A stretch of DNA of 32,000 bases from Acetohalobium arabaticum DSM 5501 (GTDB lineage: Bacteria; Bacillota; Halanaerobiia; Halobacteroidales; Acetohalobiaceae): contig NC_014378.1 in assembly GCF_000144695.1 (NCBI RefSeq), positions 376,781 to 408,780 of the forward strand. Reading direction: 5' to 3'. Below the pieces are notes generated by a model. That model did not search any database. It had not been told where the DNA came from and saw only the letters and a list, made by a program, of their open reading frames with translations. This document shows, one piece after another, positions 1 through 32,000 of the stretch. How positions within the stretch are numbered: position 1 is the stretch's first letter; each line of letters starts with the position of its first letter. The translations under genes and the position numbers were made by a program.

Positions 1-357
1 GATCCGATTGCTGGTTTAGTAGTAGCTTTATGCATCTTAAAAACAGGAATAGATATCTTTCAGGAGGCAGCTAATGAATTAATGGATGCGGCTCCTGAGC
101 AGGAAGTGTTTGATAAAATTCTGGAGATTATTAATTCAATTGATAATGTAATCGAGGTTAAGAATCTAAAGATCAGAAGCCACGGGCCGGATTATTTTAT
201 AGATGTGAAAGTAATTGTTGATAATCAATTATCAGTAATCGAAGGCCATGAGATAGCTGTTCAGGTAAGGGATGAGATTCAGCAGTGGAATGATAATATT
301 CAAGAGGTTCTGGTTCATATTGATCCGGAAGGAGCTAAAGAAGAATATACTCAATAG
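1..357 (+). CDS. Cation diffusion facilitator (CDF) family metal transporter, C-terminal part; the 5' end lies outside the window
   Basis: Frame 1 is open from nt 1 (DPIAGLVVALCILKTGIDIFQEAANELMD...) and runs into the track ORF. The C-terminal cytoplasmic domain pattern (VIEVKNLKIRSHGPDYFIDVKV...GHEIAVQVRDEI...VLVHIDPE) is typical of CDF proteins. TAG stop at 355-357. Confidence 0.8.
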   Translation, partial: DPIAGLVVALCILKTGIDIFQEAANELMDAAPEQEVFDKILEIINSIDNVIEVKNLKIRSHGPDYFIDVKVIVDNQLSVIEGHEIAVQVRDEIQQWNDNIQEVLVHIDPEGAKEEYTQ

Positions 358-369
358 AAGTGAATTTTT

Positions 370-398
370 ATGACAGGGTAGAGAAAGTATGTTATAAT
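370..398 (+). promoter_or_regulatory. Sigma-A type promoter candidate for ytaF
   Basis: ATGACA (370-375), 17-nt spacer, TATAAT (393-398) preceded by TGT (extended -10). Confidence 0.5.
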
Positions 399-474
399 GT
401 GGACAGACACAGAGTTATTCTCCCTTCCATATATTAATTAGTGTAATATATTATGGAGGGAGGAGAATAAGATT

Positions 475-1143
475 GTGCAGATAATTCCAATTTTACTACT
501 GGCTTTAGCTATTAGTTTAGATGGTCTGGCAGTAGGAATTACTTATGGTATGCGCAAAATTAAATTACCTCTTCTATCGTTGATTATTATTAGCTTAACT
601 TCAGCTATTTCAGTTTTGATTTCGATGTTATTTGGCCATTTAATAACTAACTTTTTATCGGTTAAAGTAACTGAAGTTTTAGGTGGAAGTATCTTAATCT
701 TAATTGGGTTATGGATTCTATATCAAGCAGTAAGACAGTTATTAATTGAACAGACAATGAATGCAGATATTTCGGTTAATAATAATTCGATTTCTGACCA
801 GCCTTTATTTGATTTTAAAATCAAATCTTTGGGAATAGTAATTAAGATATTAAAGGAACCTACAAGAGCCGATTTTGATTATTCAGGAACCATTAGTAAA
901 CAGGAAGCGGTCTTTTTAGGTTTTGCGTTAGCTTTAGACGGCTTTGGAGCCGGAATAGGGGCTGCTATGACCGGGTTTGCTCCGTTGCTTACAGCTTCTA
1001 TAGCTGGAGTTGTAATCTTTGGCTGTCTTTTTTTGGGGCTTTATTTGGGAGATAAATATAATTTAAAAGAGGCCGATTCTAGAATTACTCTGCTGCCGGG
1101 ACTATTATTAATTATATTAGGAGCAGTCAAATTATTTAAATAA
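475..1143 (+). CDS. ytaF: Sporulation membrane protein YtaF (MntP/DUF204-like integral membrane protein)
   Basis: GTG start preceded by GGAGGGAGGAG. Multi-pass hydrophobic protein with duplicated LDGxxxGxxxG-type motifs (ISLDGLAVGITYG, ALALDGFGAGIGAA) as in the YtaF/MntP family. Confidence 0.7.
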   Translation: MQIIPILLLALAISLDGLAVGITYGMRKIKLPLLSLIIISLTSAISVLISMLFGHLITNFLSVKVTEVLGGSILILIGLWILYQAVRQLLIEQTMNADISVNNNSISDQPLFDFKIKSLGIVIKILKEPTRADFDYSGTISKQEAVFLGFALALDGFGAGIGAAMTGFAPLLTASIAGVVIFGCLFLGLYLGDKYNLKEADSRITLLPGLLLIILGAVKLFK

Positions 1144-1204
1144 AATAATTTTCTATTAAATGTAGTTAAGACTGAATAATATTACATAAAAGGGGCTTAT
1201 AAAG

Positions 1205-1819
1205 ATGTTGATAGGATTAACTGGAGGAATTGCCAGCGGTAAAAGTACTGTCAGTAATATACTTAAAGATATAGGTATTCCAGTTATTGATGCTGATCTG
1301 ATTGCTAGGGAAGTGGTTAAGCCGGGCAAGCCGGCCTGGCAGAAAATAGTTAATACATTTGGTAATGAAGTATTATTACCTAATCAACAGCTTGATAGAG
1401 AAAAATTAAGCCAGATTATATTTGAGAATTCTAAAGCTAAAGAGAAACTAGATCAGATTACTCATCCGGAGATAATCAGAGAAATTAAAAAGCGGATTGA
1501 TAGTCTGCAGACCCAGGGAGAAGAGGTGATTGTTGCTGATATTCCTTTATTGATTGAAACAGGGATGGTTGAGTTCTTTGATGAAATTTGGGTAGTATAT
1601 GTTAGCCGCCAAACTCAGTTAAAAAGATTAATAAATAGAGATGAGATTGATTACCAGACAGCAGTTAATAAGATAGAAGCCCAGATGCCGTTGGAAGAGA
1701 AGAAAGAGTATGCTGACCGTTTAATAGTTAATGAAGGAGATAAAGGGGATTTAGAGGATACAATAATATCTATCTGGAGGGAAATCAATGCCGAAAAGAA
1801 TTGCACTAATTGCCCATGA
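1205..1819 (+). CDS. coaE: Dephospho-CoA kinase
   Basis: N-terminal P-loop [16 protein letters not shown], a length of about 200 aa and the ITHPEI motif are typical of CoaE. Confidence 0.9.
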
Positions 1820-2168
1820 TGAGAAGAAGGATGATTTAATTCAATTTGCCAGGGATTATCAATCAACATTGAGCCGATTTGATTTAATTGCTACCGGTAC
1901 TACTGGTAAATTAATTAATGAAAGGACTGAACTTGAAGTAACTAGAATGCAGTCTGGACCGTTAGGCGGTGACCAACAGATCGGTGCTGAGGTAGCCCAT
2001 GACCGCTTGGATGGTATTATTTTTCTGCGTGATCCGCTGACAGCCCAGCCTCATGAACCTGATGTTAGTGCGCTGCTTAGAGTCTGTGATGTGCATGATA
2101 TTCCCATATCTACTAATTTAGCAACTGCTATTATGGTTGTAACTTATTTAGAAGCTGACTTTGATTAA
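1788..2168 (+). CDS. mgsA: Methylglyoxal synthase
   Basis: [13 protein letters not shown]...LIATGTTG...[11 protein letters not shown]...[12 protein letters not shown] is the conserved MgsA signature. RBS GGAGGGA lies upstream. The gene overlaps the coaE 3' end by 32 nt. Confidence 0.9.
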
Positions 2169-2182
2169 GGAGTGTTGAAGGT

Positions 2183-2761
2183 TTGGTTATTGGTCCTAAA
2201 GAGTTAAAGATTATATTAATAATTCTTCTCTGTTTAATTATCAGTGCAGTAGTGATTATCAATTTTAAAAATATATTAAAAATCTTTTATCCTCTTTATT
2301 ATGAAGATTTAATCTTTAAGTATGCAGAGAAGAATAATCTTGATCCTTATTTAGTAGCAGCAGTAATTAGGGTAGAGAGTAAATTTAATTCAGAGGCTAC
2401 TTCTCGGCAGGGAGCAAGAGGTTTAATGCAGATTATGCCTGAGACTGGTGAATGGATAGCTGATCAGCTAAAAATTGATGATTTTGATACTGATGATCTC
2501 TATGATCCTGAGGTTAATATCTCTTTTGGAAGCTGGTACTTGGCCCATTTGAAGAGATTCTTTGATGGTAATCTTACAGTAGTAATTGCTGCCTACAATG
2601 GGGGACAGGGTAATGTCAATAAATGGTTAGAACTAAAAGAGTGGACAGGTAAGGAGAAGGATTCTAAGCAGATACCTTTTCCTGAAACTAGAGATTATGT
2701 TGAAAAAGTTCTTAATACCTATCAATGGTATCATAAGATCTACCGGCCAGAGACTCGGTAG
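2183..2761 (+). CDS. Membrane-anchored lytic transglycosylase (SLT domain)
   Basis: N-terminal TM helix, then the SLT catalytic motif (VIRVESKFN...SRQGARGLMQIMPETG...AAYNGG). TTG is the only in-frame start after the upstream stop. TAG stop. Confidence 0.8.
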   Translation: MVIGPKELKIILIILLCLIISAVVIINFKNILKIFYPLYYEDLIFKYAEKNNLDPYLVAAVIRVESKFNSEATSRQGARGLMQIMPETGEWIADQLKIDDFDTDDLYDPEVNISFGSWYLAHLKRFFDGNLTVVIAAYNGGQGNVNKWLELKEWTGKEKDSKQIPFPETRDYVEKVLNTYQWYHKIYRPETR

Positions 2762-2770
2762 ATCTTTTTT
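2736..2770 (+). terminator. Rho-independent terminator overlapping the end of the SLT gene
   Basis: Perfect 10-bp stem AGATCTACCG (2736-2745) / CGGTAGATCT (2756-2765) followed by a T run (2765-2770). Confidence 0.7.
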
Positions 2771-2797
2771 AAAGCGATTATAGTCAGAATAACTTAT

Positions 2798-2826
2798 TTG
2801 ACTCATAAAAATATTTTATATATAAT
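2798..2826 (+). promoter_or_regulatory. Consensus sigma-A promoter P1 upstream of yedF
   Basis: TTGACT (2798-2803), 17-nt spacer, TATAAT (2821-2826). Confidence 0.55.
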
Positions 2827-2850
2827 TAAAATAAAGCTGTTGTAAGTTAA

Positions 2851-2879
2851 TTGACTGATAAAATAAGGTCATATATAAT
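2851..2879 (+). promoter_or_regulatory. Consensus sigma-A promoter P2 upstream of yedF
   Basis: TTGACT (2851-2856), 17-nt spacer, TATAAT (2874-2879). Confidence 0.55.
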
Positions 2880-2935
2880 TTGAATAAAAATAATTATCAT
2901 ATGATCAAATAATTTATTTAATCGGAGGGATATAG

Positions 2936-3529
2936 ATGATCAAAGTTGATGCTCGAGGTTTAGACTGTCCTCAGCCAGTAATTAAGACAAAAGATGCTAT
3001 AAACAAAGGAGAAAAGGTTGAAACATTGGTCGATAATAAAACAGCCTGTAAAAATTTACAGAAGTTAGGCGATAAGATGAATTGTAATGTTGAAGTGATG
3101 GAAGTGGATGATGATTTTCAATTAACCTTTATACCGGAAGAAGAACTTGTTACCTCCTCGACTACTTCCGAAGAATTAGATGATACCGGTGATAGTGGAG
3201 GGAAGGTTTACTTTATCAGCTCTGATGTAGTAGGAGAAGGAGACCAAGAATTAGGTGAAATCTTAATTAAAGGCTTTACTTATACGTTAACTGAAATAGC
3301 TCCTAAACCTAAAGCAATAGTCTTTATGAATGATGGAGTTAAGTTACCTACATTGAATGATGAAGTAATAGATAATCTGAAAATATTAGAGGAAGCAGGG
3401 ATAGAGATTATATCCTGTGGAACCTGTCTGGATTATTATGGTTTAAAGGATGAATTAGCTGTAGGAGAAGTTTCAAATATGTATACTATTGTTGAAACGT
3501 TAAATAATAATCCAGTAGTAACAGTCTAA
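2936..3529 (+). CDS. yedF: Selenium metabolism protein YedF (TusA/SirA-like N-domain plus DsrE-like C-domain)
   Basis: N-terminal ARGLDCPQPVIKTK (CPxP motif of TusA-like sulfur/selenium carriers), a C-terminal DsrE-like domain ending in CGTCLDYYG, and a position directly upstream of selD. Confidence 0.8.
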   Translation: MIKVDARGLDCPQPVIKTKDAINKGEKVETLVDNKTACKNLQKLGDKMNCNVEVMEVDDDFQLTFIPEEELVTSSTTSEELDDTGDSGGKVYFISSDVVGEGDQELGEILIKGFTYTLTEIAPKPKAIVFMNDGVKLPTLNDEVIDNLKILEEAGIEIISCGTCLDYYGLKDELAVGEVSNMYTIVETLNNNPVVTV

Positions 3530-3536
3530 AATATTA

Positions 3537-3960
3537 TTGATATATTGTTGCAGTTTAGAGTTGATATCTTGCAAACGCTCCAGAAATCAGTCCTAGTCAC
3601 TCAGCAGTAAATAAATCTTAGTGTTATGATTTAAAGATTCCGTTTTATATGTTAACTATTCTCTCTTGTGGGACTGCTTTAAAGTCGCTTTTTGCAAGAT
3701 ATCAACTAAATTATGCAAAATTATCTAAGGAAGCGTTTAAAATCAGATTAATGAAAATTCTATGCTATAAATAGTCAACATTTCTCTGGAGCGACTCTTA
3801 AAACTGACTCGGAACCAGGGATGGTGGAGAGTCAGTTTTGGATAATGAGTGAGACAGGACGTCGAACGAATGGCAAGCGTAAGAGATTTGTTGACTATAA
3901 TCTGCAATATCATGAAAGAAATTATATTAGTTGTAAATGGAAAGTGACACAATATATCAA
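3537..3960 (+). repeat. Non-coding TIR-bounded repeat element, copy S (MITE-like, 424 bp), filling the yedF-selD spacer
   Basis: The termini are TTGATATATTGTTGCAG (3537-3553) and GTGACACAATATATCAA (3944-3960), which match as inverted repeats at 14/17. The element is homologous along its length, in reverse orientation, to 27512-28067. The 45-nt end 3537-3581 is the exact reverse complement of 28023-28067. Confidence 0.7.
3771..3898 (+). ncRNA. 128-nt structured core of the repeat element; candidate structured RNA or ssDNA fold of unknown class
   Basis: Nested helices (ATAGTCAACA/TGTTGACTAT and AAAACTGACTC/GAGTCAGTTTT) are supported by compensatory changes relative to the copy at 27547-27674. 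No reading frame is conserved between the two copies. Confidence 0.4.
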
Positions 3961-4013
3961 TAAAGTTGCAATTTGTGGCCCATCAATTAATAATAGAAGG
4001 GGTGAATAAAGCA

Positions 4014-5048
4014 ATGAATGATAAAAATACATGTCAGCTAACAGCTGGAGGCGGTTGAGCAGCTAAAATAGGTCCTGAGACCTTATCGCAAGTTTTGCGA
4101 TCAGTTCCTACTGTTACTAATGAACGGGAATTAGTTGGATTAAGTACTTCTGATGATGCTTCGGTAATTAAGTTAAATGAAAAGCAAGCTTTGATCCAAT
4201 CACTGGATTTTTTTACTCCAGTAGTCGAGGATCCCTATTTATTTGGTCAGATAGCGGCTGCCAATGCTTTAAGTGATATCTATGCTATGGGCGGTGAGCC
4301 GTTGAGTGCCATGAATATTGTTGGTTTTCCTCCTGAACTCGATACTGAGATTTTAGAAAAGATTCTCCAGGGAGGAGCAGATAAAGTAAAAGAAGCAGGG
4401 GCAATTTTAGCTGGCGGCCATACTATTGAGGATGAAGAGACTAAATATGGTCTTTCTGCCAGTGGCTTAGTGGCTCCAGCAGATATGGTATCAAATGCGG
4501 GAGCTGAGCCGGGAGATAAGCTGGTACTAACTAAACCGCTTGGAATCGGAATTGCTGTGACTGCTATTAACGGAGGTTTAAGTCCTGGAGGTGAAAATAG
4601 TCCGGCTATTCAGGAAATGTTAACTCTGAATAAAGATGCAGCCGAAGTTATGCAGAAAATAGGAGTTAATGCTGCTACTGATGTAACAGGTTTTGGTTTA
4701 TTAGGCCATCTTTGGGAGTTAGTATCGGCCAGTGGAGTACAGGCTGTAGTTAACTTTTCAACCATTCCATTACTGTCTGAAGTAATAGAATGGGCTGAGA
4801 TGGGCTTAGTACCTGGCGGTGCTTATAGTAATCAGGAGTATATTAATGAACATATAGACTTTACAGCTGGATTTGAAGAAGCGAAGCAGAATGTATTATT
4901 TGATCCTCAGACTTCCGGCGGGCTTTTAATTTCGGTTACTGCTGACAAGGCTGATAAATTAGAAATTGCTTTACAGAAGAAAGGAGTAACTTCTGCTATT
5001 ATTGGGCGGATTGAGTCTGGAGAAGCTGCAATTAAGGTGAAAGAATAA
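4014..5048 (+). CDS. selD: Selenide, water dikinase (selenophosphate synthetase), selenocysteine-containing form; TGA at 4056-4058 is read as Sec
   Basis: ATG at 4014 follows the RBS GAAGGGG and is in frame with track ORF 4095-5048 (81 nt upstream). It translates as MNDKNTCQLTAGGG-U-AAKIGPETLSQVL, which aligns with the E. coli SelD motif SHGAGCGCKISPKVL, placing Sec at the catalytic Cys17 position. The rest of the protein is a typical SelD (DFFTPVVEDPYLFGQIAAANALSDIYAMGG, TDVTGFGLLGH, DPQTSGGLL). Confidence 0.9.
4059..4101 (+). promoter_or_regulatory. Candidate SECIS region downstream of the selD UGA
   Basis: There are two hairpins after the UGA. The first is AGGUC-CUGA-GACCU (4070-4083) and can be extended with a bulged U. 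The second is AUCGCAA-GUU-UUGCGAU (4085-4101). Either lies within the usual distance of a bacterial SECIS apical loop from the UGA. Confidence 0.45.
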
Positions 5049-5130
5049 AAGATAATCAACAGCAGGATTCATACGCGCTGTCATTTTAAACCAGAAGAAT
5101 TGCAACGGTAGATCGAAATTAATATCTGTT

Positions 5131-5173
5131 AAACAGCAACTATCAATCTTTGGTAGTTGTTGTTTGTTTTTTT
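5131..5173 (+). terminator. Rho-independent terminator of selD
   Basis: 14-bp stem AAACAGCAACTATC (5131-5144) / GGTAGTTGTTGTTT (5152-5165) with two G:U pairs, followed by GTTTTTTT. Confidence 0.75.
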
Positions 5174-5218
5174 GGAGCTTTTGCAAGATATCAACTCTAC
5201 ACTGCAACATTTTATAAT
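5174..5218 (+). repeat. Solo terminal segment of the repeat family
   Basis: GGAGCTTTTGCAAGATATCAACTCTACACTGCAACA matches the element end at 28023-28058 at 34/36. It is inverted relative to 3546-3581. Confidence 0.6.
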
Positions 5219-5369
5219 TTCTACTCCAACTTGCTTACTTAAGCTATTAAGGTCGGTAAAGAGTTGAAAGAAATATTATTTTTTGACGTATAAAACTAAC
5301 TTCATTAAGAGATAATATTTATAAGGCTGAAGAAATGATTTACTGGAAATCCAAGTTGGAGGTGGAAGT

Positions 5370-6050
5370 ATGAGTTTAGAAGAAATGACAAAGAAAGAAC
5401 AGATAATTAATTTTGCTAGGAATGATCCTTTCTTGAAGATCAGTGATATTGCTGAACATGTTCAGACAACTCCTCGTTATGTCAGAACTATTCTTTCCGA
5501 GGCTGATATTTCACTAATGAAGTTAAGAGAAAAGTATGCCCGGAATATGGAAGAGCGATTACAGGTAAAGGATGGTAATTCCCAGAAGGCAGAGATTAGA
5601 TTGACTAATCAACAGGGTGATATGGAGACGGGAAATATTAGATTTAATCAGATTACTGAACAGGAATTTGATGAACTGCAGAAGATTGATTCTGAACAAG
5701 AATTATATAAAGTATCACAGAGACAATTGGTAAATGGAGAGCCCTTTGGCCTTCAGGAAGTAATTACATATTTAGACTCAGAAGTGATAGAAGAGAAGAA
5801 CCAGGATTTAAATTCATTATATGAGTTATTTGGAGAAGATTCACTCAGCAAATTAAAGTTTAAGAATAATGTTATGCAGGTGGAAACGGCTAATCAGTTT
5901 TTAGCGAAGTTATTGGATATTGATAGAGATGCTCCAATTATTAAGAGTCAGCGCTTGATTTTAATCGGTAAGATGTCGGTTGCTATTGAAAACTGCTTTT
6001 TTGATGCTAATGAGGTTGAATTAGTGGTTCCAGGGGAATTTGTTATTTAA
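5370..6050 (+). CDS. Putative transcriptional regulator: N-terminal HTH and a C-terminal UTRA-like (GntR/HutC effector-domain-like) region
   Basis: N-terminal segment ISDIAEHVQTTPRYVRTILSEADI resembles a helix-turn-helix. The C-terminal half has the alternating pattern of UTRA domains. The assignment comes from pattern recognition only. Confidence 0.5.
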   Translation: MSLEEMTKKEQIINFARNDPFLKISDIAEHVQTTPRYVRTILSEADISLMKLREKYARNMEERLQVKDGNSQKAEIRLTNQQGDMETGNIRFNQITEQEFDELQKIDSEQELYKVSQRQLVNGEPFGLQEVITYLDSEVIEEKNQDLNSLYELFGEDSLSKLKFKNNVMQVETANQFLAKLLDIDRDAPIIKSQRLILIGKMSVAIENCFFDANEVELVVPGEFVI

Positions 6051-6083
6051 TCTGGAAAATCTATTATTTAATGAACGAAAGTA

Positions 6084-6126
6084 AAGCAGTGCAGACGTTT
6101 AATTAAATGTCTGTGCTGCTTTTTTG
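6084..6126 (+). terminator. Rho-independent terminator of the regulator gene
   Basis: Stem AAGCAGTGCAGAC / GTCTGTGCTGCTT (two G:U pairs) followed by a T run. Confidence 0.7.
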
Positions 6127-6318
6127 TATTTTAGGATAAATAGTAAAGAACCCACCCTTATTTATATGGGTGATGAATTTACTACCTATTCTTTGATTCA
6201 ATATCAAAGAATAGGTTATTTTTTGTTTAAATATTAACTATATGTAATTGTATTAAGCCTTGATATTATTGTTATCCAAGGCATTATATGATATACTATA
6301 TATAAAAGGTGATAACAA

Positions 6319-6393
6319 TTGAGTAACCAAAATAATCTAATTCATGCTAGAACATGTGTTTATAATGTTGGCTATCATAAGGAGGTGAGCTAA
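6319..6393 (+). pseudogene. tnpA: Vestigial 5' fragment of a Y1 transposase gene (tnpA)
   Basis: TTG start with RBS AAAGGTGA. It translates as MSNQNNLIHARTCVYNVGYHKEVS*. The H-x-R...Y-x-x-x-YH pattern resembles the N-terminus of IS200/IS605 TnpA (for example ..LAHTRWNCKYHIVF..). The stop TAA abuts the tnpB TTG start. Confidence 0.4.
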
Positions 6394-7695
6394 TTGAAGT
6401 TAGCTAAATATTTTATTCATAAACCTAATCAAATCCAACAAGTTGTATTAGGTTGTTTAGCCTATGCTAGTGCCAGATTATATAATATCGGCAATTATCA
6501 ACGTAAAAACTGGTCTAAAGATAGTGATGAAGATTATCCTGATTGGTATAAACAAAAAAAGCAATTAAAAGATAACTTTTGGTATAAAAACTTACCCTCC
6601 CAGACAGCACAGGAAACACTTAAAATTTTATCTGATAACTGGGATAGTTTTTATCAAAGTATGGAGGATTATCAAGATAATCCTGATAAATATAACGGCA
6701 ACCCTAATCCACCTAACTATAAATCTAAAGATAGTAAATTTAACTTCCGTTATCTTAATAATGGTTTTAAAATTATTGATGGTAAGTTAAGATTATCTAT
6801 CCCTAAACAATTAAAAAAGTATTTAAAAGAGGAATACTCTATTACTAACAAATTCTTATGGATAAGAGTGCCTAATGAGCTGTTATCCAGTAATAGAGAT
6901 ATCCTTAACTCAACTACTAGAATTGAGTTTAAACCTTTAAGTGATGATACTTATAAGGTAATCTTAACTTATAAAGTAGATACACCAACTATTAAAGAAG
7001 ATAACGGTAATTATTTAAGTATTGATCTAGGCATTAATAATTTAATGACCTGTTACAGCAATCAAAATCAGGAGAGCTTTATTATTGATGGCGGACAGTA
7101 TTTAGCTATTAATCGTTACTTCGACAAACAGATTAAACATTATCAATCTATTTTGAATGGTCAAGGTAAAAAGACTTCTAAACGTATCCAACAATTATAT
7201 AAGAAACGACGCAAGCAGCTGTTTCATTTAATCCATAGTGCTACTAAAAAAGTAGTTAATTACTGTATTGAAAATAATATATCTAGAGTAATCGTTGGTA
7301 ATATAAAAAATATTCGTGATGATGCTGATCTAGGTAAACAGACTAATCAAAAACTACATAAACTACCTTTTGATATTATCTATCACCAACTAGAGTATAA
7401 ACTTCATTTACAAGGGATTACCTTAATTAAGAAGAGTGAGAAATATACCAGCCAATGCAGCCCTTACAGTAAAAAAGTAACTAAGAAATATGGTAATAAA
7501 TCTAATCGTATTAAGCGAGGTTTATATGTAGATGAAGATAACAATCAAGCTTTTAATGCCGATAGTGTGGGTGCATTTAATATCTTACGCAAATATTTAC
7601 AGCAGCGACGTAAAGGTAAAGATATTACTCTGCAGGTTAAAGGCTTATCAAATCCAGTTATATTTAACTGGAATAATCATCAATTTGCAGCTTAA
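6394..7695 (+). CDS. tnpB: TnpB-like protein (IS605 OrfB family, RNA-guided nuclease family), atypical
   Basis: RBS AAGGAGGTGA and a TTG start. It has RuvC-I (LSIDLGINNLMTC), YTSQ.C, and RuvC-III (FNADSVGAFNI). The usual CxxC...CxxC zinc finger is absent. The usual hhhEDL RuvC-II motif reads VIVGNI. Confidence 0.85.
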   Translation: MKLAKYFIHKPNQIQQVVLGCLAYASARLYNIGNYQRKNWSKDSDEDYPDWYKQKKQLKDNFWYKNLPSQTAQETLKILSDNWDSFYQSMEDYQDNPDKYNGNPNPPNYKSKDSKFNFRYLNNGFKIIDGKLRLSIPKQLKKYLKEEYSITNKFLWIRVPNELLSSNRDILNSTTRIEFKPLSDDTYKVILTYKVDTPTIKEDNGNYLSIDLGINNLMTCYSNQNQESFIIDGGQYLAINRYFDKQIKHYQSILNGQGKKTSKRIQQLYKKRRKQLFHLIHSATKKVVNYCIENNISRVIVGNIKNIRDDADLGKQTNQKLHKLPFDIIYHQLEYKLHLQGITLIKKSEKYTSQCSPYSKKVTKKYGNKSNRIKRGLYVDEDNNQAFNADSVGAFNILRKYLQQRRKGKDITLQVKGLSNPVIFNWNNHQFAA

Positions 7696-7855
7696 AAGTA
7701 CCTCTAAGTCCAATATTAACTGGATAGGAGTATTGGCGTTGGACACGCCGATTGGGTAACTTGCTTGATATTACGGGTAACTCCCATAAAAGCAGGCGAC
7801 CATGAAGCTCGGTATTTCAATGCCGAGTAGTTCACAAGCGAATGACAAGCGAAAT
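7640..7855 (+). ncRNA. Candidate omega (right-end) RNA of the TnpB element; approximate extent
   Basis: By analogy with TnpB systems, the guide RNA overlaps the tnpB 3' end and the right end. Hairpins GGCGT-TGGAC-ACGCC and CTCGGTA-TTTCAA-TGCCGAG are present, followed by TAGTTCAC. The putative guide would start near 7836. There is no direct evidence of transcription. Confidence 0.35.
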
Positions 7856-8102
7856 ATATGTTGATACTATTCTTTGCCTAATAAAAATTACTAATATATT
7901 ATCGTTTTATATAAGTATTTACTTATATAAAAAACAAATTACAGACTGGATAAGCTTTTACATTGTTTAAATAATTAATTACTTATACATGCTATAATTA
8001 ATTACAATATAAGGAAAAGAAGGGATTAAGGTTCTACTGTGGAAATATTATAATACAAGCTATAAAAAAATACTATAAAAAATAAATTTAAATATTAAAT
8101 AT

Positions 8103-8174
8103 GGAGGATTGATCGGAAAGATCACATAGGCTCTAACCCTATGCAGCCGGGTGTAACTCCCGGATCCTCCGCCA
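8103..8174 (+). tRNA. pylT: tRNA-Pyl (anticodon CUA, amber suppressor), CCA encoded
   Basis: The cloverleaf folds as follows:
- acceptor GGAGGAT (8103-8109) / ATCCTCC (8164-8170);
- one nt between the acceptor and D stems;
- D stem GATC/GATC with a 5-nt loop;
- 6-bp anticodon stem CATAGG/CCTATG;
- loop CUCUAAC with CUA at 8133-8135;
- 3-nt variable loop;
- T loop UGUAACU without T-psi-C;
- discriminator G.
It is close to the Methanosarcina and Desulfitobacterium tRNA-Pyl sequences recalled from the literature. Confidence 0.92.
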
Positions 8175-8189
8175 CTAATAATAATATGA

Positions 8190-8215
8190 TTAAATTCATA
8201 ATATTATGAATTTAA
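8190..8215. promoter_or_regulatory. 26-bp perfect palindrome between pylT and mttB; candidate operator or pylT 3' hairpin
   Basis: TTAAATTCATAAT|ATTATGAATTTAA is perfectly self-complementary. No strong T run follows it. Confidence 0.35.
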
Positions 8216-8361
8216 AAGTTTTAATTATATTTTTGCTGGAAAAGACTATAAAATAAAAACTATAGAGGAGGGATAATAAAATAAGATAGCTTTTAAATGG
8301 GATTAACAGAAAGAGTTTAAAGCGTAATGAACTAAAATTTTTAACAGAAAGGGTGAGATAT

Positions 8362-9822
8362 ATGACCATCAGAAATTCACGATCTTATTATCCCAACAAA
8401 ACTGGTTTTAGTGTTGATATGTTTACTGATGAAGAGTTAGAAGAGATTCATTTAGCTACACTAGAAATGTTATGGGATAATGGAATGCATGTTACAAATG
8501 AAGAAGCACTGGATATCTTTGCTGATGCTGGAGCTAAGGTTAATCGTAGCGAAGGGAAAGTTAGAATTCCTCCTTATATGGTAGAGGATGCTATTAAGTC
8601 CGCTCCACCTCAAATTTTAATGGCTGGACGTGACCCAGAAAATGATGTGGTAATTGGAGGTAGTCGAGTCAACTTTACGACCTTTGGAGCTGGAGTTAAG
8701 ATAGAAGACTTAGAAACAGGAGGATTAAGAGATACTCTTAAACAGGATGTAGCAGACACTGCTTTAGTAGCAGATTATCTTGATCAGATTGATATTTATT
8801 CTCATGCAGTAACAGGGGGGGACTCTCCTGATGCAAATATTGATCTGCATGATGCTGAGGCCTTCTTGAATAATACTACTAAGCATTGTCATCATATTGA
8901 TTTAACTTGTGGTGAAAATGCGAAAAAGTATTTTGAAATGGGTGCCGCTATTATGGGCGGTATGGATGAATTAAGAGAGAGACCTATTATTTCTGGTTTG
9001 GTCTGTCCACAGAGTCCTCTTGAATTGCATGGAGATGCTGCTCAGATTATTATTGAACATGCACGGGCTGGTATTCCGGTTAATGTATTATCCATGGCTA
9101 TGTCGGGAGCTACTTGTCCAGTATCTGTAGCAGGGACTTTGGTAGACCATAATGCCGAGGTGCTAACAGGAGTTATCCTAACTCAGCTAGTCAATAAAGG
9201 AGCACCAGTAATTTACGGTAGTTCTACCACGACTTTTGATTTACAGCATTCTACTGCGCCTGTAGGTGCTCCAGAACTAGGGATGTGTAATGCAGGAGTA
9301 GCTAAGTTGGCTCGTTATTACAACTTACCTAGTTATACTGCAGGTGGCTAGGCGGACAGCAAGTTATGTGACGTACAATCCGGATATGAAAAGACTATGA
9401 CTTATATGCTGCCAGCTATGGCAGGTGCTAACGTGCTTTACGGCTCAGGAATGATAGAGTTAGGAGTAACCTTCAGCTATACTCAGCTTATGATCGATAA
9501 TGAGATAGCTAGAATGGTAAGAAGAGTAATCAATGGTGTAGAAGTTAACGATGAAACTCTTGCTACTGATATAATGAAGGAGGTTGGCTGTGGAGGAAAC
9601 TTCCTTACTCAGCAGCATACATTAGACCTTATGGACCAGGAACAGTCTAGATCTGATCTCTTCGATAGAAAGATGAGAGAAGGTTGGGAGAATGACGGTT
9701 CTCAAGGTGCTGCTGAAAAAGCTACTGAAAGAGCAAAAACAATTCTTAATGACCATACTCCTGAGCCGTTAGATCAAGAGGTTCAAGATAAATTAAGTGA
9801 AATCGTAGAAAGTGTTAAGTAA
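8362..9822 (+). CDS. mttB: Trimethylamine:corrinoid methyltransferase, with the in-frame TAG (9349-9351) decoded as pyrrolysine
   Basis: Track ORFs 8353-9351 and 9397-9822 share one frame (1044 nt offset) and are separated only by the TAG. The joined protein is about 486-489 aa with ...YNLPSYTAGG-O-ADSKLCDVQSGYEK..., which matches the position of Pyl in MttB (about residue 334). ATG 8362 is preferred over GTG 8353 because of the RBS AAAGGGTGAG. Confidence 0.9.
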
Positions 9823-9982
9823 GACCGCGTTAGCAGATAGATAAACTTATATACATGTTAATTGAGGGAGATGCAGAGTCATTTCCCTTGATTAACATCC
9901 CTATATTTAAAATTTAAGTAAGTTATTCTATCCGGAAAGAAAGTTTGATTGGTTACCAATTATATTAAGGAGGTTTATAAAG

Positions 9983-10615
9983 ATGAGTCAATTTGACGAT
10001 ATTGCAGAAGCTGTAATTGATGGAGATGAGGAAAGAGTAGAAGAATTAACACAGAATCTGGTTGATGAAGGTGAAGAGCCTAGTGAGATTATTAAGGAAG
10101 GATTAGTTGCCGGTATGGATGTAGTGGGGGATAGATTTAAAGCAGAAGAGATGTTTGTTCCGCAGGTATTGATTGCGGCAGAAGCTATGGCGAAAGGAAT
10201 GGATATAGTAAAGCCTCTTTTAGCTGATGATGATACTAGTTCTGAAGGGCTTGTACTAATGGCTACAGTAGAGGATGACTTACATGATATAGGTAAGAAC
10301 TTAGCTTCTATGTTACTGGAAGGTTCTGGGTTTAATGTAATAGATTTAGGAACCGATATTCCGCCAGAAGAATTTGTAGAAGGAGTAAAAGAGCATGAAC
10401 CTGATATTGTAGGAATGTCTTCTTTATTAACTACTACAATGCCTAATATGGAGAGTACAATTGAAGCATTAGAGGAAGCCGGAATCAGAGATGAAGTTAA
10501 AATAATGGTAGGAGGCGCTCCAGTAAGTCAGGAGTTTGCTGATGAAATAGGAGCAGACGCATATGCTCCTGATGGAAGTACTGCTTCTGATTTGGCTAAA
10601 GAAATTATTGATTAA
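9983..10615 (+). CDS. mttC: Trimethylamine corrinoid protein (B12-binding)
   Basis: It has an N-terminal helical B12-binding-2 domain and a Rossmann-like B12 domain with the DxHxxG motif (EDDLHDIGKN), SSLLTTT and MVGGAP. It lies directly downstream of mttB. Confidence 0.85.
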   Translation: MSQFDDIAEAVIDGDEERVEELTQNLVDEGEEPSEIIKEGLVAGMDVVGDRFKAEEMFVPQVLIAAEAMAKGMDIVKPLLADDDTSSEGLVLMATVEDDLHDIGKNLASMLLEGSGFNVIDLGTDIPPEEFVEGVKEHEPDIVGMSSLLTTTMPNMESTIEALEEAGIRDEVKIMVGGAPVSQEFADEIGADAYAPDGSTASDLAKEIID

Positions 10616-10618
10616 TAG

Positions 10619-10648
10619 ATATAGAGGAGGAAATTTCCTCCTCTATAT
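10619..10648 (+). terminator. Perfect 30-nt palindrome (hairpin), possibly an attenuator or terminator between mttC and pylSn
   Basis: ATATAGAGGAGGAAA|TTTCCTCCTCTATAT. Only a weak T tract follows it, so terminator function is uncertain. Confidence 0.45.
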
Positions 10649-10678
10649 TTAATTAAGGCTAATGAGGGGGCGGAGAAG

Positions 10679-10963
10679 ATGGCTCAGTATACTTTTAGAA
10701 AAAAGCAGGATTTATTTTCTTTATTAAAAGAGATGAAACTGTGGCCTTCTCGTTCGGGACTTTTACATGGGATTAAATCGATAGATACTTTAGGCAATTA
10801 TGCACGCCTTACTTTATATTGTGGTCAAGAGATTACAGTAAAGAATTCTAAAAACAGTCGGGCAGCTCGCTGGCTGCGTAATACAATGATGATTGAACCC
10901 TGTACAGAATGTGAAGTGCCTGATTGGAAGATAGAGAAATATTCTAATACTACTTTTAAATAA
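10679..10963 (+). CDS. pylSn: Pyrrolysyl-tRNA synthetase, N-terminal tRNA-binding domain protein
   Basis: About 94 aa. LWPSRSGLLHGIK...NSKNSRAARWLRN...CTECEVPD matches the PylS N-domain pattern (LWMSRTGTLHKIK...NSRSCRTARAFRH...CKRCRVSD in Methanosarcina). A separate pylSn gene is typical of bacteria. Confidence 0.85.
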   Translation: MAQYTFRKKQDLFSLLKEMKLWPSRSGLLHGIKSIDTLGNYARLTLYCGQEITVKNSKNSRAARWLRNTMMIEPCTECEVPDWKIEKYSNTTFK

Positions 10964-10989
10964 ATTCAAGAGGGATGGAGGCCTGGATA

Positions 10990-11829
10990 ATGAAATTTAC
11001 TCAAGCTCAACAGCAGAGGATAATTGAACTGGATGCTGAAGGTAAATATAAAGGATATATTAAGGATAAGGAATTTGATTCTTCTAAAGAACGAGAGGAT
11101 GACTTTCAGAAAATAGAGGATGATTTAGTTAATAAGAATAAAAAAAGACTAGAAGAGTTACAAGGCCGTCATCAGCAGCCGGTATTAAGGAGAATGGAGT
11201 TTCGGTTAGTTGAATTACTCAAAGAGTCTGGATTTATGGAAGTAGTTACTCCTATAAAGTTAGCCAAAGGCCATTTAGAGAAGATGGGAATTGATGAAGA
11301 ACATTCCCTCTGGAAACAGGTATACTGGCTTGAGGAAGATAACTACTGTCTGCGTCCGATGTTGGCTCCTAATTTATATTATTTGCTGGGTTATTTTGAA
11401 AATTCATTATCTAAGCCTATTAAAATATTTGAAGTAGGTCCCTGTTTTCGCAGAGAATCCCGAGGAAGTAAACATCTTTCCGAGTTTACAATGATGAATC
11501 TAGTAGAATTAGGACCTAAGGGAGATCCCACTGAGAGATTGAAATCATTAATTGCAGAATTAATGGATTATCTAGAACTTGAATATGAGTTAGAGGAAGA
11601 GGAATCGGTGGTTTATGGTAAAACTATCGATGTAGTAGTAAACGGTATAGAAGTTGGTTCTGGGGCTGTAGGTCCCCATTTGTTGGATGAAGCCTGGAAT
11701 ATCAGTGATTCCTGGGTAGGAGTTGGTTTCGGTTTAGAGAGATTGATAATCTGTAAAGAAGAATTTGAAAGCATCAAACGGGTTGGCCGGAGTCTTATCT
11801 ATCAGGATGGAGTAAGGTTGAATATTTAA
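10990..11829 (+). CDS. pylSc: Pyrrolysyl-tRNA synthetase, catalytic (class II) domain protein
   Basis: LRPMLAPNLYYLLGY....PIKIFEVGPCFRRESRGSKHLSEFTMMNLVELG is the PylS catalytic core signature. ATG 10990 is preferred (RBS AGAGGGATGGAGG). The alternative in-frame ATG is at 10975. Confidence 0.9.
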   Translation: MKFTQAQQQRIIELDAEGKYKGYIKDKEFDSSKEREDDFQKIEDDLVNKNKKRLEELQGRHQQPVLRRMEFRLVELLKESGFMEVVTPIKLAKGHLEKMGIDEEHSLWKQVYWLEEDNYCLRPMLAPNLYYLLGYFENSLSKPIKIFEVGPCFRRESRGSKHLSEFTMMNLVELGPKGDPTERLKSLIAELMDYLELEYELEEEESVVYGKTIDVVVNGIEVGSGAVGPHLLDEAWNISDSWVGVGFGLERLIICKEEFESIKRVGRSLIYQDGVRLNI

Positions 11830-11846
11830 AAATAAGGGTGGGAATA

Positions 11847-12953
11847 ATGAAAGAAAATAATTTAGATTTACAGGTGATACTGGATAAAGCTAAAAGCGGT
11901 AGGGAACTTAAATTTGAAGAAATATATAAAATTCTAACTTTAAAAGATAAAGAGTCCCTAGAGCAGGTATTTAAAGCAGCTAGAGAGATTCGAAGAAATT
12001 ATTTTGGAAATAAAATATTTTTATATGGGTTTGTCTACTTTTCTACTTATTGTAGAAATGAGTGTACCTTCTGTTATTATCGAAAGTCAAATAATAAGAG
12101 CCCTCGCTATAGAAAAACTCCGGATGAAATTCTTCAGATTGCAGAATCTTTGATGAATTCCGGAGTTCATTTAATTGATTTAACTATGGGAGAAGATCCA
12201 GCTATATATACTGAAAATAATTTTGGAAGTTTAAAAGAAATAGCCAGCCAAATTAAAGATCAAACCAATCTGCCAGTGATGGTATCTCCAGGAGTTTTAC
12301 CGGAAGATGAGGTATTAGAGTTGGAAGATTGTGGAGCTGACTGGTATGCCTGTTATCAGGAAACTCATAATAGAGATCTGTTTACTGAATTAAGAGTAAA
12401 CCAAAGTTATGATCGGAGAATGGAAACAAAGATGTTGGCGAAGAATAATGGATTATTAATTGAAGATGGAATTCTGCTAGGAGTAGGAGAGGAGATCGAA
12501 GACCGTGTTAATTCAATTTTGACGATGAAGGAGTTAGGGGTACATCAGGGCAGAGTAATGAGTTTTGTAGCTCAGGAAGGTACTCCTATGGCTGATTCTA
12601 ATACTCCACCTCGAAGAGAAGAACTGTTGGTAATTGCTGCTTTAAGGTTAGTTTTACAGGATAGATTAATTCCTGCTTCTTTAGATGTAGATGGAATTGA
12701 GGGTTTAGAGGATAGATTGAATGCTGGAGCCAATGTTGTAACATCTTTAATTCCTCCTAGTTCTGGTTTAGCCGGTGTTTCTAATTCAACGCTGGATATT
12801 GATGAAGGCCATCGAACCGTAAATGGAGTACAGAAGGTGATTGAAGAGTTAGATTTGAAAATTGCTGCTCCAGAGTTGTATAAAGAATGGGTTGAGACTA
12901 AAAAGATGAATTTGAATCATTTAGACAGAGATGTGATTGTCTGCAGAGGATAG
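11847..12953 (+). CDS. pylB: Methylornithine synthase (radical SAM lysine mutase)
   Basis: Radical SAM CxxxCxxC motif (CRNECTFCYY), BioB-like architecture, and a position after pylS. ATG 11847 is preferred (RBS AAGGGTGGG). The alternative start is GTG 11838. TAG stop at 12951-12953. Confidence 0.9.
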   Translation: MKENNLDLQVILDKAKSGRELKFEEIYKILTLKDKESLEQVFKAAREIRRNYFGNKIFLYGFVYFSTYCRNECTFCYYRKSNNKSPRYRKTPDEILQIAESLMNSGVHLIDLTMGEDPAIYTENNFGSLKEIASQIKDQTNLPVMVSPGVLPEDEVLELEDCGADWYACYQETHNRDLFTELRVNQSYDRRMETKMLAKNNGLLIEDGILLGVGEEIEDRVNSILTMKELGVHQGRVMSFVAQEGTPMADSNTPPRREELLVIAALRLVLQDRLIPASLDVDGIEGLEDRLNAGANVVTSLIPPSSGLAGVSNSTLDIDEGHRTVNGVQKVIEELDLKIAAPELYKEWVETKKMNLNHLDRDVIVCRG

Positions 12954-12969
12954 TATGGAGGAGATAGGA

Positions 12970-14934
12970 ATGAATATTATTTTGGGCATAGATGCTGGAG
13001 GTACTTATACGGATTCTGTTCTCTATGATAGAGGAAATCAAGAATTAATTGATAAGAATAAGGCACTTACTACTTATTATAATTTAACTGAAGGAATTAA
13101 TAATACTATTACTGGATTAAAAGAAGAATGGTTTGATACAGTAGAGTTAGTAACTTTATCTACAACTCTGGCTACTAATGCTATTGTAGAGGGGAGGGGT
13201 GGAAGAGTAGGACTACTTCTGTTGGGATATGACCAGCAGCTTATGGAGCAGTTTACATTGGATGAAGAGATTCCTGGTAAAAAAAGAGAGATTATTAAGG
13301 GCAGATTTAACACTAGAGGAGAAAAAATTGAAAGTTTAGATGAAGAGGAAATAGAAAAGATAATCAAAAAGTGGCAGGGAAGTATAGATGCAGTGGCCAT
13401 TTCTGGATATATGAGTCCCCGCAATCCAGCCCATGAATTAAAGGCTAAAGGGATACTGGCTGAAATGACAGACCTGCCAGTAGTCTGCGGCCATGAATTA
13501 ACTAATAAATTAAATTCTATTCAACGGGCAACTACAGTAGCCTTAAATGCCAGCTTGATTCCTATGATCAAAGAATTGAATCAAAAAGTAAAAGAGGTTC
13601 TGCAGGTTAATGGAATTGAAGCACCAGTGATGATGGTGAAAGGAGACGGTTCATTAGTAAGCAGCCAGGCAGTTATAGATAAGCCTATAGAGACTGTATT
13701 ATCGGGACCAGCAGCCAGTACAATTGGTGCTAAGCATCTGGGGGAGGTAAATGAAGGAGTAATTGTAGATATTGGTGGTACTACTACTGATATTTCTGTA
13801 ATTAAGGATGGTTATCCTGATTTAAATTCCGATGGAGCAGTAGTAGGCGGCTGGTTAAGTAGTATAGAAGCAATTAAATTTAAAACTATCGGCTTAGGTG
13901 GAGACAGCAGAATCTATTTTAATCAGGATGGAGAATTAAAGATTGGTCCTAAAAGGGTAATTCCTTATTCGGCAGCTGCTGTAGAGCATAGGGAAGTTTT
14001 AACTGATTTACATAGAATGAGCGAAGAAAAAGTAAGCGGAGCAAGAAGAGAATTTTTGACTTTAAATAGAGCTGGGGTAGATATCGAATTCAATAAGCAG
14101 GAAGAGCAGATAATAAATGTATTAGAAACTGGTCCTAAATCAATAGCTCAGATAGTAGAAAGCATTGGTCTGGTTAGCCATAGAATTTTAGATTTAGAGC
14201 GGCTAGAAAGACTTGGAGTGATTAAAAGAATTGGTCTGACTCCAACGGATGTCTTACATGTGTTAGGGGAGTATACTATCTGGGAGGAGGAAGCAGCAGA
14301 ATTAGGACTTGAATTACTGATGAAGAGAATGAAAAGTGATAAGTTGACTTTAGCAGAGAAGTTAAAAGAAAGAGTAATCAATAAAGAAGCTAAAGAGATT
14401 ATTGCTTATTTGATCAGCCAGGATTATGAAGATTATAATCAGAACAGATGTGGATTATGTGAAAGATTAATAGAGTCCTGTTTAACTGAAGAAACCAAGA
14501 ATTTTTTATTGGATTTTAAGTCCCAGTTACCAATTGTAGCCTTGGGAGCTCCAGCCGAAGCTTATATGTCTAATTTGGATGATTATTTGGAGACAGATAT
14601 TATAGTGCCTGAAAATTATGAAGTAGCCAATGCTGTTGGTACTGCTGTAGGTAGAATCCTGATTAAACAAGAAGTGGAGATTAAGGTGAGAGGAAATGAT
14701 TATATTGTTCATGCGCCAGGCAGAAAGAAAGAATTTATTGATTTAGAGGAAGCAGTTGAGTGGGCTAAACAGAAAGGAAAGAAAGCAGCTGTTAAAGAAG
14801 CTAAGACTGCTGGAGCTAAAAGTATTGAAGTAGAAATAGAGGTAGAAAGAAGAAAAGCAGATATTAGTGCTCAAGGATCTAAAATGTTATTAGGTATTGG
14901 AGTAAAGATTATTGTTACCGGATTACCATTTTAG
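12970..14934 (+). CDS. Hydantoinase/oxoprolinase-family (HyuA-like, ASKHA ATPase) protein embedded in the pyl operon
   Basis: It has the N-terminal ILGIDAGGTYTDSVLYD...STTLATNAIVEGRG (hydantoinase A N-domain pattern) and GPAASTIGAKHLG....IVDIGGTTTDISVIKDG...IGLGGDS (hydantoinase_A pattern). ATG 12970 is preferred (RBS GGAGGAG). The alternatives are TTG 12937 and ATG 12955, both in the same frame as 12970; only the 12937 start overlaps pylB. TAG stop. Confidence 0.8.
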   Translation: MNIILGIDAGGTYTDSVLYDRGNQELIDKNKALTTYYNLTEGINNTITGLKEEWFDTVELVTLSTTLATNAIVEGRGGRVGLLLLGYDQQLMEQFTLDEEIPGKKREIIKGRFNTRGEKIESLDEEEIEKIIKKWQGSIDAVAISGYMSPRNPAHELKAKGILAEMTDLPVVCGHELTNKLNSIQRATTVALNASLIPMIKELNQKVKEVLQVNGIEAPVMMVKGDGSLVSSQAVIDKPIETVLSGPAASTIGAKHLGEVNEGVIVDIGGTTTDISVIKDGYPDLNSDGAVVGGWLSSIEAIKFKTIGLGGDSRIYFNQDGELKIGPKRVIPYSAAAVEHREVLTDLHRMSEEKVSGARREFLTLNRAGVDIEFNKQEEQIINVLETGPKSIAQIVESIGLVSHRILDLERLERLGVIKRIGLTPTDVLHVLGEYTIWEEEAAELGLELLMKRMKSDKLTLAEKLKERVINKEAKEIIAYLISQDYEDYNQNRCGLCERLIESCLTEETKNFLLDFKSQLPIVALGAPAEAYMSNLDDYLETDIIVPENYEVANAVGTAVGRILIKQEVEIKVRGNDYIVHAPGRKKEFIDLEEAVEWAKQKGKKAAVKEAKTAGAKSIEVEIEVERRKADISAQGSKMLLGIGVKIIVTGLPF

Positions 14935-14972
14935 ATTAAATATTGATCTAAAGTATATAGGGGGCGAATTAA

Positions 14973-16145
14973 GTGCGAAGAATTGCTATAATAGGTGGGG
15001 GATTACAGGGAATTGAAGTTACTTATCTGGCACAGAAGGCCGGATATAAAGTGCTGTTAATCGATAAAAGAAGGGATGTTCCGGCCTTTAATTTGGCAGA
15101 TGAGACTATAATCTGTGATATAATGAAAGAAAAGGAGAAGTTTAAGGAGAGTTTAGATGGTGTAGATTTAATTCTGCCTACTACCGAGAATAATGCAGCT
15201 TTACAGACATTAAAGAGTATGGATTCTAAGATAGACATTCCTATTGTATTTGACTGGGCTGCCTATCAGATTACTAATTCTAAAGAGAAATCAAAGAAAT
15301 TATTCAGTGAATATGATATTCCTCAGGCTGATTTATGGCCTAAAGCAGACTTTCCTTTGATCATTAAACCTAGCTCTGCTAGCGGTAGTCAAGAGGTGCA
15401 TAGGGCAGAAAATAAGCAGGAATTGGATGAAGTATTAACTAATCTGAAAGCAGCAGAAAGTGATCTAATTATCGAAGAATATCTTCCAGGACCTTCCTAT
15501 TCTATCGAGGTAATTGGCTATCAGGATCAGATATTGCCTTTGGTAACTACTTATTTAGATTTTGATGTTGATTATGACTGTAGACAGGTGATTTCCACTG
15601 ATAATTTAGAATTCATTGATACAGAACTAAGGGAGAGATTAAATGAATTAAGCAGTAAGATTGCTAAAAAGATCGGGCTCAATGGGATTATGGATCTGGA
15701 AGTGATCAGAGGCGAGAATGATATAAAGGTATTAGAAATCGATGCCCGCTTTCCCAGCCAGACTCCGATTACAGTCTTCTGGGCTACTGGTTTAAATATG
15801 GTGGAACTGTTGGTTAAGCTCTATTTAGAGGAAGGAATAGAGCCTGAATCCAAAGATTCATTCTCGGAGAATAAATCAGTCATTTATGAACATATTAAGA
15901 TGCAGAATGAAGTTTTAGAGGTCTGTGGAGAACATATTATTTCTCGAAGTACAGATTTAAGGCTGGAGAGGGACTTCTTTGGAGCTGTTGAAGCGATAAC
16001 CAATTATGGTTTTAGAAAGCAAGAATGGGTAGCTACTTTAATTTTTACTGCCGATTCTTTGGTAGAAGCATTTAAACAGAGAGATCGAACTTTAAATAAA
16101 ATTAGTGAAATAAATTCGTTATCTAAAACTAAAGTAAAGAGGTGA
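14973..16145 (+). CDS. pylC: 3-methylornithine--L-lysine ligase (ATP-grasp)
   Basis: N-terminal IAIIGGGLQGIEVTYLAQKAGYKVLLIDK, ATP-grasp body (LIIKPSSASGSQ..., LEIDARFPSQTP), and a position between pylB and pylD. Confidence 0.88.
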   Translation: MRRIAIIGGGLQGIEVTYLAQKAGYKVLLIDKRRDVPAFNLADETIICDIMKEKEKFKESLDGVDLILPTTENNAALQTLKSMDSKIDIPIVFDWAAYQITNSKEKSKKLFSEYDIPQADLWPKADFPLIIKPSSASGSQEVHRAENKQELDEVLTNLKAAESDLIIEEYLPGPSYSIEVIGYQDQILPLVTTYLDFDVDYDCRQVISTDNLEFIDTELRERLNELSSKIAKKIGLNGIMDLEVIRGENDIKVLEIDARFPSQTPITVFWATGLNMVELLVKLYLEEGIEPESKDSFSENKSVIYEHIKMQNEVLEVCGEHIISRSTDLRLERDFFGAVEAITNYGFRKQEWVATLIFTADSLVEAFKQRDRTLNKISEINSLSKTKVKR

Positions 16146-16149
16146 TAAG

Positions 16150-16956
16150 ATGACTAGATTATTTACTGATCAGATAAGCCATATTCCAGAGACAATAGAC
16201 GAATATAACCAGGAATTGAAGGATAAGACCGGGTGTGGGCTAGTAGGCTTGGCCAATCATGCTTTAGGAACTGAGTATGAAACTGCTTTTTTGGCTCAAA
16301 AGAGAGCTGCTGTTGTCCCTGTTACCGTAGGTGAAGGGATTATTCAGGGATTCAGTAAATCAGTAGCAGCTATTTTAGAATATATGGGGTTTGAGATTTT
16401 GGTTACCAATAGTTCAGATGTAAAAGGAATTAAAGAAGCATATCAAAAGAAAGCAGATATTCTTTTGATGGCCGATGATGATGAATTTATAGCTTTGAAT
16501 CTGGAAGAGAATAAATATGTTGATAATAACTGGGCTACAGCAAGGGCTTATGTGAATGCTTTGGAATTAATGGTAGGCGGATTGAAAGATAGAACAGTAG
16601 TTGTACAGGGATTAGGCCCAATAGGGAGAGAGGCTGTTAGAGCCTTAATAGAGAAGGAAGCCCGGATAAAGGTCTATGATGTTGATGAGCAGAAGATGAT
16701 AAAATTAACAGAGGAGGTTGAATCTGTAGAGGCTGTAAAGAATCCGGAACAAGAATTAAAACATAATAAATTAATTCTAGAAGCAACTCCTGTTGATAAT
16801 ACTATACAAGAGGATTATATCGATCAAAAAACATATATTTCTGCTCCTGGAGTTCCCTTAGGTGTCTGCAAAACTGCTATAAGTAGTATTGAAGATAGAT
16901 TAATTCATGATCCGTTACAGTTGGGAGTAAGCTTGATGGCGGCTGGGGTTTTATAG
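16150..16956 (+). CDS. pylD: Pyrrolysine synthase (3-methylornithyl-N6-L-lysine dehydrogenase)
   Basis: VPVTVGEGIIQGFS, ILLMADDDEF, Rossmann VVVQGLGPIGREA, LEATP, APGVPLG and DPLQLG match the PylD pattern recalled from Methanosarcina PylD. TAG stop at 16954-16956. Confidence 0.85.
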   Translation: MTRLFTDQISHIPETIDEYNQELKDKTGCGLVGLANHALGTEYETAFLAQKRAAVVPVTVGEGIIQGFSKSVAAILEYMGFEILVTNSSDVKGIKEAYQKKADILLMADDDEFIALNLEENKYVDNNWATARAYVNALELMVGGLKDRTVVVQGLGPIGREAVRALIEKEARIKVYDVDEQKMIKLTEEVESVEAVKNPEQELKHNKLILEATPVDNTIQEDYIDQKTYISAPGVPLGVCKTAISSIEDRLIHDPLQLGVSLMAAGVL

Positions 16957-17820
16957 ATGTTCTATAAATTTGTTGAAGATTTCTGAGCGGTATTTATCTT
17001 TATGATAAATAATACTGAAGTTTCTTTTAAATTCAATTCCTGAGATATTTACTTTAGTTATTTTTCCTTTTTTTCTTTCTTCTTTGGTTGAGATTTCAGG
17101 TAAGATAGAGACTCCAATGTTGGCTGCTACAGCTTTTTTAATTGCTTCAATATTATTAAAAACATGAGTGATTTGACAAGATATATTAAAATTAGCCAAA
17201 ATATTTTCAATAACTTTTCTGGTACCGCTTCCCTCTTCCCGCATGATAAAGTCTTCTTCATTGATTTTTTCCGGGGAGAGGTTTTTCCAGTGGCTCCATT
17301 CATGTTTAGTAGAACATACCAATTGAAGCTGGTCTGTAAAGAACTTTTCAACCACAATATTATCAGAACTGATAGGTCCTTCTACTAATCCTAAATCGAT
17401 TTTGTTATCTAAGACCATCTGTTCTATAACACTGGTGTTATCAATTATAAAGGGTAGGTTAATATCTTTATATTTCTGCTGGAATTCTTCTATTATCTGG
17501 GGTAATAGATAAGTGCCTATAGTCATACTGCTTCCAATTCGCAGCTGTCCTTGGTTTAGATTGGATATATCCTCCATTGCATTTTTGGTTTCATTTACAA
17601 GGTTTAGAATCCGCTTGCTATAATTAAGAAGTATTTCACCAGGGTGAGTTAATTTTAATCTTCTGTTTAGCCGGTCAAATAACTTCAAATTTAATTTATC
17701 TTCTAAGGTAGAGATAGTTTGACTGATAGCAGGCTGACTTATGTATAATTTTTTAGCTGCAGCTGACATATTTTTAGTTTCGCAGACTGTAACAAATATT
17801 TTAAGCTCTCTTAAATTCAA
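16951..17820 (-). CDS. LysR-family transcriptional regulator
   Basis: N-terminal wHTH (LRELKIFVTVCETKNMSAAAKKLYISQPAISQTISTLEDKL) and a C-terminal LysR substrate-binding domain. It is convergent with pylD, and its TAA stop abuts the pylD stop. Confidence 0.85.
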   Translation of the reverse strand: MNLRELKIFVTVCETKNMSAAAKKLYISQPAISQTISTLEDKLNLKLFDRLNRRLKLTHPGEILLNYSKRILNLVNETKNAMEDISNLNQGQLRIGSSMTIGTYLLPQIIEEFQQKYKDINLPFIIDNTSVIEQMVLDNKIDLGLVEGPISSDNIVVEKFFTDQLQLVCSTKHEWSHWKNLSPEKINEEDFIMREEGSGTRKVIENILANFNISCQITHVFNNIEAIKKAVAANIGVSILPEISTKEERKKGKITKVNISGIEFKRNFSIIYHKDKYRSEIFNKFIEHL

Positions 17821-17954
17821 TTTAATATCCTCCTTTGATTTTTGTAGATACTTAATTATACTATAATTTATGGAAAGATCTTACTTTTTATATTACCATA
17901 ATTTGAACAATAATTATACCCTAAATTGAAATTTTAGTTTGGTAGTATCTTTGG

Positions 17955-17982
17955 TTGACTTTTTTTAAATATATGATATAAT
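17955..17982 (+). promoter_or_regulatory. Sigma-A promoter candidate for tRNA-Leu
   Basis: TTGACT (17955-17960), 16-nt spacer, TATAAT (17977-17982) with an upstream TG (extended -10). Confidence 0.55.
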
Positions 17983-18008
17983 ATTAAACGTCTGAAAATG
18001 AAATAGTT

Positions 18009-18097
18009 GCCGGAGTGGCGGAACTGGCAGACGCGTAGCGTTGAGGGCGCTATGGACAGTCTTGTCCGTGTGGGTTCAAATCCCACCTCCGGCACCA
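18009..18097 (+). tRNA. tRNA-Leu (anticodon GAG), class II with a long variable arm, CCA encoded
   Basis: Acceptor GCCGGAG/CTCCGGC; anticodon stem TAGCG/CGCTA with loop TTGAGGG (GAG at 18043-18045); long variable arm TGGACAGTCTTGTCCGT; T arm GTGGGTTCAAATCCCAC. Confidence 0.9.
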
Positions 18098-18103
18098 TTA
18101 ATT

Positions 18104-18134
18104 TCTAGCCTAAGTATAAGGGCTAGATTTTTTA
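18104..18134 (+). terminator. Rho-independent terminator after tRNA-Leu
   Basis: Stem TCTAGCC (18104-18110) / GGCTAGA (18121-18127) followed by TTTTTT. Confidence 0.7.
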
Positions 18135-18439
18135 TTTACCGAATATGATTTAAAAATTGATTAGGTTTCCAATTGTGAAAAATAATATAATTTTCTAAAT
18201 TAGGAGGAATTTAATTCTAAATATCTAATTATTAGTATAAGGATTAAAGATAGTATTACAGATTATTACTATTTTTCAAAAAAGACATTAGGAGGAAAGG
18301 GGGAGTAAAAAAGTAGTAATTTTTTGAAGTGTTCAATATGAAAATTGGAGTAAATGGATTGATAAGGAAGAAGTTTATTGGTTTTGGATAAAATAAAAGA
18401 GACAGATTAAATAACTATAAAGGATAAGGTGAAATAGTT

Positions 18440-19858
18440 ATGAAAGTTAAAAACAAGTCATTTTCTGGAGGTTATACGTTTAATCTTGAGGGTAAGCCTC
18501 AGGATAGAGTTGTTGAATTAGAAACTCCTTCGAAAGTTGTTGTTCCTTTAAAGCAGGGGTTTGGCAGAGAAGTAGAACCCAATGTTGAGCCGGGTGAAGA
18601 AGTGAAAGCTGGTCAGATTATTGGTAGAGATGATGAATCTTTGTCTACTCCTATACAGGCAACGGTTAGCGGAACTGTAACAGAGATTACGGATTTACCT
18701 TCAAATAGGAGAGCAGTTGTCATTGAGTCAGATGGGACAGATGATTGGCAGCAATTAGAAGATCATTCATCTAATTGGAATAATCTATCAGCTGAAGAAA
18801 TTGAAGAATTACTTTATACTTCCGGAGTTACTTCCTTGGATAACCAGGGAATTCCGACTAGATATAAGAGTTCATCAATTTCTAAAGATGAAGTAGAGCA
18901 TATAATTATTGAAGGTACTGAGTCTAATCCTTATAACTTATCATTATCAGCTCTTTTAGAAGAAAATAAGTTATCACAGTTTGTTGATGGATTACAGATA
19001 CTCCACAAAGTCTTTCCACAGGCTAAAGTACATGTAACTATCAATGAAAATCGACAGCAATTAATTAAAGAATTAAGTGATTCTGCTGGAAATTATGATT
19101 GGATTCAGCTGTATAGTTCAGCTCCTAAGTATCCTCAAGGTAAGGACGAAATATTAGTTCCTACAATTTTAGGTGACGATTATAAAGTAAGAGCTTCTGT
19201 AGCAAGTTATGGTGTAATTGTCTTAAAAGTCCAGACTATTCTGCATATTTATGATGCTGTTGTAGAAGGAAAACCGTTGATAGAGCGGATGGTATCGCTG
19301 GCTGGAGAGGGCTGGCAGGAAAATATTCACCTTAAAGTTCGAATTGGTACTTCTATTGAAGCTATTATGAAAAATTACTCTGGTAGTGATAACCAGAGGC
19401 TTATTATTGGTAATTTATTAACAGATAAATCTATTGCAGATTACGAGATACCGGTTGACCGCACTTTTGATAATTTAAATGCGATCCCGGAACAGGAAGT
19501 AGGCGAGCCGTTTGCCTTTGCGCGTCCAGGAGCTCAAAAATATTCTTATTCAAATTCATTCTTATCTGCCTTACTTTCTGAGGTCTCTAGTAAATGTGAT
19601 ACTAATGTTCATGGAGAAGAAAGGGCTTGTATCTTCTGTGGTTACTGTGAAGATGCTTGTCCAGTTGATATAATTCCACATCTTGTTGAACGGTATACAG
19701 CTCAGAGCAGTGTCGATGAAGAGCTTATTAGATATGGTATTTTTGACTGTATAGAATGTAACTTGTGTACATTTGTTTGTCCATCTAAAAGACCTGTAGG
19801 TAAGCATATCAAGCAGGGAAAACAGTTCTTGCTCAATAAAGGATATGTAGTGAAGTAA
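18440..19858 (+). CDS. nqrA: Na+-translocating NADH:quinone oxidoreductase subunit A homolog with a C-terminal 2x[4Fe-4S] ferredoxin-type motif (RnfC-like feature)
   Basis: It has an N-terminal NqrA/RnfC barrel-sandwich region (AGQIIGRDDESLSTPIQATVSGTVTEI) and is the first gene of an ABCDEF-ordered operon. Two complete motifs are present: CIFCGYCEDACP and CIECNLCTFVCP. Confidence 0.75.
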   Translation: MKVKNKSFSGGYTFNLEGKPQDRVVELETPSKVVVPLKQGFGREVEPNVEPGEEVKAGQIIGRDDESLSTPIQATVSGTVTEITDLPSNRRAVVIESDGTDDWQQLEDHSSNWNNLSAEEIEELLYTSGVTSLDNQGIPTRYKSSSISKDEVEHIIIEGTESNPYNLSLSALLEENKLSQFVDGLQILHKVFPQAKVHVTINENRQQLIKELSDSAGNYDWIQLYSSAPKYPQGKDEILVPTILGDDYKVRASVASYGVIVLKVQTILHIYDAVVEGKPLIERMVSLAGEGWQENIHLKVRIGTSIEAIMKNYSGSDNQRLIIGNLLTDKSIADYEIPVDRTFDNLNAIPEQEVGEPFAFARPGAQKYSYSNSFLSALLSEVSSKCDTNVHGEERACIFCGYCEDACPVDIIPHLVERYTAQSSVDEELIRYGIFDCIECNLCTFVCPSKRPVGKHIKQGKQFLLNKGYVVK

Positions 19859-19913
19859 ATTTAAAGTATTTACAGGTTTAAAGTTGGATAGGATTAGGAG
19901 GGTGAATAAAAAA

Positions 19914-21005
19914 ATGAACGGACTTCGTAGTTTTTTTGATAATTTAAAGGAAAATGAATCACTACAGCCTGTAAAGCCCGTTATTGATGCAATGGCTGCA
20001 ATATTCTGTGGGCCAGATGAGGTTACAGCTTCTGCACCACATATTATGGATAATAATGATCTAAAAAGGTATATGTCAATGGTGATTTTAGCCTTGCTAC
20101 CTAGTACTTTTGCATCAATTTACTTTTACGGATGGCGTGCTGTATCAATTATTTTGGTATCTTATATAGTTGGTGGTTTAACGGAAGTACTCTTTGCTAT
20201 CATTAGAGGACATGAAATCGAAGAAGGATTTCTAGTAACAGGGCTTATCTTTCCTTTAGTTTTACCGCCGACGATTCCTTTATGGATGGTAGCAGTAGGG
20301 TCATTTTTTGGAGTTCTGTTTGGAAAAGAAGTTTTTGGCGGTACCGGACGGAATGTATTTAATCCAGCAATTGCAGGCCGTGTCTTTATTTCGATTGCCT
20401 TTCCAGTAGCTATGACTACTAAGTGGGCTAAACCTTTAGTTGGAGGTTTAGGAGGTTTTCTGAAGTATTCAGTTCCTGTTGATGCAATGTCGGCAGCAAC
20501 TCCGCTGGCAGTCTTTAAGACTAATGGTGAATTAGCATTCTCCACTTTTGAGCTTTTATTTGGTACAACTGGTGGTTCTATGGGAGAAACATTCCGGATT
20601 GGAATAATTATCGGTGGTCTATTCTTGATTGCTGCTAAAATAGTAGACTGGAGAATTCCAACGGCCTATTTAGGCTCTGTAGTAATCTTATCGGCTATTG
20701 GAAATCAGTTCTTACCAGGTACAGTTGCTCCACCATTATATCAATTGCTGACAGGAGGTCTCTTATTTGGTGCCTTCTTTATGGCAACTGATCCTGTAAC
20801 ATCGCCTTTTACAAAAGGCGGAACCTGGATATTTGGTATTTTTGCTGGATTTCTGACACTGATCTTTAGAAGCTTTAGTGGCTATGTTGAAGGTGTAATG
20901 TTTAGTATCTTACTGGCAAATTCAGTAACACCTTTGATCGATAGTATGGTTTTGAAGACGAAATTCAAACCAAAAGATGATGGGGTCGTTTACAATGAAA
21001 ACTAA
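19914..21005 (+). CDS. nqrB: NADH:quinone oxidoreductase subunit B (NqrB/RnfD family)
   Basis: Polytopic membrane protein with an NqrB-type N-terminal extension (..PVIDAMAAIFCGPDEVTASAPHIMDNNDLKRYM..), an FMN-attachment-like SAAT motif and FMATDPVTSP. ATG 19914 is preferred (RBS AGGAGGG). The track start is TTG 19884. Confidence 0.8.
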   Translation: MNGLRSFFDNLKENESLQPVKPVIDAMAAIFCGPDEVTASAPHIMDNNDLKRYMSMVILALLPSTFASIYFYGWRAVSIILVSYIVGGLTEVLFAIIRGHEIEEGFLVTGLIFPLVLPPTIPLWMVAVGSFFGVLFGKEVFGGTGRNVFNPAIAGRVFISIAFPVAMTTKWAKPLVGGLGGFLKYSVPVDAMSAATPLAVFKTNGELAFSTFELLFGTTGGSMGETFRIGIIIGGLFLIAAKIVDWRIPTAYLGSVVILSAIGNQFLPGTVAPPLYQLLTGGLLFGAFFMATDPVTSPFTKGGTWIFGIFAGFLTLIFRSFSGYVEGVMFSILLANSVTPLIDSMVLKTKFKPKDDGVVYNEN

Positions 21006-21621
21006 TACTAATTTAGAACAGGAAGTGCAAACTAAGGATATTCTGTTGGGTAAGGCTAAGATGATAATCTTTATGTTAATCTTGGGTTTGGTTGCAGCTG
21101 CTTTATTAGCAGGATTGGGTTCTTATACTAAACCTCTTGTGGAGAAGAATAAAGAATTAAGAACAATGCAGAAAGTTCTTGAATCTATTAATGTGGATTA
21201 TTCAAGTGATAATTTAACAAAGGTCTTTAAAGAAAAGGTCGAGGTTGTAAATGAAGGCGAATATAAATTTTACAAGACCAAAGAAGGCGAAGTTGCTTTT
21301 AAATTTGAAGGTGAAGGGATTTGGGCTCCAATTGTTGGTTTTGCAGCCCTTGACTCTGATATGGAAACCCTAGAAGGGATTTCAATAATGTCCCAGGGAG
21401 AGACTCCTGGTCTTGGCGGTCGAATTACAGAAGATTGGTTTCTTAATCAGTTTAAAGGCTTAAAACGCAATCCAAAAATTGTAGTTTTGAAAGCAAGTAA
21501 AACAGCTGATAATCCTAATGAAGTAGATGGGATTGCTGGAGCAACGTTGTCTGGTAAGGCTTTACAGAAGATTTTAAATAAGAATATTGAAGTGGCTTTG
21601 CAGAAACTGGAGGTGAACTAA
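20995..21621 (+). CDS. nqrC: NADH:quinone oxidoreductase subunit C (NqrC/RnfG family, FMN-binding)
   Basis: Single N-terminal TM helix and an FMN-binding domain with the flavinylation-type motif DGIAGATLSG. The start is ambiguous (ATG 20977 or 20995); either overlaps the nqrB stop. Confidence 0.75.
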   Translation: MKTNTNLEQEVQTKDILLGKAKMIIFMLILGLVAAALLAGLGSYTKPLVEKNKELRTMQKVLESINVDYSSDNLTKVFKEKVEVVNEGEYKFYKTKEGEVAFKFEGEGIWAPIVGFAALDSDMETLEGISIMSQGETPGLGGRITEDWFLNQFKGLKRNPKIVVLKASKTADNPNEVDGIAGATLSGKALQKILNKNIEVALQKLEVN

Positions 21622-21622
21622 T

Positions 21623-22315
21623 TTGAATCTGCTCAAAAAGTTATATTATAAGATAAAATATACTAGAGTATTTGCTCTGTTGTATAAGGGAATTTGGCAA
21701 GAGAATGATCTTTTGATAGCTTCTTTAGGCATCTGTTCTGCCCTGGCTGTAACTAATCGAGTAGCAAATGGAATTGCTATGGGGCTTGCAGTTACTTTCG
21801 TTATACTAGCTTCTTCAGTATTAACTGCAACTATTAGAGATTATATTCCAAAACGGGTAAGAATAGTTACCTATGTAATCTTTATTTCTACTTTTGTAGT
21901 TATAGTAGACCAATTTCTTAAAGCATTCTTTCCAGCAATTAGTCGAGCATTAGGTGCCTATGTAGGTTTAATTATAACTAACTGTTTAATTATGGGTCGA
22001 GCTGAGTCATTTGCTTCTAATAATCCAGTTGATTCTTCCATTGTAGATGCTTTTGCTCATGGTATGGGTTATACTATTGTCTTAATTATAGTATCTGCAG
22101 TAAGAGAAGTTCTTGCCTTTGGAACTATATTACAGATACCAGTTGTTGGAGAAGCCTGGACTAACTGGGTAGTAATGGCCATGGCTCCTGGAGGCTTCTT
22201 TGTTTTAGCAGCATTGACCTGGGTTGTCCGGGAGATTCAGATTTATGAAGAGGAAGAGGAATCTCCAAATAGTCGAGCTGAGCTTGATGCTTCTGAGAAA
22301 GTGTTGTCAGTTTAA
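21623..22315 (+). CDS. nqrD: NADH:quinone oxidoreductase subunit D (NqrD/RnfE family)
   Basis: Polytopic membrane protein with LGICSALAVT and ITNCLIMGRAE motifs typical of NqrD/RnfE. TTG start after RBS GGAGGTGA. Confidence 0.8.
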   Translation: MNLLKKLYYKIKYTRVFALLYKGIWQENDLLIASLGICSALAVTNRVANGIAMGLAVTFVILASSVLTATIRDYIPKRVRIVTYVIFISTFVVIVDQFLKAFFPAISRALGAYVGLIITNCLIMGRAESFASNNPVDSSIVDAFAHGMGYTIVLIIVSAVREVLAFGTILQIPVVGEAWTNWVVMAMAPGGFFVLAALTWVVREIQIYEEEEESPNSRAELDASEKVLSV

Positions 22316-22368
22316 GAATGAATAGTTTGTGCTAAACAAATTAATAAAATATATGGAGGAGAAGTAAA

Positions 22369-22953
22369 ATGCCTGAGTCTCTAAGTATTTTTATAGCAGC
22401 TATAACATCCCATAATCTAGCTTTGACTTACATTTTAGGGATGTGTCCGATGTTAGGGGTGTCAAAGAATCTTGATACGGCTGTTGGTATGGGAATATCA
22501 GTAGCTTTTGTAGTAGTGGTAACTTCTATGGTTAATTGGGGTATATATAATTTAATTTTAGTACCAACTGGAACTGAGATTTTAAATTATGTTGTCTTTA
22601 TTGTGGTTATAGGAGCAAGTGTACAGCTTTTAGAGATGATTTTAGAGAAATTTCTTCCTGCTTTATATAGAGCATTTGGAATCTTTTTACCGCTTATTAC
22701 GGTAAACTGTGTTGTACTTTCCATTTCACTCTTTATGACATTACGTAATTATGATTTTATAACTACACTTGTTTTTGCACTTGGTTCAGCAATCGGTTGG
22801 TTAATAGCAATTGCGATTGTTGCTGCCATAAGAGAGAAGCTTAAATTGACGGGAGATGTACCAAGAGGTCTGCAAGGACCAGGTATCGTTATGATAATAC
22901 TTGGCATAGTAGCCCTTGCATTTATGGGCTTCGGAGGGATGGTGAGTGTCTAA
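22369..22953 (+). CDS. nqrE: NADH:quinone oxidoreductase subunit E (NqrE/RnfA family)
   Basis: Polytopic membrane protein with LGMCPMLGVS and ITVNCVVL motifs typical of NqrE/RnfA. Confidence 0.8.
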   Translation: MPESLSIFIAAITSHNLALTYILGMCPMLGVSKNLDTAVGMGISVAFVVVVTSMVNWGIYNLILVPTGTEILNYVVFIVVIGASVQLLEMILEKFLPALYRAFGIFLPLITVNCVVLSISLFMTLRNYDFITTLVFALGSAIGWLIAIAIVAAIREKLKLTGDVPRGLQGPGIVMIILGIVALAFMGFGGMVSV

Positions 22954-24045
22954 ATGAATATTCAACCAATCTATATATTAGCTTCAATTTTCTTTGGGGT
23001 TGCTTTCGTGTTGGCGATTGCTGATTTCTTATTGACCAGTAATGAGCAGCAGGTAATTAACATTAATGATGAAGAGTATATTCCGGCTGGAGATGGAACA
23101 TTGTTGGAAGTTTTAGGTGAAAATGGCATCTTCATTCCTGCAGGTTGTGGTGGAAAAGCAAGCTGCGGTCAATGTAAGGTTACAGTAAAAGAAGGCGGCG
23201 GTGATATACTACCTACAGAAGAACCTTTCCTCGACGAAGAAGAAAGAGAAGAAGGAGTCAGGCTTGCCTGTCAGGTAAAAGTCAATGAAGATATGAAACT
23301 TGAGCTTGATGAATCATTACTGGATATAGAAGAATATACTGCTCGAGTAGCTGAGGTGAGGAGTGTAACTCCTACAGTTAAACATGTTAGATTAGAAATG
23401 ATAGAACCAACAGATATTGAGTTTGAAGCTGGGCAGTATGCACAGATTATGATACCTGGTTTTGAAGAATATCGGGCTTACTCTATAGCTTCACCGCCGA
23501 GTATGGCCAGAGAAGAGAATGCTTTACAGTTTACAATTAAATTGGTACCCGGCGGTCTCTGTACTAGCTGGGTTCACTTTGCTATGGAAGAAGGTGATAT
23601 CGTTAAGTTCACTGGCCCCTTCGGTCACTTCTATCTCGATGAAGAATCTGATAGAGAGATTATTCTGATCGGTGGAGGAGCCGGTATGGCACCTATGAGA
23701 GGAATTCTTGAGCGGCTAGATGAATTGGGGATGCCCCGGCCGACAAGATATTACTTTGGTGCCAGAAACTCAGATGAGCTTTACTATGGAGACAGATTCG
23801 CAGAACTTGAAGAGAAGTATGATAACTTTGAGTATATACCTGCACTGTCTGACCCTACTCCGGAAGACAAAAAGAATTGGGATGGTCCTACTGGATTTGT
23901 TACTGATGTACTGGATGAGAGAGAAGGATCACTGGAGAATGCAGAATCCTATCTCTGTGGACCACCGCCTATGCTTGATGCAGCTGAACGCATCTTAGTT
24001 GATCATGGAATGCCGGAAGAAAAGGTAATGTTTGATAAATTCTAA
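22954..24045 (+). CDS. nqrF: NADH:quinone oxidoreductase subunit F (2Fe-2S ferredoxin, FAD and NADH binding)
   Basis: N-terminal TM helix, plant-type ferredoxin Cys pattern (CGGKASCGQCKV...LACQ), FAD motif RAYSIAS and NAD-binding IGGGAGMAP. Its presence identifies the operon as Nqr rather than Rnf. Confidence 0.85.
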   Translation: MNIQPIYILASIFFGVAFVLAIADFLLTSNEQQVININDEEYIPAGDGTLLEVLGENGIFIPAGCGGKASCGQCKVTVKEGGGDILPTEEPFLDEEEREEGVRLACQVKVNEDMKLELDESLLDIEEYTARVAEVRSVTPTVKHVRLEMIEPTDIEFEAGQYAQIMIPGFEEYRAYSIASPPSMAREENALQFTIKLVPGGLCTSWVHFAMEEGDIVKFTGPFGHFYLDEESDREIILIGGGAGMAPMRGILERLDELGMPRPTRYYFGARNSDELYYGDRFAELEEKYDNFEYIPALSDPTPEDKKNWDGPTGFVTDVLDEREGSLENAESYLCGPPPMLDAAERILVDHGMPEEKVMFDKF

Positions 24046-24061
24046 TAAGATAGTCTATTTT

Positions 24062-24102
24062 AGCCATTGTAAGTGTGTAATTGCACTTGCGATGGCTTTT
24101 TA
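24062..24102 (+). terminator. Rho-independent terminator of the nqr operon
   Basis: 14-bp stem AGCCATTGTAAGTG / CACTTGCGATGGCT (two G:U pairs) followed by TTTTT. Confidence 0.7.
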
Positions 24103-24190
24103 TATTTTATATATTTTGCAGGAAGAATTAAAAGAATTGGCTAATTATACAATAGGATAGGTTGTTTGCCTGATAAAAAGGGGGGAGAGT

Positions 24191-24511
24191 GTGAAAAAGA
24201 GATTATCTTTATTAGTGCTATTGTTAATTACTTTGATTATTATCAGCGGTTGTAATGGAAAAGGAAATTTGAAAGTAGTAGTATATGACCAACAACAGAA
24301 TCCAGTTAATGATGTCTATGTAGGAATATATAAATCTGATTTTAACCAGCGGCTTCGGTTTGCCTATACCCGCCGTGGAGAAGTAGAGTTTGCAGGTTTA
24401 GAAAGCGGAGTATATTACATTAGAATAATTAGTCCAGGCCAAAAGAAAGAAATGAAGCTTAGAATCAATAATCAAGAAGATAGATATCTTAAGGTTAATC
24501 TGAACAATTAA
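24191..24511 (+). CDS. Small lipoprotein of unknown function (beta-sandwich-like)
   Basis: Signal peptide with lipobox LIIISGC; short all-beta-looking mature part. No family is recognised with confidence. Confidence 0.5.
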   Translation: MKKRLSLLVLLLITLIIISGCNGKGNLKVVVYDQQQNPVNDVYVGIYKSDFNQRLRFAYTRRGEVEFAGLESGVYYIRIISPGQKKEMKLRINNQEDRYLKVNLNN

Positions 24512-24523
24512 AGGTGGTGGAAT

Positions 24524-25627
24524 ATGATAGGTTTAAGGAAAAAAAGAATAGTCATTCTACTATTGATTAGTTTTTTGGTTTTAGGCAGCATATCAGTTCA
24601 GGCAGTATCTGATTATGAGAAAAAAATATCACAGAAGTATTTAAAGCATTATTTAGATGAATATGGCAAAGCTGACCTGAACTCTGAAGAAAAAAAGAGA
24701 GTGGATGAAATTTTTAATAAACTAGCAGCAGAGGCTGACAAGGATGCTCCAGATTTGGAGTTTAAATACCATATAATTGATAATTCTGCAATAAATGCGG
24801 TTAATATTGGTGATGGATACATATTGATTTATAAAGGATTATTTGATTTGCTAGAAACTGATGAACAGTTAGCTGCTTTAATTGCTCATGAAATGGGCCA
24901 TGGAGTTAATAATGATATTCAGGAAAAGATAGAGATTAACCAAAAGATTCAGCTTGGAGCTGTAATATTTGACTTAGCTAAGGATGGTAAGCTAGACCAG
25001 GATGAAGTAAGTCCCGCAGCAGAGATAGCTGTTAATCTGTTAGTGAAAAAGTATAGTAGGAGTCAGGAAAAAGAGGCTGATATTTATTCTGCTCTTTTGC
25101 TAAAGAGAACTGATTATGATTCCCGGGGAGTAATTGGATTACTGAGGCTGCTTAAAAGGAAGTCCAATAGTGTTAACTTAGAATTATTAGAGCTGATGAA
25201 AAGCCATCCTAATTTGGATACTAGAATTGATTATGTAGCTGAGGCAATCAAAAAGCAGAAAGAAGCAGAGAAATTATATCATTCGCCAGTTTCTACATCC
25301 AGAGAATTAACAGCAGGGCTGTTTAGGGATAATCTTAACCAGGTATATTCCGCTTATGCTGAAAGAATACATGCTAATTTAACGAGAGAGCAATTTAAAG
25401 ATGAAGAACAGATAGAGAAAGTGAGAAAAGAGATTGCTAACTTGAAGGAGAAATATAATTTCAAATATACATTGGAATTGAGAAACCAAGTAGAGGGAAC
25501 AGCAAGAGTGGCTATTTCATTTTATAGAAATGAATTTACACAGCAGAATCAGTTAGTATCATTTGCAGTTGATTTAATTAAAGATAAATATGGCTGGAAA
25601 GTTTTAAGGGGACCGGTAGCTTATTAA
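24524..25627 (+). CDS. M48-family zinc metallopeptidase, secreted or membrane-anchored
   Basis: N-terminal signal/anchor, HExxH motif (AHEMGHG), and a downstream E...D (QEKEADIYS) as in peptidase M48. Confidence 0.75.
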   Translation: MIGLRKKRIVILLLISFLVLGSISVQAVSDYEKKISQKYLKHYLDEYGKADLNSEEKKRVDEIFNKLAAEADKDAPDLEFKYHIIDNSAINAVNIGDGYILIYKGLFDLLETDEQLAALIAHEMGHGVNNDIQEKIEINQKIQLGAVIFDLAKDGKLDQDEVSPAAEIAVNLLVKKYSRSQEKEADIYSALLLKRTDYDSRGVIGLLRLLKRKSNSVNLELLELMKSHPNLDTRIDYVAEAIKKQKEAEKLYHSPVSTSRELTAGLFRDNLNQVYSAYAERIHANLTREQFKDEEQIEKVRKEIANLKEKYNFKYTLELRNQVEGTARVAISFYRNEFTQQNQLVSFAVDLIKDKYGWKVLRGPVAY

Positions 25628-25638
25628 CGGATAATTAA

Positions 25639-25665
25639 AGCCCTGTAATGAAGAATTACAGGGCT
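25639..25665. terminator. Hairpin between the convergent M48 peptidase and proS genes (bidirectional terminator candidate)
   Basis: 11-bp perfect stem AGCCCTGTAAT / ATTACAGGGCT with a 5-nt loop. The flanking T/A tracts are weak. Confidence 0.55.
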
Positions 25666-25677
25666 AATTAGTGAGTT

Positions 25678-27387
25678 TTAATTCTGTTTTGCAAGTAGTT
25701 CTTTTATTTTAGGAACTGGATTATCGGCATTAATCTTTAGTTTTTCATCTGTTTGGCGTAATTTAATTTCGAGCTTATTGTCTTCAAGTGAATTCTTTCC
25801 GATAATAACCTGGATTGGACAGCCGATTAAGTCAGCATCATTGAATTTAACGCCGGCTCGTTCACTGCGGTCATCATATAAAGCTTCCAGTCCTGTTTGG
25901 TTTAGTGCTGTATAGAGGTCTTCACTGACTCTTTTTATTTCTTCATCATTTCCTAATTGCATTATATGGACTGAGTATGGAGCAATGGATTTAGGCCAGA
26001 TAATGCCGTAATCATCGTGATTCTGTTCAATAGCAGCAGCAACTGTTCGAGTTACGCCGATGCCATAACAGCCCATAAAAATTGACTGGCTTTTACCATT
26101 ATCATCAATATAGGTTGCTTTCATAGAATCGCTGTATTTAGTGCCTAGTTTAAAGACTTGTCCAACTTCGATTCCTCTAGTCATAGTCAGTTCAGCACCA
26201 CAGTCAATACAGGGTTCTCCTTCTTTGATTTCTCTTATATCAACTATTGCATCTACAGTAAAATCGCGTTCAGGATTGACATTGGTATAGTGATAGTCAG
26301 CTTCGTTGGCTCCGGTAACTCCATTAACTACAGCCATAGCTGATGGGTCAGCAATTACTCTGACTTCATCAGGAATATCAACAGGACCAGCAAATCCGGT
26401 TACAATTCCTGTATCATTAAAAAGTTCTTCTGCTGGAGCCATTTCTAAAGCGGCTGTTCCTAAGAAGTTTCTTAACTTAACTTCATTAAGCTGATAATCT
26501 CCTCTGACTAAAGCTAAAACATAGCCGTCTTGAGTCTGATAGATTAAGCTTTTAAGCAGCTTTTTAGTCGAACAGTTAAAGAATTCGGCTAAGTCTTCAA
26601 TAGTATCAGCACCAGGTGTTTCTACCTTTTCTAATTCTTGTGGTTTATCATCAGTAGTAGTGAATTCAATATCTGAATCGGCCAGTTCTAGATTAGCAGA
26701 ATAATCACATTCACTACAGAAGACTACTGTGTCTTCGCCGGAATCAGCCAGCACCATAAATTCATGGGAATCTGTACCGCCAATTGGTCCATTGTCAGCT
26801 ACAACGGTTCTAAAGTCCAGACCGCATCTATCAAAGATCTCTACATATGAATCATACATTTTCTCATAACTTTCGTCTAAAGATTCTTTATCAGGATTGA
26901 AGCTGTAAGCATCTTTCATAATGAATTCCCGACTGCGTAAGACTCCAAATCGAGGCCTGATTTCATCTCTGAATTTAGTCTGGATCTGATAAAGATTAAA
27001 AGGGAGATCTTTATAGGAGCGCACTTCGTCTTTAATTAAATCAGTTATCACTTCTTCGTGAGTGGGTCCCAAACAGAAGTCTCTTTTATGTCTGTCCTCA
27101 AGACGCATTAGTTCCGGACCGTAGTCAGCCCACCGATTGGATTCTTTCCATAATTCAGCTGGCTGTAAAGCAGGCAGTAGTACTTCCTGAGCTCCTGCTT
27201 TATTCATCTCTTCTCTTATAATATCTTCTACTTTTTGAATAACTTTATAACCTAAAGGCAGGTGAGAATAGATTCCTGAACCTAACTTTCTCATTAATCC
27301 TGCTCTAAGCATTAACTGATGGCTGACTACTTCAGCATCAGCTGGAGTTTCTTTTAATGTTGGTGAATACATCTGTGACATCTTCAT
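25678..27387 (-). CDS. proS: Prolyl-tRNA synthetase (bacterial type with INS editing domain)
   Basis: 569 aa with class II motifs (FRDEIRPRFGVLRSREF, GCYGIGVTR) and a central insertion domain, which is the typical bacterial ProRS architecture. Confidence 0.92.
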   Translation of the reverse strand: MKMSQMYSPTLKETPADAEVVSHQLMLRAGLMRKLGSGIYSHLPLGYKVIQKVEDIIREEMNKAGAQEVLLPALQPAELWKESNRWADYGPELMRLEDRHKRDFCLGPTHEEVITDLIKDEVRSYKDLPFNLYQIQTKFRDEIRPRFGVLRSREFIMKDAYSFNPDKESLDESYEKMYDSYVEIFDRCGLDFRTVVADNGPIGGTDSHEFMVLADSGEDTVVFCSECDYSANLELADSDIEFTTTDDKPQELEKVETPGADTIEDLAEFFNCSTKKLLKSLIYQTQDGYVLALVRGDYQLNEVKLRNFLGTAALEMAPAEELFNDTGIVTGFAGPVDIPDEVRVIADPSAMAVVNGVTGANEADYHYTNVNPERDFTVDAIVDIREIKEGEPCIDCGAELTMTRGIEVGQVFKLGTKYSDSMKATYIDDNGKSQSIFMGCYGIGVTRTVAAAIEQNHDDYGIIWPKSIAPYSVHIMQLGNDEEIKRVSEDLYTALNQTGLEALYDDRSERAGVKFNDADLIGCPIQVIIGKNSLEDNKLEIKLRQTDEKLKINADNPVPKIKELLAKQN

Positions 27388-27511
27388 TATATGTAGCCTC
27401 CTTTTTTATTTAAGAATTTATTGACAATTATTTTGAGACACTTGTAGATATTATAACAAATAGAATTAAAATTATCCATCGATTATAAAATTTTTGTTTA
27501 ATCCAGTTTAA

Positions 27512-28067
27512 TTGATATATTGTTGCACTTTCAAGATATTGCAGTGATAGTCAATATGTATCCGCCGCTTGTCGTTCGCTCAACATCCTGTTTCGCTCAC
27601 TCTCAAAAACTGGCCCTCCATCGTCCATGATTCCGGGCCAGTTTTAAGAGTCGCTCGGGACACATATTGACTATTGATAATAGATATATCACTATGGTTA
27701 TCATTAATTAGAGTTGCTATAGACGCATATTGACCATTTGCAGTATGATATTGTCATGGTATTACATTGCAATCACAGCCTGGGCTGTTTAGGAGAAAAA
27801 AGATCTGGAACAGAGAAACTTCCCAGGCTATAGTTACAGCACAAAAATTTCATTAATATGGTTTCACGTCACATCAGATTATTTTGCATAATTTTATTGT
27901 TGATATCTTGCAACAAGCGACTTTAAAGCAGCCCCATAAGAGAAAATAATTAACATATAAAGTAGGGATTCAAACTGTAGCTATAAGATTAATTTATTGC
28001 TAATTAATCAGGGCTGATTTTCGGAGCGTTTGCAAGATATCAACTCTAAACTGCAACAATATATCAA
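27512..28067 (-). repeat. Non-coding TIR-bounded repeat element, copy P (556 bp), in the divergent proS / ybgC-like spacer
   Basis: The termini are TTGATATATTGTTGCAC (27512-27528) and CTGCAACAATATATCAA (28051-28067), inverted repeats matching at 16/17. It is collinear with copy S when read on the minus strand and carries about 130 nt of extra internal sequence. Confidence 0.7.
27547..27674 (-). ncRNA. 128-nt structured core of the repeat element, copy P
   Basis: Read on the minus strand it has outer helix ATAGTCAATATGT/ACATATTGACTAT and inner helix AAAACTGGCCC/GGGCCAGTTTT. The architecture is the same as 3771-3898, with compensatory substitutions. Confidence 0.4.
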
Positions 28068-28090
28068 CATTGTTGTAGTTTAACAAGGAA

Positions 28091-28119
28091 TTGATGACTC
28101 AATATGGTAATGATATAAT
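28091..28119 (+). promoter_or_regulatory. Sigma-A promoter candidate for the thioesterase / mutM / ABC-F genes
   Basis: TTGATG (28091-28096), 17-nt spacer, TATAAT (28114-28119) with an upstream TG. Confidence 0.55.
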
Positions 28120-28151
28120 TAGGAAGCAATTAAAATTGGAGGATAATAAAA

Positions 28152-28577
28152 ATGTCAGAACACAGTCATCAGATTAGAGTCACCTATCAAGAAACAGATA
28201 AAATGGGGGTTGTTTACTACGCTAATTATCTTCGGTGGTTTGAAATCGGGAGAACAGAGTATATGCGTCAGGCGGGAGTGACATATAAAGAATTAGAAGA
28301 TGAGGGAGTATTTCTGCCAGTGTTAGAGTCACACTGTAAGTATCATAATCCGGCTCGCTACGATGATTTGATCAGAATTGAGACTACAATCAATAAGTTA
28401 AAGCGAGTCAGGATTGGTTTTTCGTATGAGATTCTGCACTCAGAAAGTGATGAATTATTAGCCGCAGGTAATACTAGCCATTCCTTTGTAAACCAGGACT
28501 TTGAACCAATATCTTTACAGAGAGAAAAACCGGAGGTATGGCAGTTAATTCAGAGAAGTTTTGATAAGAAAAAGTAA
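28152..28577 (+). CDS. Acyl-CoA thioesterase, YbgC/4HBT (hotdog fold) family
   Basis: VTYQETDKMGVVYYANYLRWFEIGRTEYMRQAG is the typical YbgC-family N-terminal catalytic Asp region. About 140 aa. Confidence 0.8.
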   Translation: MSEHSHQIRVTYQETDKMGVVYYANYLRWFEIGRTEYMRQAGVTYKELEDEGVFLPVLESHCKYHNPARYDDLIRIETTINKLKRVRIGFSYEILHSESDELLAAGNTSHSFVNQDFEPISLQREKPEVWQLIQRSFDKKK

Positions 28578-28617
28578 GCTATGGTATAATAGTTGTAAAA
28601 GTGATGGAGGTTAGAGA

Positions 28618-29445
28618 ATGCCCGAATTACCTGAAGTACAGACAGTAGTTGATACACTTACAGAATCAGTTTTAAAGAAAGAGATTACTGATGTAGAAGT
28701 GAAGAATGAAAAATTAATAGCCAATCTAGAGGTAGAAGAGTTTATAGATACCTTAACTGGCAGCAGAATAGAAGATATAAGAAGGCGCGGTAAGTATATA
28801 ATTATGGAGTTGGATACAGATTATTATTTAGTTACTCATCTAAGAATGACAGGACGTTTTGTTTACTGTCAGAAGAAGGAGGAAGTTGATAAATATGACT
28901 ATATCTTCTTTAAATTTAAAGGGAATGATGAACTGCGGTTAGGAAGTAAACGGAAGTTTACCCGTACTTATTTAGTAGCTGATCTTAAGGAGGCGGGTAG
29001 CTTGACTAAATTAGGTCCCGAACCTCTATCTGATGAATTTACGCTGGATAAGTTTAAAGAAATACTATCCACGCGCCGGGGTAGAATTAAGCCTTTATTG
29101 TTGAACCAGAAATTTCTGGCTGGATTAGGAAATATTTATGTTGATGAAGCTTTATTTATCTCTCAGATACATCCATTACGTACAGCCGATACTCTAACAG
29201 ACCAGGAGATTAAGAAGTTATACCAGGCAATTCAGCAAGTGCTAGCAGAAGGCATTGAACACCGAGGAACAACAAAATGGGATTATGTTGATGCCAGCGG
29301 TGAGGCCGGAAGTTATCAGAATTATTTACGGGTTTATGATCGCAAGGGAGAAGAATGTAATAGGTGTGCAGCAATTTTAAAGAAGATTAAAGTAGGGGGC
29401 CGAGGTACCTATTTTTGTCCCCAATGCCAAGAGCAGGAGGAATAA
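28618..29445 (+). CDS. mutM: Formamidopyrimidine-DNA glycosylase
   Basis: N-terminal MPELPEV, an H2TH region, and a C-terminal zinc finger CNRC...CPQC. Confidence 0.9.
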   Translation: MPELPEVQTVVDTLTESVLKKEITDVEVKNEKLIANLEVEEFIDTLTGSRIEDIRRRGKYIIMELDTDYYLVTHLRMTGRFVYCQKKEEVDKYDYIFFKFKGNDELRLGSKRKFTRTYLVADLKEAGSLTKLGPEPLSDEFTLDKFKEILSTRRGRIKPLLLNQKFLAGLGNIYVDEALFISQIHPLRTADTLTDQEIKKLYQAIQQVLAEGIEHRGTTKWDYVDASGEAGSYQNYLRVYDRKGEECNRCAAILKKIKVGGRGTYFCPQCQEQEE

Positions 29446-29447
29446 TA

Positions 29448-31322
29448 GTGGCGCTTTTACAGCTACAGAACGCAACAAAGATATATCCAGAACAGATTAT
29501 CTTTAAGGATATTTCGCTACAGATTCAGCCTGATGACCGTATCGGTTTGATTGGAGATAACGGCACAGGTAAATCAACATTAATTGAAGTTTTAAGAGAA
29601 GAAGAATACCTTGATGAAGGTGAACTTCTGACAAGTAATGATTTGGATATCGGTTATTTGGCTCAAAGTTATAATCTTAATCCGGATACTACGCTTTATC
29701 AGGAAATGTTAAATATTTACCAGGGGTTATTCCAGCTTGAAGAAAAATTACAAAATTTAGAAGCTGAGATGAGTCAGGTGAGCGGTAAGAAATTAGATAA
29801 AATAATGGAGCGCTATAGTAAGCTCCGCCGGGAATATGAAGCCAGCGGCGGTTATCGGTATGAAAGTGAGATTAAAGGGGTTTTACGTGGATTAGGTTTT
29901 ACTGAAGATGAATTTGATGAAGAGTTAACTAATTTTAGCGGTGGTGAGAAGACAAGGGCCGGTTTAGCTAAATTACTCTTGTCGCAACCCCAATTATTAC
30001 TTTTAGATGAGCCGACGAATCATTTAGATCTTCAGGCTAAAGAATGGCTGGAGGATTACTTAATTGATTATGATGGAGCAGTAGTAATTATTTCTCATGA
30101 CCGCTACTTTTTAAACCAGGTAGTTGACTGCATCTGGGAGTTAGAGAAGGGTAGATTAGAAAAATATAACGGTGATTACTCCTTTTATGCAGAAGAGAAG
30201 GAACACCGTTTGTTGACCTGGCAGCGGGAGTATGAAAAGCAGCAGAAGAAGATTAAGAAGATGAAGGCCTATATTCGTAAGAATAAAGCCGGTGTTGATT
30301 CAAAGCAAGCACGCGGACGCCAGAAGAAACTGGATCGAATGGAGAGGATACCTCCGCCGCCAACGATTGATACACCCAAGATTGATTTTAGACTGGAGAC
30401 CGTCAGTGGAAATGATGTTCTGACAGTTGAGGGGCTAAGTAAGTCTTATGACCAGGAATTGGTATTAGAAGATATAGATTTTAAGTTATATCGCGGAGAG
30501 AAGGTTGCTTTAGTCGGTCCAAACGGCAGCGGTAAATCAACGCTGTTTAAGTTACTATCTGAGCAAGAAGAGGTTGACAGAGGAGAGATTAAGTTAGGGA
30601 CTAGAGTCAATATCGGATATTATGATCAGGAGCATAAAGATTTAACTCTTGGTCATAACTTAATTGAGGAACTACAGGAGGCTGCAGATATTACTAAAAG
30701 TTCTGCCCGTGATGTCTTGGCCCGGTTTTTATTTAAAGGTGACGATGTATTTAAAGAGATATCTACTTTAAGCGGCGGAGAAAAGGCGCGGTTATCATTG
30801 GCTAAACTAGCAATCCAGGATTATAATTTATTATTATTAGATGAACCGACTAATCATTTGGATATTAAGTCGAAAGAGATTTTAGAAGAAGCATTACAGA
30901 ATTATCCTGGGACTATTTTAGTTATTTCCCATGACCGCTATTTTTTAGATGAATTAGTTGATAAGGTTTTTGCTCTTGAAGGTAATAAGTTAGTAGAGTA
31001 TAGAGGAAATTATACTGATTACCGCATTGAATATGAAGAACGACTGGCTGCCGAGAAAGAAGCTAAACAAAAAGCAGAAGTTAAAACAGGGGATAAGGGA
31101 CAAGAGAAGAATAATTCCCCAAGCCAGGAAAGCGAAATAGATCTTGATGAGTTGGAAGCAGAGATTATAGAGTTAGAAGATAGACTTGAAGAGTTAGAAA
31201 CTGCATTCAACAGCCAGAACCTATATAATGATGAAGAAGAGCTAGCTGATTTAACAACTGAATATGAAACAATAAAAGAAAAACTGGAAGAGTATTATGA
31301 GTTATGGGAAGAAGCTATTTAA
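29448..31322 (+). CDS. ABC-F family ATPase (two ABC domains, no TM domain, acidic coiled-coil tail)
   Basis: Two Walker A motifs (GDNGTGKST, GPNGSGKST), two LSGGE signatures, an inter-domain linker rich in K/R/Q, and a C-terminal coiled coil. GTG 29448 is preferred (RBS AGGAGGA). The track start is 29415. Confidence 0.85.
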   Translation: MALLQLQNATKIYPEQIIFKDISLQIQPDDRIGLIGDNGTGKSTLIEVLREEEYLDEGELLTSNDLDIGYLAQSYNLNPDTTLYQEMLNIYQGLFQLEEKLQNLEAEMSQVSGKKLDKIMERYSKLRREYEASGGYRYESEIKGVLRGLGFTEDEFDEELTNFSGGEKTRAGLAKLLLSQPQLLLLDEPTNHLDLQAKEWLEDYLIDYDGAVVIISHDRYFLNQVVDCIWELEKGRLEKYNGDYSFYAEEKEHRLLTWQREYEKQQKKIKKMKAYIRKNKAGVDSKQARGRQKKLDRMERIPPPPTIDTPKIDFRLETVSGNDVLTVEGLSKSYDQELVLEDIDFKLYRGEKVALVGPNGSGKSTLFKLLSEQEEVDRGEIKLGTRVNIGYYDQEHKDLTLGHNLIEELQEAADITKSSARDVLARFLFKGDDVFKEISTLSGGEKARLSLAKLAIQDYNLLLLDEPTNHLDIKSKEILEEALQNYPGTILVISHDRYFLDELVDKVFALEGNKLVEYRGNYTDYRIEYEERLAAEKEAKQKAEVKTGDKGQEKNNSPSQESEIDLDELEAEIIELEDRLEELETAFNSQNLYNDEEELADLTTEYETIKEKLEEYYELWEEAI

Positions 31323-31336
31323 CAAGTGAAGAATAA

Positions 31337-31372
31337 ACCAAGCCTGCCTTTAAAAGGGTAGGTTTTATTTTT
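31337..31372 (+). terminator. Rho-independent terminator after the ABC-F gene
   Basis: Imperfect stem CCTGCCTTT / AAAGGGTAGG followed by TTTTATTTTT. Confidence 0.55.
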
Positions 31373-31464
31373 GCTTAATGAATTTAAATAGCAGGATAAA
31401 GTAAGAATAATAGAGAAGATATCTACTATTAACATTCTTGATTAAGAAGAGGAGGAGAAACTGA

Positions 31465-32000
31465 ATGTCTCTATTGGAGTTAAAGGAGGTTGAGAAGATT
31501 TATCGCCAGAGTAAGGTTGAGGTACCGGCTTTGCGTGGTGTGGATTTAACAATTGAAGAAGGCGGTTTTGTCTCAATTGCTGGACCTTCCGGGTCGGGAA
31601 AGACGACATTGCTAAATCTAGTCGGCTGTTTGGATACTCCTACTGAAGGCCAAATTACTTTTGGCGGCGAAGAGATTAGTCGATTGTCACAGGATGAGCT
31701 AGCAATGCTGAGGCGCCATAATTTCGGTTTTATCTTTCAGGATTTTAATCTAATTCCTGTCCTAACAGCTTATGAAAATGTTGAGTTTGCTCTTAAACTG
31801 ATTAACAATCAAGAACAGGCAAAAATTAACCAGCGGGTAATGGAAATTTTAACAGCAGTTGGACTAGGAGATTTAGCCGATAGACAGCCAAATGAATTAT
31901 CAGGTGGCCAAAAACAGCGGGTATCAATTGCCCGAGCATTAGTTAAAGAGCCTAAGCTGGTATTGGCTGATGAACCAACAGCTAATCTTGATTCAGAGAC
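31465..32000 (+). CDS. ABC transporter ATP-binding protein (MacB/LolD-like); the 3' end lies outside the window
   Basis: ATG 31465 after RBS GAGGAGGAG. It translates as MSLLELKEVEKIYRQSKVEVPALRGVDLTIEEGGFVSIAGPSGSGKTTLLNL...LSGGQKQRVSIARAL...LADEPT. The frame stays open to the window end, so it is absent from the track. Confidence 0.85.
   Translation, partial: MSLLELKEVEKIYRQSKVEVPALRGVDLTIEEGGFVSIAGPSGSGKTTLLNLVGCLDTPTEGQITFGGEEISRLSQDELAMLRRHNFGFIFQDFNLIPVLTAYENVEFALKLINNQEQAKINQRVMEILTAVGLGDLADRQPNELSGGQKQRVSIARALVKEPKLVLADEPTANLDSE

Follow-up and report, generated by a model that had tools for sequence, protein, structure and literature searches.

A candidate MITE-like repeat family with a covarying, RNA-like module in intergenic spacers of Acetohalobium

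The Correia/NEMIS elements of Neisseria, the ERIC/IRU elements of enterobacteria, and the RUP and BOX elements of S. pneumoniae are bacterial MITEs that are co-transcribed and fold as RNA. Insertions of Correia and ERIC elements in operons are reported to be tolerated or used. Other described systems also bear on the repeat analyzed here. IS21, Tn7-like and Mu-type transposons have several transposase-binding repeats per end and TG...CA termini. Structured RNAs are tied to two insertion sequence groups, omega RNAs to IS200/605 elements and bridge RNAs to IS110. The core boxes of integron attC sites follow the consensus RYYYAAC/GTTRRRY.

We analyzed a 32,000-nt stretch of the genome of Acetohalobium arabaticum DSM 5501 (the window; all positions are counted from its first nucleotide). 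The repeat occurs there as two full copies (A and B) and one partial copy (C), all within 25 kb. Like the Correia/NEMIS, ERIC/IRU and RUP/BOX elements, it is small, non-coding and bounded by terminal inverted repeats, or TIRs (PMC3184786, and general knowledge of these families). Those families resemble it further in being intergenic, often inside operons, in forming long stem–loops and in having an occupancy that varies between related genomes. BOX elements and BIMEs share its mosaic, modular organization. Yet no sequence relationship to the Correia, ERIC, RUP or BOX elements was found, and copy number is apparently low here, compared with the tens to hundreds given for them. The repeat also departs from known MITEs in lacking a TA or other target duplication, in having TIRs of ~45 bp with two internal sites, and in having one module that, unlike a simple palindrome, is branched in its fold and combines compensatory substitutions with tandem G·A motifs. 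In a literature search, we came across no account of this repeat.

The reading we favor, with a probability of roughly 0.6, is that A, B and C belong to a small, non-autonomous, MITE-like TIR family with a mosaic body and a fold-selected module, inserted in intergenic spacers of Acetohalobium.

Layout and ends of the three copies

Copy A (3537–3960, + strand, 424 bp) lies between a yedF-like gene (2936–3529, + strand), which encodes TusA and DsrE domains, and selD (4014–5048, + strand). The latter encodes AIRS domains, matches A. arabaticum SelD at 100% over its post-TGA part, and has an in-frame TGA selenocysteine codon at 4056–4058. An earlier note on this DNA had described the yedF–selD spacer as 484 bp filled by one TIR-bounded element. 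We reproduced both the spacer length, from the yedF-like stop at 3529 to the selD ATG at 4014, and the inverted repeats. On the + strand, A comprises a 45-nt left TIR (3537–3581), a 5′ domain (3582–3735), a 128-nt structured 3′ module (3771–3898) and a decayed right TIR (3899–3960). The left TIR holds direct TTGATATMTTG sites at 3537–3547 and 3561–3571. In the 5′ domain, an interior (3582–3690) precedes an inverted TIR copy that is internal to the element (3691–3735, site at 3695–3705) and closes a helix of 15–17 bp with the left TIR. The right TIR has a tip site, CAATATATCAA, at 3950–3960 and a degenerate inner site, CTGCAATATCA, at ~3903–3913. An internal inverted pair, GTTGATATCTTGCAA and TTGCAAGATATCAAC, is present in both A and B.

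Copy B (27512–28067, – strand, 556 nt) has a thioesterase gene on one side and proS (25678–27387, – strand) on the other, and is wedged between two divergent promoters. Its left TIR spans 28023–28067, its 5′ domain extends to 27873, its 128-nt structured 3′ module occupies 27547–27674 and its right TIR 27512–27546, all on the – strand. Between the 5′ domain and the 3′ module lies an extra segment absent from A (27675–27872, – strand), which includes a hairpin module that we call X (AGCCTGGG...CCCAGGCT). The middle of B is ~160 nt longer than that of A.

Segment 3537–3581 is identical at 45 of 45 positions to the reverse complement of 28023–28067, as first reported. The homology, previously stressed for this shared end, in fact runs well beyond it: A and B align over their full length, with their parts in the same order. 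Identity is 100% in the left TIR, 75% in the 5′ domain interior and 76.6% in the 3′ module; the right TIR is decayed in both copies, with a deletion in B relative to A. Given ~78% identity elsewhere in the element, the chance of an identical 45-nt run is ~1e-3. In A, 3534–3556 pairs with 3941–3963 (23 nt, 87%), and in B, 27512–27531 pairs with 28048–28067 (20 nt, 95%). The imperfect inverse ends claimed earlier are therefore present, but the 17 nt then given understates them, a full TIR being ~38–45 nt and the right TIRs here being decayed. What was taken for a single element is indeed a bounded insertion, yet not a uniform unit; it is a mosaic of hairpin modules.

Copy C (5169–5215, – strand, 47 nt), which had been overlooked, is a third, partial copy. 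It is a solo TIR, inverted and 89% identical to the left TIR, with the motif at 5184–5194, and it lies just after the selD terminator (5130–5166). Exact TTGATATMTTG occurs nine times in the 32 kb, with four hits in A, four in B, one in C and none outside, which bears out its reported recurrence at both tips and at an internal inverted pair. With up to one mismatch there are 10 matches, against 2.8 expected, and 0 of 100 shuffles reached 10; the single one-mismatch hit falls outside the elements.

The arrangement of these sites is reminiscent of IS21, Tn7-like and Mu-type ends, in that each end has two repeats of a 10–11-bp motif and tip bases 2–3 correspond to TG...CA. But there are no transposase genes and no target duplication here, and this is a resemblance only.

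The sites might instead be operator or recombination-site arrays, serving a regulator or a recombinase (as in an invertible segment) and duplicated to several promoters. Each full copy has four of them, direct and inverted and exclusive to these regions, and B sits between two divergent promoters. Part of the X hairpin module (37 nt, 92%) occurs in the opposite orientation in a congener. Assemblies break at the internal inverted repeat. Such arrays would, however, leave unexplained the 420–560 bp of co-linear homology and the compensated multi-stem fold described below. No recombinase gene or site-specific candidate regulator is found nearby, and the adjacent GntR-family gene is also present in Sporohalobacter salinus, without any sites. 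Orthologous promoters of relatives likewise lack them. We consider this explanation very unlikely, and retain the reading in which the sites belong to the ends of a mobile family.

A and B have no conserved ORF in common, and a collection of 15 billion proteins contained none of the eight element ORFs looked up there. These results agree with the initial description of the element as non-coding. An ATG common to both copies (TTTATATGTTAA) opens a short hydrophobic ORF (3649–3774 in A; 27900–27962 in B), which has 41 aa in A and, by eye, about 20 aa in B. With no ribosome-binding site and with different ends in the two copies, this ORF is probably not a gene. Separately, a 29-nt stretch inside a pylC-like ORF (15104–15132) is 90% identical to A 3893–3921, where the 3′ module meets the right TIR; the match (E = 3e-4 within the window) is probably due to chance in AT-rich DNA.

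Upstream of yedF, the two consensus promoters noted before are present and near-consensus (TTGACT-17-TATAAT at 2798–2826 and 2851–2879, 11/12 each). A promoter scan found no credible promoter for selD itself downstream of A, and no terminator was predicted inside A. Hence, copy A is probably transcribed. A possible selD promoter provided by the right end of the element (TTGCAA-17-AATAAT, 3966–3994) was rejected, because its start site would sit within the ribosome-binding site. At the left tip of both A and B, an extended –10 element, TGATATATT, is spaced 17 nt from a flanking –35-like hexamer; in A, the promoter-like match spans 3518–3546. A hybrid promoter at this tip is a lead, not a result.

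The 128-nt module and its fold

The 128-nt module (A 3771–3898; B 27547–27674) folds into a three-way junction, with a closing stem and two hairpins. Fold z-scores are –5.5 for A and –6.9 for B, and –5.4 for the whole element. The two copies differ at 30 of 128 positions. Nine of the 40 base pairs are changed on both sides, and none is broken. These nine pairs account for 18 of the 30 differences, and one more is a G-C/G-U type change. When, as a control, the 3′ partners were slid by 1–3 columns, only 0–1 double-changed pairs and 29–40% pairing were obtained. The compensated pairs are distributed over four separate helices. In the second hairpin, two tandem G·A/A·G motifs are invariant while the Watson–Crick pairs around them covary, and the first, long hairpin keeps a GGA/GGA internal loop. 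In both copies, the fold of the module on the sense strand (the left-to-right reading, toward selD and proS) exceeds that on the antisense strand in stability by ~10 kcal/mol. G-U pairs are present in both the 5′ domain and the 3′ module; the consensus fold of the 5′ domain of A and B has one compensated pair and several G-U pairs.

The nine compensated pairs with none broken, the invariant G·A motifs and the better folding of the sense strand indicate selection on the module for an RNA or single-stranded fold. As judged from the two sequences, the pattern is that of RNA, with single-stranded DNA less likely. Selection had previously been placed on the ends, against an interior said to have diverged by many substitutions and indels. 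The ends do stand out, yet they are only half of the picture: the interior has diverged, but in the 128-nt module it has done so in a way that is not random and preserves secondary structure.

An explanation without present function would make the copies the relic of a segmental duplication followed by gene conversion. The 45-nt identity would then be a recent conversion tract, and the compensated stems would reflect template-switch correction of quasi-palindromes. The few copies seen all lie within 25 kb, the perfect 45-mer is sharp-edged against ~76% identity elsewhere, and the region is rearranged relative to S. salinus, all as such a history might leave them. But nine compensated pairs in four helices, with invariant G·A motifs and none broken, are hard to obtain without selection, and a second species, at 90% protein identity, retains these same ends. 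We give this account little credence, and continue with the copies as members of a mobile family.

Rfam searches of both copies, at gathering thresholds and at E ≤ 10, returned no match to the element, and a covariance model built from the A and B modules found no other match in the window or in the relatives' loci compared. T-box, hammerhead/twister-type ribozyme, SECIS and HEARO identities were considered by eye and dropped, there being no Rfam match at E ≤ 10.

The module also bears some likeness to an integron attC site, in being ~130 nt long with structure conserved over sequence. Its closing stem, AGTCAAC...GTTGACT, is one base off the attC boxes (6/7). Unlike attC sites, however, the two copies lie 24 kb apart in opposite orientation and inside a larger TIR element, with no cassette array and no integrase or tyrosine recombinase in the window. 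An attC identity was rejected on these grounds: boxes matching at 6/7 only, isolated opposite copies and no integrase in the window.

Relatives, mobility and the neighboring IS605 element

We compared the two loci with those of S. salinus (SelD and ProS each 86% identical), of Selenihalanaerobacter shriftii, and of a congeneric, metagenomic Acetohalobium (the congener; SelD 90%, ProS 91%). S. salinus has the same gene order (CoaE, MGS, SLT, yedF, selD ... GntR), and its thioesterase gene adjoins a divergent proS. Its yedF–selD spacer is ~47 nt and lacks the element; homology between the flank of A and this empty spacer resumes at ~3989. The S. salinus thioesterase–proS spacer measures 323 nt and shows no similarity to the element, of which no trace was found at either locus. 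In S. shriftii, the yedF–selD spacer is ~70 nt and is also empty. Thus, empty sites, which the earlier note had proposed to look for, exist at both loci in S. salinus and at yedF–selD in S. shriftii. The short distances between yedF and selD in these two genomes (~47 and ~70 nt) uphold the view that the element splits a yedF–selD operon.

The congener is occupied at both loci, with a different element interior. At selD, the right tip and, of the 5′ domain, the right arm are retained, and an X-like module plus other sequence takes the place of the 128-nt module; the module covariance model found no match there. A 37-nt portion of the X hairpin module of B occurs at this locus (92%) in the opposite orientation, with the long arm of X on the other side. 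X therefore behaves as a separate, nested or invertible inverted-repeat unit. At proS, the congener element terminates on the right in an almost perfect inverse of the left TIR, over at least 36 of its 45 nt. The true TIR of the family is accordingly put at ~38–45 bp, and its body is modular. The congener also bears on the right boundary. In A, an extension at 3961–3988 (+ strand; TAAAGTTGCAATTTG...) follows the right TIR, and these ~25–30 nt (TAAAGTTGCA...) recur in the congener at an element right end at a different locus, so that they belong to the element and blur its right edge.

The parsimonious reading of these comparisons is that insertion took place within the Acetohalobium lineage. 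Among the genomes compared, the family is genus-restricted, being found only in the two Acetohalobium genomes. With copy C in the window and both congener loci, further copies have been found as well as empty sites, and together these support a mobile repeat over a unique, locus-specific sequence. Both occupied loci are also occupied in the congener, and hence there is no evidence of recent movement.

These same comparisons weigh on the idea that the element is not mobile but a structured cis-regulatory leader or ncRNA gene of the host, with two paralogues before selD and proS, whose inverted repeats are long-range RNA helices. Both full copies are oriented toward the downstream gene, structural covariation in the module is strong and includes G-U pairs, its sense strand folds better, and the whole element folds with z = –5.4. 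In both copies, an extended –10 at the left tip is combined with a –35-like flank hexamer. A leader, however, should lie in the 5′ UTR and be conserved upstream of orthologues, and we found otherwise on both points. Between B and proS there is the proS promoter (27478–27450, – strand; TGGATA-17-TATAAT with a preceding TG). S. salinus has this promoter too, in conserved form, and B is thus upstream of it and outside the normal proS 5′ UTR. The element is absent before selD in S. salinus and S. shriftii and before proS in S. salinus, the congener lacks the 3′ module altogether at selD, and copy C consists of one end only, oppositely oriented. Nor is there an Rfam match, even at E ≤ 10. We regard a host leader or ncRNA gene as unlikely, and an inserted, MITE-like family as the better account.

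Like MITEs, the copies are small, have no coding capacity, carry TIRs, and differ in presence or absence between relatives; what MITEs have and these copies lack is a target-site duplication flanking the TIRs. A search for such duplications had been suggested, and reading the flanks revealed none recognizable at A or B. Copy A has TA on both sides and B has TG and TT, with no longer direct repeat. An exact 19-mer of the TIR had four hits in species-representative genomes, all by chance, and a metagenome pattern scan (19 specified bases plus one N) had three chance hits. Scans of viral contigs gave tandem repeats in unrelated contigs or nothing, and BLASTN against plasmids and phages gave no match. 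An autonomous element with the same TIRs, also proposed as something to look for, did not emerge from the window or from these scans of genome, metagenome, viral, plasmid and phage collections. In several independent read sets of this strain, unitigs end at the element ends (3942, 5211, 28038 and 27550): the selD unitig covers 3942–5211, from the right tip of A to C, and the proS unitig starts at 27550. At these break points, the window has no second copy of the 30-mer. Such breaks are expected of repeats, and they hint at more copies in the genome.

No transposase with these ends is encoded in the window, as had been noted. The only transposon gene there is one for an IS605-type TnpB (6394–7695), missed in the earlier note. 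It lies in an IS605-family element (6131–7870) from which tnpA has been deleted; the first ~60 nt of tnpA remain, fused to the TnpB ribosome-binding site. The exact TnpB protein of the window is absent from the read-set assemblies, which suggests a multi-copy IS. At 7696–7828 there is a weak match to sot0042, an omega-RNA-type family (E = 8e-4, below gathering).

With a TnpB gene 2.4 kb from A, the element could be a decayed or non-autonomous IS200/IS605 derivative, akin to PATEs, with the 3′ module serving as omega RNA scaffold for that TnpB. PATEs and omega-RNA ends are likewise non-coding, with a structured, RNA-like region near one end and TnpB close by. The sot0042 match falls on the right end of the TnpB element, a 77-nt alignment links the 3′ end of A to that right end at 68% identity (E = 0.12), and the tips begin with TTGAT, the target motif of ISDra2. 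This similarity is not significant, with E = 0.12 for A and 3 for B, and the covariance model of the 3′ module, run with filters off, found no match on the TnpB right end. A 35-nt resemblance (CGAATGRCAAGCG...TTGA) was accordingly discarded as evidence of an omega RNA, having E = 0.12 and being missed by the covariance model. An intact TnpA+TnpB copy in a congener defines the IS left end (TTAGGATAAATAG..., at ~6131 in the window), which has different hairpins and shares nothing with the ends of A and B. The resident IS605 was on this basis rejected as parent element. By family definition, IS200/IS605 elements lack terminal inverted repeats (PMC7290912). The element described here has TIRs of 20–45 nt. 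A PATE would have ends homologous to a resident IS and no TIRs; our element has TIRs and no significant similarity to the resident IS ends or omega-RNA region. We rate this origin as most improbable, and keep to a TIR family in its own right.

A and B (3537–28067) are inverted relative to each other and bracket 24.5 kb. This interval holds selD, C, a GntR gene, the IS605 element, a pyrrolysine cluster (pylT, mttB, mttC and pylS/B/C/D-like genes), a LysR gene, a tRNA-Leu gene, an rnf operon, an M48 peptidase gene and proS. In S. salinus, only ~9 kb of one contig separate selD from proS, and the parts of that contig compared contain no pyl or rnf genes. What the elements flank is thus a region rebuilt in Acetohalobium. 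Immediately downstream of selD (window 5049–5369), gene order breaks in each of the three genomes. Next comes GntR here; in S. salinus, a 230-aa ORF precedes GntR, and the congener has an oligopeptide-type ABC transporter. At this breakpoint lies copy C, the solo TIR. Within the pyrrolysine cluster, the tRNA-Pyl gene spans 8103–8174, and an in-frame stop divides mttB (8353–9822), where PYLIS_3 matches strongly at 9349–9448 (84 bits). Pyrrolysine and selenocysteine recoding therefore occur within 5 kb of each other. The Rfam search of both copies plus the TnpB region returned only PYLIS, a tRNA and the weak sot0042 match.

A possible mechanism and its meaning

In the MITE-like reading, the functional ends would be inverted repeats of ~38–45 bp, each with two TTGATATMTTG, and these would be putative binding sites for a transposase supplied in trans. 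The body would be a mosaic of hairpin-bounded modules, consisting of the 5′ domain, the optional X hairpin module and the 128-nt three-way junction, which may be gained, lost or exchanged between copies. Once the element is transcribed, the 128-nt module would act as RNA. At selD, it may do so within the yedF–selD transcript, or in a transcript from the candidate hybrid promoter at the left tip. Plausible roles are those of a processing, stability or protein-binding element. An RNA-level module at selD would let the insertion be tolerated or used within the operon. Alternatively, the module may be the relic of a structured region of the parent element, with A and B derived from different selected masters. 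Compensatory change is not expected of neutrally decaying MITE copies, which leaves two options: use of the module by the host, or descent of A and B from different selected masters.

A further proposal, which we hold tentatively and consider doubtful, is that the module is an RNA cargo of the TIR mobile element, whether protein-binding or a guide or scaffold, or a domain recruited by the host for control or processing at yedF–selD. If so, it would represent a new class of structured RNA spreading on a MITE, distinct from the omega RNAs and the bridge RNAs.

A MITE-like insertion is, in itself, a matter of routine genome annotation, and this one is ordinary apart from its covarying, RNA-like module. 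The insertion explains the oversized spacer within a selenium-metabolism operon, in a host known for using both selenocysteine and pyrrolysine, and the element marks a region rearranged relative to relatives. Two copies that differ at 30 of 128 positions but retain all 40 pairs and their tandem G·A motifs bear the signature of a functional RNA; the module has no Rfam match and lies in a mobile context. If more copies confirm the module, it would be an added case of a structured RNA carried by a TIR element, and would help to show how operons tolerate or exploit such insertions.

Follow-up and report, generated by a model that had tools for sequence, protein, structure and literature searches.

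A covarying three-way-junction fold carried by a TTGAT-targeting mobile repeat of Acetohalobium arabaticum and its possible kinship with the guide RNAs of TnpB

A 128-nt core present in two inverted copies in Acetohalobium arabaticum DSM 5501 forms, in both copies, the same three-way junction, and very probably represents a fold that is selected as RNA and carried by a non-autonomous element targeting TTGAT. Both copies lie in the window, the stretch of 32,000 nt analyzed here (GCF_000144695.1 NC_014378.1:376781-408780). The helices of the core covary, the core belongs to a repeat that is inserted at TTGAT and linked to no gene family, and a local motif of it recurs in the sequence 3' of a tnpB gene. 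The fuller reading, in which the core of such an IS200/IS605-type element is a scaffold of the omega-RNA type, resembling the guide RNAs of TnpB, stands in even balance in our assessment; within it, we infer the binding of the core by TnpB and the location of the guide. The core is a transposon-borne RNA that is probably omega-RNA-like; it does not constitute a new cellular RNA class, nor is it a dedicated regulator of selD or proS. A preliminary description of this DNA had proposed a novel structured RNA or single-stranded DNA fold. The structured fold holds and is absent from Rfam, whereas its standing as an independent RNA does not hold, the core being a module of a multi-copy mobile element.

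Table 1 Features of the core, the mobile repeat and the tnpB locus in the window.
Feature	Position	Strand	Remarks
Core, copy S	3771-3898	+	covariance model R1 score 159 bits
Core, copy P	27547-27674	-	same architecture as S; covariance model R1 score 156 bits
P1 closing helix, core S	3771-3787 with 3882-3898	+	
G-C clamp, core S	3791-3792 with 3877-3878	+	
P2 hairpin, core S	3800-3810 with 3829-3839	+	mini-stem 3814-3816/3823-3825
P3 hairpin, core S	3845-3855 with 3861-3871	+	two tandem G.A loops
Whole element S	3537-3960	+	424 nt; yedF-selD spacer
Whole element P	27512-28067	-	556 nt; upstream of proS; part order of S plus a 158-nt insert
Left end, element S	3537, 3561		TTGAT (probable target) and two direct TTGATATNTTG sites
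Inner inverted TTGATATNTTG site, element S	3695		
Terminal inverted TTGATATNTTG site, element S	3950-3960		
Tail of S, core to element end	3899-3960	+	62 nt; AATCTGCAATATCATGAAAG...ACACAATATATCAA
Tail of P, short form	27512-27546	-	without 26 nt found in S and M1
Insert specific to P	27676-27833	-	158 nt
Left-end-like remnant, solo, inverted	5169-5215	-	89% to 3540-3586
tnpB-family gene (candidate partner or relative of the partner)	6394-7695	+	Pfam OrfB_IS605; NCBIfam guided_TnpB 179 bits
tnpB 3' flank, presumed omega RNA scaffold	7696-7870	+	

The extent of the core reported in the preliminary description is confirmed by the sequence of both copies and by a repeat finder, which detects an inverted pair of 133 nt with 77% complementarity (3766-3898 / 27547-27679). 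The two cores are 76% identical over 132 aligned columns. When folded separately, both form the same junction, composed of a long closing helix (P1), a long hairpin whose loop contains a mini-stem (P2) and a short hairpin (P3). The folding energies of S and P are -49.8 and -58.8 kcal/mol, corresponding to z = -6.8 and -8.1 against dinucleotide shuffles, and none of 200 such shuffles matches the energy of the native core. P3 is a continuous helix with two stacked tandem G.A/A.G loops, in which the G and A residues are invariant and the flanking pairs covary. In addition, the 18-mer GAGCGACTCTTAAAACTG is invariant and occurs in the window only in the two cores (expected 0.03). A search of both cores against Rfam 15, at the gathering threshold and at E<=10, returns no family match; the preliminary description had found no match to riboswitch, T-box, SRP, 6S or self-cleaving ribozyme consensus sequences and had called for this search. 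The sole Rfam overlap with a core is the 3' end of a match to the DdR16 snoRNA (3722-3803), a chance match of 15.6 bits against a gathering threshold of 70 (E = 8.4). The core is missing from Rfam; its fold is solid and merits a family entry.

The pairing of the core is maintained across all four copies known at the nucleotide level, which are S, P and two metagenome copies (M1 and M2). The common structure, comprising 38 pairs, was laid on a gap-free alignment of the cores and the pairs were then counted. Between S and P, 8 of the 38 pairs are changed on both sides and 97.4% of the cells are paired. Inclusion of M1 brings the number of changed pairs to 12 of 38 (96.5% of the cells paired), and further inclusion of M2 to 16 of 38 (97.0%); none of the three sets contains a pair changed on one side only. 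The preliminary description had considered that additional copies might break the helices at random, and M1 and M2 instead leave the count of one-sided changes at 0. Sliding the partner by 1-3 columns lowers the pairing to 29-42% in the S and P set, and to about 30-45% across the two-, three- and four-copy sets. Among 500 shuffles, none reaches the observed number of both-side changes for three copies, and the same is true for four copies, although these controls take no account of the kinship among four copies from one narrow lineage. All five compensatory changes that had been listed between S and P are present, and three further pairs are compensated (16-117, C:G to G:U; 19-114, U:A to C:G; 82-98, U:A to C:G). 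RNAalifold, provided with the sequences only and with no structure, recovers the same helices together with extensions of P2 and P3 and one more compensated pair. The initial base-pair observation is confirmed as real, and was understated. Moreover, a covariance model trained on S, P and M1 retrieves M2, which was left out of the model, with 83 bits (E = 3e-19); the covariance-model search envisaged in the preliminary description, performed with model R1, detects this independent copy.

The changes are concentrated in one helix when S is compared with M1. Outside the P2 stem the two copies differ at 5 of 110 columns, whereas within the stem they differ at 12 of 22 positions, which constitute six compensated pairs (hypergeometric P = 8e-8). 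Either block exchange between copies or fast evolution under a pairing constraint accounts for the P2 stem. The conservation of the core is not coding, because every frame is stopped in at least one copy. The same conclusion had been drawn earlier from open reading frames lying in different frames in the two copies; that argument holds only in part, since within part of the core the short antisense ORFs lie in a common frame. Both G:U pairs and tandem G.A motifs are characteristic of RNA, and the G:U pair in P1 of copy P together with the tandem G.A motifs of the core favors an RNA of the sense strand. We infer that the core functions as RNA rather than as single-stranded DNA.

The core is embedded in a larger, non-coding repeat, whose bounds in S and P are drawn from the positions of the 11-mer TTGATATNTTG. 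This 11-mer has exactly nine sites in the window, four in each element (two direct at the left, one inverted inside and one inverted at the right extremity) and one in the remnant. The repeats begin directly after TTGAT and terminate with ...ATATCAA(T), and no target duplication is found at either window copy. When TTGAT is counted within the element, TTGATATATTG and CAATATATCAA form an 11-nt inverted pair. Upstream of the core, the S and P loci are 81-92% identical. The insert specific to P contains a palindromic module, AGCCTGGG..CCCAGGCT (27829-27777), and a 31-nt fragment from the 5' part of the core (27708-27738). This fragment matches the 5' core on the minus strand with an nhmmer E value of 0.013 and is located about 35 nt upstream of core P, and an arrangement of fragment before core is also readable in the translation of Acear_0294. 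The module at 27777-27829 on the minus strand, reading AGCCTGGGAAGTTTC ... CCCAGGCT, is a second palindromic module. A longer version of it, with the same inverted ends, occupies the place of the core in an Acetohalobium-like metagenome contig (~75-330), and the module may be another nested miniature element.

In the window, core S is located between a TusA/DsrE (YedF-like) gene (2936-3529) and selD, 117 nt before the selD ATG (~4016), while core P lies 159 nt upstream of the ATG of proS (27387-25678, minus strand). selD itself (4016-5048) contains an in-frame TGA (~4054-4056, motif GGG-U-AAK), and its product is therefore a selenocysteine-containing selenophosphate synthetase; the mechanical ORF call begins at 4095. 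The terminator-like hairpin of selD (5130-5166) is followed at once by the remnant, a degenerate and inverted left end, so that selD is bracketed by two left-end sequences.

Comparison with relatives reveals the empty site of element S. In Sporohalobacter salinus, which has the same order of neighboring genes, the yedF-selD spacer is only about 50 nt long and lacks the element; it reads ...ATTATTAATTGAT-AGTC..., and the TTGAT of the empty site (AATTGAT) is kept. The spacer of Selenihalanaerobacter, about 70 nt long, also lacks the element. Since the site is empty in both relatives and retains TTGAT in Sporohalobacter, the element has been inserted between yedF and selD. The Acetohalobium-like metagenome contig, with a SelD of 90% identity, carries at the orthologous place the inner left part of the element and its right end, with a different insert where the core would be. 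The persistence of the ends in this relative implies that the core is dispensable for it.

Further copies were found by protein-database searches with translations of the core, in which a spurious antisense ORF of S led to M1 and M2 on a 500-nt ENA metagenome contig (ERZ10759792). The two cores of this contig stand head to head, 60 nt apart (205-336 and 397-500), and may belong to an element of two right ends, the contig being too short to tell. An exhaustive protein search with the S translation yields three more read-through ORFs, namely Acear_0294 of A. arabaticum and two UniParc entries, P0122 and P0123, known here as translations. The A. arabaticum genome thus carries at least three copies of the repeat, and its short-read assemblies from two independent runs break off precisely at the 3' boundary of core P. 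In every copy with known downstream sequence a common tail follows the core, and similarity ends right after ...ATATCAAT; the sequence directly upstream of the core differs among copies. A convergent gene ends, with its terminator-like hairpin, about 150 nt downstream of M1, and the ~200 nt of contig that follow M1 contain no co-oriented gene. The P0122 translation passes without interruption from the repeat into a TnpB missing its ~23 N-terminal residues. A further candidate, P0125, was rejected, because it proved to be a 219-nt satellite, unrelated to the repeat, on a contig that looks eukaryotic.

All recovered copies come from A. arabaticum or close relatives. Scanning genome contigs for the 18-mer gives 8 matches in unrelated phyla, none of which is scored by the covariance model, and these matches are therefore due to chance. 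Two patterns (the 18-mer plus CAGTTTT, and a relaxed three-block pattern) have 0 matches in JGI metagenome contigs, and the 18-mer and the relaxed pattern likewise have 0 matches in IMG/VR viral sequences. The A-box 15-mer has 78 matches in the viral scan, which is about the chance rate, and blastn of the whole elements against plasmids and phages finds no match.

The insertion of both elements 3' of a fixed pentanucleotide without duplication is the behavior of IS200/IS605 and its derived PATEs. PATEs are multi-copy elements devoid of coding capacity that a Y1 TnpA mobilizes in trans, and their left and right ends are unlike, with subterminal hairpins in place of terminal inverted repeats. 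The elements described here are multi-copy and non-coding, but the 11-nt inverted repeat at their ends is not typical of IS200/IS605, and no hairpins of that family were confidently recognized. IS607 is characterized by GG termini and target, repeated motifs near the ends and a serine TnpA (PMC6188088). Subterminal repeated motifs are present in the elements as well, but membership in IS607 was rejected, as the termini are TTGAT.../...ATCAA(T) instead of GG and no serine recombinase is encoded nearby. Readings of the TTGCAAGATATCAAC boxes as promoters or as sigma-54 sites were rejected by eye on their spacing. A nested insertion, in which a core-bearing IS would have entered after the second TTGAT of an older 85-nt palindromic element with AATCTGCAATATC as the guide, is a self-consistent scheme.

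The connection with TnpB arises from the 3' flank of the tnpB gene. The 13-mer CGAAYGRCAAGCG has three sites in the window, one in each core and one at 7839-7851, 144 nt past the tnpB stop (expected 0.00). Around this third site, the segment 7796-7864 (GCGAC..hairpin..CGAATGACAAGCG..TGTTGA) is the only instance of the core 3' motif in the window outside the cores. The flank continues as GCGACCATGAA-(hairpin)-...CGAATGACAAGCG-AAATATA-TGTTGATACTAT, and the cores read GCGACTCTTAA-(P2)-...CGAAYGRCAAGCG-N9-TRTTGACTAT. A composite pattern, GCGAC..hairpin..CGAAYGRCAAGCG..TRTTGA.CTAT, which was written after the match had been seen, is found at those three sites only. The motif on which the link is built comprises 13-15 nt plus short flanking matches. 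A sequence-only profile of the core (nhmmer) ranks the tnpB flank as the top sense-strand match outside the elements (E = 0.43), with the 3' part of the profile aligned. Covariance model R1 gives no match on the flank, and the motif is absent from the nearest tnpB relative fetched (50% identity, on a plasmid). A P1-like pseudoknot in the flank was rejected, because its best duplex is no better than those of shuffles. None of the omega-type families in Rfam matches the core. The beginning of the flank (7696-7828) weakly matches sot0042, the Rfam family of sense transcripts overlapping IS1341-type tnpB genes (RF02656; 25.8 bits, E = 8e-5, gathering threshold 88), whereas the core has no sot0042 match, its 3' motif being common to the stretch into which this flank continues.

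Omega RNAs are encoded 3' of tnpB in the same orientation, or in tnpB-less derivatives sharing its ends; TnpB binds and processes them, and they direct TAM-dependent cleavage of DNA. Their scaffold extends to the right boundary of the transposon, where a guide drawn from the flanking DNA, and hence different in each copy, follows. With respect to TTGAT and the left end, the core has the orientation expected for such an RNA, and a sequence preceding the window tnpB (TTGATATTATTGTT at 6262) may weakly resemble the left end. Immediately 3' of GTTGACTAT, conservation extends across S, P, M1, P0122 and P0123, and because the following 35-62 nt are shared among copies, no guide derived from flanking DNA lies right after GTTGACTAT. 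The copies diverge only after ...ATATCAAT, so that a variable guide would be present only if the scaffold included the tail. No copy of the core follows a tnpB gene among the copies found, and no tnpA is present in the window.

The TnpB encoded in the window departs from the canonical enzyme. Gly occupies the column of the canonical RuvC-II Glu (..VIVGNIKNIR..), and the zinc-ribbon region is devoid of CxxC pairs, while the RuvC-I and RuvC-III Asp residues are retained. The same Gly and the same loss of CxxC are observed in the 50%-identical plasmid relative and in a viral relative. Rather than having lost activity, these proteins may form a clade in which the catalytic Glu has moved to another position. 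TldR proteins, which are nuclease-dead forms of TnpB, are defined by fewer than two of the RuvC D-E-D residues (10.1101/2023.11.30.569447), and a TldR reading of the window TnpB was rejected under this published rule, as both Asp residues are kept and only the canonical Glu column is Gly. Downstream of tnpB, the window contains a pyrrolysine cluster (8103-16956) with tRNA-Pyl (8103-8174), an mttB gene with an in-frame TAG and an 84-bit PYLIS_3 match (9349-9448), a corrinoid protein gene, and PylS-like, radical-SAM (PylB-like) and PylD_N-containing genes. It is followed by a tRNA with a long variable arm (18009-18097), assigned by ARAGORN as tRNA-Leu(GAG), just upstream of an RnfC-like gene (18440-19858) that is the first of an Rnf-type block ending at 24045. 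The pyrrolysine cluster, tnpB and the Rnf block are all absent from the syntenic region of Sporohalobacter salinus.

The functional scaffold of the ISDra2 omega RNA is 116 nt long, the last bases before its guide pair with a 5' segment, and the TAM is TTGAT (PMC10097598). The 128-nt core is of similar length, its 5' and 3' ends also pair, and, as in the ISDra2 type, it occupies the right part of an element 3' of TTGAT, on the strand of the target motif. The local motif common to the core and the resident tnpB 3' flank is a further point of similarity. In contrast to omega RNAs, the core has no significant model-level similarity to any of them, possesses a long plain closing helix (17-19 bp) in place of the short TnpB pseudoknot, and ends 35-62 conserved nucleotides before the element end, with no variable guide directly 3'. 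PATEs that encode no protein but produce omega RNAs used in trans have been described (PMC10055086).

We propose that the repeat is an IS200/IS605-like PATE or MITE, confined to the Acetohalobium lineage with several copies in each genome, which inserts just 3' of TTGAT without target duplication. Its parts would follow the order left end, optional inserts, core, 35-62-nt tail and right end. Sense transcription, supplied at S by read-through from yedF and started at P by a promoter-like site within the insert, would allow the closing helix of 17-19 bp to form around a junction with two hairpins. In what we regard as the likeliest reading, the core would be a descendant or relative of the omega RNA, the right-end RNA scaffold of a TnpB-carrying IS, and a TnpB encoded at another locus would employ its RNA in trans. 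The RNA-protein complex would then cut the emptied TTGAT site, and recombination would restore the element. In a bolder version, which we consider quite improbable, the core is an orphan trans-acting scaffold whose specificity is provided by a guide lying 3' of it in conserved element-internal sequence (AAUCUGCAAUAUCAUG...) or by the rapidly evolving, invariably paired P2 stem, and which programs an unusual TnpB to the TTGAT-flanked sites of the repeat family. The TnpB of that version is one in which the zinc-ribbon cysteines are lost and the RuvC-II Glu is off its canonical position, and the system would represent RNA-guided control or homing among non-autonomous elements instead of classical donor-site cleavage.

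The covariation and the repeat nature apply equally to a structured RNA borne by a MITE and unrelated to TnpB, serving as a stability or processing element (an RNase III target) or as a small RNA produced at every site of insertion. ERIC, Correia and bcr1 repeats, in which one long imperfect hairpin with RNA-level structure spans the whole element, have been proposed to act as such stability or processing elements. The present repeat resembles them as a short intergenic non-coding sequence with inverted ends, an RNA fold and compensatory changes, but differs from them in carrying a discrete three-way-junction module with conserved loops within a larger modular element. The closing helix would be a good substrate for a double-strand RNase, the element at S lies in the transcribed yedF-selD space with no terminator-like site between, and the omega-RNA link is statistically weak, all of which suit this explanation. 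The conserved junction strands and loops and the two tandem G.A motifs nevertheless point to a specific tertiary fold or a protein partner instead of a plain hairpin, and the tnpB 3' flank is the only other place in 32 kb where the core 3' motif occurs; on balance we consider an RNA of this kind, unconnected with TnpB, rather unlikely. A fold of single-stranded DNA for transposition, its helices being kept for recognition of folded ends by a Y1 transposase, is consistent with the TTGAT target without duplication, as in IS200/IS605, whose elements move in single-stranded form, and compensatory changes alone cannot separate DNA from RNA. The recognition hairpins of TnpA are, however, short (~20 nt) and subterminal (PMC7290912, PMC10055086), whereas the core forms a three-way junction of 128 nt at a distance of 35-62 nt from the end. 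The Acetohalobium-like metagenome element moreover keeps both ends without the core. Together with the RNA-typical G:U pair and tandem G.A motifs, this makes selection of the helices for DNA improbable.

A cis-regulatory leader common to selD and proS, either a riboswitch or a protein-binding element, would explain why both window cores are upstream of and co-oriented with a gene, at 117 nt from selD and 159 nt from proS, and the fold is of riboswitch size. The orthologous selD leaders in three relatives, however, lack the core, M1 lacks a co-oriented gene within ~200 nt, and the P0122 copy is fused to a truncated tnpB. Furthermore, the best promoter-like sites for selD and proS are located downstream of the elements, the core is not followed by a terminator or a platform for sequestering the RBS, and the flanking repeat is duplicated along with it. 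This function is very improbable. The absence from the spacers of relatives, the multiple copies and the varied neighbors identify the core as a mobile-element module and not a riboswitch. That the fold is a chance palindrome or a recent duplication under no structural selection is hardly credible: the copies are only four, from one narrow lineage, and the shuffles ignore their relatedness, but 16 pairs are changed on both sides against 0 on one side, the P2 differences between S and M1 are all compensated, and pairing with slid partners drops to ~30-45%.

The finding that the core is carried by a mobile repeat bears on the annotation of these genomes. The 'hypothetical protein' Acear_0294 is a translation of the RNA element, and the two further UniParc entries probably are as well. 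The case also cautions against designating such gene-upstream repeats as riboswitches. The narrow range of the element, comprising Acetohalobium and close relatives, limits its wider importance, and its biology probably belongs to that of selfish elements. If the omega-RNA-type reading is true, the known range of guide-RNA scaffolds would be extended to one with a long closing helix in place of the pseudoknot, a G.A hairpin and an internal position, and the repeat would provide a clean natural case of a protein-less element that relies on a TnpB encoded elsewhere.

Follow-up and report, generated by a model that had tools for sequence, protein, structure and literature searches.

The block at positions 8103 to 16956 of the window, i.e., the whole 32,000-nucleotide stretch that was analysed, almost certainly represents the pyl-mtt locus of the salt-lake bacterium Acetohalobium arabaticum DSM 5501, which comprises a complete bacterial-type pyrrolysine (Pyl) cassette and the client trimethylamine methyltransferase genes. 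All genes are located on the plus strand, in the order pylT-mttB-mttC-pylSn-pylSc-pylB-X-pylC-pylD. The cluster is real but already known; its unusual order and the embedded mttB have been described since 2010. Gene X, which is found between pylB and pylC, is left without comment in the consulted papers on the A. arabaticum pyl cluster (e.g., PMC2933860), and for this gene a role as accessory ATPase on the methyl-transfer side of the system is suggested here. The features of the block are as follows.

8103..8174, plus strand: pylT, tRNA-Pyl with CUA anticodon (ARAGORN tRNA-Pyl (cta))
8365..9822, plus strand: mttB, trimethylamine:corrinoid methyltransferase, 486 codons, one of them an in-frame UAG (TIGR02369, Pfam MTTB)
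9349..9351, plus strand: in-frame UAG read as pyrrolysine (TIGR02369 profile position 314; residue 334 of 7xcm_A)
9349..9448, plus strand: Rfam PYLIS_3 match (PYLIS, RF02510), 84 bits versus a gathering score of 38
9983..10615, plus strand: mttC, cognate corrinoid protein (TIGR02370, 219 bits, cutoff 215.3; Pfam B12-binding_2 and B12-binding)
10679..10963, plus strand: pylSn, tRNA-binding small subunit of split PylRS (TIGR03912, 115.7 bits, cutoff 51.15)
10975..11829, plus strand: pylSc, catalytic subunit of split PylRS (TIGR02367, 302.9 bits, cutoff 178.15)
11838..12953, plus strand: pylB, radical-SAM methylornithine synthase, stop codon TAG (TIGR03910, 474 bits, cutoff 348.2)
12970..14934, plus strand: gene X, 654-amino acid HyuA-type (hydantoinase A) ASKHA ATPase, stop codon TAG (Pfam Hydant_A_N and Hydantoinase_A)
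14973..16145, plus strand: pylC, 3-methylornithine--lysine ligase (TIGR03909, 409 bits, cutoff 248.3)
16150..16956, plus strand: pylD, 3-methylornithyl-N6-lysine dehydrogenase, stop codon TAG (TIGR03911, 262.1 bits, cutoff 150.05; Pfam PylD_N)

In profile searches, PylSn, PylSc, PylB, PylC, PylD, and MttC each exceed the curated cutoff of their own NCBIfam equivalog model, and the scores of the block genes are far beyond chance. The constituents by which a Pyl cassette is recognized are all present, namely a Pyl-type amber-suppressor tRNA, both PylRS domains, here in split form, and PylB together with PylC and PylD. Both PylD and the product of gene X have a 100% identical counterpart in A. 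arabaticum, and nothing was found that speaks against the pyl and mtt gene assignments. A preceding sequence-only reading had claimed a complete Pyl module of pylT, split pylSn and pylSc, pylB, pylC, and pylD, with mttB and mttC placed between the tRNA gene and the synthetase genes; every element was found at the position given there, the order is exact, and the profile searches which it had proposed uphold the assignments of PylSn, PylSc, PylB, PylC, PylD, MttB, and MttC. The pylT transcript folds into a compact cloverleaf of -30.5 kcal/mol (z = -3.7 versus shuffles); at gathering score, the general Rfam model for tRNAs does not recover it, which is expected of an atypical tRNA.

In the TIGR02369 profile, the first half of mttB covers positions 1-313 (475 bits) and the second half positions 315-467 (232 bits), and the comparison with MttB of Methanosarcina barkeri (PDB 7xcm) yields an E value of 2.4e-131. 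The UAG is aligned with residue 334, which is the pyrrolysine position of this solved structure. With its full-length TIGR02369 match and the UAG at the conserved Pyl position, mttB encodes a Pyl-dependent trimethylamine methyltransferase, as had been claimed for the amber-containing gene. The claimed length of about 332 amino acids for the pre-amber product likewise agrees with the ORF running from GTG 8353, at which mttB starts in the ORF lists, to the TAG (332 amino acids). Insertion of Pyl at UAG in A. arabaticum is credited to Prat 2012 as cited in PMC11467909. The PYLIS_3 match, which begins at the UAG, most likely reflects conservation of the coding sequence rather than RNA structure. 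Its region folds with a z-score of only -0.59, 52 of 200 shuffles folding equally well, and the covariance model matches every Pyl-type mttB tested, which is consistent with coding conservation; according to the literature, a cis element is not required. The start of mttC is located 160 nucleotides downstream of mttB.

Comparison with the published A. arabaticum cluster, in which a trimethylamine methyltransferase homolog is interspersed and pylSn precedes pylSc (Rother & Krzycki 2010, PMC2933860), identifies the same locus; the embedded mttB and the position of pylSn match, and there are no differences. The sequence-only reading was also right in setting this order apart from the archaeal pylTSBCD arrangement. 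The Methanosarcina cluster shares the biochemistry and the Pyl position in MttB with A. arabaticum, but has a single fused pylS and is uninterrupted, in contrast to the split PylRS and the interleaved client genes found here. According to the literature, Pyl use in Archaea is constitutive, while expression of pyl and presence of Pyl in MttB only on trimethylamine are the findings ascribed to Prat et al. 2012 (PNAS 109:21070) in PMC11467909, PMC8211752, and PMC3941956. The cassette of the Desulfitobacterium/Desulfosporosinus type (pylT-pylSc-pylB-pylC-pylD-pylSn) has in common with that of A. arabaticum the split PylRS, the five functions, and methylamine methyltransferase genes nearby. It differs in having pylSn after pylD and mttC-mttB downstream of the cassette, whereas in A. 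arabaticum pylSn precedes pylSc and mttB-mttC are inserted between pylT and pylSn; in Desulfosporosinus, it is choline-kinase/APH-like genes, not X, that are found between pylSc and pylB. The locus of Natroniella acetigena (Halanaerobiales; L012), pylT-mttB-mttC-pylSn-pylSc-pylB-pylC-pylD, is of the same order except for the missing X. Since the order pylT-mttB-mttC-pylSn is common to Natroniella, it is a Halobacteroidaceae arrangement and no one-off. In Natroniella sulfidigena, only an 84-amino acid mttC remnant follows pylT, while X is located after pylD, ahead of UAG-containing mtbB, mtbC, and MT2. A relative within Acetohalobium (L009) has kept pylB-X-pylC-pylD-LysR, its X being 88% identical.

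It had been suggested that the recoding machinery and the recoded gene form a single expression unit. Between pylSn and pylD the intergenic gaps amount to 4-38 nucleotides, but terminator-like hairpins with weak T-tracts follow both mttB and mttC.

9855..9898, plus strand: 19-bp hairpin after mttB, followed by CCCTATATTT (pattern scan)
10624..10640, plus strand: 7-bp hairpin after mttC, followed by CTCTATATTT (pattern scan)

Because of these hairpins, a single transcript is not established by sequence alone, and the transcript structure of the pyl-mtt block is inferred; the hairpin after mttB may be a partial terminator or an mRNA-stabilising stem. In the AT-rich leader upstream of pylT, 46 promoter-like sites compare with 36.8 +/- 5.9 in shuffles; no promoter is assignable there. 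Directly upstream of this leader, the flank carries a TnpB (IS605 OrfB) gene (6394..7695, plus strand; Pfam OrfB_IS605 and Cas12f1-like_TNB), which has no functional part in the locus.

At the 3' end of the block, a regulator gene overlaps the pylD stop codon by 6 nucleotides.

16951..17820, minus strand: LysR-family regulator, convergent with pylD (NF040786, 251.9 bits, cutoff 250)

The convergent orientation noted before is correct; the gene is on the minus strand and not divergent. Its adjacency to pylD, which is kept in the Acetohalobium relative, would suit a trimethylamine-responsive regulator of the pyl-mtt block, but such a function is very unlikely. No LysR match is found in any of 80 other pyl loci, the protein matches the "selenium metabolism-associated LysR" model NF040786, and its homologs in Halothermothrix orenii and Selenihalanaerobacter (63-68% identity) belong to loci without pyl or mtt genes. 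Given its absence from the other pyl loci and the non-pyl contexts of its close homologs, the LysR gene is probably not part of the pyl-mtt system. LysR regulators usually control their divergent neighbour, which in this case is tRNA-Leu and an Rnf/Nqr-like operon.

Gene X, left unnamed in the sequence-only reading, can now be described as encoding a full-length HyuA-like ATPase whose links are with methyltransferase genes and not with Pyl synthesis. Its AlphaFold model (pLDDT 87) gives full-length Foldseek matches to acetone carboxylase beta, NMHase, Apc, and caprolactamase alpha (TM about 0.6, E = 1e-24 to 4e-30), and the ASKHA phosphate-binding motifs DxGGT(Y/T)TD are conserved. X shares its full-length fold and these motifs with the HyuA-type ATPase subunits, i.e., acetone carboxylase beta, acetophenone carboxylase alpha/gamma, caprolactamase alpha, and N-methylhydantoinase. 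These characterised members, however, all work with a HyuB-type partner, whereas for X no Hydantoinase_B domain is present in any window ORF of at least 90 amino acids, nor is such a partner among the annotated neighbours of seven X homologs; the genomic context of X also differs, being that of corrinoid methyl transfer. The NCBIfam scores of X are far below every equivalog cutoff (e.g., 140 bits versus a cutoff of 1000). Its C-terminal half alone retrieves about 850 clusters (50% identity) at E <= 1e-10. An assignment as GlmL/MutL glutamate-mutase accessory protein was considered and rejected; only the first ~55 residues match (NF040745, 30.4 bits versus a cutoff of 475), and for PF13941 the score is 31.3 bits and no single stretch passes.

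The neighbourhoods of X homologs follow a pattern. In Selenihalanaerobacter, N. acetigena, Frackibacter, Formimonas DCMF, and Syntrophaceticus, they adjoin genes for MttB-family, corrinoid, and pterin-binding MT2 proteins, and in metagenomes MttB, corrinoid-protein, MT2, or DUF1638 genes occur at a distance of up to 3 kb in 35 of 60 X loci with a flank of at least 4 kb; about 40% of the metagenomic relatives have no recognised methyltransferase neighbour. Of 80 other pyl loci, 13 have X no farther than 10 kb from pylD, and all 13 also carry methyltransferase genes. In DCMF, the X homolog is co-induced with glycine-betaine methyltransferase proteins (PMC9768040). Since genes of the MttB superfamily, for corrinoid proteins, and for pterin methyltransferases adjoin its relatives across many taxa, X is assigned to the methyl-transfer module rather than to Pyl biosynthesis, presumably as an accessory ATPase.

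The opposite assignment, by which X would be a fourth enzyme of Pyl biosynthesis or salvage, acting, e.g., in an ATP-dependent manner on the pyrroline ring or a lysine-derived intermediate, would account for its place between pylB and pylC. It could further draw on the placement of X inside pylBCD in both Acetohalobium contigs and directly after pylD in N. sulfidigena, and on the activity of characterised HyuA-family enzymes towards cyclic amides, the structural matches of X including oxoprolinase, caprolactamase, and NMHase. It is nevertheless highly improbable, considering that N. acetigena possesses the same cluster with only 68 nucleotides between pylB and pylC, its X homolog being located elsewhere beside non-Pyl MttB genes, and that the remaining 67 pyl loci lack X within 10 kb. 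X relatives have a far wider distribution than pyl genes and occur together with MttB systems of the non-Pyl type, a HyuB partner subunit is missing from the window and from homolog neighbourhoods, and pylTSBCD alone is sufficient for Pyl insertion in E. coli (PMC11467909).

Within the methyl-transfer module, X could also be a non-orthologous replacement of RamA/RACE, the reductive activase of corrinoid proteins. Both are ASKHA ATPases, a RACE gene is absent from the window, to which this search was confined, and in PMC9768040, which describes two distinct cluster architectures, the legend of Figure 5 lists hydantoinase (HydA) and RACE. This replacement is rather unlikely, though, since X has neither an Fe-S domain nor a RACo or ferredoxin Pfam match, and its CxxCx7C motif is not conserved; lacking a conserved cysteine cluster, X itself is excluded as a redox activase. 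The genuine RamA of L032 (PF14574) does not match X, and X and a RACE gene co-occur in eight loci (L046 and seven metagenome loci), which argues that the two are not interchangeable. Our own proposal, put forward tentatively, is that X may stand for a large, as yet uncharacterised family of HyuA-like ASKHA ATPases that occur alone and serve as dedicated accessory factors of corrinoid-dependent methyl transfer (MttB-superfamily, MtbB). Their target would be the corrinoid protein, through either ATP-dependent activation or cofactor loading/repair, alongside or upstream of RACE/RamA, and one of them would have been captured inside the Acetohalobium pyl operon.

The steps from PylB to MttB/MttC rest on established knowledge of the families. 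PylB would convert lysine to 3-methyl-D-ornithine by rearrangement, PylC would ligate the latter to the epsilon-amine of a second lysine, and oxidation of the product by PylD would be followed by cyclisation to pyrrolysine. PylSc, with the help of the tRNA-binding PylSn, would charge tRNA-Pyl(CUA), which would read the single in-frame UAG of mttB, giving MttB of 486 residues instead of a truncated product of ~330 amino acids. MttB would transfer a methyl group of trimethylamine to the Co(I) corrinoid of MttC, from which a methyltransferase encoded outside the window would pass it on to tetrahydrofolate. X would contribute as an accessory factor that depends on ATP and acts on the corrinoid protein or the methyltransferase complex; in the Acetohalobium lineage, its gene has come to be located between pylB and pylC, and from this position its co-expression with both is proposed. 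According to the literature, trimethylamine switches expression on, so that UAG stays a stop codon under other growth conditions.

In A. arabaticum, UAG is the stop codon of about a fifth of the genes, and Pyl decoding is switched on only with trimethylamine. The locus is a textbook example of a conditionally expanded genetic code, and as it has been established since 2010-2012, finding the pyl-mtt cluster again contributes nothing new. If the proposed role of X were true, recoding machinery, recoded enzyme, and maintenance factor would be induced together in Acetohalobium. Beyond this organism, X draws attention to a family of ATPases, still unstudied, that accompanies anaerobic systems of methylamine and quaternary-amine methyltransferases, which matter for the turnover of trimethylamine and glycine betaine in sediments and guts.

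The block at 8103-16956 is as the sequence-only reading had described it, a complete pyrrolysine (Pyl) module joined to its client genes mttB and mttC. Both the elements and the downstream gene order were recovered by ARAGORN and profile searches; the latter, called for beforehand, assigned the pyl genes with scores above the curated cutoffs.

Elements of the pyl-mtt block (window positions; bit scores against the curated cutoff of each model)
8103-8174, + strand: pylT, tRNA-Pyl, anticodon CTA (ARAGORN)
8365 (ATG)-9822, + strand: mttB, one reading frame with a single in-frame TAG at 9349-9351
9983-10615, + strand: mttC (TIGR02370, 219, cutoff 215.3)
10679-10963, + strand: pylSn (TIGR03912, 115.7, cutoff 51.15)
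10975-11829, + strand: pylSc (TIGR02367, 302.9, cutoff 178.15)
11838-12953, + strand: pylB (TIGR03910, 474, cutoff 348.2)
12970-14934, + strand: gene X, 654 aa
14973-16145, + strand: pylC (TIGR03909, 409, cutoff 248.3)
16150-16956, + strand: pylD (TIGR03911, 262.1, cutoff 150.05)
16951-17820, - strand: LysR gene, overlapping the pylD stop

The tRNA-Pyl forms a compact cloverleaf with a folding energy of -30.5 kcal/mol (z = -3.7). The mechanical start of the mttB frame is a GTG at 8353, with the ATG at 8365. The proposed in-frame amber codon is borne out, since the model of the Pyl-type trimethylamine methyltransferase, TIGR02369, matches both halves of the product (positions 1-313, 475 bits; 315-467, 232 bits). 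With the TAG codon entered as an unspecified residue, the protein can be aligned over its full length with Methanosarcina barkeri MttB, whose structure is solved (7xcm, E = 2.4e-131), and the codon falls on chain residue 334, which is the pyrrolysine position. The Rfam PYLIS_3 match begins exactly at the mttB UAG, and the model matches every Pyl-type mttB tested. We read this match as conserved coding sequence; a real RNA structure is without thermodynamic support, since shuffled versions of the 100-nt segment fold equally well (z = -0.59), and according to the literature a cis element is not needed. As a side observation, pylB (12951-12953), X (14932-14934), and pylD (16954-16956) account for three of the five TAG-terminated genes among the approximately 30 genes of the window. 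Should these stops be decoded by tRNA-Pyl during growth on trimethylamine (TMA), PylB, X, and PylD would gain 24, 3, and 9 residues, respectively, before a backup TGA. Gene X and PylD match A. arabaticum proteins at 100% identity, in line with the window being part of the DSM 5501 chromosome. An exact-sequence look-up of PylSc found no record, and a plasmid origin was discarded after a megablast search of PLSDB returned no match.

The spacing from pylSn to pylD, with intergenic gaps of 4-38 nt, is compatible with cotranscription. pylT and mttB are 190 nt apart. A 19-bp hairpin is found 3' of mttB (9855-9898) and a 7-bp G+C-rich hairpin 3' of mttC (10624-10640). These could be leaky terminators or stabilizing stems, by which the output of MttB and MttC would exceed that of the Pyl enzymes. 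The same short sequence, (C)CTATATTT, also given as (C)CTATATTTAA, follows both hairpins at 9899-9908 and 10641-10650 and may be a common processing or termination signal. Promoter-like sites were not more frequent than in shuffled sequences in a pattern scan.

A scan based on a PylD alignment, with one genome per GTDB species, yielded 135 confirmed PylD loci, 80 of which were kept; the A. arabaticum genome itself is absent from these. Gene order was determined by tblastn with the window proteins and by ARAGORN. Natroniella acetigena (locus L012) has the order pylT-mttB-mttC-pylSn-pylSc-pylB-pylC-pylD, which is that of the window minus X, with a pylB-pylC gap of 68 nt. In N. sulfidigena (L010/L013), pylT is followed by an mttC remnant, pylSn-pylSc-pylB-pylC-pylD, and then X, an mtbB containing a UAG, and the genes for a corrinoid protein and a pterin-binding methyltransferase (MT2). 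The remnant between pylT and pylSn is the C-terminal 84 aa of a corrinoid protein (L010 4083-4337), a hint that an ancestral order pylT-mttB-mttC-pylSn, as in the window, has decayed here. Both Natroniella loci also carry T-box leaders of 125-127 bits a few kb upstream of pylT (L012 1274-1508, L013 1614-1848), which have no relation to the window.

Other lineages are organized differently. Some Halanaerobiaceae MAGs show mttB-pylT-pylSn-pylSc-pylB-pylC-pylD, while Desulfosporosinus has pylT-pylSc, one or two interrupting genes, and pylB-pylC-pylD-pylSn-mttC-mttB. The interrupting genes, found between pylSc and pylB in L019, L023, L028, L039, L047, L049, L053, L056, L067, and L076, encode choline/ethanolamine kinase-like proteins of the APH family (about 318 aa), and an identity as RamA was rejected accordingly. 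Several Desulfobacterales MAGs have X-MT2-mttC-pylT-pylSc-pylC-pylD-pylSn. In ten Desulfobacterales/deltaproteobacterial loci (L018, L030, L036, L037, L042, L057, L060, L070, L073, and L084), tblastn found no pylB match between pylSc and pylC, where gaps of 41-167 nt are present; pylB must be located elsewhere in these genomes or be absent. A related Acetohalobium contig (L009), whose X is 88% identical, has kept pylB-X-pylC-pylD-LysR-Rnf. From these comparisons, the pylSn-first order with embedded mttBC characterizes this Halanaerobiales group, and Acetohalobium stands apart solely in having X between pylB and pylC. The location of pylSn ahead of pylSc has been described as an exception of A. 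arabaticum among Gram-positive bacteria (Rother & Krzycki 2010, PMC2933860).

The LysR gene converges on pylD and, on its other side, diverges from tRNA-Leu(GAG) (18009-18097) and the six-gene Rnf/Nqr-type membrane redox operon located just downstream of this tRNA gene (18440-24045, + strand; RnfC-like, NQR2/RnfD, FMN_bind, two Rnf-Nqr subunits, and finally an NqrF-like Fer2/FAD/NAD subunit). By tblastn, none of the 80 other pyl loci has a LysR homologue, and the homologues of Halothermothrix orenii and Selenihalanaerobacter shriftii, with 63-68% identity, have unrelated surroundings; a role as pyl regulator is unsupported. With 251.9 bits, the protein narrowly passes the "selenium metabolism-associated LysR" model, whose cutoff is 250 bits. 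On the opposite side of the pyl block, a TusA/DsrE-like gene (2936-3529) and a gene for the selenophosphate synthetase SelD (4014-5048, + strand; AIRS/AIRS_C) are found. The latter contains an in-frame TGA at 4056-4058 (motif TAGGG*AAKIGP) that looks like a selenocysteine codon, in which case both Sec and Pyl recoding would occur within one 32-kb window. The pylT leader is immediately preceded by a gene for TnpB (IS605 OrfB/Cas12f-like; 6394-7695, + strand). With SelD, TusA/DsrE, and this LysR flanking the TnpB-pyl block, insertion of a mobile island into a selenium locus was considered; it is not supported, because the GC content carries no island signature and the neighbours of the LysR homologues are variable and unrelated to selenium. 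TnpB fragments likewise precede the pyl cluster of N. sulfidigena (L010 868-1089) and the X locus of N. acetigena (L003 1-342); this recurrence of TnpB may be fortuitous or may reflect past mobility.

Gene X encodes a HyuA-type ASKHA ATPase. Pfam assigns Hydant_A_N and Hydantoinase_A to residues 16-340. The AlphaFold model, built from 38 homologues, is confident (pLDDT 87.2, pTM 0.85) and superposes in Foldseek over its whole length on HyuA-type ATPase subunits (TM about 0.6, E = 1e-24 to 4e-30), namely acetone carboxylase beta, N-methylhydantoinase, acetophenone carboxylase alpha/gamma, and caprolactamase alpha; a novel C-terminal domain is thereby ruled out. The ASKHA motifs DxGGTYTD, DxGGTTTD, GLGGDS, and EVANAxGA show little or no variation. 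The CxxCx7C motif of the window protein is not conserved among homologues, which rules out an Fe-S protein on this basis. A HyuB-type partner was found neither in the window nor beside any X homologue examined.

The C-terminal half alone retrieves 851 clusters (50% identity) at E <= 1e-10, so that the X family is far larger than the pyl system. In 13 of the 80 pyl loci, X and pylD are no more than 10 kb apart, and all 13 have methyltransferase genes. Participation of X in Pyl synthesis is highly improbable and was rejected. All five named relatives (Selenihalanaerobacter, N. acetigena, Ca. Frackibacter, Ca. Formimonas DCMF, and Syntrophaceticus) are directly beside MttB-superfamily genes and a 210-aa corrinoid protein; a pterin-binding methyltransferase also adjoins in four, not being seen in the N. 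acetigena locus. Among 80 metagenomic loci with X relatives, 60 have at least 4 kb of flank, and in 35 of these, genes for MttB, a corrinoid protein, MT2, or DUF1638 are no more than 3 kb away. The DUF1638 (PF07796) gene immediately adjoins X relatives in L005 (11968-12612) and in 19 of the 80 metagenome loci (e.g., L098, L101, L123, and L138), in some loci as the sole recognizable neighbour, and the two may be functionally paired. The DCMF homologue belongs to the proteins that glycine betaine induces and was drawn as "HydA" in its cluster with no function assigned (Holland et al. 2022, PMC9768040). Substitution of X for the reductive activases of corrinoid proteins (RACE/RamA) is weakened by their joint presence in eight loci (L046 and seven metagenome loci), so that X is not simply a RACE replacement. 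Since X accompanies three kinds of substrate:corrinoid methyltransferase (Pyl-MttB, Pyl-MtbB, and non-Pyl MttB), whose common partner is the corrinoid protein, it might tentatively be seen as a factor that assists the corrinoid methyl-transfer module in an ATP-dependent manner.

Summarizing, the observation is confirmed and its interpretation supported. Detection of MttB solely as a product of 332 aa, which would have spoken against it, is already answered in the literature, as far as summaries of Prat et al. 2012 in several papers convey; according to these, the pyl genes are insufficiently expressed on pyruvate. The locus is the well-studied A. arabaticum pyl locus, and the finding holds and is not new; the sole lead worth keeping is the uncharacterized gene X family.

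Follow-up and report, generated by a model that had tools for sequence, protein, structure and literature searches.

Corrinoid-dependent methyltransferase systems are usually described by a short parts list: an MT1, a corrinoid protein, an MT2, and a reductive activase of the RamA/RACo type. The activases (RACE proteins, COG3894) are ASKHA ATPases, and other ASKHA/Hsp70-like ATPases, namely GlmL/MutL (which acts with glutamate mutase), EutA, and DdrA, service further B12 enzymes. HyuA-type enzymes act on lactams. Pyl chemistry entails the formation of an amide and of an imine ring, and in E. coli the pylBCD genes are enough on their own for Pyl to be made.

The window analysed here, a stretch of 32,000 nucleotides of the Acetohalobium arabaticum DSM 5501 genome, contains genes for trimethylamine methyl transfer and for Pyl arranged on one strand in the order tRNA-Pyl-mttB(TAG)-mttC-pylSn-pylSc-pylB-hyuX-pylC-pylD, where hyuX is the additional gene with which we are concerned. 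The features are as follows.

6394–7695: TnpB gene of a neighbouring IS605/TnpB element
8103–8174, + strand: tRNA-Pyl, anticodon CUA (ARAGORN)
8353–9822, + strand: mttB, trimethylamine methyltransferase (Pfam MTTB, E 2e-62)
9983–10615, + strand: mttC, corrinoid protein (Pfam B12-binding_2 and B12-binding)
10679–10963, + strand: pylSn (TIGR03912, 115.7 bits)
10975–11829, + strand: pylSc (TIGR02367, 302.9 bits)
11838–12953, + strand: pylB, ending in TAG (TIGR03910, 474 bits, cut-off 348)
12970–14934, + strand: hyuX, 654 aa, HyuA-like ASKHA ATPase, ending in TAG, without a HyuB partner
14973–16145, + strand: pylC (TIGR03909, 409 bits, cut-off 248)
16150–16956, + strand: pylD, ending in TAG (TIGR03911, 262 bits, cut-off 150)
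16951–17820, − strand: LysR-family regulator, convergent with pylD (Pfam HTH_1 and LysR_substrate)

The identities of PylB, PylC, and PylD rest on scores above the curated equivalog cut-offs. In mttB the sequence itself shows an in-frame TAG at 9349–9351, and a PYLIS element spans 9349–9448 (Rfam PYLIS_3, 84 bits). The LysR-family regulator occupies the same place in an Acetohalobium relative (locus L007).

The hyuX gene and its product

The original prediction placed a gene of about 655 codons between pylB and pylC, and the open reading frame is indeed there, spanning 12937–14934 if translated from a TTG (665 aa) or 12970–14934 from an ATG (654 aa). The ATG, which had been preferred, is the better start because it is preceded by a GGAGG ribosome-binding site (12958–12962) and the resulting N-terminus, MNIILGIDAGGT, aligns with residue 1 of the consensus of 70 homologs. 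It lies 16 nt beyond the pylB stop codon (TAG, 12951–12953), and the spacing to pylC is tight as described, with 38 nt between the hyuX stop codon (TAG, 14932–14934) and the pylC GTG start at 14973. No convincing terminators or promoters were found at either the pylB-hyuX or the hyuX-pylC junction, and the G+C content of hyuX is like that of the flanking genes. The encoded protein is 100% identical to one from A. arabaticum.

HyuX is a member of the HyuA (hydantoinase/oxoprolinase A) superfamily, as had been proposed from its motifs, and three types of evidence agree on this. First, it matches Pfam Hydant_A_N (PF05378; E 5e-34, 118 bits, cut-off 25.2) and Hydantoinase_A (PF01968; E 2.5e-32, 112.8 bits, cut-off 22.9), although the latter match covers only the first half of the model (positions 1–146 of 291). 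Second, the motifs GIDAGGTYTD, DIGGTTTDIS, and GLGGDS are all present in the translation, and the ASKHA phosphate-1, phosphate-2, and adenosine motifs are invariant across the 70 homologs, in which D8, G10-G11-T12, D267, G269-D274, G310-S313, G526-A527-P528, N554, and G557 never vary. Third, the structure predicted with AlphaFold2 (pLDDT 88.6, pTM 0.86) has HyuA-type subunits as its seven best Foldseek matches in the PDB (E 8e-31 to 1e-24, TM 0.55–0.63). The family is large: its members fall into at least 8000 clusters at 90% identity, and the C-terminal half of HyuX, which is specific to the family, is matched by more than 1300 clusters at 50% identity. The protein itself contains no Fe-S or B12-binding motif, and only one of its Cys residues is nearly invariant. 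The 'DxxHxxG' stretch TPTDVLHVLG (residues 424–433) was considered as a cobalamin-ligand motif and rejected; we take it to be the TxTD..LG segment of HyuA-family sequences, and in one fusion protein of the family, described below, the Hydantoinase_A model spans the corresponding region.

No HyuB-like protein is encoded among all of the open reading frames of the window, as was originally stated; those longer than 500 aa are hyuX, ProRS, and an ABC-F ATPase only.

Genomic neighbourhoods of the HyuX family

The closest homologs of HyuX are found in methyltransferase clusters that contain no pyl genes. The Selenihalanaerobacter homolog (57% identity) lies in the order MttB-CoP-pterin MT-HyuX-regulator-MttB-MttB (where CoP is a corrinoid protein and MT a methyltransferase), that of Natroniella acetigena (55%) in the order HyuX-regulator-MttB-CoP-MttB, and that of Frackibacter (40%) in the order CoP-MttB-CoP-MttB-HyuX-DUF1638-pterin MT-BCCT. 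In Natroniella sulfidigena, HyuX comes after pylD, and immediately downstream of HyuX lie a TAG-containing mtbB and then genes for a corrinoid protein and a pterin methyltransferase. HyuX thus accompanies two unrelated MT1 families, MtbB as well as MttB, which points to the corrinoid part that they share.

This pattern extends to a metagenomic survey of 80 HyuX-family loci, in which recurrent same-strand adjacency to corrinoid methyltransferase genes is evident. There are several pertinent features. First, genes for MttB, MtbB, CoP, MT2, or DUF1638 are present in the flanks of HyuX at 47 of the 80 loci, and at 38 such a gene is within 300 nt. Second, nearly all of these methyltransferase-system and DUF1638 genes (110 of 116) are on the same strand as HyuX. 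Third, where there is at least 8 kb on both sides of HyuX, 13 of 17 loci are linked. Fourth, the sole recurrent neighbour clusters are MttB (27 loci), CoP (18), MT2 (13), DUF1638, GntR, and RACo-type activases. The remaining 33 loci, many of them on short contigs, have no methyltransferase gene nearby, and some clades of the family consistently lack the linkage; at about 22 of the unlinked loci no alternative context recurs, with no family represented in more than three of 129 neighbouring open reading frames. Among the linked systems are MttB-superfamily enzymes, both Pyl-containing and Pyl-free, along with MtbB, corrinoid proteins, pterin-binding methyltransferases, and DUF1638. A 39%-identical homolog is also encoded in the nine-gene glycine-betaine methyltransferase cluster of Ca. 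Formimonas warabiya, whose proteins are strongly induced on glycine betaine (mean log2 fold change −6.4 against dichloromethane; PMC9768040). The presence of a hyuX-type gene in glycine-betaine clusters has been noted in one paper, which puts forward no function for it.

No partner of HyuX is more specific than DUF1638, whether encoded next to it or fused to it. DUF1638 is immediately adjacent to 18 of 100 HyuX genes. A search with the C-terminal half of HyuX (1351 representatives) returned about 15 proteins of 915–959 aa among the best 150, and the eight of these that were tested are all DUF1638-HyuX fusions. In the three fusion contexts examined, the gene is not next to methyltransferase genes. 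One fusion gene adjoins a gene for a CobQ-like amidotransferase, a single case to which we attach no evidential value. Several positions in DUF1638 are conserved, namely Cys, His, Cys, and Asp-Cys, and these could be ligands for a metal or cluster. DUF1638 has a genetic tie to the function of B12-dependent methionine synthase: in Phaeobacter inhibens, a split form of that enzyme requires both DUF1638 and a RamA-like protein (Price et al. 2018; PMC5764234). In Ruegeria, DUF1638 is co-induced with MtgBCD (PMC12478193). The window contains no DUF1638 gene, and no A. arabaticum protein is among the best 120 listed relatives of the N. acetigena DUF1638 in a word-seeded search.

Because the genes that the family travels with are those of corrinoid methyltransferases, and because some members are fused to DUF1638, hyuX probably serves the trimethylamine methyltransferase and not Pyl synthesis. 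We think it reasonably probable, overall, that hyuX is a non-pyl gene of a HyuB-independent, HyuA-like ASKHA subfamily, and that with DUF1638 it is an accessory of corrinoid-dependent methyltransferase systems. The original suggestion of a role in the TMA pathway is therefore supported in a broader form, with the link being to corrinoid-dependent methyltransferase systems generally.

Alternative functions for HyuX

The alternative that fares best, although we regard it as unlikely, is that HyuX stands in for RamA/RACo as the ATPase that powers the Co(II)-to-Co(I) step on the corrinoid protein, the electrons for this reduction coming from a separate ferredoxin or from DUF1638, whose conserved residues could house a suitable metal or cluster. 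RACE proteins are likewise ASKHA ATPases, the operon in the window has no RACE gene, and in pyl loci HyuX is commoner (14 of 80) than RACE (5 of 80). There are also two architectures of glycine-betaine clusters according to Holland et al., whose Figure 5 legend includes the labels 'HydA' and 'RACE'. Nonetheless, nine of the 80 metagenome loci have both HyuX and a bona fide RACo-type gene, often adjacent, as at locus L044 (CoP-MT2-HyuX-DUF1638-RACE), and their presence in the same locus argues for distinct roles. Moreover, HyuX has neither an Fe-S domain nor more than the one nearly invariant Cys. Membership of HyuX in the RACE family itself was rejected because of its domains, its sequence profile, and its fold matches: there are no Pfam matches in HyuX to Fer2/Fer4, RACo_middle, or RACo_C_ter (DUF4445), the hhalign probability against a RACo-type protein is 1.6%, and RACo is absent from the 50 best Foldseek matches of the HyuX model, a structural comparison that the original prediction had called for.

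It is less likely still that HyuX is an ATP-dependent catabolic enzyme of the lactamase or carboxylase type, acting on a nitrogenous small molecule that supplies the methyltransferase step or comes after it. In fold and in sequence, the best matches are to the caprolactamase alpha subunit, N-methylhydantoinase, and subunits of acetone and acetophenone carboxylases, and the degradation of N-methylhydantoin gives sarcosine, which is an N-methyl compound. However, all of the characterised relatives need a HyuB-type partner (PF02538), and none is found either in the window or among 82 large open reading frames neighbouring HyuX at the 80 loci, where Hydantoinase_B is not among the recurrent families. 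HyuX also scores far below every NCBIfam equivalog cut-off (CapA, 140 versus 1000 bits; ApcC, 66 versus 1500; ApcA, 40 versus 1250). Furthermore, the methyltransferases that the family accompanies act on substrates with no chemical relation to one another (TMA, DMA, and betaines), and the family is fused to DUF1638, itself tied to methionine synthase.

The original prediction also entertained a role in the biosynthesis, salvage, or proofreading of Pyl, in which HyuX would act on an intermediate, for instance using ATP to open one that is cyclic or an amide. The position of hyuX gives this some appeal, since it is tightly packed within pylBCD with no terminator-like site at either junction, and so do the action of HyuA-type enzymes on lactams and the amide and imine ring formation of Pyl chemistry. 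The distribution of the gene does not bear it out. Among 80 species-level GTDB pyl loci, 55 carry both pylB and pylC, and the canonical arrangement with nothing between the two is confirmed, the gap being no more than 141 nt in 52 and the gene order different in the other three; not one of the 55 has an insert, and hyuX is absent from the pylBCD block in all 80. Conserved presence in or beside pylBCD is thus not seen in either set, and co-occurrence across pyl clusters, which it had been suggested should be surveyed, reveals no general linkage between hyuX and pyl. The closest pyl operon, that of N. acetigena (MttB-MttC-PylSn-Sc-B-C-D, ordered as in the window), has pylB adjoining pylC, lacks HyuX, and has DUF1638 as its last gene. 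HyuX homologs do lie within 10 kb of pylD at 14 of the 80 loci, but 13 of these have a methylamine methyltransferase or DUF1638 gene within 1.5 kb. Conversely, pyl genes are lacking near HyuX at 79 of the 80 loci in the metagenome sample. The sufficiency of pylBCD in E. coli and the lack of a HyuB hydrolase partner argue in the same direction. A literature search found no mention of a hydantoinase together with pylB and pylC. We conclude that the Pyl-pathway reading, which we rate as very improbable, is already largely refuted by distribution. The pylB-hyuX-pylC arrangement is shared only by the Acetohalobium relative, in which HyuX is 88% identical, and since the tight packing is kept in both genomes, it is just conceivable that a lineage-specific link to Pyl was added in Acetohalobium.

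Just as improbable is that hyuX is a functionless passenger with no part in either pathway, dropped in by a rearrangement perhaps via the neighbouring IS605/TnpB element: its position is unique to Acetohalobium, the TnpB gene is nearby, and TnpB fragments flank the Natroniella loci, but the open reading frame is intact with its own ribosome-binding site, keeps all of the family-invariant residues, matches the flanking genes in G+C content, is conserved to a similar extent as its neighbours (HyuX 88% and PylD 84% identical in the same relative), and is exactly the type of gene that accompanies mtt genes elsewhere. Of the two signs by which the original prediction proposed to recognise an incidental gene, absence from other pyl clusters is seen at the pylB-pylC site, whereas insertion scars are not, a search over 12700–15200 for repeats bracketing hyuX having found only short chance matches.

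A proposed role and comparison with described systems

Returning to HyuX as an accessory of corrinoid-dependent methyltransferases, we propose that Acetohalobium has a mixed mtt/pyl transcription unit and that hyuX is part of its methyltransferase half (mttB-mttC), mttB and mttC lying in the same one-strand unit, and that a lineage-specific rearrangement would have put it between pylB and pylC. HyuX probably maintains the cofactor on MttC, its putative client, with which it would interact physically; it may bind and hydrolyse ATP so as to keep the MttC corrinoid usable. Which step ATP would drive can only be guessed at, and the candidates are loading, exchange, or repair of the cofactor, or help in its reductive re-activation. 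HyuX would act alongside, and not instead of, a RamA/RACo-type reductive activase.

We suggest more tentatively that HyuX and DUF1638 may form a previously unrecognised ATP-dependent machine servicing the corrinoid cofactor beside the reductive activases, widespread in anaerobes living on methylamines and betaines, with one half of it wired into the TMA-inducible genetic-code-expansion operon of Acetohalobium. Such a machine could load, exchange, or chemically repair the corrinoid, and one chemically attractive version is that amide or lactam activation of the HyuA type would mend corrin side chains that have been damaged, the c-lactam being an example.

In sediments, hypersaline mats, and the gut, it is corrinoid-dependent methyltransferase systems that turn over methylamines and betaines, and in the gut this extends to the removal of trimethylamine, a health-relevant compound. 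The presence of a large HyuX family in these operons, together with the DUF1638 fusions, suggests an accessory function missing from the parts list. It also provides a concrete candidate, whose client would be MttC and whose co-substrate would be ATP, and which may make it easier to reconstitute these systems in vitro and to express them heterologously. For the Pyl field, the extra gene of the A. arabaticum cassette is no evidence for an unknown step in Pyl biosynthesis.

Four described systems bear comparison. HyuX resembles the HyuA-type subunits of hydantoinase, oxoprolinase, caprolactamase, and the acetone and acetophenone carboxylases (6yra_A, 9h03_A, 5svc_B, 5l9w) in its Pfam domains, ASKHA motifs, whole-chain fold, and length (about 650–720 aa). 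However, identity is only 15–19%, the sequence profiles match only residues 4–329 of HyuX, and there is an apparent winged-helix-like insertion at about residues 362–422, within the latter half of the Hydantoinase_A region; its context is that of corrinoid methyltransferases, in contrast to lactam or ketone catabolism. The Phaeobacter system of DUF1638 and a RamA-like protein is, like HyuX, tied to corrinoid-dependent methyl transfer, although the Phaeobacter and Ruegeria papers pair DUF1638 with a RamA-like protein and name no HyuA-like protein (PMC5764234, PMC12478193). RamA/RACo and HyuX are both ASKHA-type ATPases encoded beside corrinoid proteins and methyltransferases, and a role for HyuX in corrinoid maintenance is plausible, but HyuX has no ferredoxin-type domain, its profile similarity to the activases is insignificant, and it occurs alongside true RACE genes rather than replacing them. 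Finally, GlmL/MutL belongs to the same superfamily, and a MutL-family gene is directly upstream of the N. acetigena HyuX ortholog. The similarity is limited to about 50 residues around the first phosphate motif (a weak Pfam MutL match at residues 4–55 only), with no full-length match to PF13941 or NF040745 (30.5 bits versus a cut-off of 475 for the latter). Whereas the clients of GlmL, EutA, and DdrA are adenosylcobalamin radical enzymes, those proposed for HyuX are methyl-transfer corrinoid proteins.

The hyuX gene and its operon

The gene hyuX, which encodes a HyuA-like ASKHA ATPase (HyuX), sits tightly spaced in one unit with mttB and mttC and is read in the same direction; every operon feature between 8.1 and 17.0 kb of the window is on the + strand.

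Features of the mtt/pyl operon and its surroundings
6394-7695, +, TnpB of the IS605 type (OrfB_IS605 plus a Cas12f1-like TNB domain), directly 5′ of tRNA-Pyl
8103-8174, +, tRNA-Pyl
8353-9822, +, mttB, with an in-frame TAG at 9349-9351 and Rfam PYLIS_3 at 9349-9448
9983-10615, +, mttC, corrinoid protein
10679-10963, +, pylSn, above the NCBIfam equivalog cut-off
10975-11829, +, pylSc, above the same type of cut-off
11838-12953, +, pylB, likewise above cut-off
12970-14934, +, hyuX
14973-16145, +, pylC, likewise above cut-off
16150-16956, +, pylD, likewise above cut-off
16951-17820, -, LysR-family gene, convergent with pylD
18440-24045, +, six-gene Rnf/Nqr-type cluster, downstream of the pyl operon

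The coordinates, motifs and spacing originally predicted for hyuX are correct on re-checking, and the predicted lack of a HyuB partner (the second subunit of characterized HyuA-type enzymes) is borne out, there being no HyuB-like candidate among the window ORFs. A GGAGG ribosome-binding site lies 8 nt upstream of the ATG at 12970, which is also the first residue of the family consensus in a 70-homolog alignment, and this is therefore the real start of a 654 aa protein, which is 100% identical to an Acetohalobium arabaticum protein at NCBI. The gene is 16 nt from pylB and 38 nt from pylC, with no terminator-like site at either junction, and its G+C content is that of its neighbors. Insertion scars, which the original prediction had named as a counter-indication, are not apparent, as a repeat search around hyuX revealed none bracketing the gene.

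The region has several other features. Terminator-like stem-loops lie on the + strand 3′ of mttB (9855-9898, 19-bp stem) and of mttC (10624-10640), and could attenuate transcription or mark processing sites where the highly expressed mtt genes give way to the pyl genes. In both Acetohalobium genomes (the window and locus L007, from a relative) the Rnf/Nqr cluster comes directly after the pyl operon; its last gene (22954-24045) is NqrF-like, the L007 counterpart having Fer2, FAD_binding_6 and NAD_binding_1 domains, and no RnfB-type polyferredoxin is evident in the cluster. TAG stops end pylB (12951-12953), hyuX (14932-14934) and pylD (16954-16956), three of eight genes in the operon compared with two of 22 among other window genes, numbers too small for significance. 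The identical trio is present in L007 (HyuX 88% identical), and all four genes compared in Natroniella sulfidigena end in TAA; read-through with Pyl-tRNA would extend the pylB, hyuX and pylD products by 25, 4 and 10 residues, respectively. The selD gene (selenide, water dikinase; 4014-5048, +), just 3′ of a YedF/SirA-like gene (2936-3529), contains an in-frame TGA (4056-4058) in the motif GGG-U-AAKIGP and so encodes a selenocysteine-containing SelD, of which the ORF listing gives only the part downstream of the TGA (4095-5048). With this TGA and the mttB TAG, Sec- and Pyl-containing proteins are both encoded in the window.

HyuX is an intact HyuA-fold ATPase without HyuB. Pfam recognizes Hydant_A_N (residues 5-166) and only the first half of Hydantoinase_A (186-329); weak N-terminal matches to MutL/GlmL and BcrAD/BadFG reflect the ASKHA phosphate motif in common, and every NCBIfam match is far under its cut-off (e.g. 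caprolactamase alpha, 140 bits vs 1000). The structural comparison proposed in the original prediction used a confident AlphaFold2 model (70-sequence alignment, pLDDT 88.6, pTM 0.86). Its top Foldseek matches in the PDB are exclusively HyuA-type subunits – acetone carboxylase beta, N-methylhydantoinase, acetophenone carboxylase alpha and gamma, and caprolactamase alpha (E 8e-31 to 1e-24, TM 0.55-0.63, identity 15-19%) – with generic ASKHA proteins ranking below them and RACo not in the first 50 matches. Sequence profiles align HyuX with PDB HyuA proteins over residues 4-329 only, and the ATP-binding motifs DxGGT, DxGGTTTD, GGDS and GAP...N..G are invariant in 70 homologs. The domains, fold and motifs together indicate a divergent, full-length HyuA-like protein that probably hydrolyses ATP. 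In the model the HyuA core is interrupted at about residues 362-422 (window 13957-14235) by a strand, three helices and a strand, an insertion that looks like a winged helix. One homolog fused to DUF1638 (an orphan protein family) has a weak DprA_WH Pfam match in the equivalent region, and in another the Hydantoinase_A model covers it with about 70 extra residues.

HyuX homologs in pyl loci

To survey bacterial pyl clusters, as the original prediction had suggested, 35 PylD sequences were aligned and one genome per GTDB species was scanned, giving 153 confirmed loci; of these, the 80 best were retrieved with flanks of up to 10 kb, and the window proteins were mapped onto them by tblastn. There are three patterns. 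First, nothing normally lies between pylB and pylC, as had been supposed: none of the 55 loci with both genes has an intervening gene, the gap being at most 141 nt in 52 and the gene order different in the remaining three. Second, 14 of the 80 loci have a nearly full-length HyuX homolog (34-50% identity) no more than 10 kb from pylD, never inside pylBCD. Third, 13 of these 14 lie within 1.5 kb of an MttB, MtbB, corrinoid protein, pterin methyltransferase or DUF1638 gene. The first and third patterns argue against the role in Pyl biosynthesis put forward originally.

The pyl operon nearest to that of the window belongs to Natroniella acetigena (MttB 76%, PylB 65% identity). It has the order MttB-MttC-PylSn-Sc-B-C-D, that of the window minus HyuX; about 30 nt separate pylB from pylC, and DUF1638 is encoded 3′ of pylD (L010 10897-11502). 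The N. acetigena HyuX ortholog (55% identity) is at a different locus, beside MttB homologs and a corrinoid protein. In N. sulfidigena the order is tRNA-Pyl, an 84-aa mttC remnant, pylSn-Sc-B-C-D, HyuX, mtbB (with an in-frame stop), corrinoid protein, pterin methyltransferase and FMN reductase. The remnant (L008/L011 4083-4337, between tRNA-Pyl and pylSn) is the C-terminal B12-binding domain, and looks like the product of an mttB-mttC deletion from an ancestral Acetohalobium/N. acetigena-like arrangement. Seven Desulfobacterales MAGs have HyuX-MT2-MttC-PylSc-PylC-PylD-PylSn (MT2 being a pterin-binding methyltransferase) with divergent MttB and MtbB genes upstream. These loci (L016, L034, L035, L040, L055, L071 and L075) lack pylB, both in the pylSc-pylC interval and anywhere within 10 kb, and it must be located elsewhere in the genomes.

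The order pylB-HyuX-pylC-pylD-LysR-Rnf is common to the window and one Acetohalobium relative only (HyuX 88%, PylD 84% identity). Within the Halobacteroidaceae the position of HyuX differs by genus, always in a methyltransferase context: 3′ of MT2 in Selenihalanaerobacter, beside a MutL-like gene in N. acetigena, 3′ of pylD in N. sulfidigena and between pylB and pylC in Acetohalobium. Most simply, a mixed mtt/pyl operon would have been rearranged in one lineage, a move that should do little harm, since growth on TMA calls for every gene of the unit. TnpB genes or fragments adjoin three HyuX or pyl loci in this family (the window and, in the two Natroniella species, L003 1-342 and L008 868-1089), and IS605-type elements could have driven such rearrangements. 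The placement of hyuX is unusual; it very probably does not point to an additional reaction in pyrrolysine biosynthesis.

The genomic company of the HyuX family

The HyuX family has at least 8000 members in a 90%-clustered database (all scored candidates have E ≤1e-5), and the best 120 relatives are full-length and 37-88% identical. The closest named homologs (Selenihalanaerobacter, N. acetigena and Frackibacter) lie in methyltransferase clusters without adjoining pyl genes. Among 80 metagenome HyuX loci, examined over their available flanks, 47 have MttB-family, MtbB, corrinoid-protein, pterin methyltransferase or DUF1638 genes nearby, within 300 nt of HyuX in 38, and 110 of 116 such neighbors are co-directional with it. 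The proportion is 13 of 17 where at least 8 kb is available on both sides, and pyl genes are present in only one of the 80. Unsupervised clustering of 438 neighboring ORFs recovered MttB (27 loci), corrinoid protein (18), pterin methyltransferase (13), DUF1638, a GntR regulator (7) and a RACo-type activase as recurrent families; all others occur in at most four loci each, and loci lacking methyltransferase genes have no alternative recurrent context. In a neighbor-joining tree the window HyuX groups with its Natroniella and Selenihalanaerobacter orthologs in one Halobacteroidaceae clade, every one of them linked to methyltransferases, and such linkage extends over most deep clades. The alternative role in the TMA pathway finds support when taken more broadly, in that the corrinoid methyltransferase systems whose components accompany the family differ in substrate specificity and include several unrelated ones.

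The literature search found a sole report of the gene, by Holland et al., who proposed no function (PMC9768040), and no mention of a hydantoinase together with pylB and pylC. The proteins of the Formimonas warabiya cluster containing it are all strongly induced on betaine, and the legend of a figure comparing glycine-betaine clusters, Frackibacter and Sporomusa ovata among them, gives "HydA, hydantoinase" as a gene label (PMC9768040). The Formimonas homolog is 39% identical to the window HyuX.

DUF1638 is the immediate neighbor of 18 of 100 HyuX genes, and one entire HyuX clade consists of stand-alone DUF1638-HyuX pairs. A phmmer search of the full library with the subfamily-specific C-terminal half (residues 330-654) gave 1351 representatives at 50% identity, 852 with E ≤1e-10. 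About 15 of the best 150 matches are 915-959 aa long, and all eight of these scanned have an N-terminal DUF1638 fused to HyuX. Such physical fusion, found in some lineages, argues strongly for a joint action of the two. The fusions in L170, L171 and L173 (about 950 aa) are stand-alone genes outside methyltransferase clusters; in L173 (387-4872), a single case, a CobQ-like amidotransferase (CbiA + GATase_3), a cobalamin-biosynthesis-type enzyme, follows. The pyl/mtt operons of the sister genera each hold one half of the pair, HyuX in Acetohalobium and DUF1638 in N. acetigena. DUF1638 mutants of Phaeobacter inhibens need methionine, as do RamA-like mutants, because the split B12-dependent methionine synthase fails, the authors having no specific function to propose (PMC5764234); in Ruegeria pomeroyi RamA and DUF1638 rise alongside the MtgBCD betaine demethylase (PMC12478193). 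An alignment of 26 DUF1638 proteins has conserved residues at Cys, His, Cys (GYG.C) and Asp-Cys positions, which could together make up a metal site.

A possible role for HyuX

HyuX is not itself a RACE protein (the RamA/RACo reductive activases), having no Fe-S domain, no RACo domains and an hhalign probability of 1.6% against a RACo-type protein. Nor is it a simple alternative to one, as true RACo-type genes are present in nine of the 80 metagenome loci, often directly 3′ of HyuX. Paradesulfitobacterium has consecutive corrinoid protein, MT2, HyuX, DUF1638 and RACE genes, and of 80 bacterial pyl and methylamine loci 14 have HyuX and 5 have RACE, making HyuX the commoner.

We propose that HyuX would spend ATP to service the corrinoid protein or its cofactor, the component common to the linked systems, by loading, exchange, repair or help with re-activation, probably partnering a DUF1638 protein and working beside a RACE activase. 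We place the chances of such "corrinoid maintenance" at about even; that HyuX is, more generally, an ATP-dependent accessory of corrinoid methyltransferases acting with DUF1638, and not a pyl gene, we regard as somewhat the likelier statement. The more interesting result is the family itself, a widespread, unstudied group of HyuA-like ATPases coupled to DUF1638 and corrinoid methyltransferase operons. Servicing of B12 enzymes by ASKHA/Hsp70-like ATPases is met with repeatedly, as in RamA/RACo, GlmL, EutA and the diol dehydratase reactivase, and these precedents make a corrinoid-servicing HyuX plausible, though they are not evidence for it.

Follow-up and report, generated by a model that had tools for sequence, protein, structure and literature searches.

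An Nqr-type operon of Acetohalobium arabaticum with two complete [4Fe-4S] motifs in its RnfC/NqrA-like subunit

A six-gene operon with the gene order A-B-C-D-E-F lies on the forward strand of Acetohalobium arabaticum DSM 5501, in a 32,000-nucleotide stretch of contig NC_014378.1 that was analysed as a whole and is called the window here. A true NqrF occupies the sixth position, which is the Nqr-type order. The genes and the element that follows them are:

18440..19858, + strand: subunit A, an RnfC/NqrA homologue of 472 aa (Pfam, NCBIfam, PDB alignment, Foldseek)
19914..21005, + strand: subunit B, NqrB/RnfD family, 363 aa, with its ATG start at 19914
20995..21621, + strand: subunit C, NqrC/RnfG, with an FMN_bind domain
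21623..22315, + strand: subunit D, NqrD/RnfE
22369..22953, + strand: subunit E, NqrE/RnfA
22954..24045, + strand: subunit F, NqrF type, 363 aa
24062..24107, + strand: terminator-like hairpin with a 16-bp stem and a T run, directly 3' of F

The hairpin probably marks the end of the operon, and an Rfam scan of the operon's 5' region returned no RNA family except tRNA-Leu. The mechanically called reading frame of subunit B begins at a TTG at 19884, upstream of the ATG at 19914.

The operon is a member of a large clade of anaerobes and not a one-off; a scan of a genome collection confirmed relatives in 207 species, including Omnitrophota, Spirochaetota, Planctomycetota and Bacillota. The order of A to E is unchanged in every locus covering those genes, with the sixth gene 3' of E.

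Subunit A is composed of an N-terminal barrel-sandwich domain, a NuoF-like domain, an NqrA-type loop and a C-terminal ferredoxin domain with two [4Fe-4S] motifs. The sites within it are:

18833..18859, + strand: SLDNQGIPT, the degenerate site of the RnfC FMN-phosphate loop G[LM]GGAxFPT (alignment)
18911..18937, + strand: EGTESNPYN, the degenerate site of the RnfC motif N[GA]xECEPY (alignment)
19499..19615, + strand: NqrA-type loop of ~40 residues, VGEPFAFARPGAQKYSYSNSFLSALLSEVSSKCDTNVHG (alignment)
19628..19663, + strand: first [4Fe-4S] motif CIFCGYCEDACP, Cys397, 400, 403 and 407 (translation, Pfam, homologue alignment)
19748..19783, + strand: second [4Fe-4S] motif CIECNLCTFVCP, Cys437, 440, 443 and 447 (translation, Pfam, homologue alignment)

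Translation of 19628-19783 (+) gives CIFCGYCEDACPVDIIPHLVERYTAQSSVDEELIRYGIFDCIECNLCTFVCP, residues 397-448 of the ORF 18440-19858, the same sequence in which an earlier note on this DNA had read two complete ferredoxin motifs ending the first subunit. The pattern C..C..C...CP has two matches in the six frames of the window, both in subunit A, where Cys and Pro frequencies predict 0.0006 by chance, and Pfam places a 4Fe-4S dicluster domain at residues 393-450 (Fer4_9, Fer4_17, Fer4_7 and others). The eight cysteines are invariant in 120/120 homologues (44-71% identity) and complete in all 96 family-type representative clusters, at identities down to about 27%. P0211 is an example of an operon in which the motifs are partly lost, with seven of the eight cysteines present. 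Subunit A is thus predicted to bind two [4Fe-4S] clusters. The AlphaFold model has a pLDDT of 50-76 over the ferredoxin domain, a moderate confidence that counts against the reading preferred below. NqrA carries no cofactor according to a 2025 review. The sole structurally characterised NqrA, that of Vibrio cholerae, lacks six of the eight cysteines: two of the second motif are left (LALCTFVCPGK) and none of the first, much as the earlier note had described it, as a remnant of the second motif.

That note had also found no RnfC-type NADH/FMN motif in subunit A, and both positions are indeed degenerate, though the NuoF-like fold is still detected. The FMN loop and the ECEPY motif are intact in 37/37 RnfC-type representatives and lost in 96/96 family-type ones; a GxGG[AG] loop occurs in 0/96 family-type subunit A representatives. 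SLDNQGIPT is homologous to F131-K138 of V. cholerae NqrA, the segment labelled by a photoreactive ubiquinone (PMC9325719), and V. cholerae NqrA has TAMDTNPLA at the ECEPY position. Across the clade the former FMN loop varies freely while the adjacent eight cysteines are kept. Complex1_51K still matches subunit A (Pfam, 58 bits), indicating that the NuoF-like fold is kept. As far as sequence can tell, what subunit A has lost is the RnfC FMN/NAD(H) motifs, not the domain.

The ~40-residue loop, at residues 354-392, aligns to R330-N379 of V. cholerae NqrA, a segment that is interwoven with the N-terminus of NqrB and reaches into the membrane (PMC9325719). RnfC and RsxC have a linker of 3-17 residues at this position, so the loop is common to NqrA only. 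In profile, sequence and fold searches, subunit A exceeds the NCBIfam rnfC cut-off (TIGR01945, 269.7 against 245.95) and falls below that for nqrA (TIGR01936, 159.8 against 321), its best PDB match is RnfC by sequence (E 7.6e-52) and by fold (TM 0.69), and Foldseek ranks RnfC (7zc6_C, E 6.5e-30) above NqrA (7xk3_A, E 1.1e-23). In its motifs and alignments, subunit A is a mosaic with character states between RnfC and NqrA.

The remaining subunits carry the following sites:

19980-20003, + strand: VIDAMAAI, in the NqrB-type N-terminal extension of B
20166-20195, + strand: IVGGLTEVLF, quinone-pocket motif of B
20229-20231, + strand: quinone-pocket Phe of B
20481-20501, + strand: DAMSAAT, FMN-attachment motif of B
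21526-21546, + strand: DGIAGAT, flavinylation motif of C
23146-23271, + strand: plant-type [2Fe-2S] domain of F, Cys65, 71, 74 and 106

Subunit B has an N-terminal extension of the NqrB type: its residues 33-96 align with residues 26-87 of V. cholerae NqrB, and the N-terminal helix AH-II is also found. The quinone-site residues of NqrB are G141, F159, L26, A29 and L33 (PMC10643135). G97, G98 and F116 of subunit B match G140, G141 and F159 of V. cholerae NqrB and are conserved in 72/73, 67/73 and 69/73 clade B proteins, respectively; C. tetanomorphum RnfD has Cys-Val where subunit B has GG. The flavin-attachment Thr206 of B is present in 72/73 clade members, and Thr190 of C in 63/67, with Ser in the other four. 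In subunit D, which bears the NqrD-like signatures LGICSALAVT and VGLIITNCLIMGRAE, Cys38 and Cys121 for the intramembrane [2Fe-2S] cluster are each conserved in 67/67 clade members. Subunit E bears an NqrE-like ITVNC motif, with Cys26 conserved in 63/63 and Cys114 in 62/63. All predicted cofactor ligands of the common Rnf/Nqr core are therefore present in B, C and D/E.

Subunit F combines a transmembrane helix with the Pfam domains Fer2, FAD_binding_6 and NAD_binding_1. It aligns to V. cholerae NqrF with 210 bits, N-terminus included, and the next PDB match scores 159. No other ferredoxin-type polyferredoxin Cys motif, such as would mark RnfB, occurs in any frame of the 32-kb window. An NqrF with 2Fe-2S, FAD and NADH domains, the absence of RnfB and an NqrB-type N-terminal extension, all proposed from the first reading of the sequence, are thus borne out.

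None of the six subunits reaches its NCBIfam Nqr equivalog cut-off (score/cut-off: A 159.8/321, B 286.5/349.9, C 101.4/144, D 192.2/244.85, E 194.1/247.55, F, TIGR01941, 276.2/295), which counts against the preferred reading. Subunit B passes rnfD (284.5 > 207.05), as A does rnfC, and the operon's subunits score under the cut-offs of rnfG, rnfE and rnfA. Subunit C scores 51-65 bits against NqrC vs 26-37 bits against RnfG. A neighbour-joining tree of D and E was rooted on the paralogues, with 200 bootstraps and with four Rnf references (three PDB alignments and E. coli Rsx) and one Nqr reference (V. cholerae). It joins the clade to V. cholerae NqrD in 170/200 replicates (85%) and to NqrE in 195/200 (97.5%); groupings of Nqr with Rnf appear in 20/200 and 0/200. 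Monophyly of the clade relative to Vibrio Nqr is recovered in 117/200 and 67/200, which again counts against the preferred reading. This five-reference tree supports a placement of the clade's D and E closer to Nqr than to Rnf. The earlier note had proposed an Nqr complex with extra Fe-S motifs on A, a possible Rnf-to-Nqr intermediate, open to challenge if all subunits fell within Rnf beside an unrelated NqrF, or if many characterised NqrA proteins carried the same motifs. In this thinly referenced tree D and E fall outside Rnf, F is specifically NqrF-like by both its TIGR01941 score and its match to V. cholerae NqrF, the structurally characterised NqrA is short of six cysteines, and the proposal stands on character states and a thinly sampled tree.

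Comparison with known systems places the same features in context. V. cholerae Nqr (NqrABCDEF; PDB 7XK3, 8A1U) shares the A-F order, the NqrF domains, the flavinylation Thr in B and C, the NqrB extension with its GG/Phe pocket, the NqrA membrane loop and the four D/E cysteines. It differs in its cofactor-less NqrA with 2/8 cysteines, where subunit A here has both full [4Fe-4S] motifs, in Vibrio-specific insertions (F 177-239, B 87-132) that are missing from the operon's F and B, and in its use of ubiquinone, where menaquinone is likely in this strictly anaerobic host. The Rnf complexes (RnfCDGEAB) of Clostridium tetanomorphum (7ZC6), Acetobacterium woodii (9ERI) and Azotobacter vinelandii (8AHX) share the RnfC fold, the two CxxCxxCxxxCP motifs and the B-E core; unlike them, the operon has no RnfB, uses NqrF as its input module, has lost the RnfC FMN loop and ECEPY, and possesses both the ~40-residue NqrA-type loop and the B N-terminal extension. 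The NQR of Segatella (Prevotella) bryantii likewise belongs to a strict anaerobe and reduces menaquinone, a type that a 2025 review regards as the older Nqr, but its NqrA, compared by description, is canonical and cofactor-less. NqrBCDEF of Clostridium ultunense and Pseudothermotoga lettingae (PMC5924567) also come from strict anaerobes; their A position is likewise non-canonical and their acceptor unknown, but they are reported without any subunit A, whereas here A is present with cluster motifs.

Gene neighbourhoods across the clade bear on donor and acceptor. Of 80 loci, 26 have a polyprenyl diphosphate synthase beside the operon and at least 10 a UbiA/MenA-type gene, with several phyla represented; in one locus (L084) the gene directly 3' of F passes the TIGR00751 menA cut-off (134.5 > 102.15). 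Neither a menA nor a polyprenyl synthase gene occurs in the 32-kb window or in the closest locus (L004), which counts against the preferred reading. Besides these two and NADH-module genes, no recurrent partner gene was found beside the operon. In sister sub-clades a NuoE/NuoF/NuoG-N module takes the place of the FNR part of F on a transmembrane-[2Fe-2S] anchor. These genes resemble the NuoE/F/G N-module of complex I and HydBC-type diaphorases, and follow or are fused to the transmembrane-[2Fe-2S] remnant of NqrF (L085, L064 and L057, for example); the module is missing from the window's operon, which has a full NqrF. A HydABC hydrogenase 3' of the short sixth subunit was considered for the spirochaete loci and rejected, the NuoG-like protein of L085 being 203 aa long with Fe-S domains only and followed by a histidine kinase. 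The downstream genes of L085 are a diaphorase-type module.

The reading that we prefer, and regard as reasonably probable, is an early-type six-subunit NADH:menaquinone pump of the Nqr lineage in which subunit A carries redox-active clusters. Electrons would pass from NADH to the FAD and [2Fe-2S] of F and on to the [2Fe-2S] of D/E, and from there through the FMN of C and the FMN and riboflavin of B to menaquinone, with Na+ export coupled to this flow. NADH is suggested as the donor because the sister sub-clades exchange the FNR part for NuoE/NuoF/NuoG-N, another NADH dehydrogenase. Entry of electrons at the D/E end of the core would require an acceptor with a more positive potential than NADH. 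A quinone is suggested by the retained GG/Phe pocket and AH-II of B, by the menA and polyprenyl synthase genes beside relatives' operons, and by a single entry in a review table, which lists an uncharacterised quinone for A. arabaticum alongside a separate Rnf and a Na+ ATP synthase. As in RnfC, both clusters of A would adjoin the riboflavin. They could relay electrons to a quinone that occupies the former FMN cavity of A, or serve as a side store while quinone is reduced at the B site.

Direct reduction of quinone at B, the Vibrio route, would leave the clusters of A without an evident task, and their strict conservation could be structural. We judge it unlikely that they are such structural relics. 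The B-site residues used by V. cholerae ubiquinone are conserved, canonical NqrA functions without a cofactor, and menA adjoins the operon in other clade members, all of which would fit. On the other side, the 96 representative clusters keep all eight cysteines down to about 27% identity beside an FMN loop that varies freely, and the proximal cluster of RnfC lies 11.7 A from riboflavin (PMC9588780), so that electrons would almost inevitably be exchanged if the fold is retained.

A different terminal acceptor on A is less likely still. Here the remodelled FMN pocket would take a phosphate-free flavin, a soluble redox protein or a small molecule, making the complex an NADH:X pump. The pocket motifs are conserved in a new form (PLKQGFG, SGxxSL[DG]xxGIPT, GSEPYNLS, PKYPQG), suggesting a ligand site and not decay, and the window is without nearby quinone-synthesis genes; but menA, polyprenyl synthase and NADH-module genes are the sole recurrent neighbours, and the NqrB-type quinone pocket is kept.

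It is highly improbable that the operon encodes an Rnf variant whose A binds FMN and NAD(P)+, working either as a Na+-coupled transhydrogenase that takes NAD(P)H at F and NAD(P)+ at A, or in reverse as a ferredoxin reducer: the rnfC cut-off, the Complex1_51K fold and the PDB rankings of RnfC over NqrA speak for it, but G[LM]GGAxFPT and ECEPY occur in 37/37 RnfC-type and 0/96 family-type representatives, RnfB is missing from the window, D and E group with Nqr, and NADH-to-ferredoxin transfer in the exporting direction would be thermodynamically uphill, judging from the common Rnf/Nqr pathway. A transhydrogenase or functional RnfC was rejected on the clade-wide loss of the FMN loop and ECEPY, and reverse Rnf because electrons entering at the D/E end would run in the direction of export, in Rnf and Nqr alike.

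The preferred reading of a redox-active subunit A can be taken further, as a tentative proposal that we think possible but doubtful. The clusters may wire the riboflavin of B to a quinone in the former FMN cavity of A, and the clade may be a surviving stem form of canonical Nqr. Vibrio NqrA has a ubiquinone-labelled cavity that lies ~30 A from riboflavin, beyond the reach of electron transfer; on this view it would be what remained of the quinone site after cluster loss. Since the core also takes a complex-I-type NuoEFG in place of NqrF's FNR domain, the whole would form a modular family of NADH-driven pumps.

The mosaic of Rnf and Nqr features leads to inconsistent gene names in annotation pipelines and genome papers: subunit A is a "4Fe-4S dicluster domain-containing protein" at NCBI and NqrA or RnfC at JGI, and an anammox genome study was undecided between Rnf and Nqr. 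In the literature searched, mostly non-subscription full texts, no description of an Fe-S-bearing NqrA or of an operon combining NqrF with an RnfC-like subunit was found; an earlier description is possible, and the clade, with its features between Rnf and Nqr, is apparently undescribed so far.

In current accounts, Nqr descends from Rnf: RnfB was lost, RnfC decayed to an NqrA free of cofactors, and NqrF was recruited. These accounts place the first appearance of Nqr in Bacteroidota. The clade would represent a living state of this transition, with NqrF, the NqrA loop and the NqrB quinone pocket in place and the RnfC clusters retained, which suggests that, in the order of events, loss of the FMN site came first and loss of the clusters came last. 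It would also widen the Nqr lineage to Omnitrophota, Spirochaetota, Planctomycetota and Bacillota. What NqrA is for, and why a ubiquinone probe should label a cavity so distant from riboflavin (PMC9325719), has long been in dispute in the Nqr field, and the clade offers a concrete test of the matter.

The two ferredoxin motifs lie in the first gene of a compact six-gene Nqr-type operon on the + strand. A tRNA-Leu(GAG) gene lies upstream, between the operon and a divergent LysR-family gene.

Operon and its immediate surroundings
16951-17820 (-), LysR-family gene, divergent
17955-17982, sigma-70-like promoter of the tRNA-Leu(GAG) gene (11/12 match)
18009-18097, tRNA-Leu(GAG) gene
18104-18127, own terminator of the tRNA-Leu(GAG) gene
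18440-19858 (+), subunit A, RnfC/NqrA homologue
19914-21005 (+), subunit B, NqrB/RnfD (mechanical ORF start 19884)
20995-21621 (+), subunit C, NqrC/RnfG
21623-22315 (+), subunit D, NqrD/RnfE
22369-22953 (+), subunit E, NqrE/RnfA
22954-24045 (+), subunit F, NqrF type
24062-24107, strong terminator-like hairpin that closes the operon

An antisense ORF of 127 aa inside the subunit B gene (20162-20545, -), with a similar one in 54 related loci, tracks the conserved Gly-/Pro-rich B coding sequence of the opposite strand and is taken to be a shadow ORF, not a gene. The window also holds a complete pyrrolysine system (8103-16956), a probable selenocysteine-containing selenophosphate synthetase, and a transposase gene flanked by the genes of a UTRA-domain regulator and of tRNA-Pyl.

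Other features of the window
2936-3529, TusA-DsrE fusion gene, just upstream of the SelD-like gene
4011-5048, SelD-like (AIR synthase-related) gene, in-frame TGA at 4056-4058 within ...TAGGG*AAKIG...
6394-7695, IS605-family OrfB/TnpB-type transposase gene (OrfB_IS605 and Cas12f1-like TNB domain)
8103-8174, tRNA-Pyl, CUA anticodon
9349-9351, in-frame stop of mttB; PYLIS element 9349-9448, 84 bits
9983-10615, mttC corrinoid protein
10975-11829, pylS-like
11838-12953, pylB-like radical SAM
12937-14934, hydantoinase/oxoprolinase-like ORF, 665 aa, between pylB and pylC
14973-16145, pylC
16150-16956, pylD

Judged by its motifs, subunit A is a mosaic that keeps the RnfC ferredoxin domain, has lost the FMN/NAD(H) motifs and contains an NqrA-type loop. 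Translation of 19628-19783 gives both complete [4Fe-4S] motifs exactly as the earlier note had claimed, and the pattern C..C..C...CP occurs twice in the six-frame translation of the entire window, both times in A (chance expectation 0.0006). In an alignment with A. vinelandii RnfC, E. coli RsxC and V. cholerae NqrA, A has both CxxCxxCxxxCP motifs in common with RnfC, whereas V. cholerae NqrA keeps just the last two cysteines, in line with the remnant that the note had ascribed to it. Its statement that A lacks an RnfC-type FMN/NADH motif also holds: G[LM]GGAxFPT is replaced by SLDNQGIPT, a loop equal in length to the RnfC FMN-phosphate loop with glycines swapped for acidic or polar residues, and N[GA]xECEPY by EGTESNPYN. 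The NuoF-like part is separated from the first Cys motif by a loop of ~40 residues (354-392, ...EPFAFARPGAQKYSYSNSFLSALL...), which aligns with a V. cholerae NqrA loop and is absent in RnfC and RsxC. In the Vibrio structure, the counterpart loop R330-N379 and the N-terminus of NqrB are intertwined, and hydrophobic residues of the loop reach into the membrane (PMC9325719). An AlphaFold model of A (mean pLDDT 81.9; 50-76 over the cluster domain) matches RnfC (TM 0.69, E 6.5e-30) slightly better than NqrA (TM 0.62, E 1.1e-23).

Family models give a similarly mixed picture across the operon. Pfam assigns RnfC_N, Complex1_51K and a Fer4 dicluster domain (residues 393-450) to A, NQR2_RnfD_RnfE to B, FMN_bind to C, and Rnf-Nqr to D and E. 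The NqrF-type sixth subunit named in the earlier note is a full NqrF (Fer2, FAD_binding_6, NAD_binding_1).

NCBIfam scores (bits) of the six subunits
A: nqrA 159.8; rnfC 269.7, over the rnfC cut-off
B: nqrB 286.5; rnfD 284.5
C: nqrC 101.4; rnfG 63.3
D: nqrD 192.2; rnfE 169.8
E: nqrE 194.1; rnfA 193.8
F: nqrF 276.2; no Rnf model, next family BenC 182.5

None of the six subunits reaches its NCBIfam Nqr equivalog cut-off, and by these scores the complex sits between the Nqr and Rnf families. Sequence searches of the PDB agree, placing RnfC (E 7.6e-52) far ahead of V. cholerae NqrA (2.4e-20) for A; B favors NqrB (207 bits) over RnfD (158-189), C favors NqrC (51-65) over RnfG (26-37), D scores 143 and 137 with RnfE against 134 with NqrD, E scores 166 with NqrE against 139-154 with RnfA, and F matches V. 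cholerae NqrF at 210 bits. The reading of the operon as a possible Rnf-to-Nqr intermediate is supported.

As D and E are ancient paralogues, each can serve to root the other in a joint tree. Such a neighbor-joining tree (179 columns) was built from the window, 21 clade members, V. cholerae NqrD and NqrE, E. coli RsxE and RsxA, and, from PDB alignments, RnfE/RnfA of C. tetanomorphum, A. woodii and A. vinelandii. With these few references, D of the clade groups with Vibrio NqrD in 170/200 bootstraps and E with NqrE in 195/200, Nqr+Rnf groupings receiving 20/200 and 0/200; a smaller run agrees. Signature residues of D (LGICSALAVT and VGLIITNCLIMGRAE, NqrD-like) and E (ITVNC, NqrE-like) agree with this Nqr-side placement. 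Vibrio Nqr may be sister to the clade or nested in it, clade monophyly relative to it receiving 117/200 and 67/200. One spirochaete locus, L085, has a second Nqr-type operon end (1-1803 in its own coordinates; D, E and full-length NqrF) ~8 kb upstream of its operon with a short F, and the E encoded there branches close to V. cholerae NqrE.

A protein search with A returned 1490 matches at E<=1e-20; among the 120 listed, identity is 44-71% and all eight cysteines are present in 120/120. NCBI names these homologues '4Fe-4S dicluster domain-containing protein'; at JGI they are mostly called NqrA and in fewer cases RnfC. In a scan that took one genome per species, 207 relatives were confirmed, among them members of Halanaerobiales (Ca. 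Frackibacter, 70% identity), Dethiobacter, Syntrophomonadaceae, Tissierellales and Endomicrobia, many Omnitrophota and Spirochaetota, and also Planctomycetota (anammox MAGs included), Phycisphaerae, Lentisphaerae, Latescibacterota, Armatimonadota and WOR-3. The nearest relatives belong to Halobacteroidaceae. When representatives at 50% identity were searched exhaustively, 703 matches reached E<=1e-30.

Classes among the best 150 of the 703 matches
Family-type, n=96: Cys 8/8; loop of >=38 residues; GxGG[AG] in 0/96
RnfC-type, n=37: Cys 8/8; linker of 7-17 residues; GxGG loop in 37/37, as follows from its use as class criterion; ECEPY in nearly all
Fragments or other, n=17

This sharp split indicates that loss of the FMN motifs and gain of the NqrA loop coincide, and among the family-type proteins of these 150 the cluster cysteines persist down to ~27% identity. 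In an anammox MAG of Ca. Anammoxibacter (L074, 12764-16411), ~3.6 kb separates the B and C genes, and operon genes are likewise wider apart than usual in locus L078.

The core cofactor ligands are complete in the window and across the clade: B and C have their flavinylation threonines (DAMSAAT and DGIAGAT), D and E each have their two cysteines of the intramembrane [2Fe-2S] site, and the ferredoxin domain of F has four. The sixth gene itself varies.

Forms of the sixth gene in clade loci
Full NqrF: ~27 loci
149-aa TM helix and [2Fe-2S] domain only (nqrF model positions 5-124): 24 loci, mostly Spirochaetota
149-aa-type stub fused to a NuoE-like domain: 7 loci
Stub fused to NuoE- and NuoF-like domains, 759 aa: 1 locus (L057)

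NuoE-, NuoF- and NuoG-N-like genes follow the short form in 24/24 loci. Short sixth subunits with Nuo-like modules occur, for example, in L064 (14381-20500), L085 (14446-17854) and L057 (14892-17171), and further in L011, L034, L044, L048, L066, L069 and L075. Two unrelated NADH dehydrogenase modules on one anchor argue for NADH as the donor throughout the clade, and the short-form loci would encode a complex in which a complex-I-type NADH module drives a core of the Rnf/Nqr type; our literature search found no description of this combination. In 13 spirochaete loci, the gene of a small secreted protein that has three CxxCH haem motifs lies just upstream of A (e.g. L064, 9416-9922); the same region of L085 (4794-9496) contains, in addition, ResB/CcsA genes for cytochrome c maturation and the gene of a larger multihaem protein.

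The acceptor is probably a quinone, as the B pocket and gene neighbors suggest. V. cholerae NqrB binds ubiquinone through AH-II (L26, A29, L33), G140/G141 and F159 (Hau et al. 2023, PMC10643135). Subunit B has the NqrB-type N-terminal extension described earlier, with V33, A36 and I40 matching helix AH-II, and G97, G98 and F116 at the other positions, conserved in 72/73, 67/73 and 69/73 clade members; C. tetanomorphum RnfD, in contrast, has Cys-Val at the GG position and no extension. In several phyla the operon is directly followed by genes for a menA-type prenyltransferase and a polyprenyl diphosphate synthase, and a histidine kinase/response regulator pair often lies in between.

Examples of quinone-synthesis neighbors
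L084 (Endomicrobia), 15532-16458 and 18480-19385: menA directly after F (TIGR menA model 134.5 > 102.15), polyprenyl diphosphate synthase after it
L086 (Omnitrophota), 16911-18784: the same pair, menA-type and polyprenyl diphosphate synthase

Among 80 loci, 26 have a polyprenyl synthase gene next to the operon and at least 10 have one of UbiA/MenA type there; the window has no such neighbor. Genomes typically have few polyprenyl synthase genes, making chance adjacency in 26/80 very unlikely. Pocket and neighbors fit the view in a 2025 review that the original Nqr reduced menaquinone. According to a review table, Acetohalobium arabaticum has Rnf, a Na+ ATP synthase and no cytochromes, and its quinone is listed as uncharacterized. 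In L086 (15517-16929), what looks like a cassette for a peptide-derived cofactor separates nqrF from menA: three ORFs, one of 41 aa, one for a PqqD-like chaperone and one for a radical SAM/SPASM protein, the last with the mycofactocin maturase as best match (126.9 bits, under cut-off). Five loci have a related radical SAM gene close to the operon.

The inventory of cofactor sites is the sequence-established part of the mechanism. Electrons would pass from NADH to FAD and [2Fe-2S] in F, [2Fe-2S] in D/E, FMN in C, then FMN and riboflavin in B, and on to quinone, coupled to Na+ export. V. cholerae NqrB-D397, NqrD-D133 and NqrE-E95, which Vibrio mutagenesis has tied to Na+ uptake, have aligned acidic counterparts in the window subunits. 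Quinone may be reduced directly at the B site, with the clusters of A as a side store or structural element. The proximal cluster of RnfC lies 11.7 Å from riboflavin (PMC9588780), and electron exchange between riboflavin and the clusters of A is to be expected if A retains this fold. In V. cholerae NqrA, L32-M39 and F131-K138 are labelled by photoreactive ubiquinone and form a cavity ~30 Å from riboflavin, a distance 'too long' for electron transfer (PMC9325719). In our alignments, F131-K138 (FRTRPFSK) corresponds exactly to the FMN loop of RnfC and to SLDNQGIPT in A, and the two clusters of A would bridge the ~30 Å gap in the clade. Instead of direct reduction at the B site, electrons may run from riboflavin via cluster 2 and then cluster 1 to a quinone bound where RnfC has its FMN, a relay that is plausible, if rather unlikely.

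Reyes-Prieto et al. (2014) derive Nqr by loss of RnfB, then decay of RnfC, then recruitment of NqrF, and the 2025 review describes NqrA as cofactor-free and Nqr as having arisen in Bacteroidota. A literature search of incomplete coverage found no description of an Fe-S-bearing NqrA. An anammox genome paper, the source of MAGs that are represented among our loci (L074, L078), reported Rnf as well as Nqr annotations, with 'nqrA missing', and settled on Rnf, which is the confusion expected from this clade. With a function that we infer from sequence and gene context, the Nqr variant bearing [4Fe-4S] motifs on subunit A is widespread, conserved and mechanistically informative.
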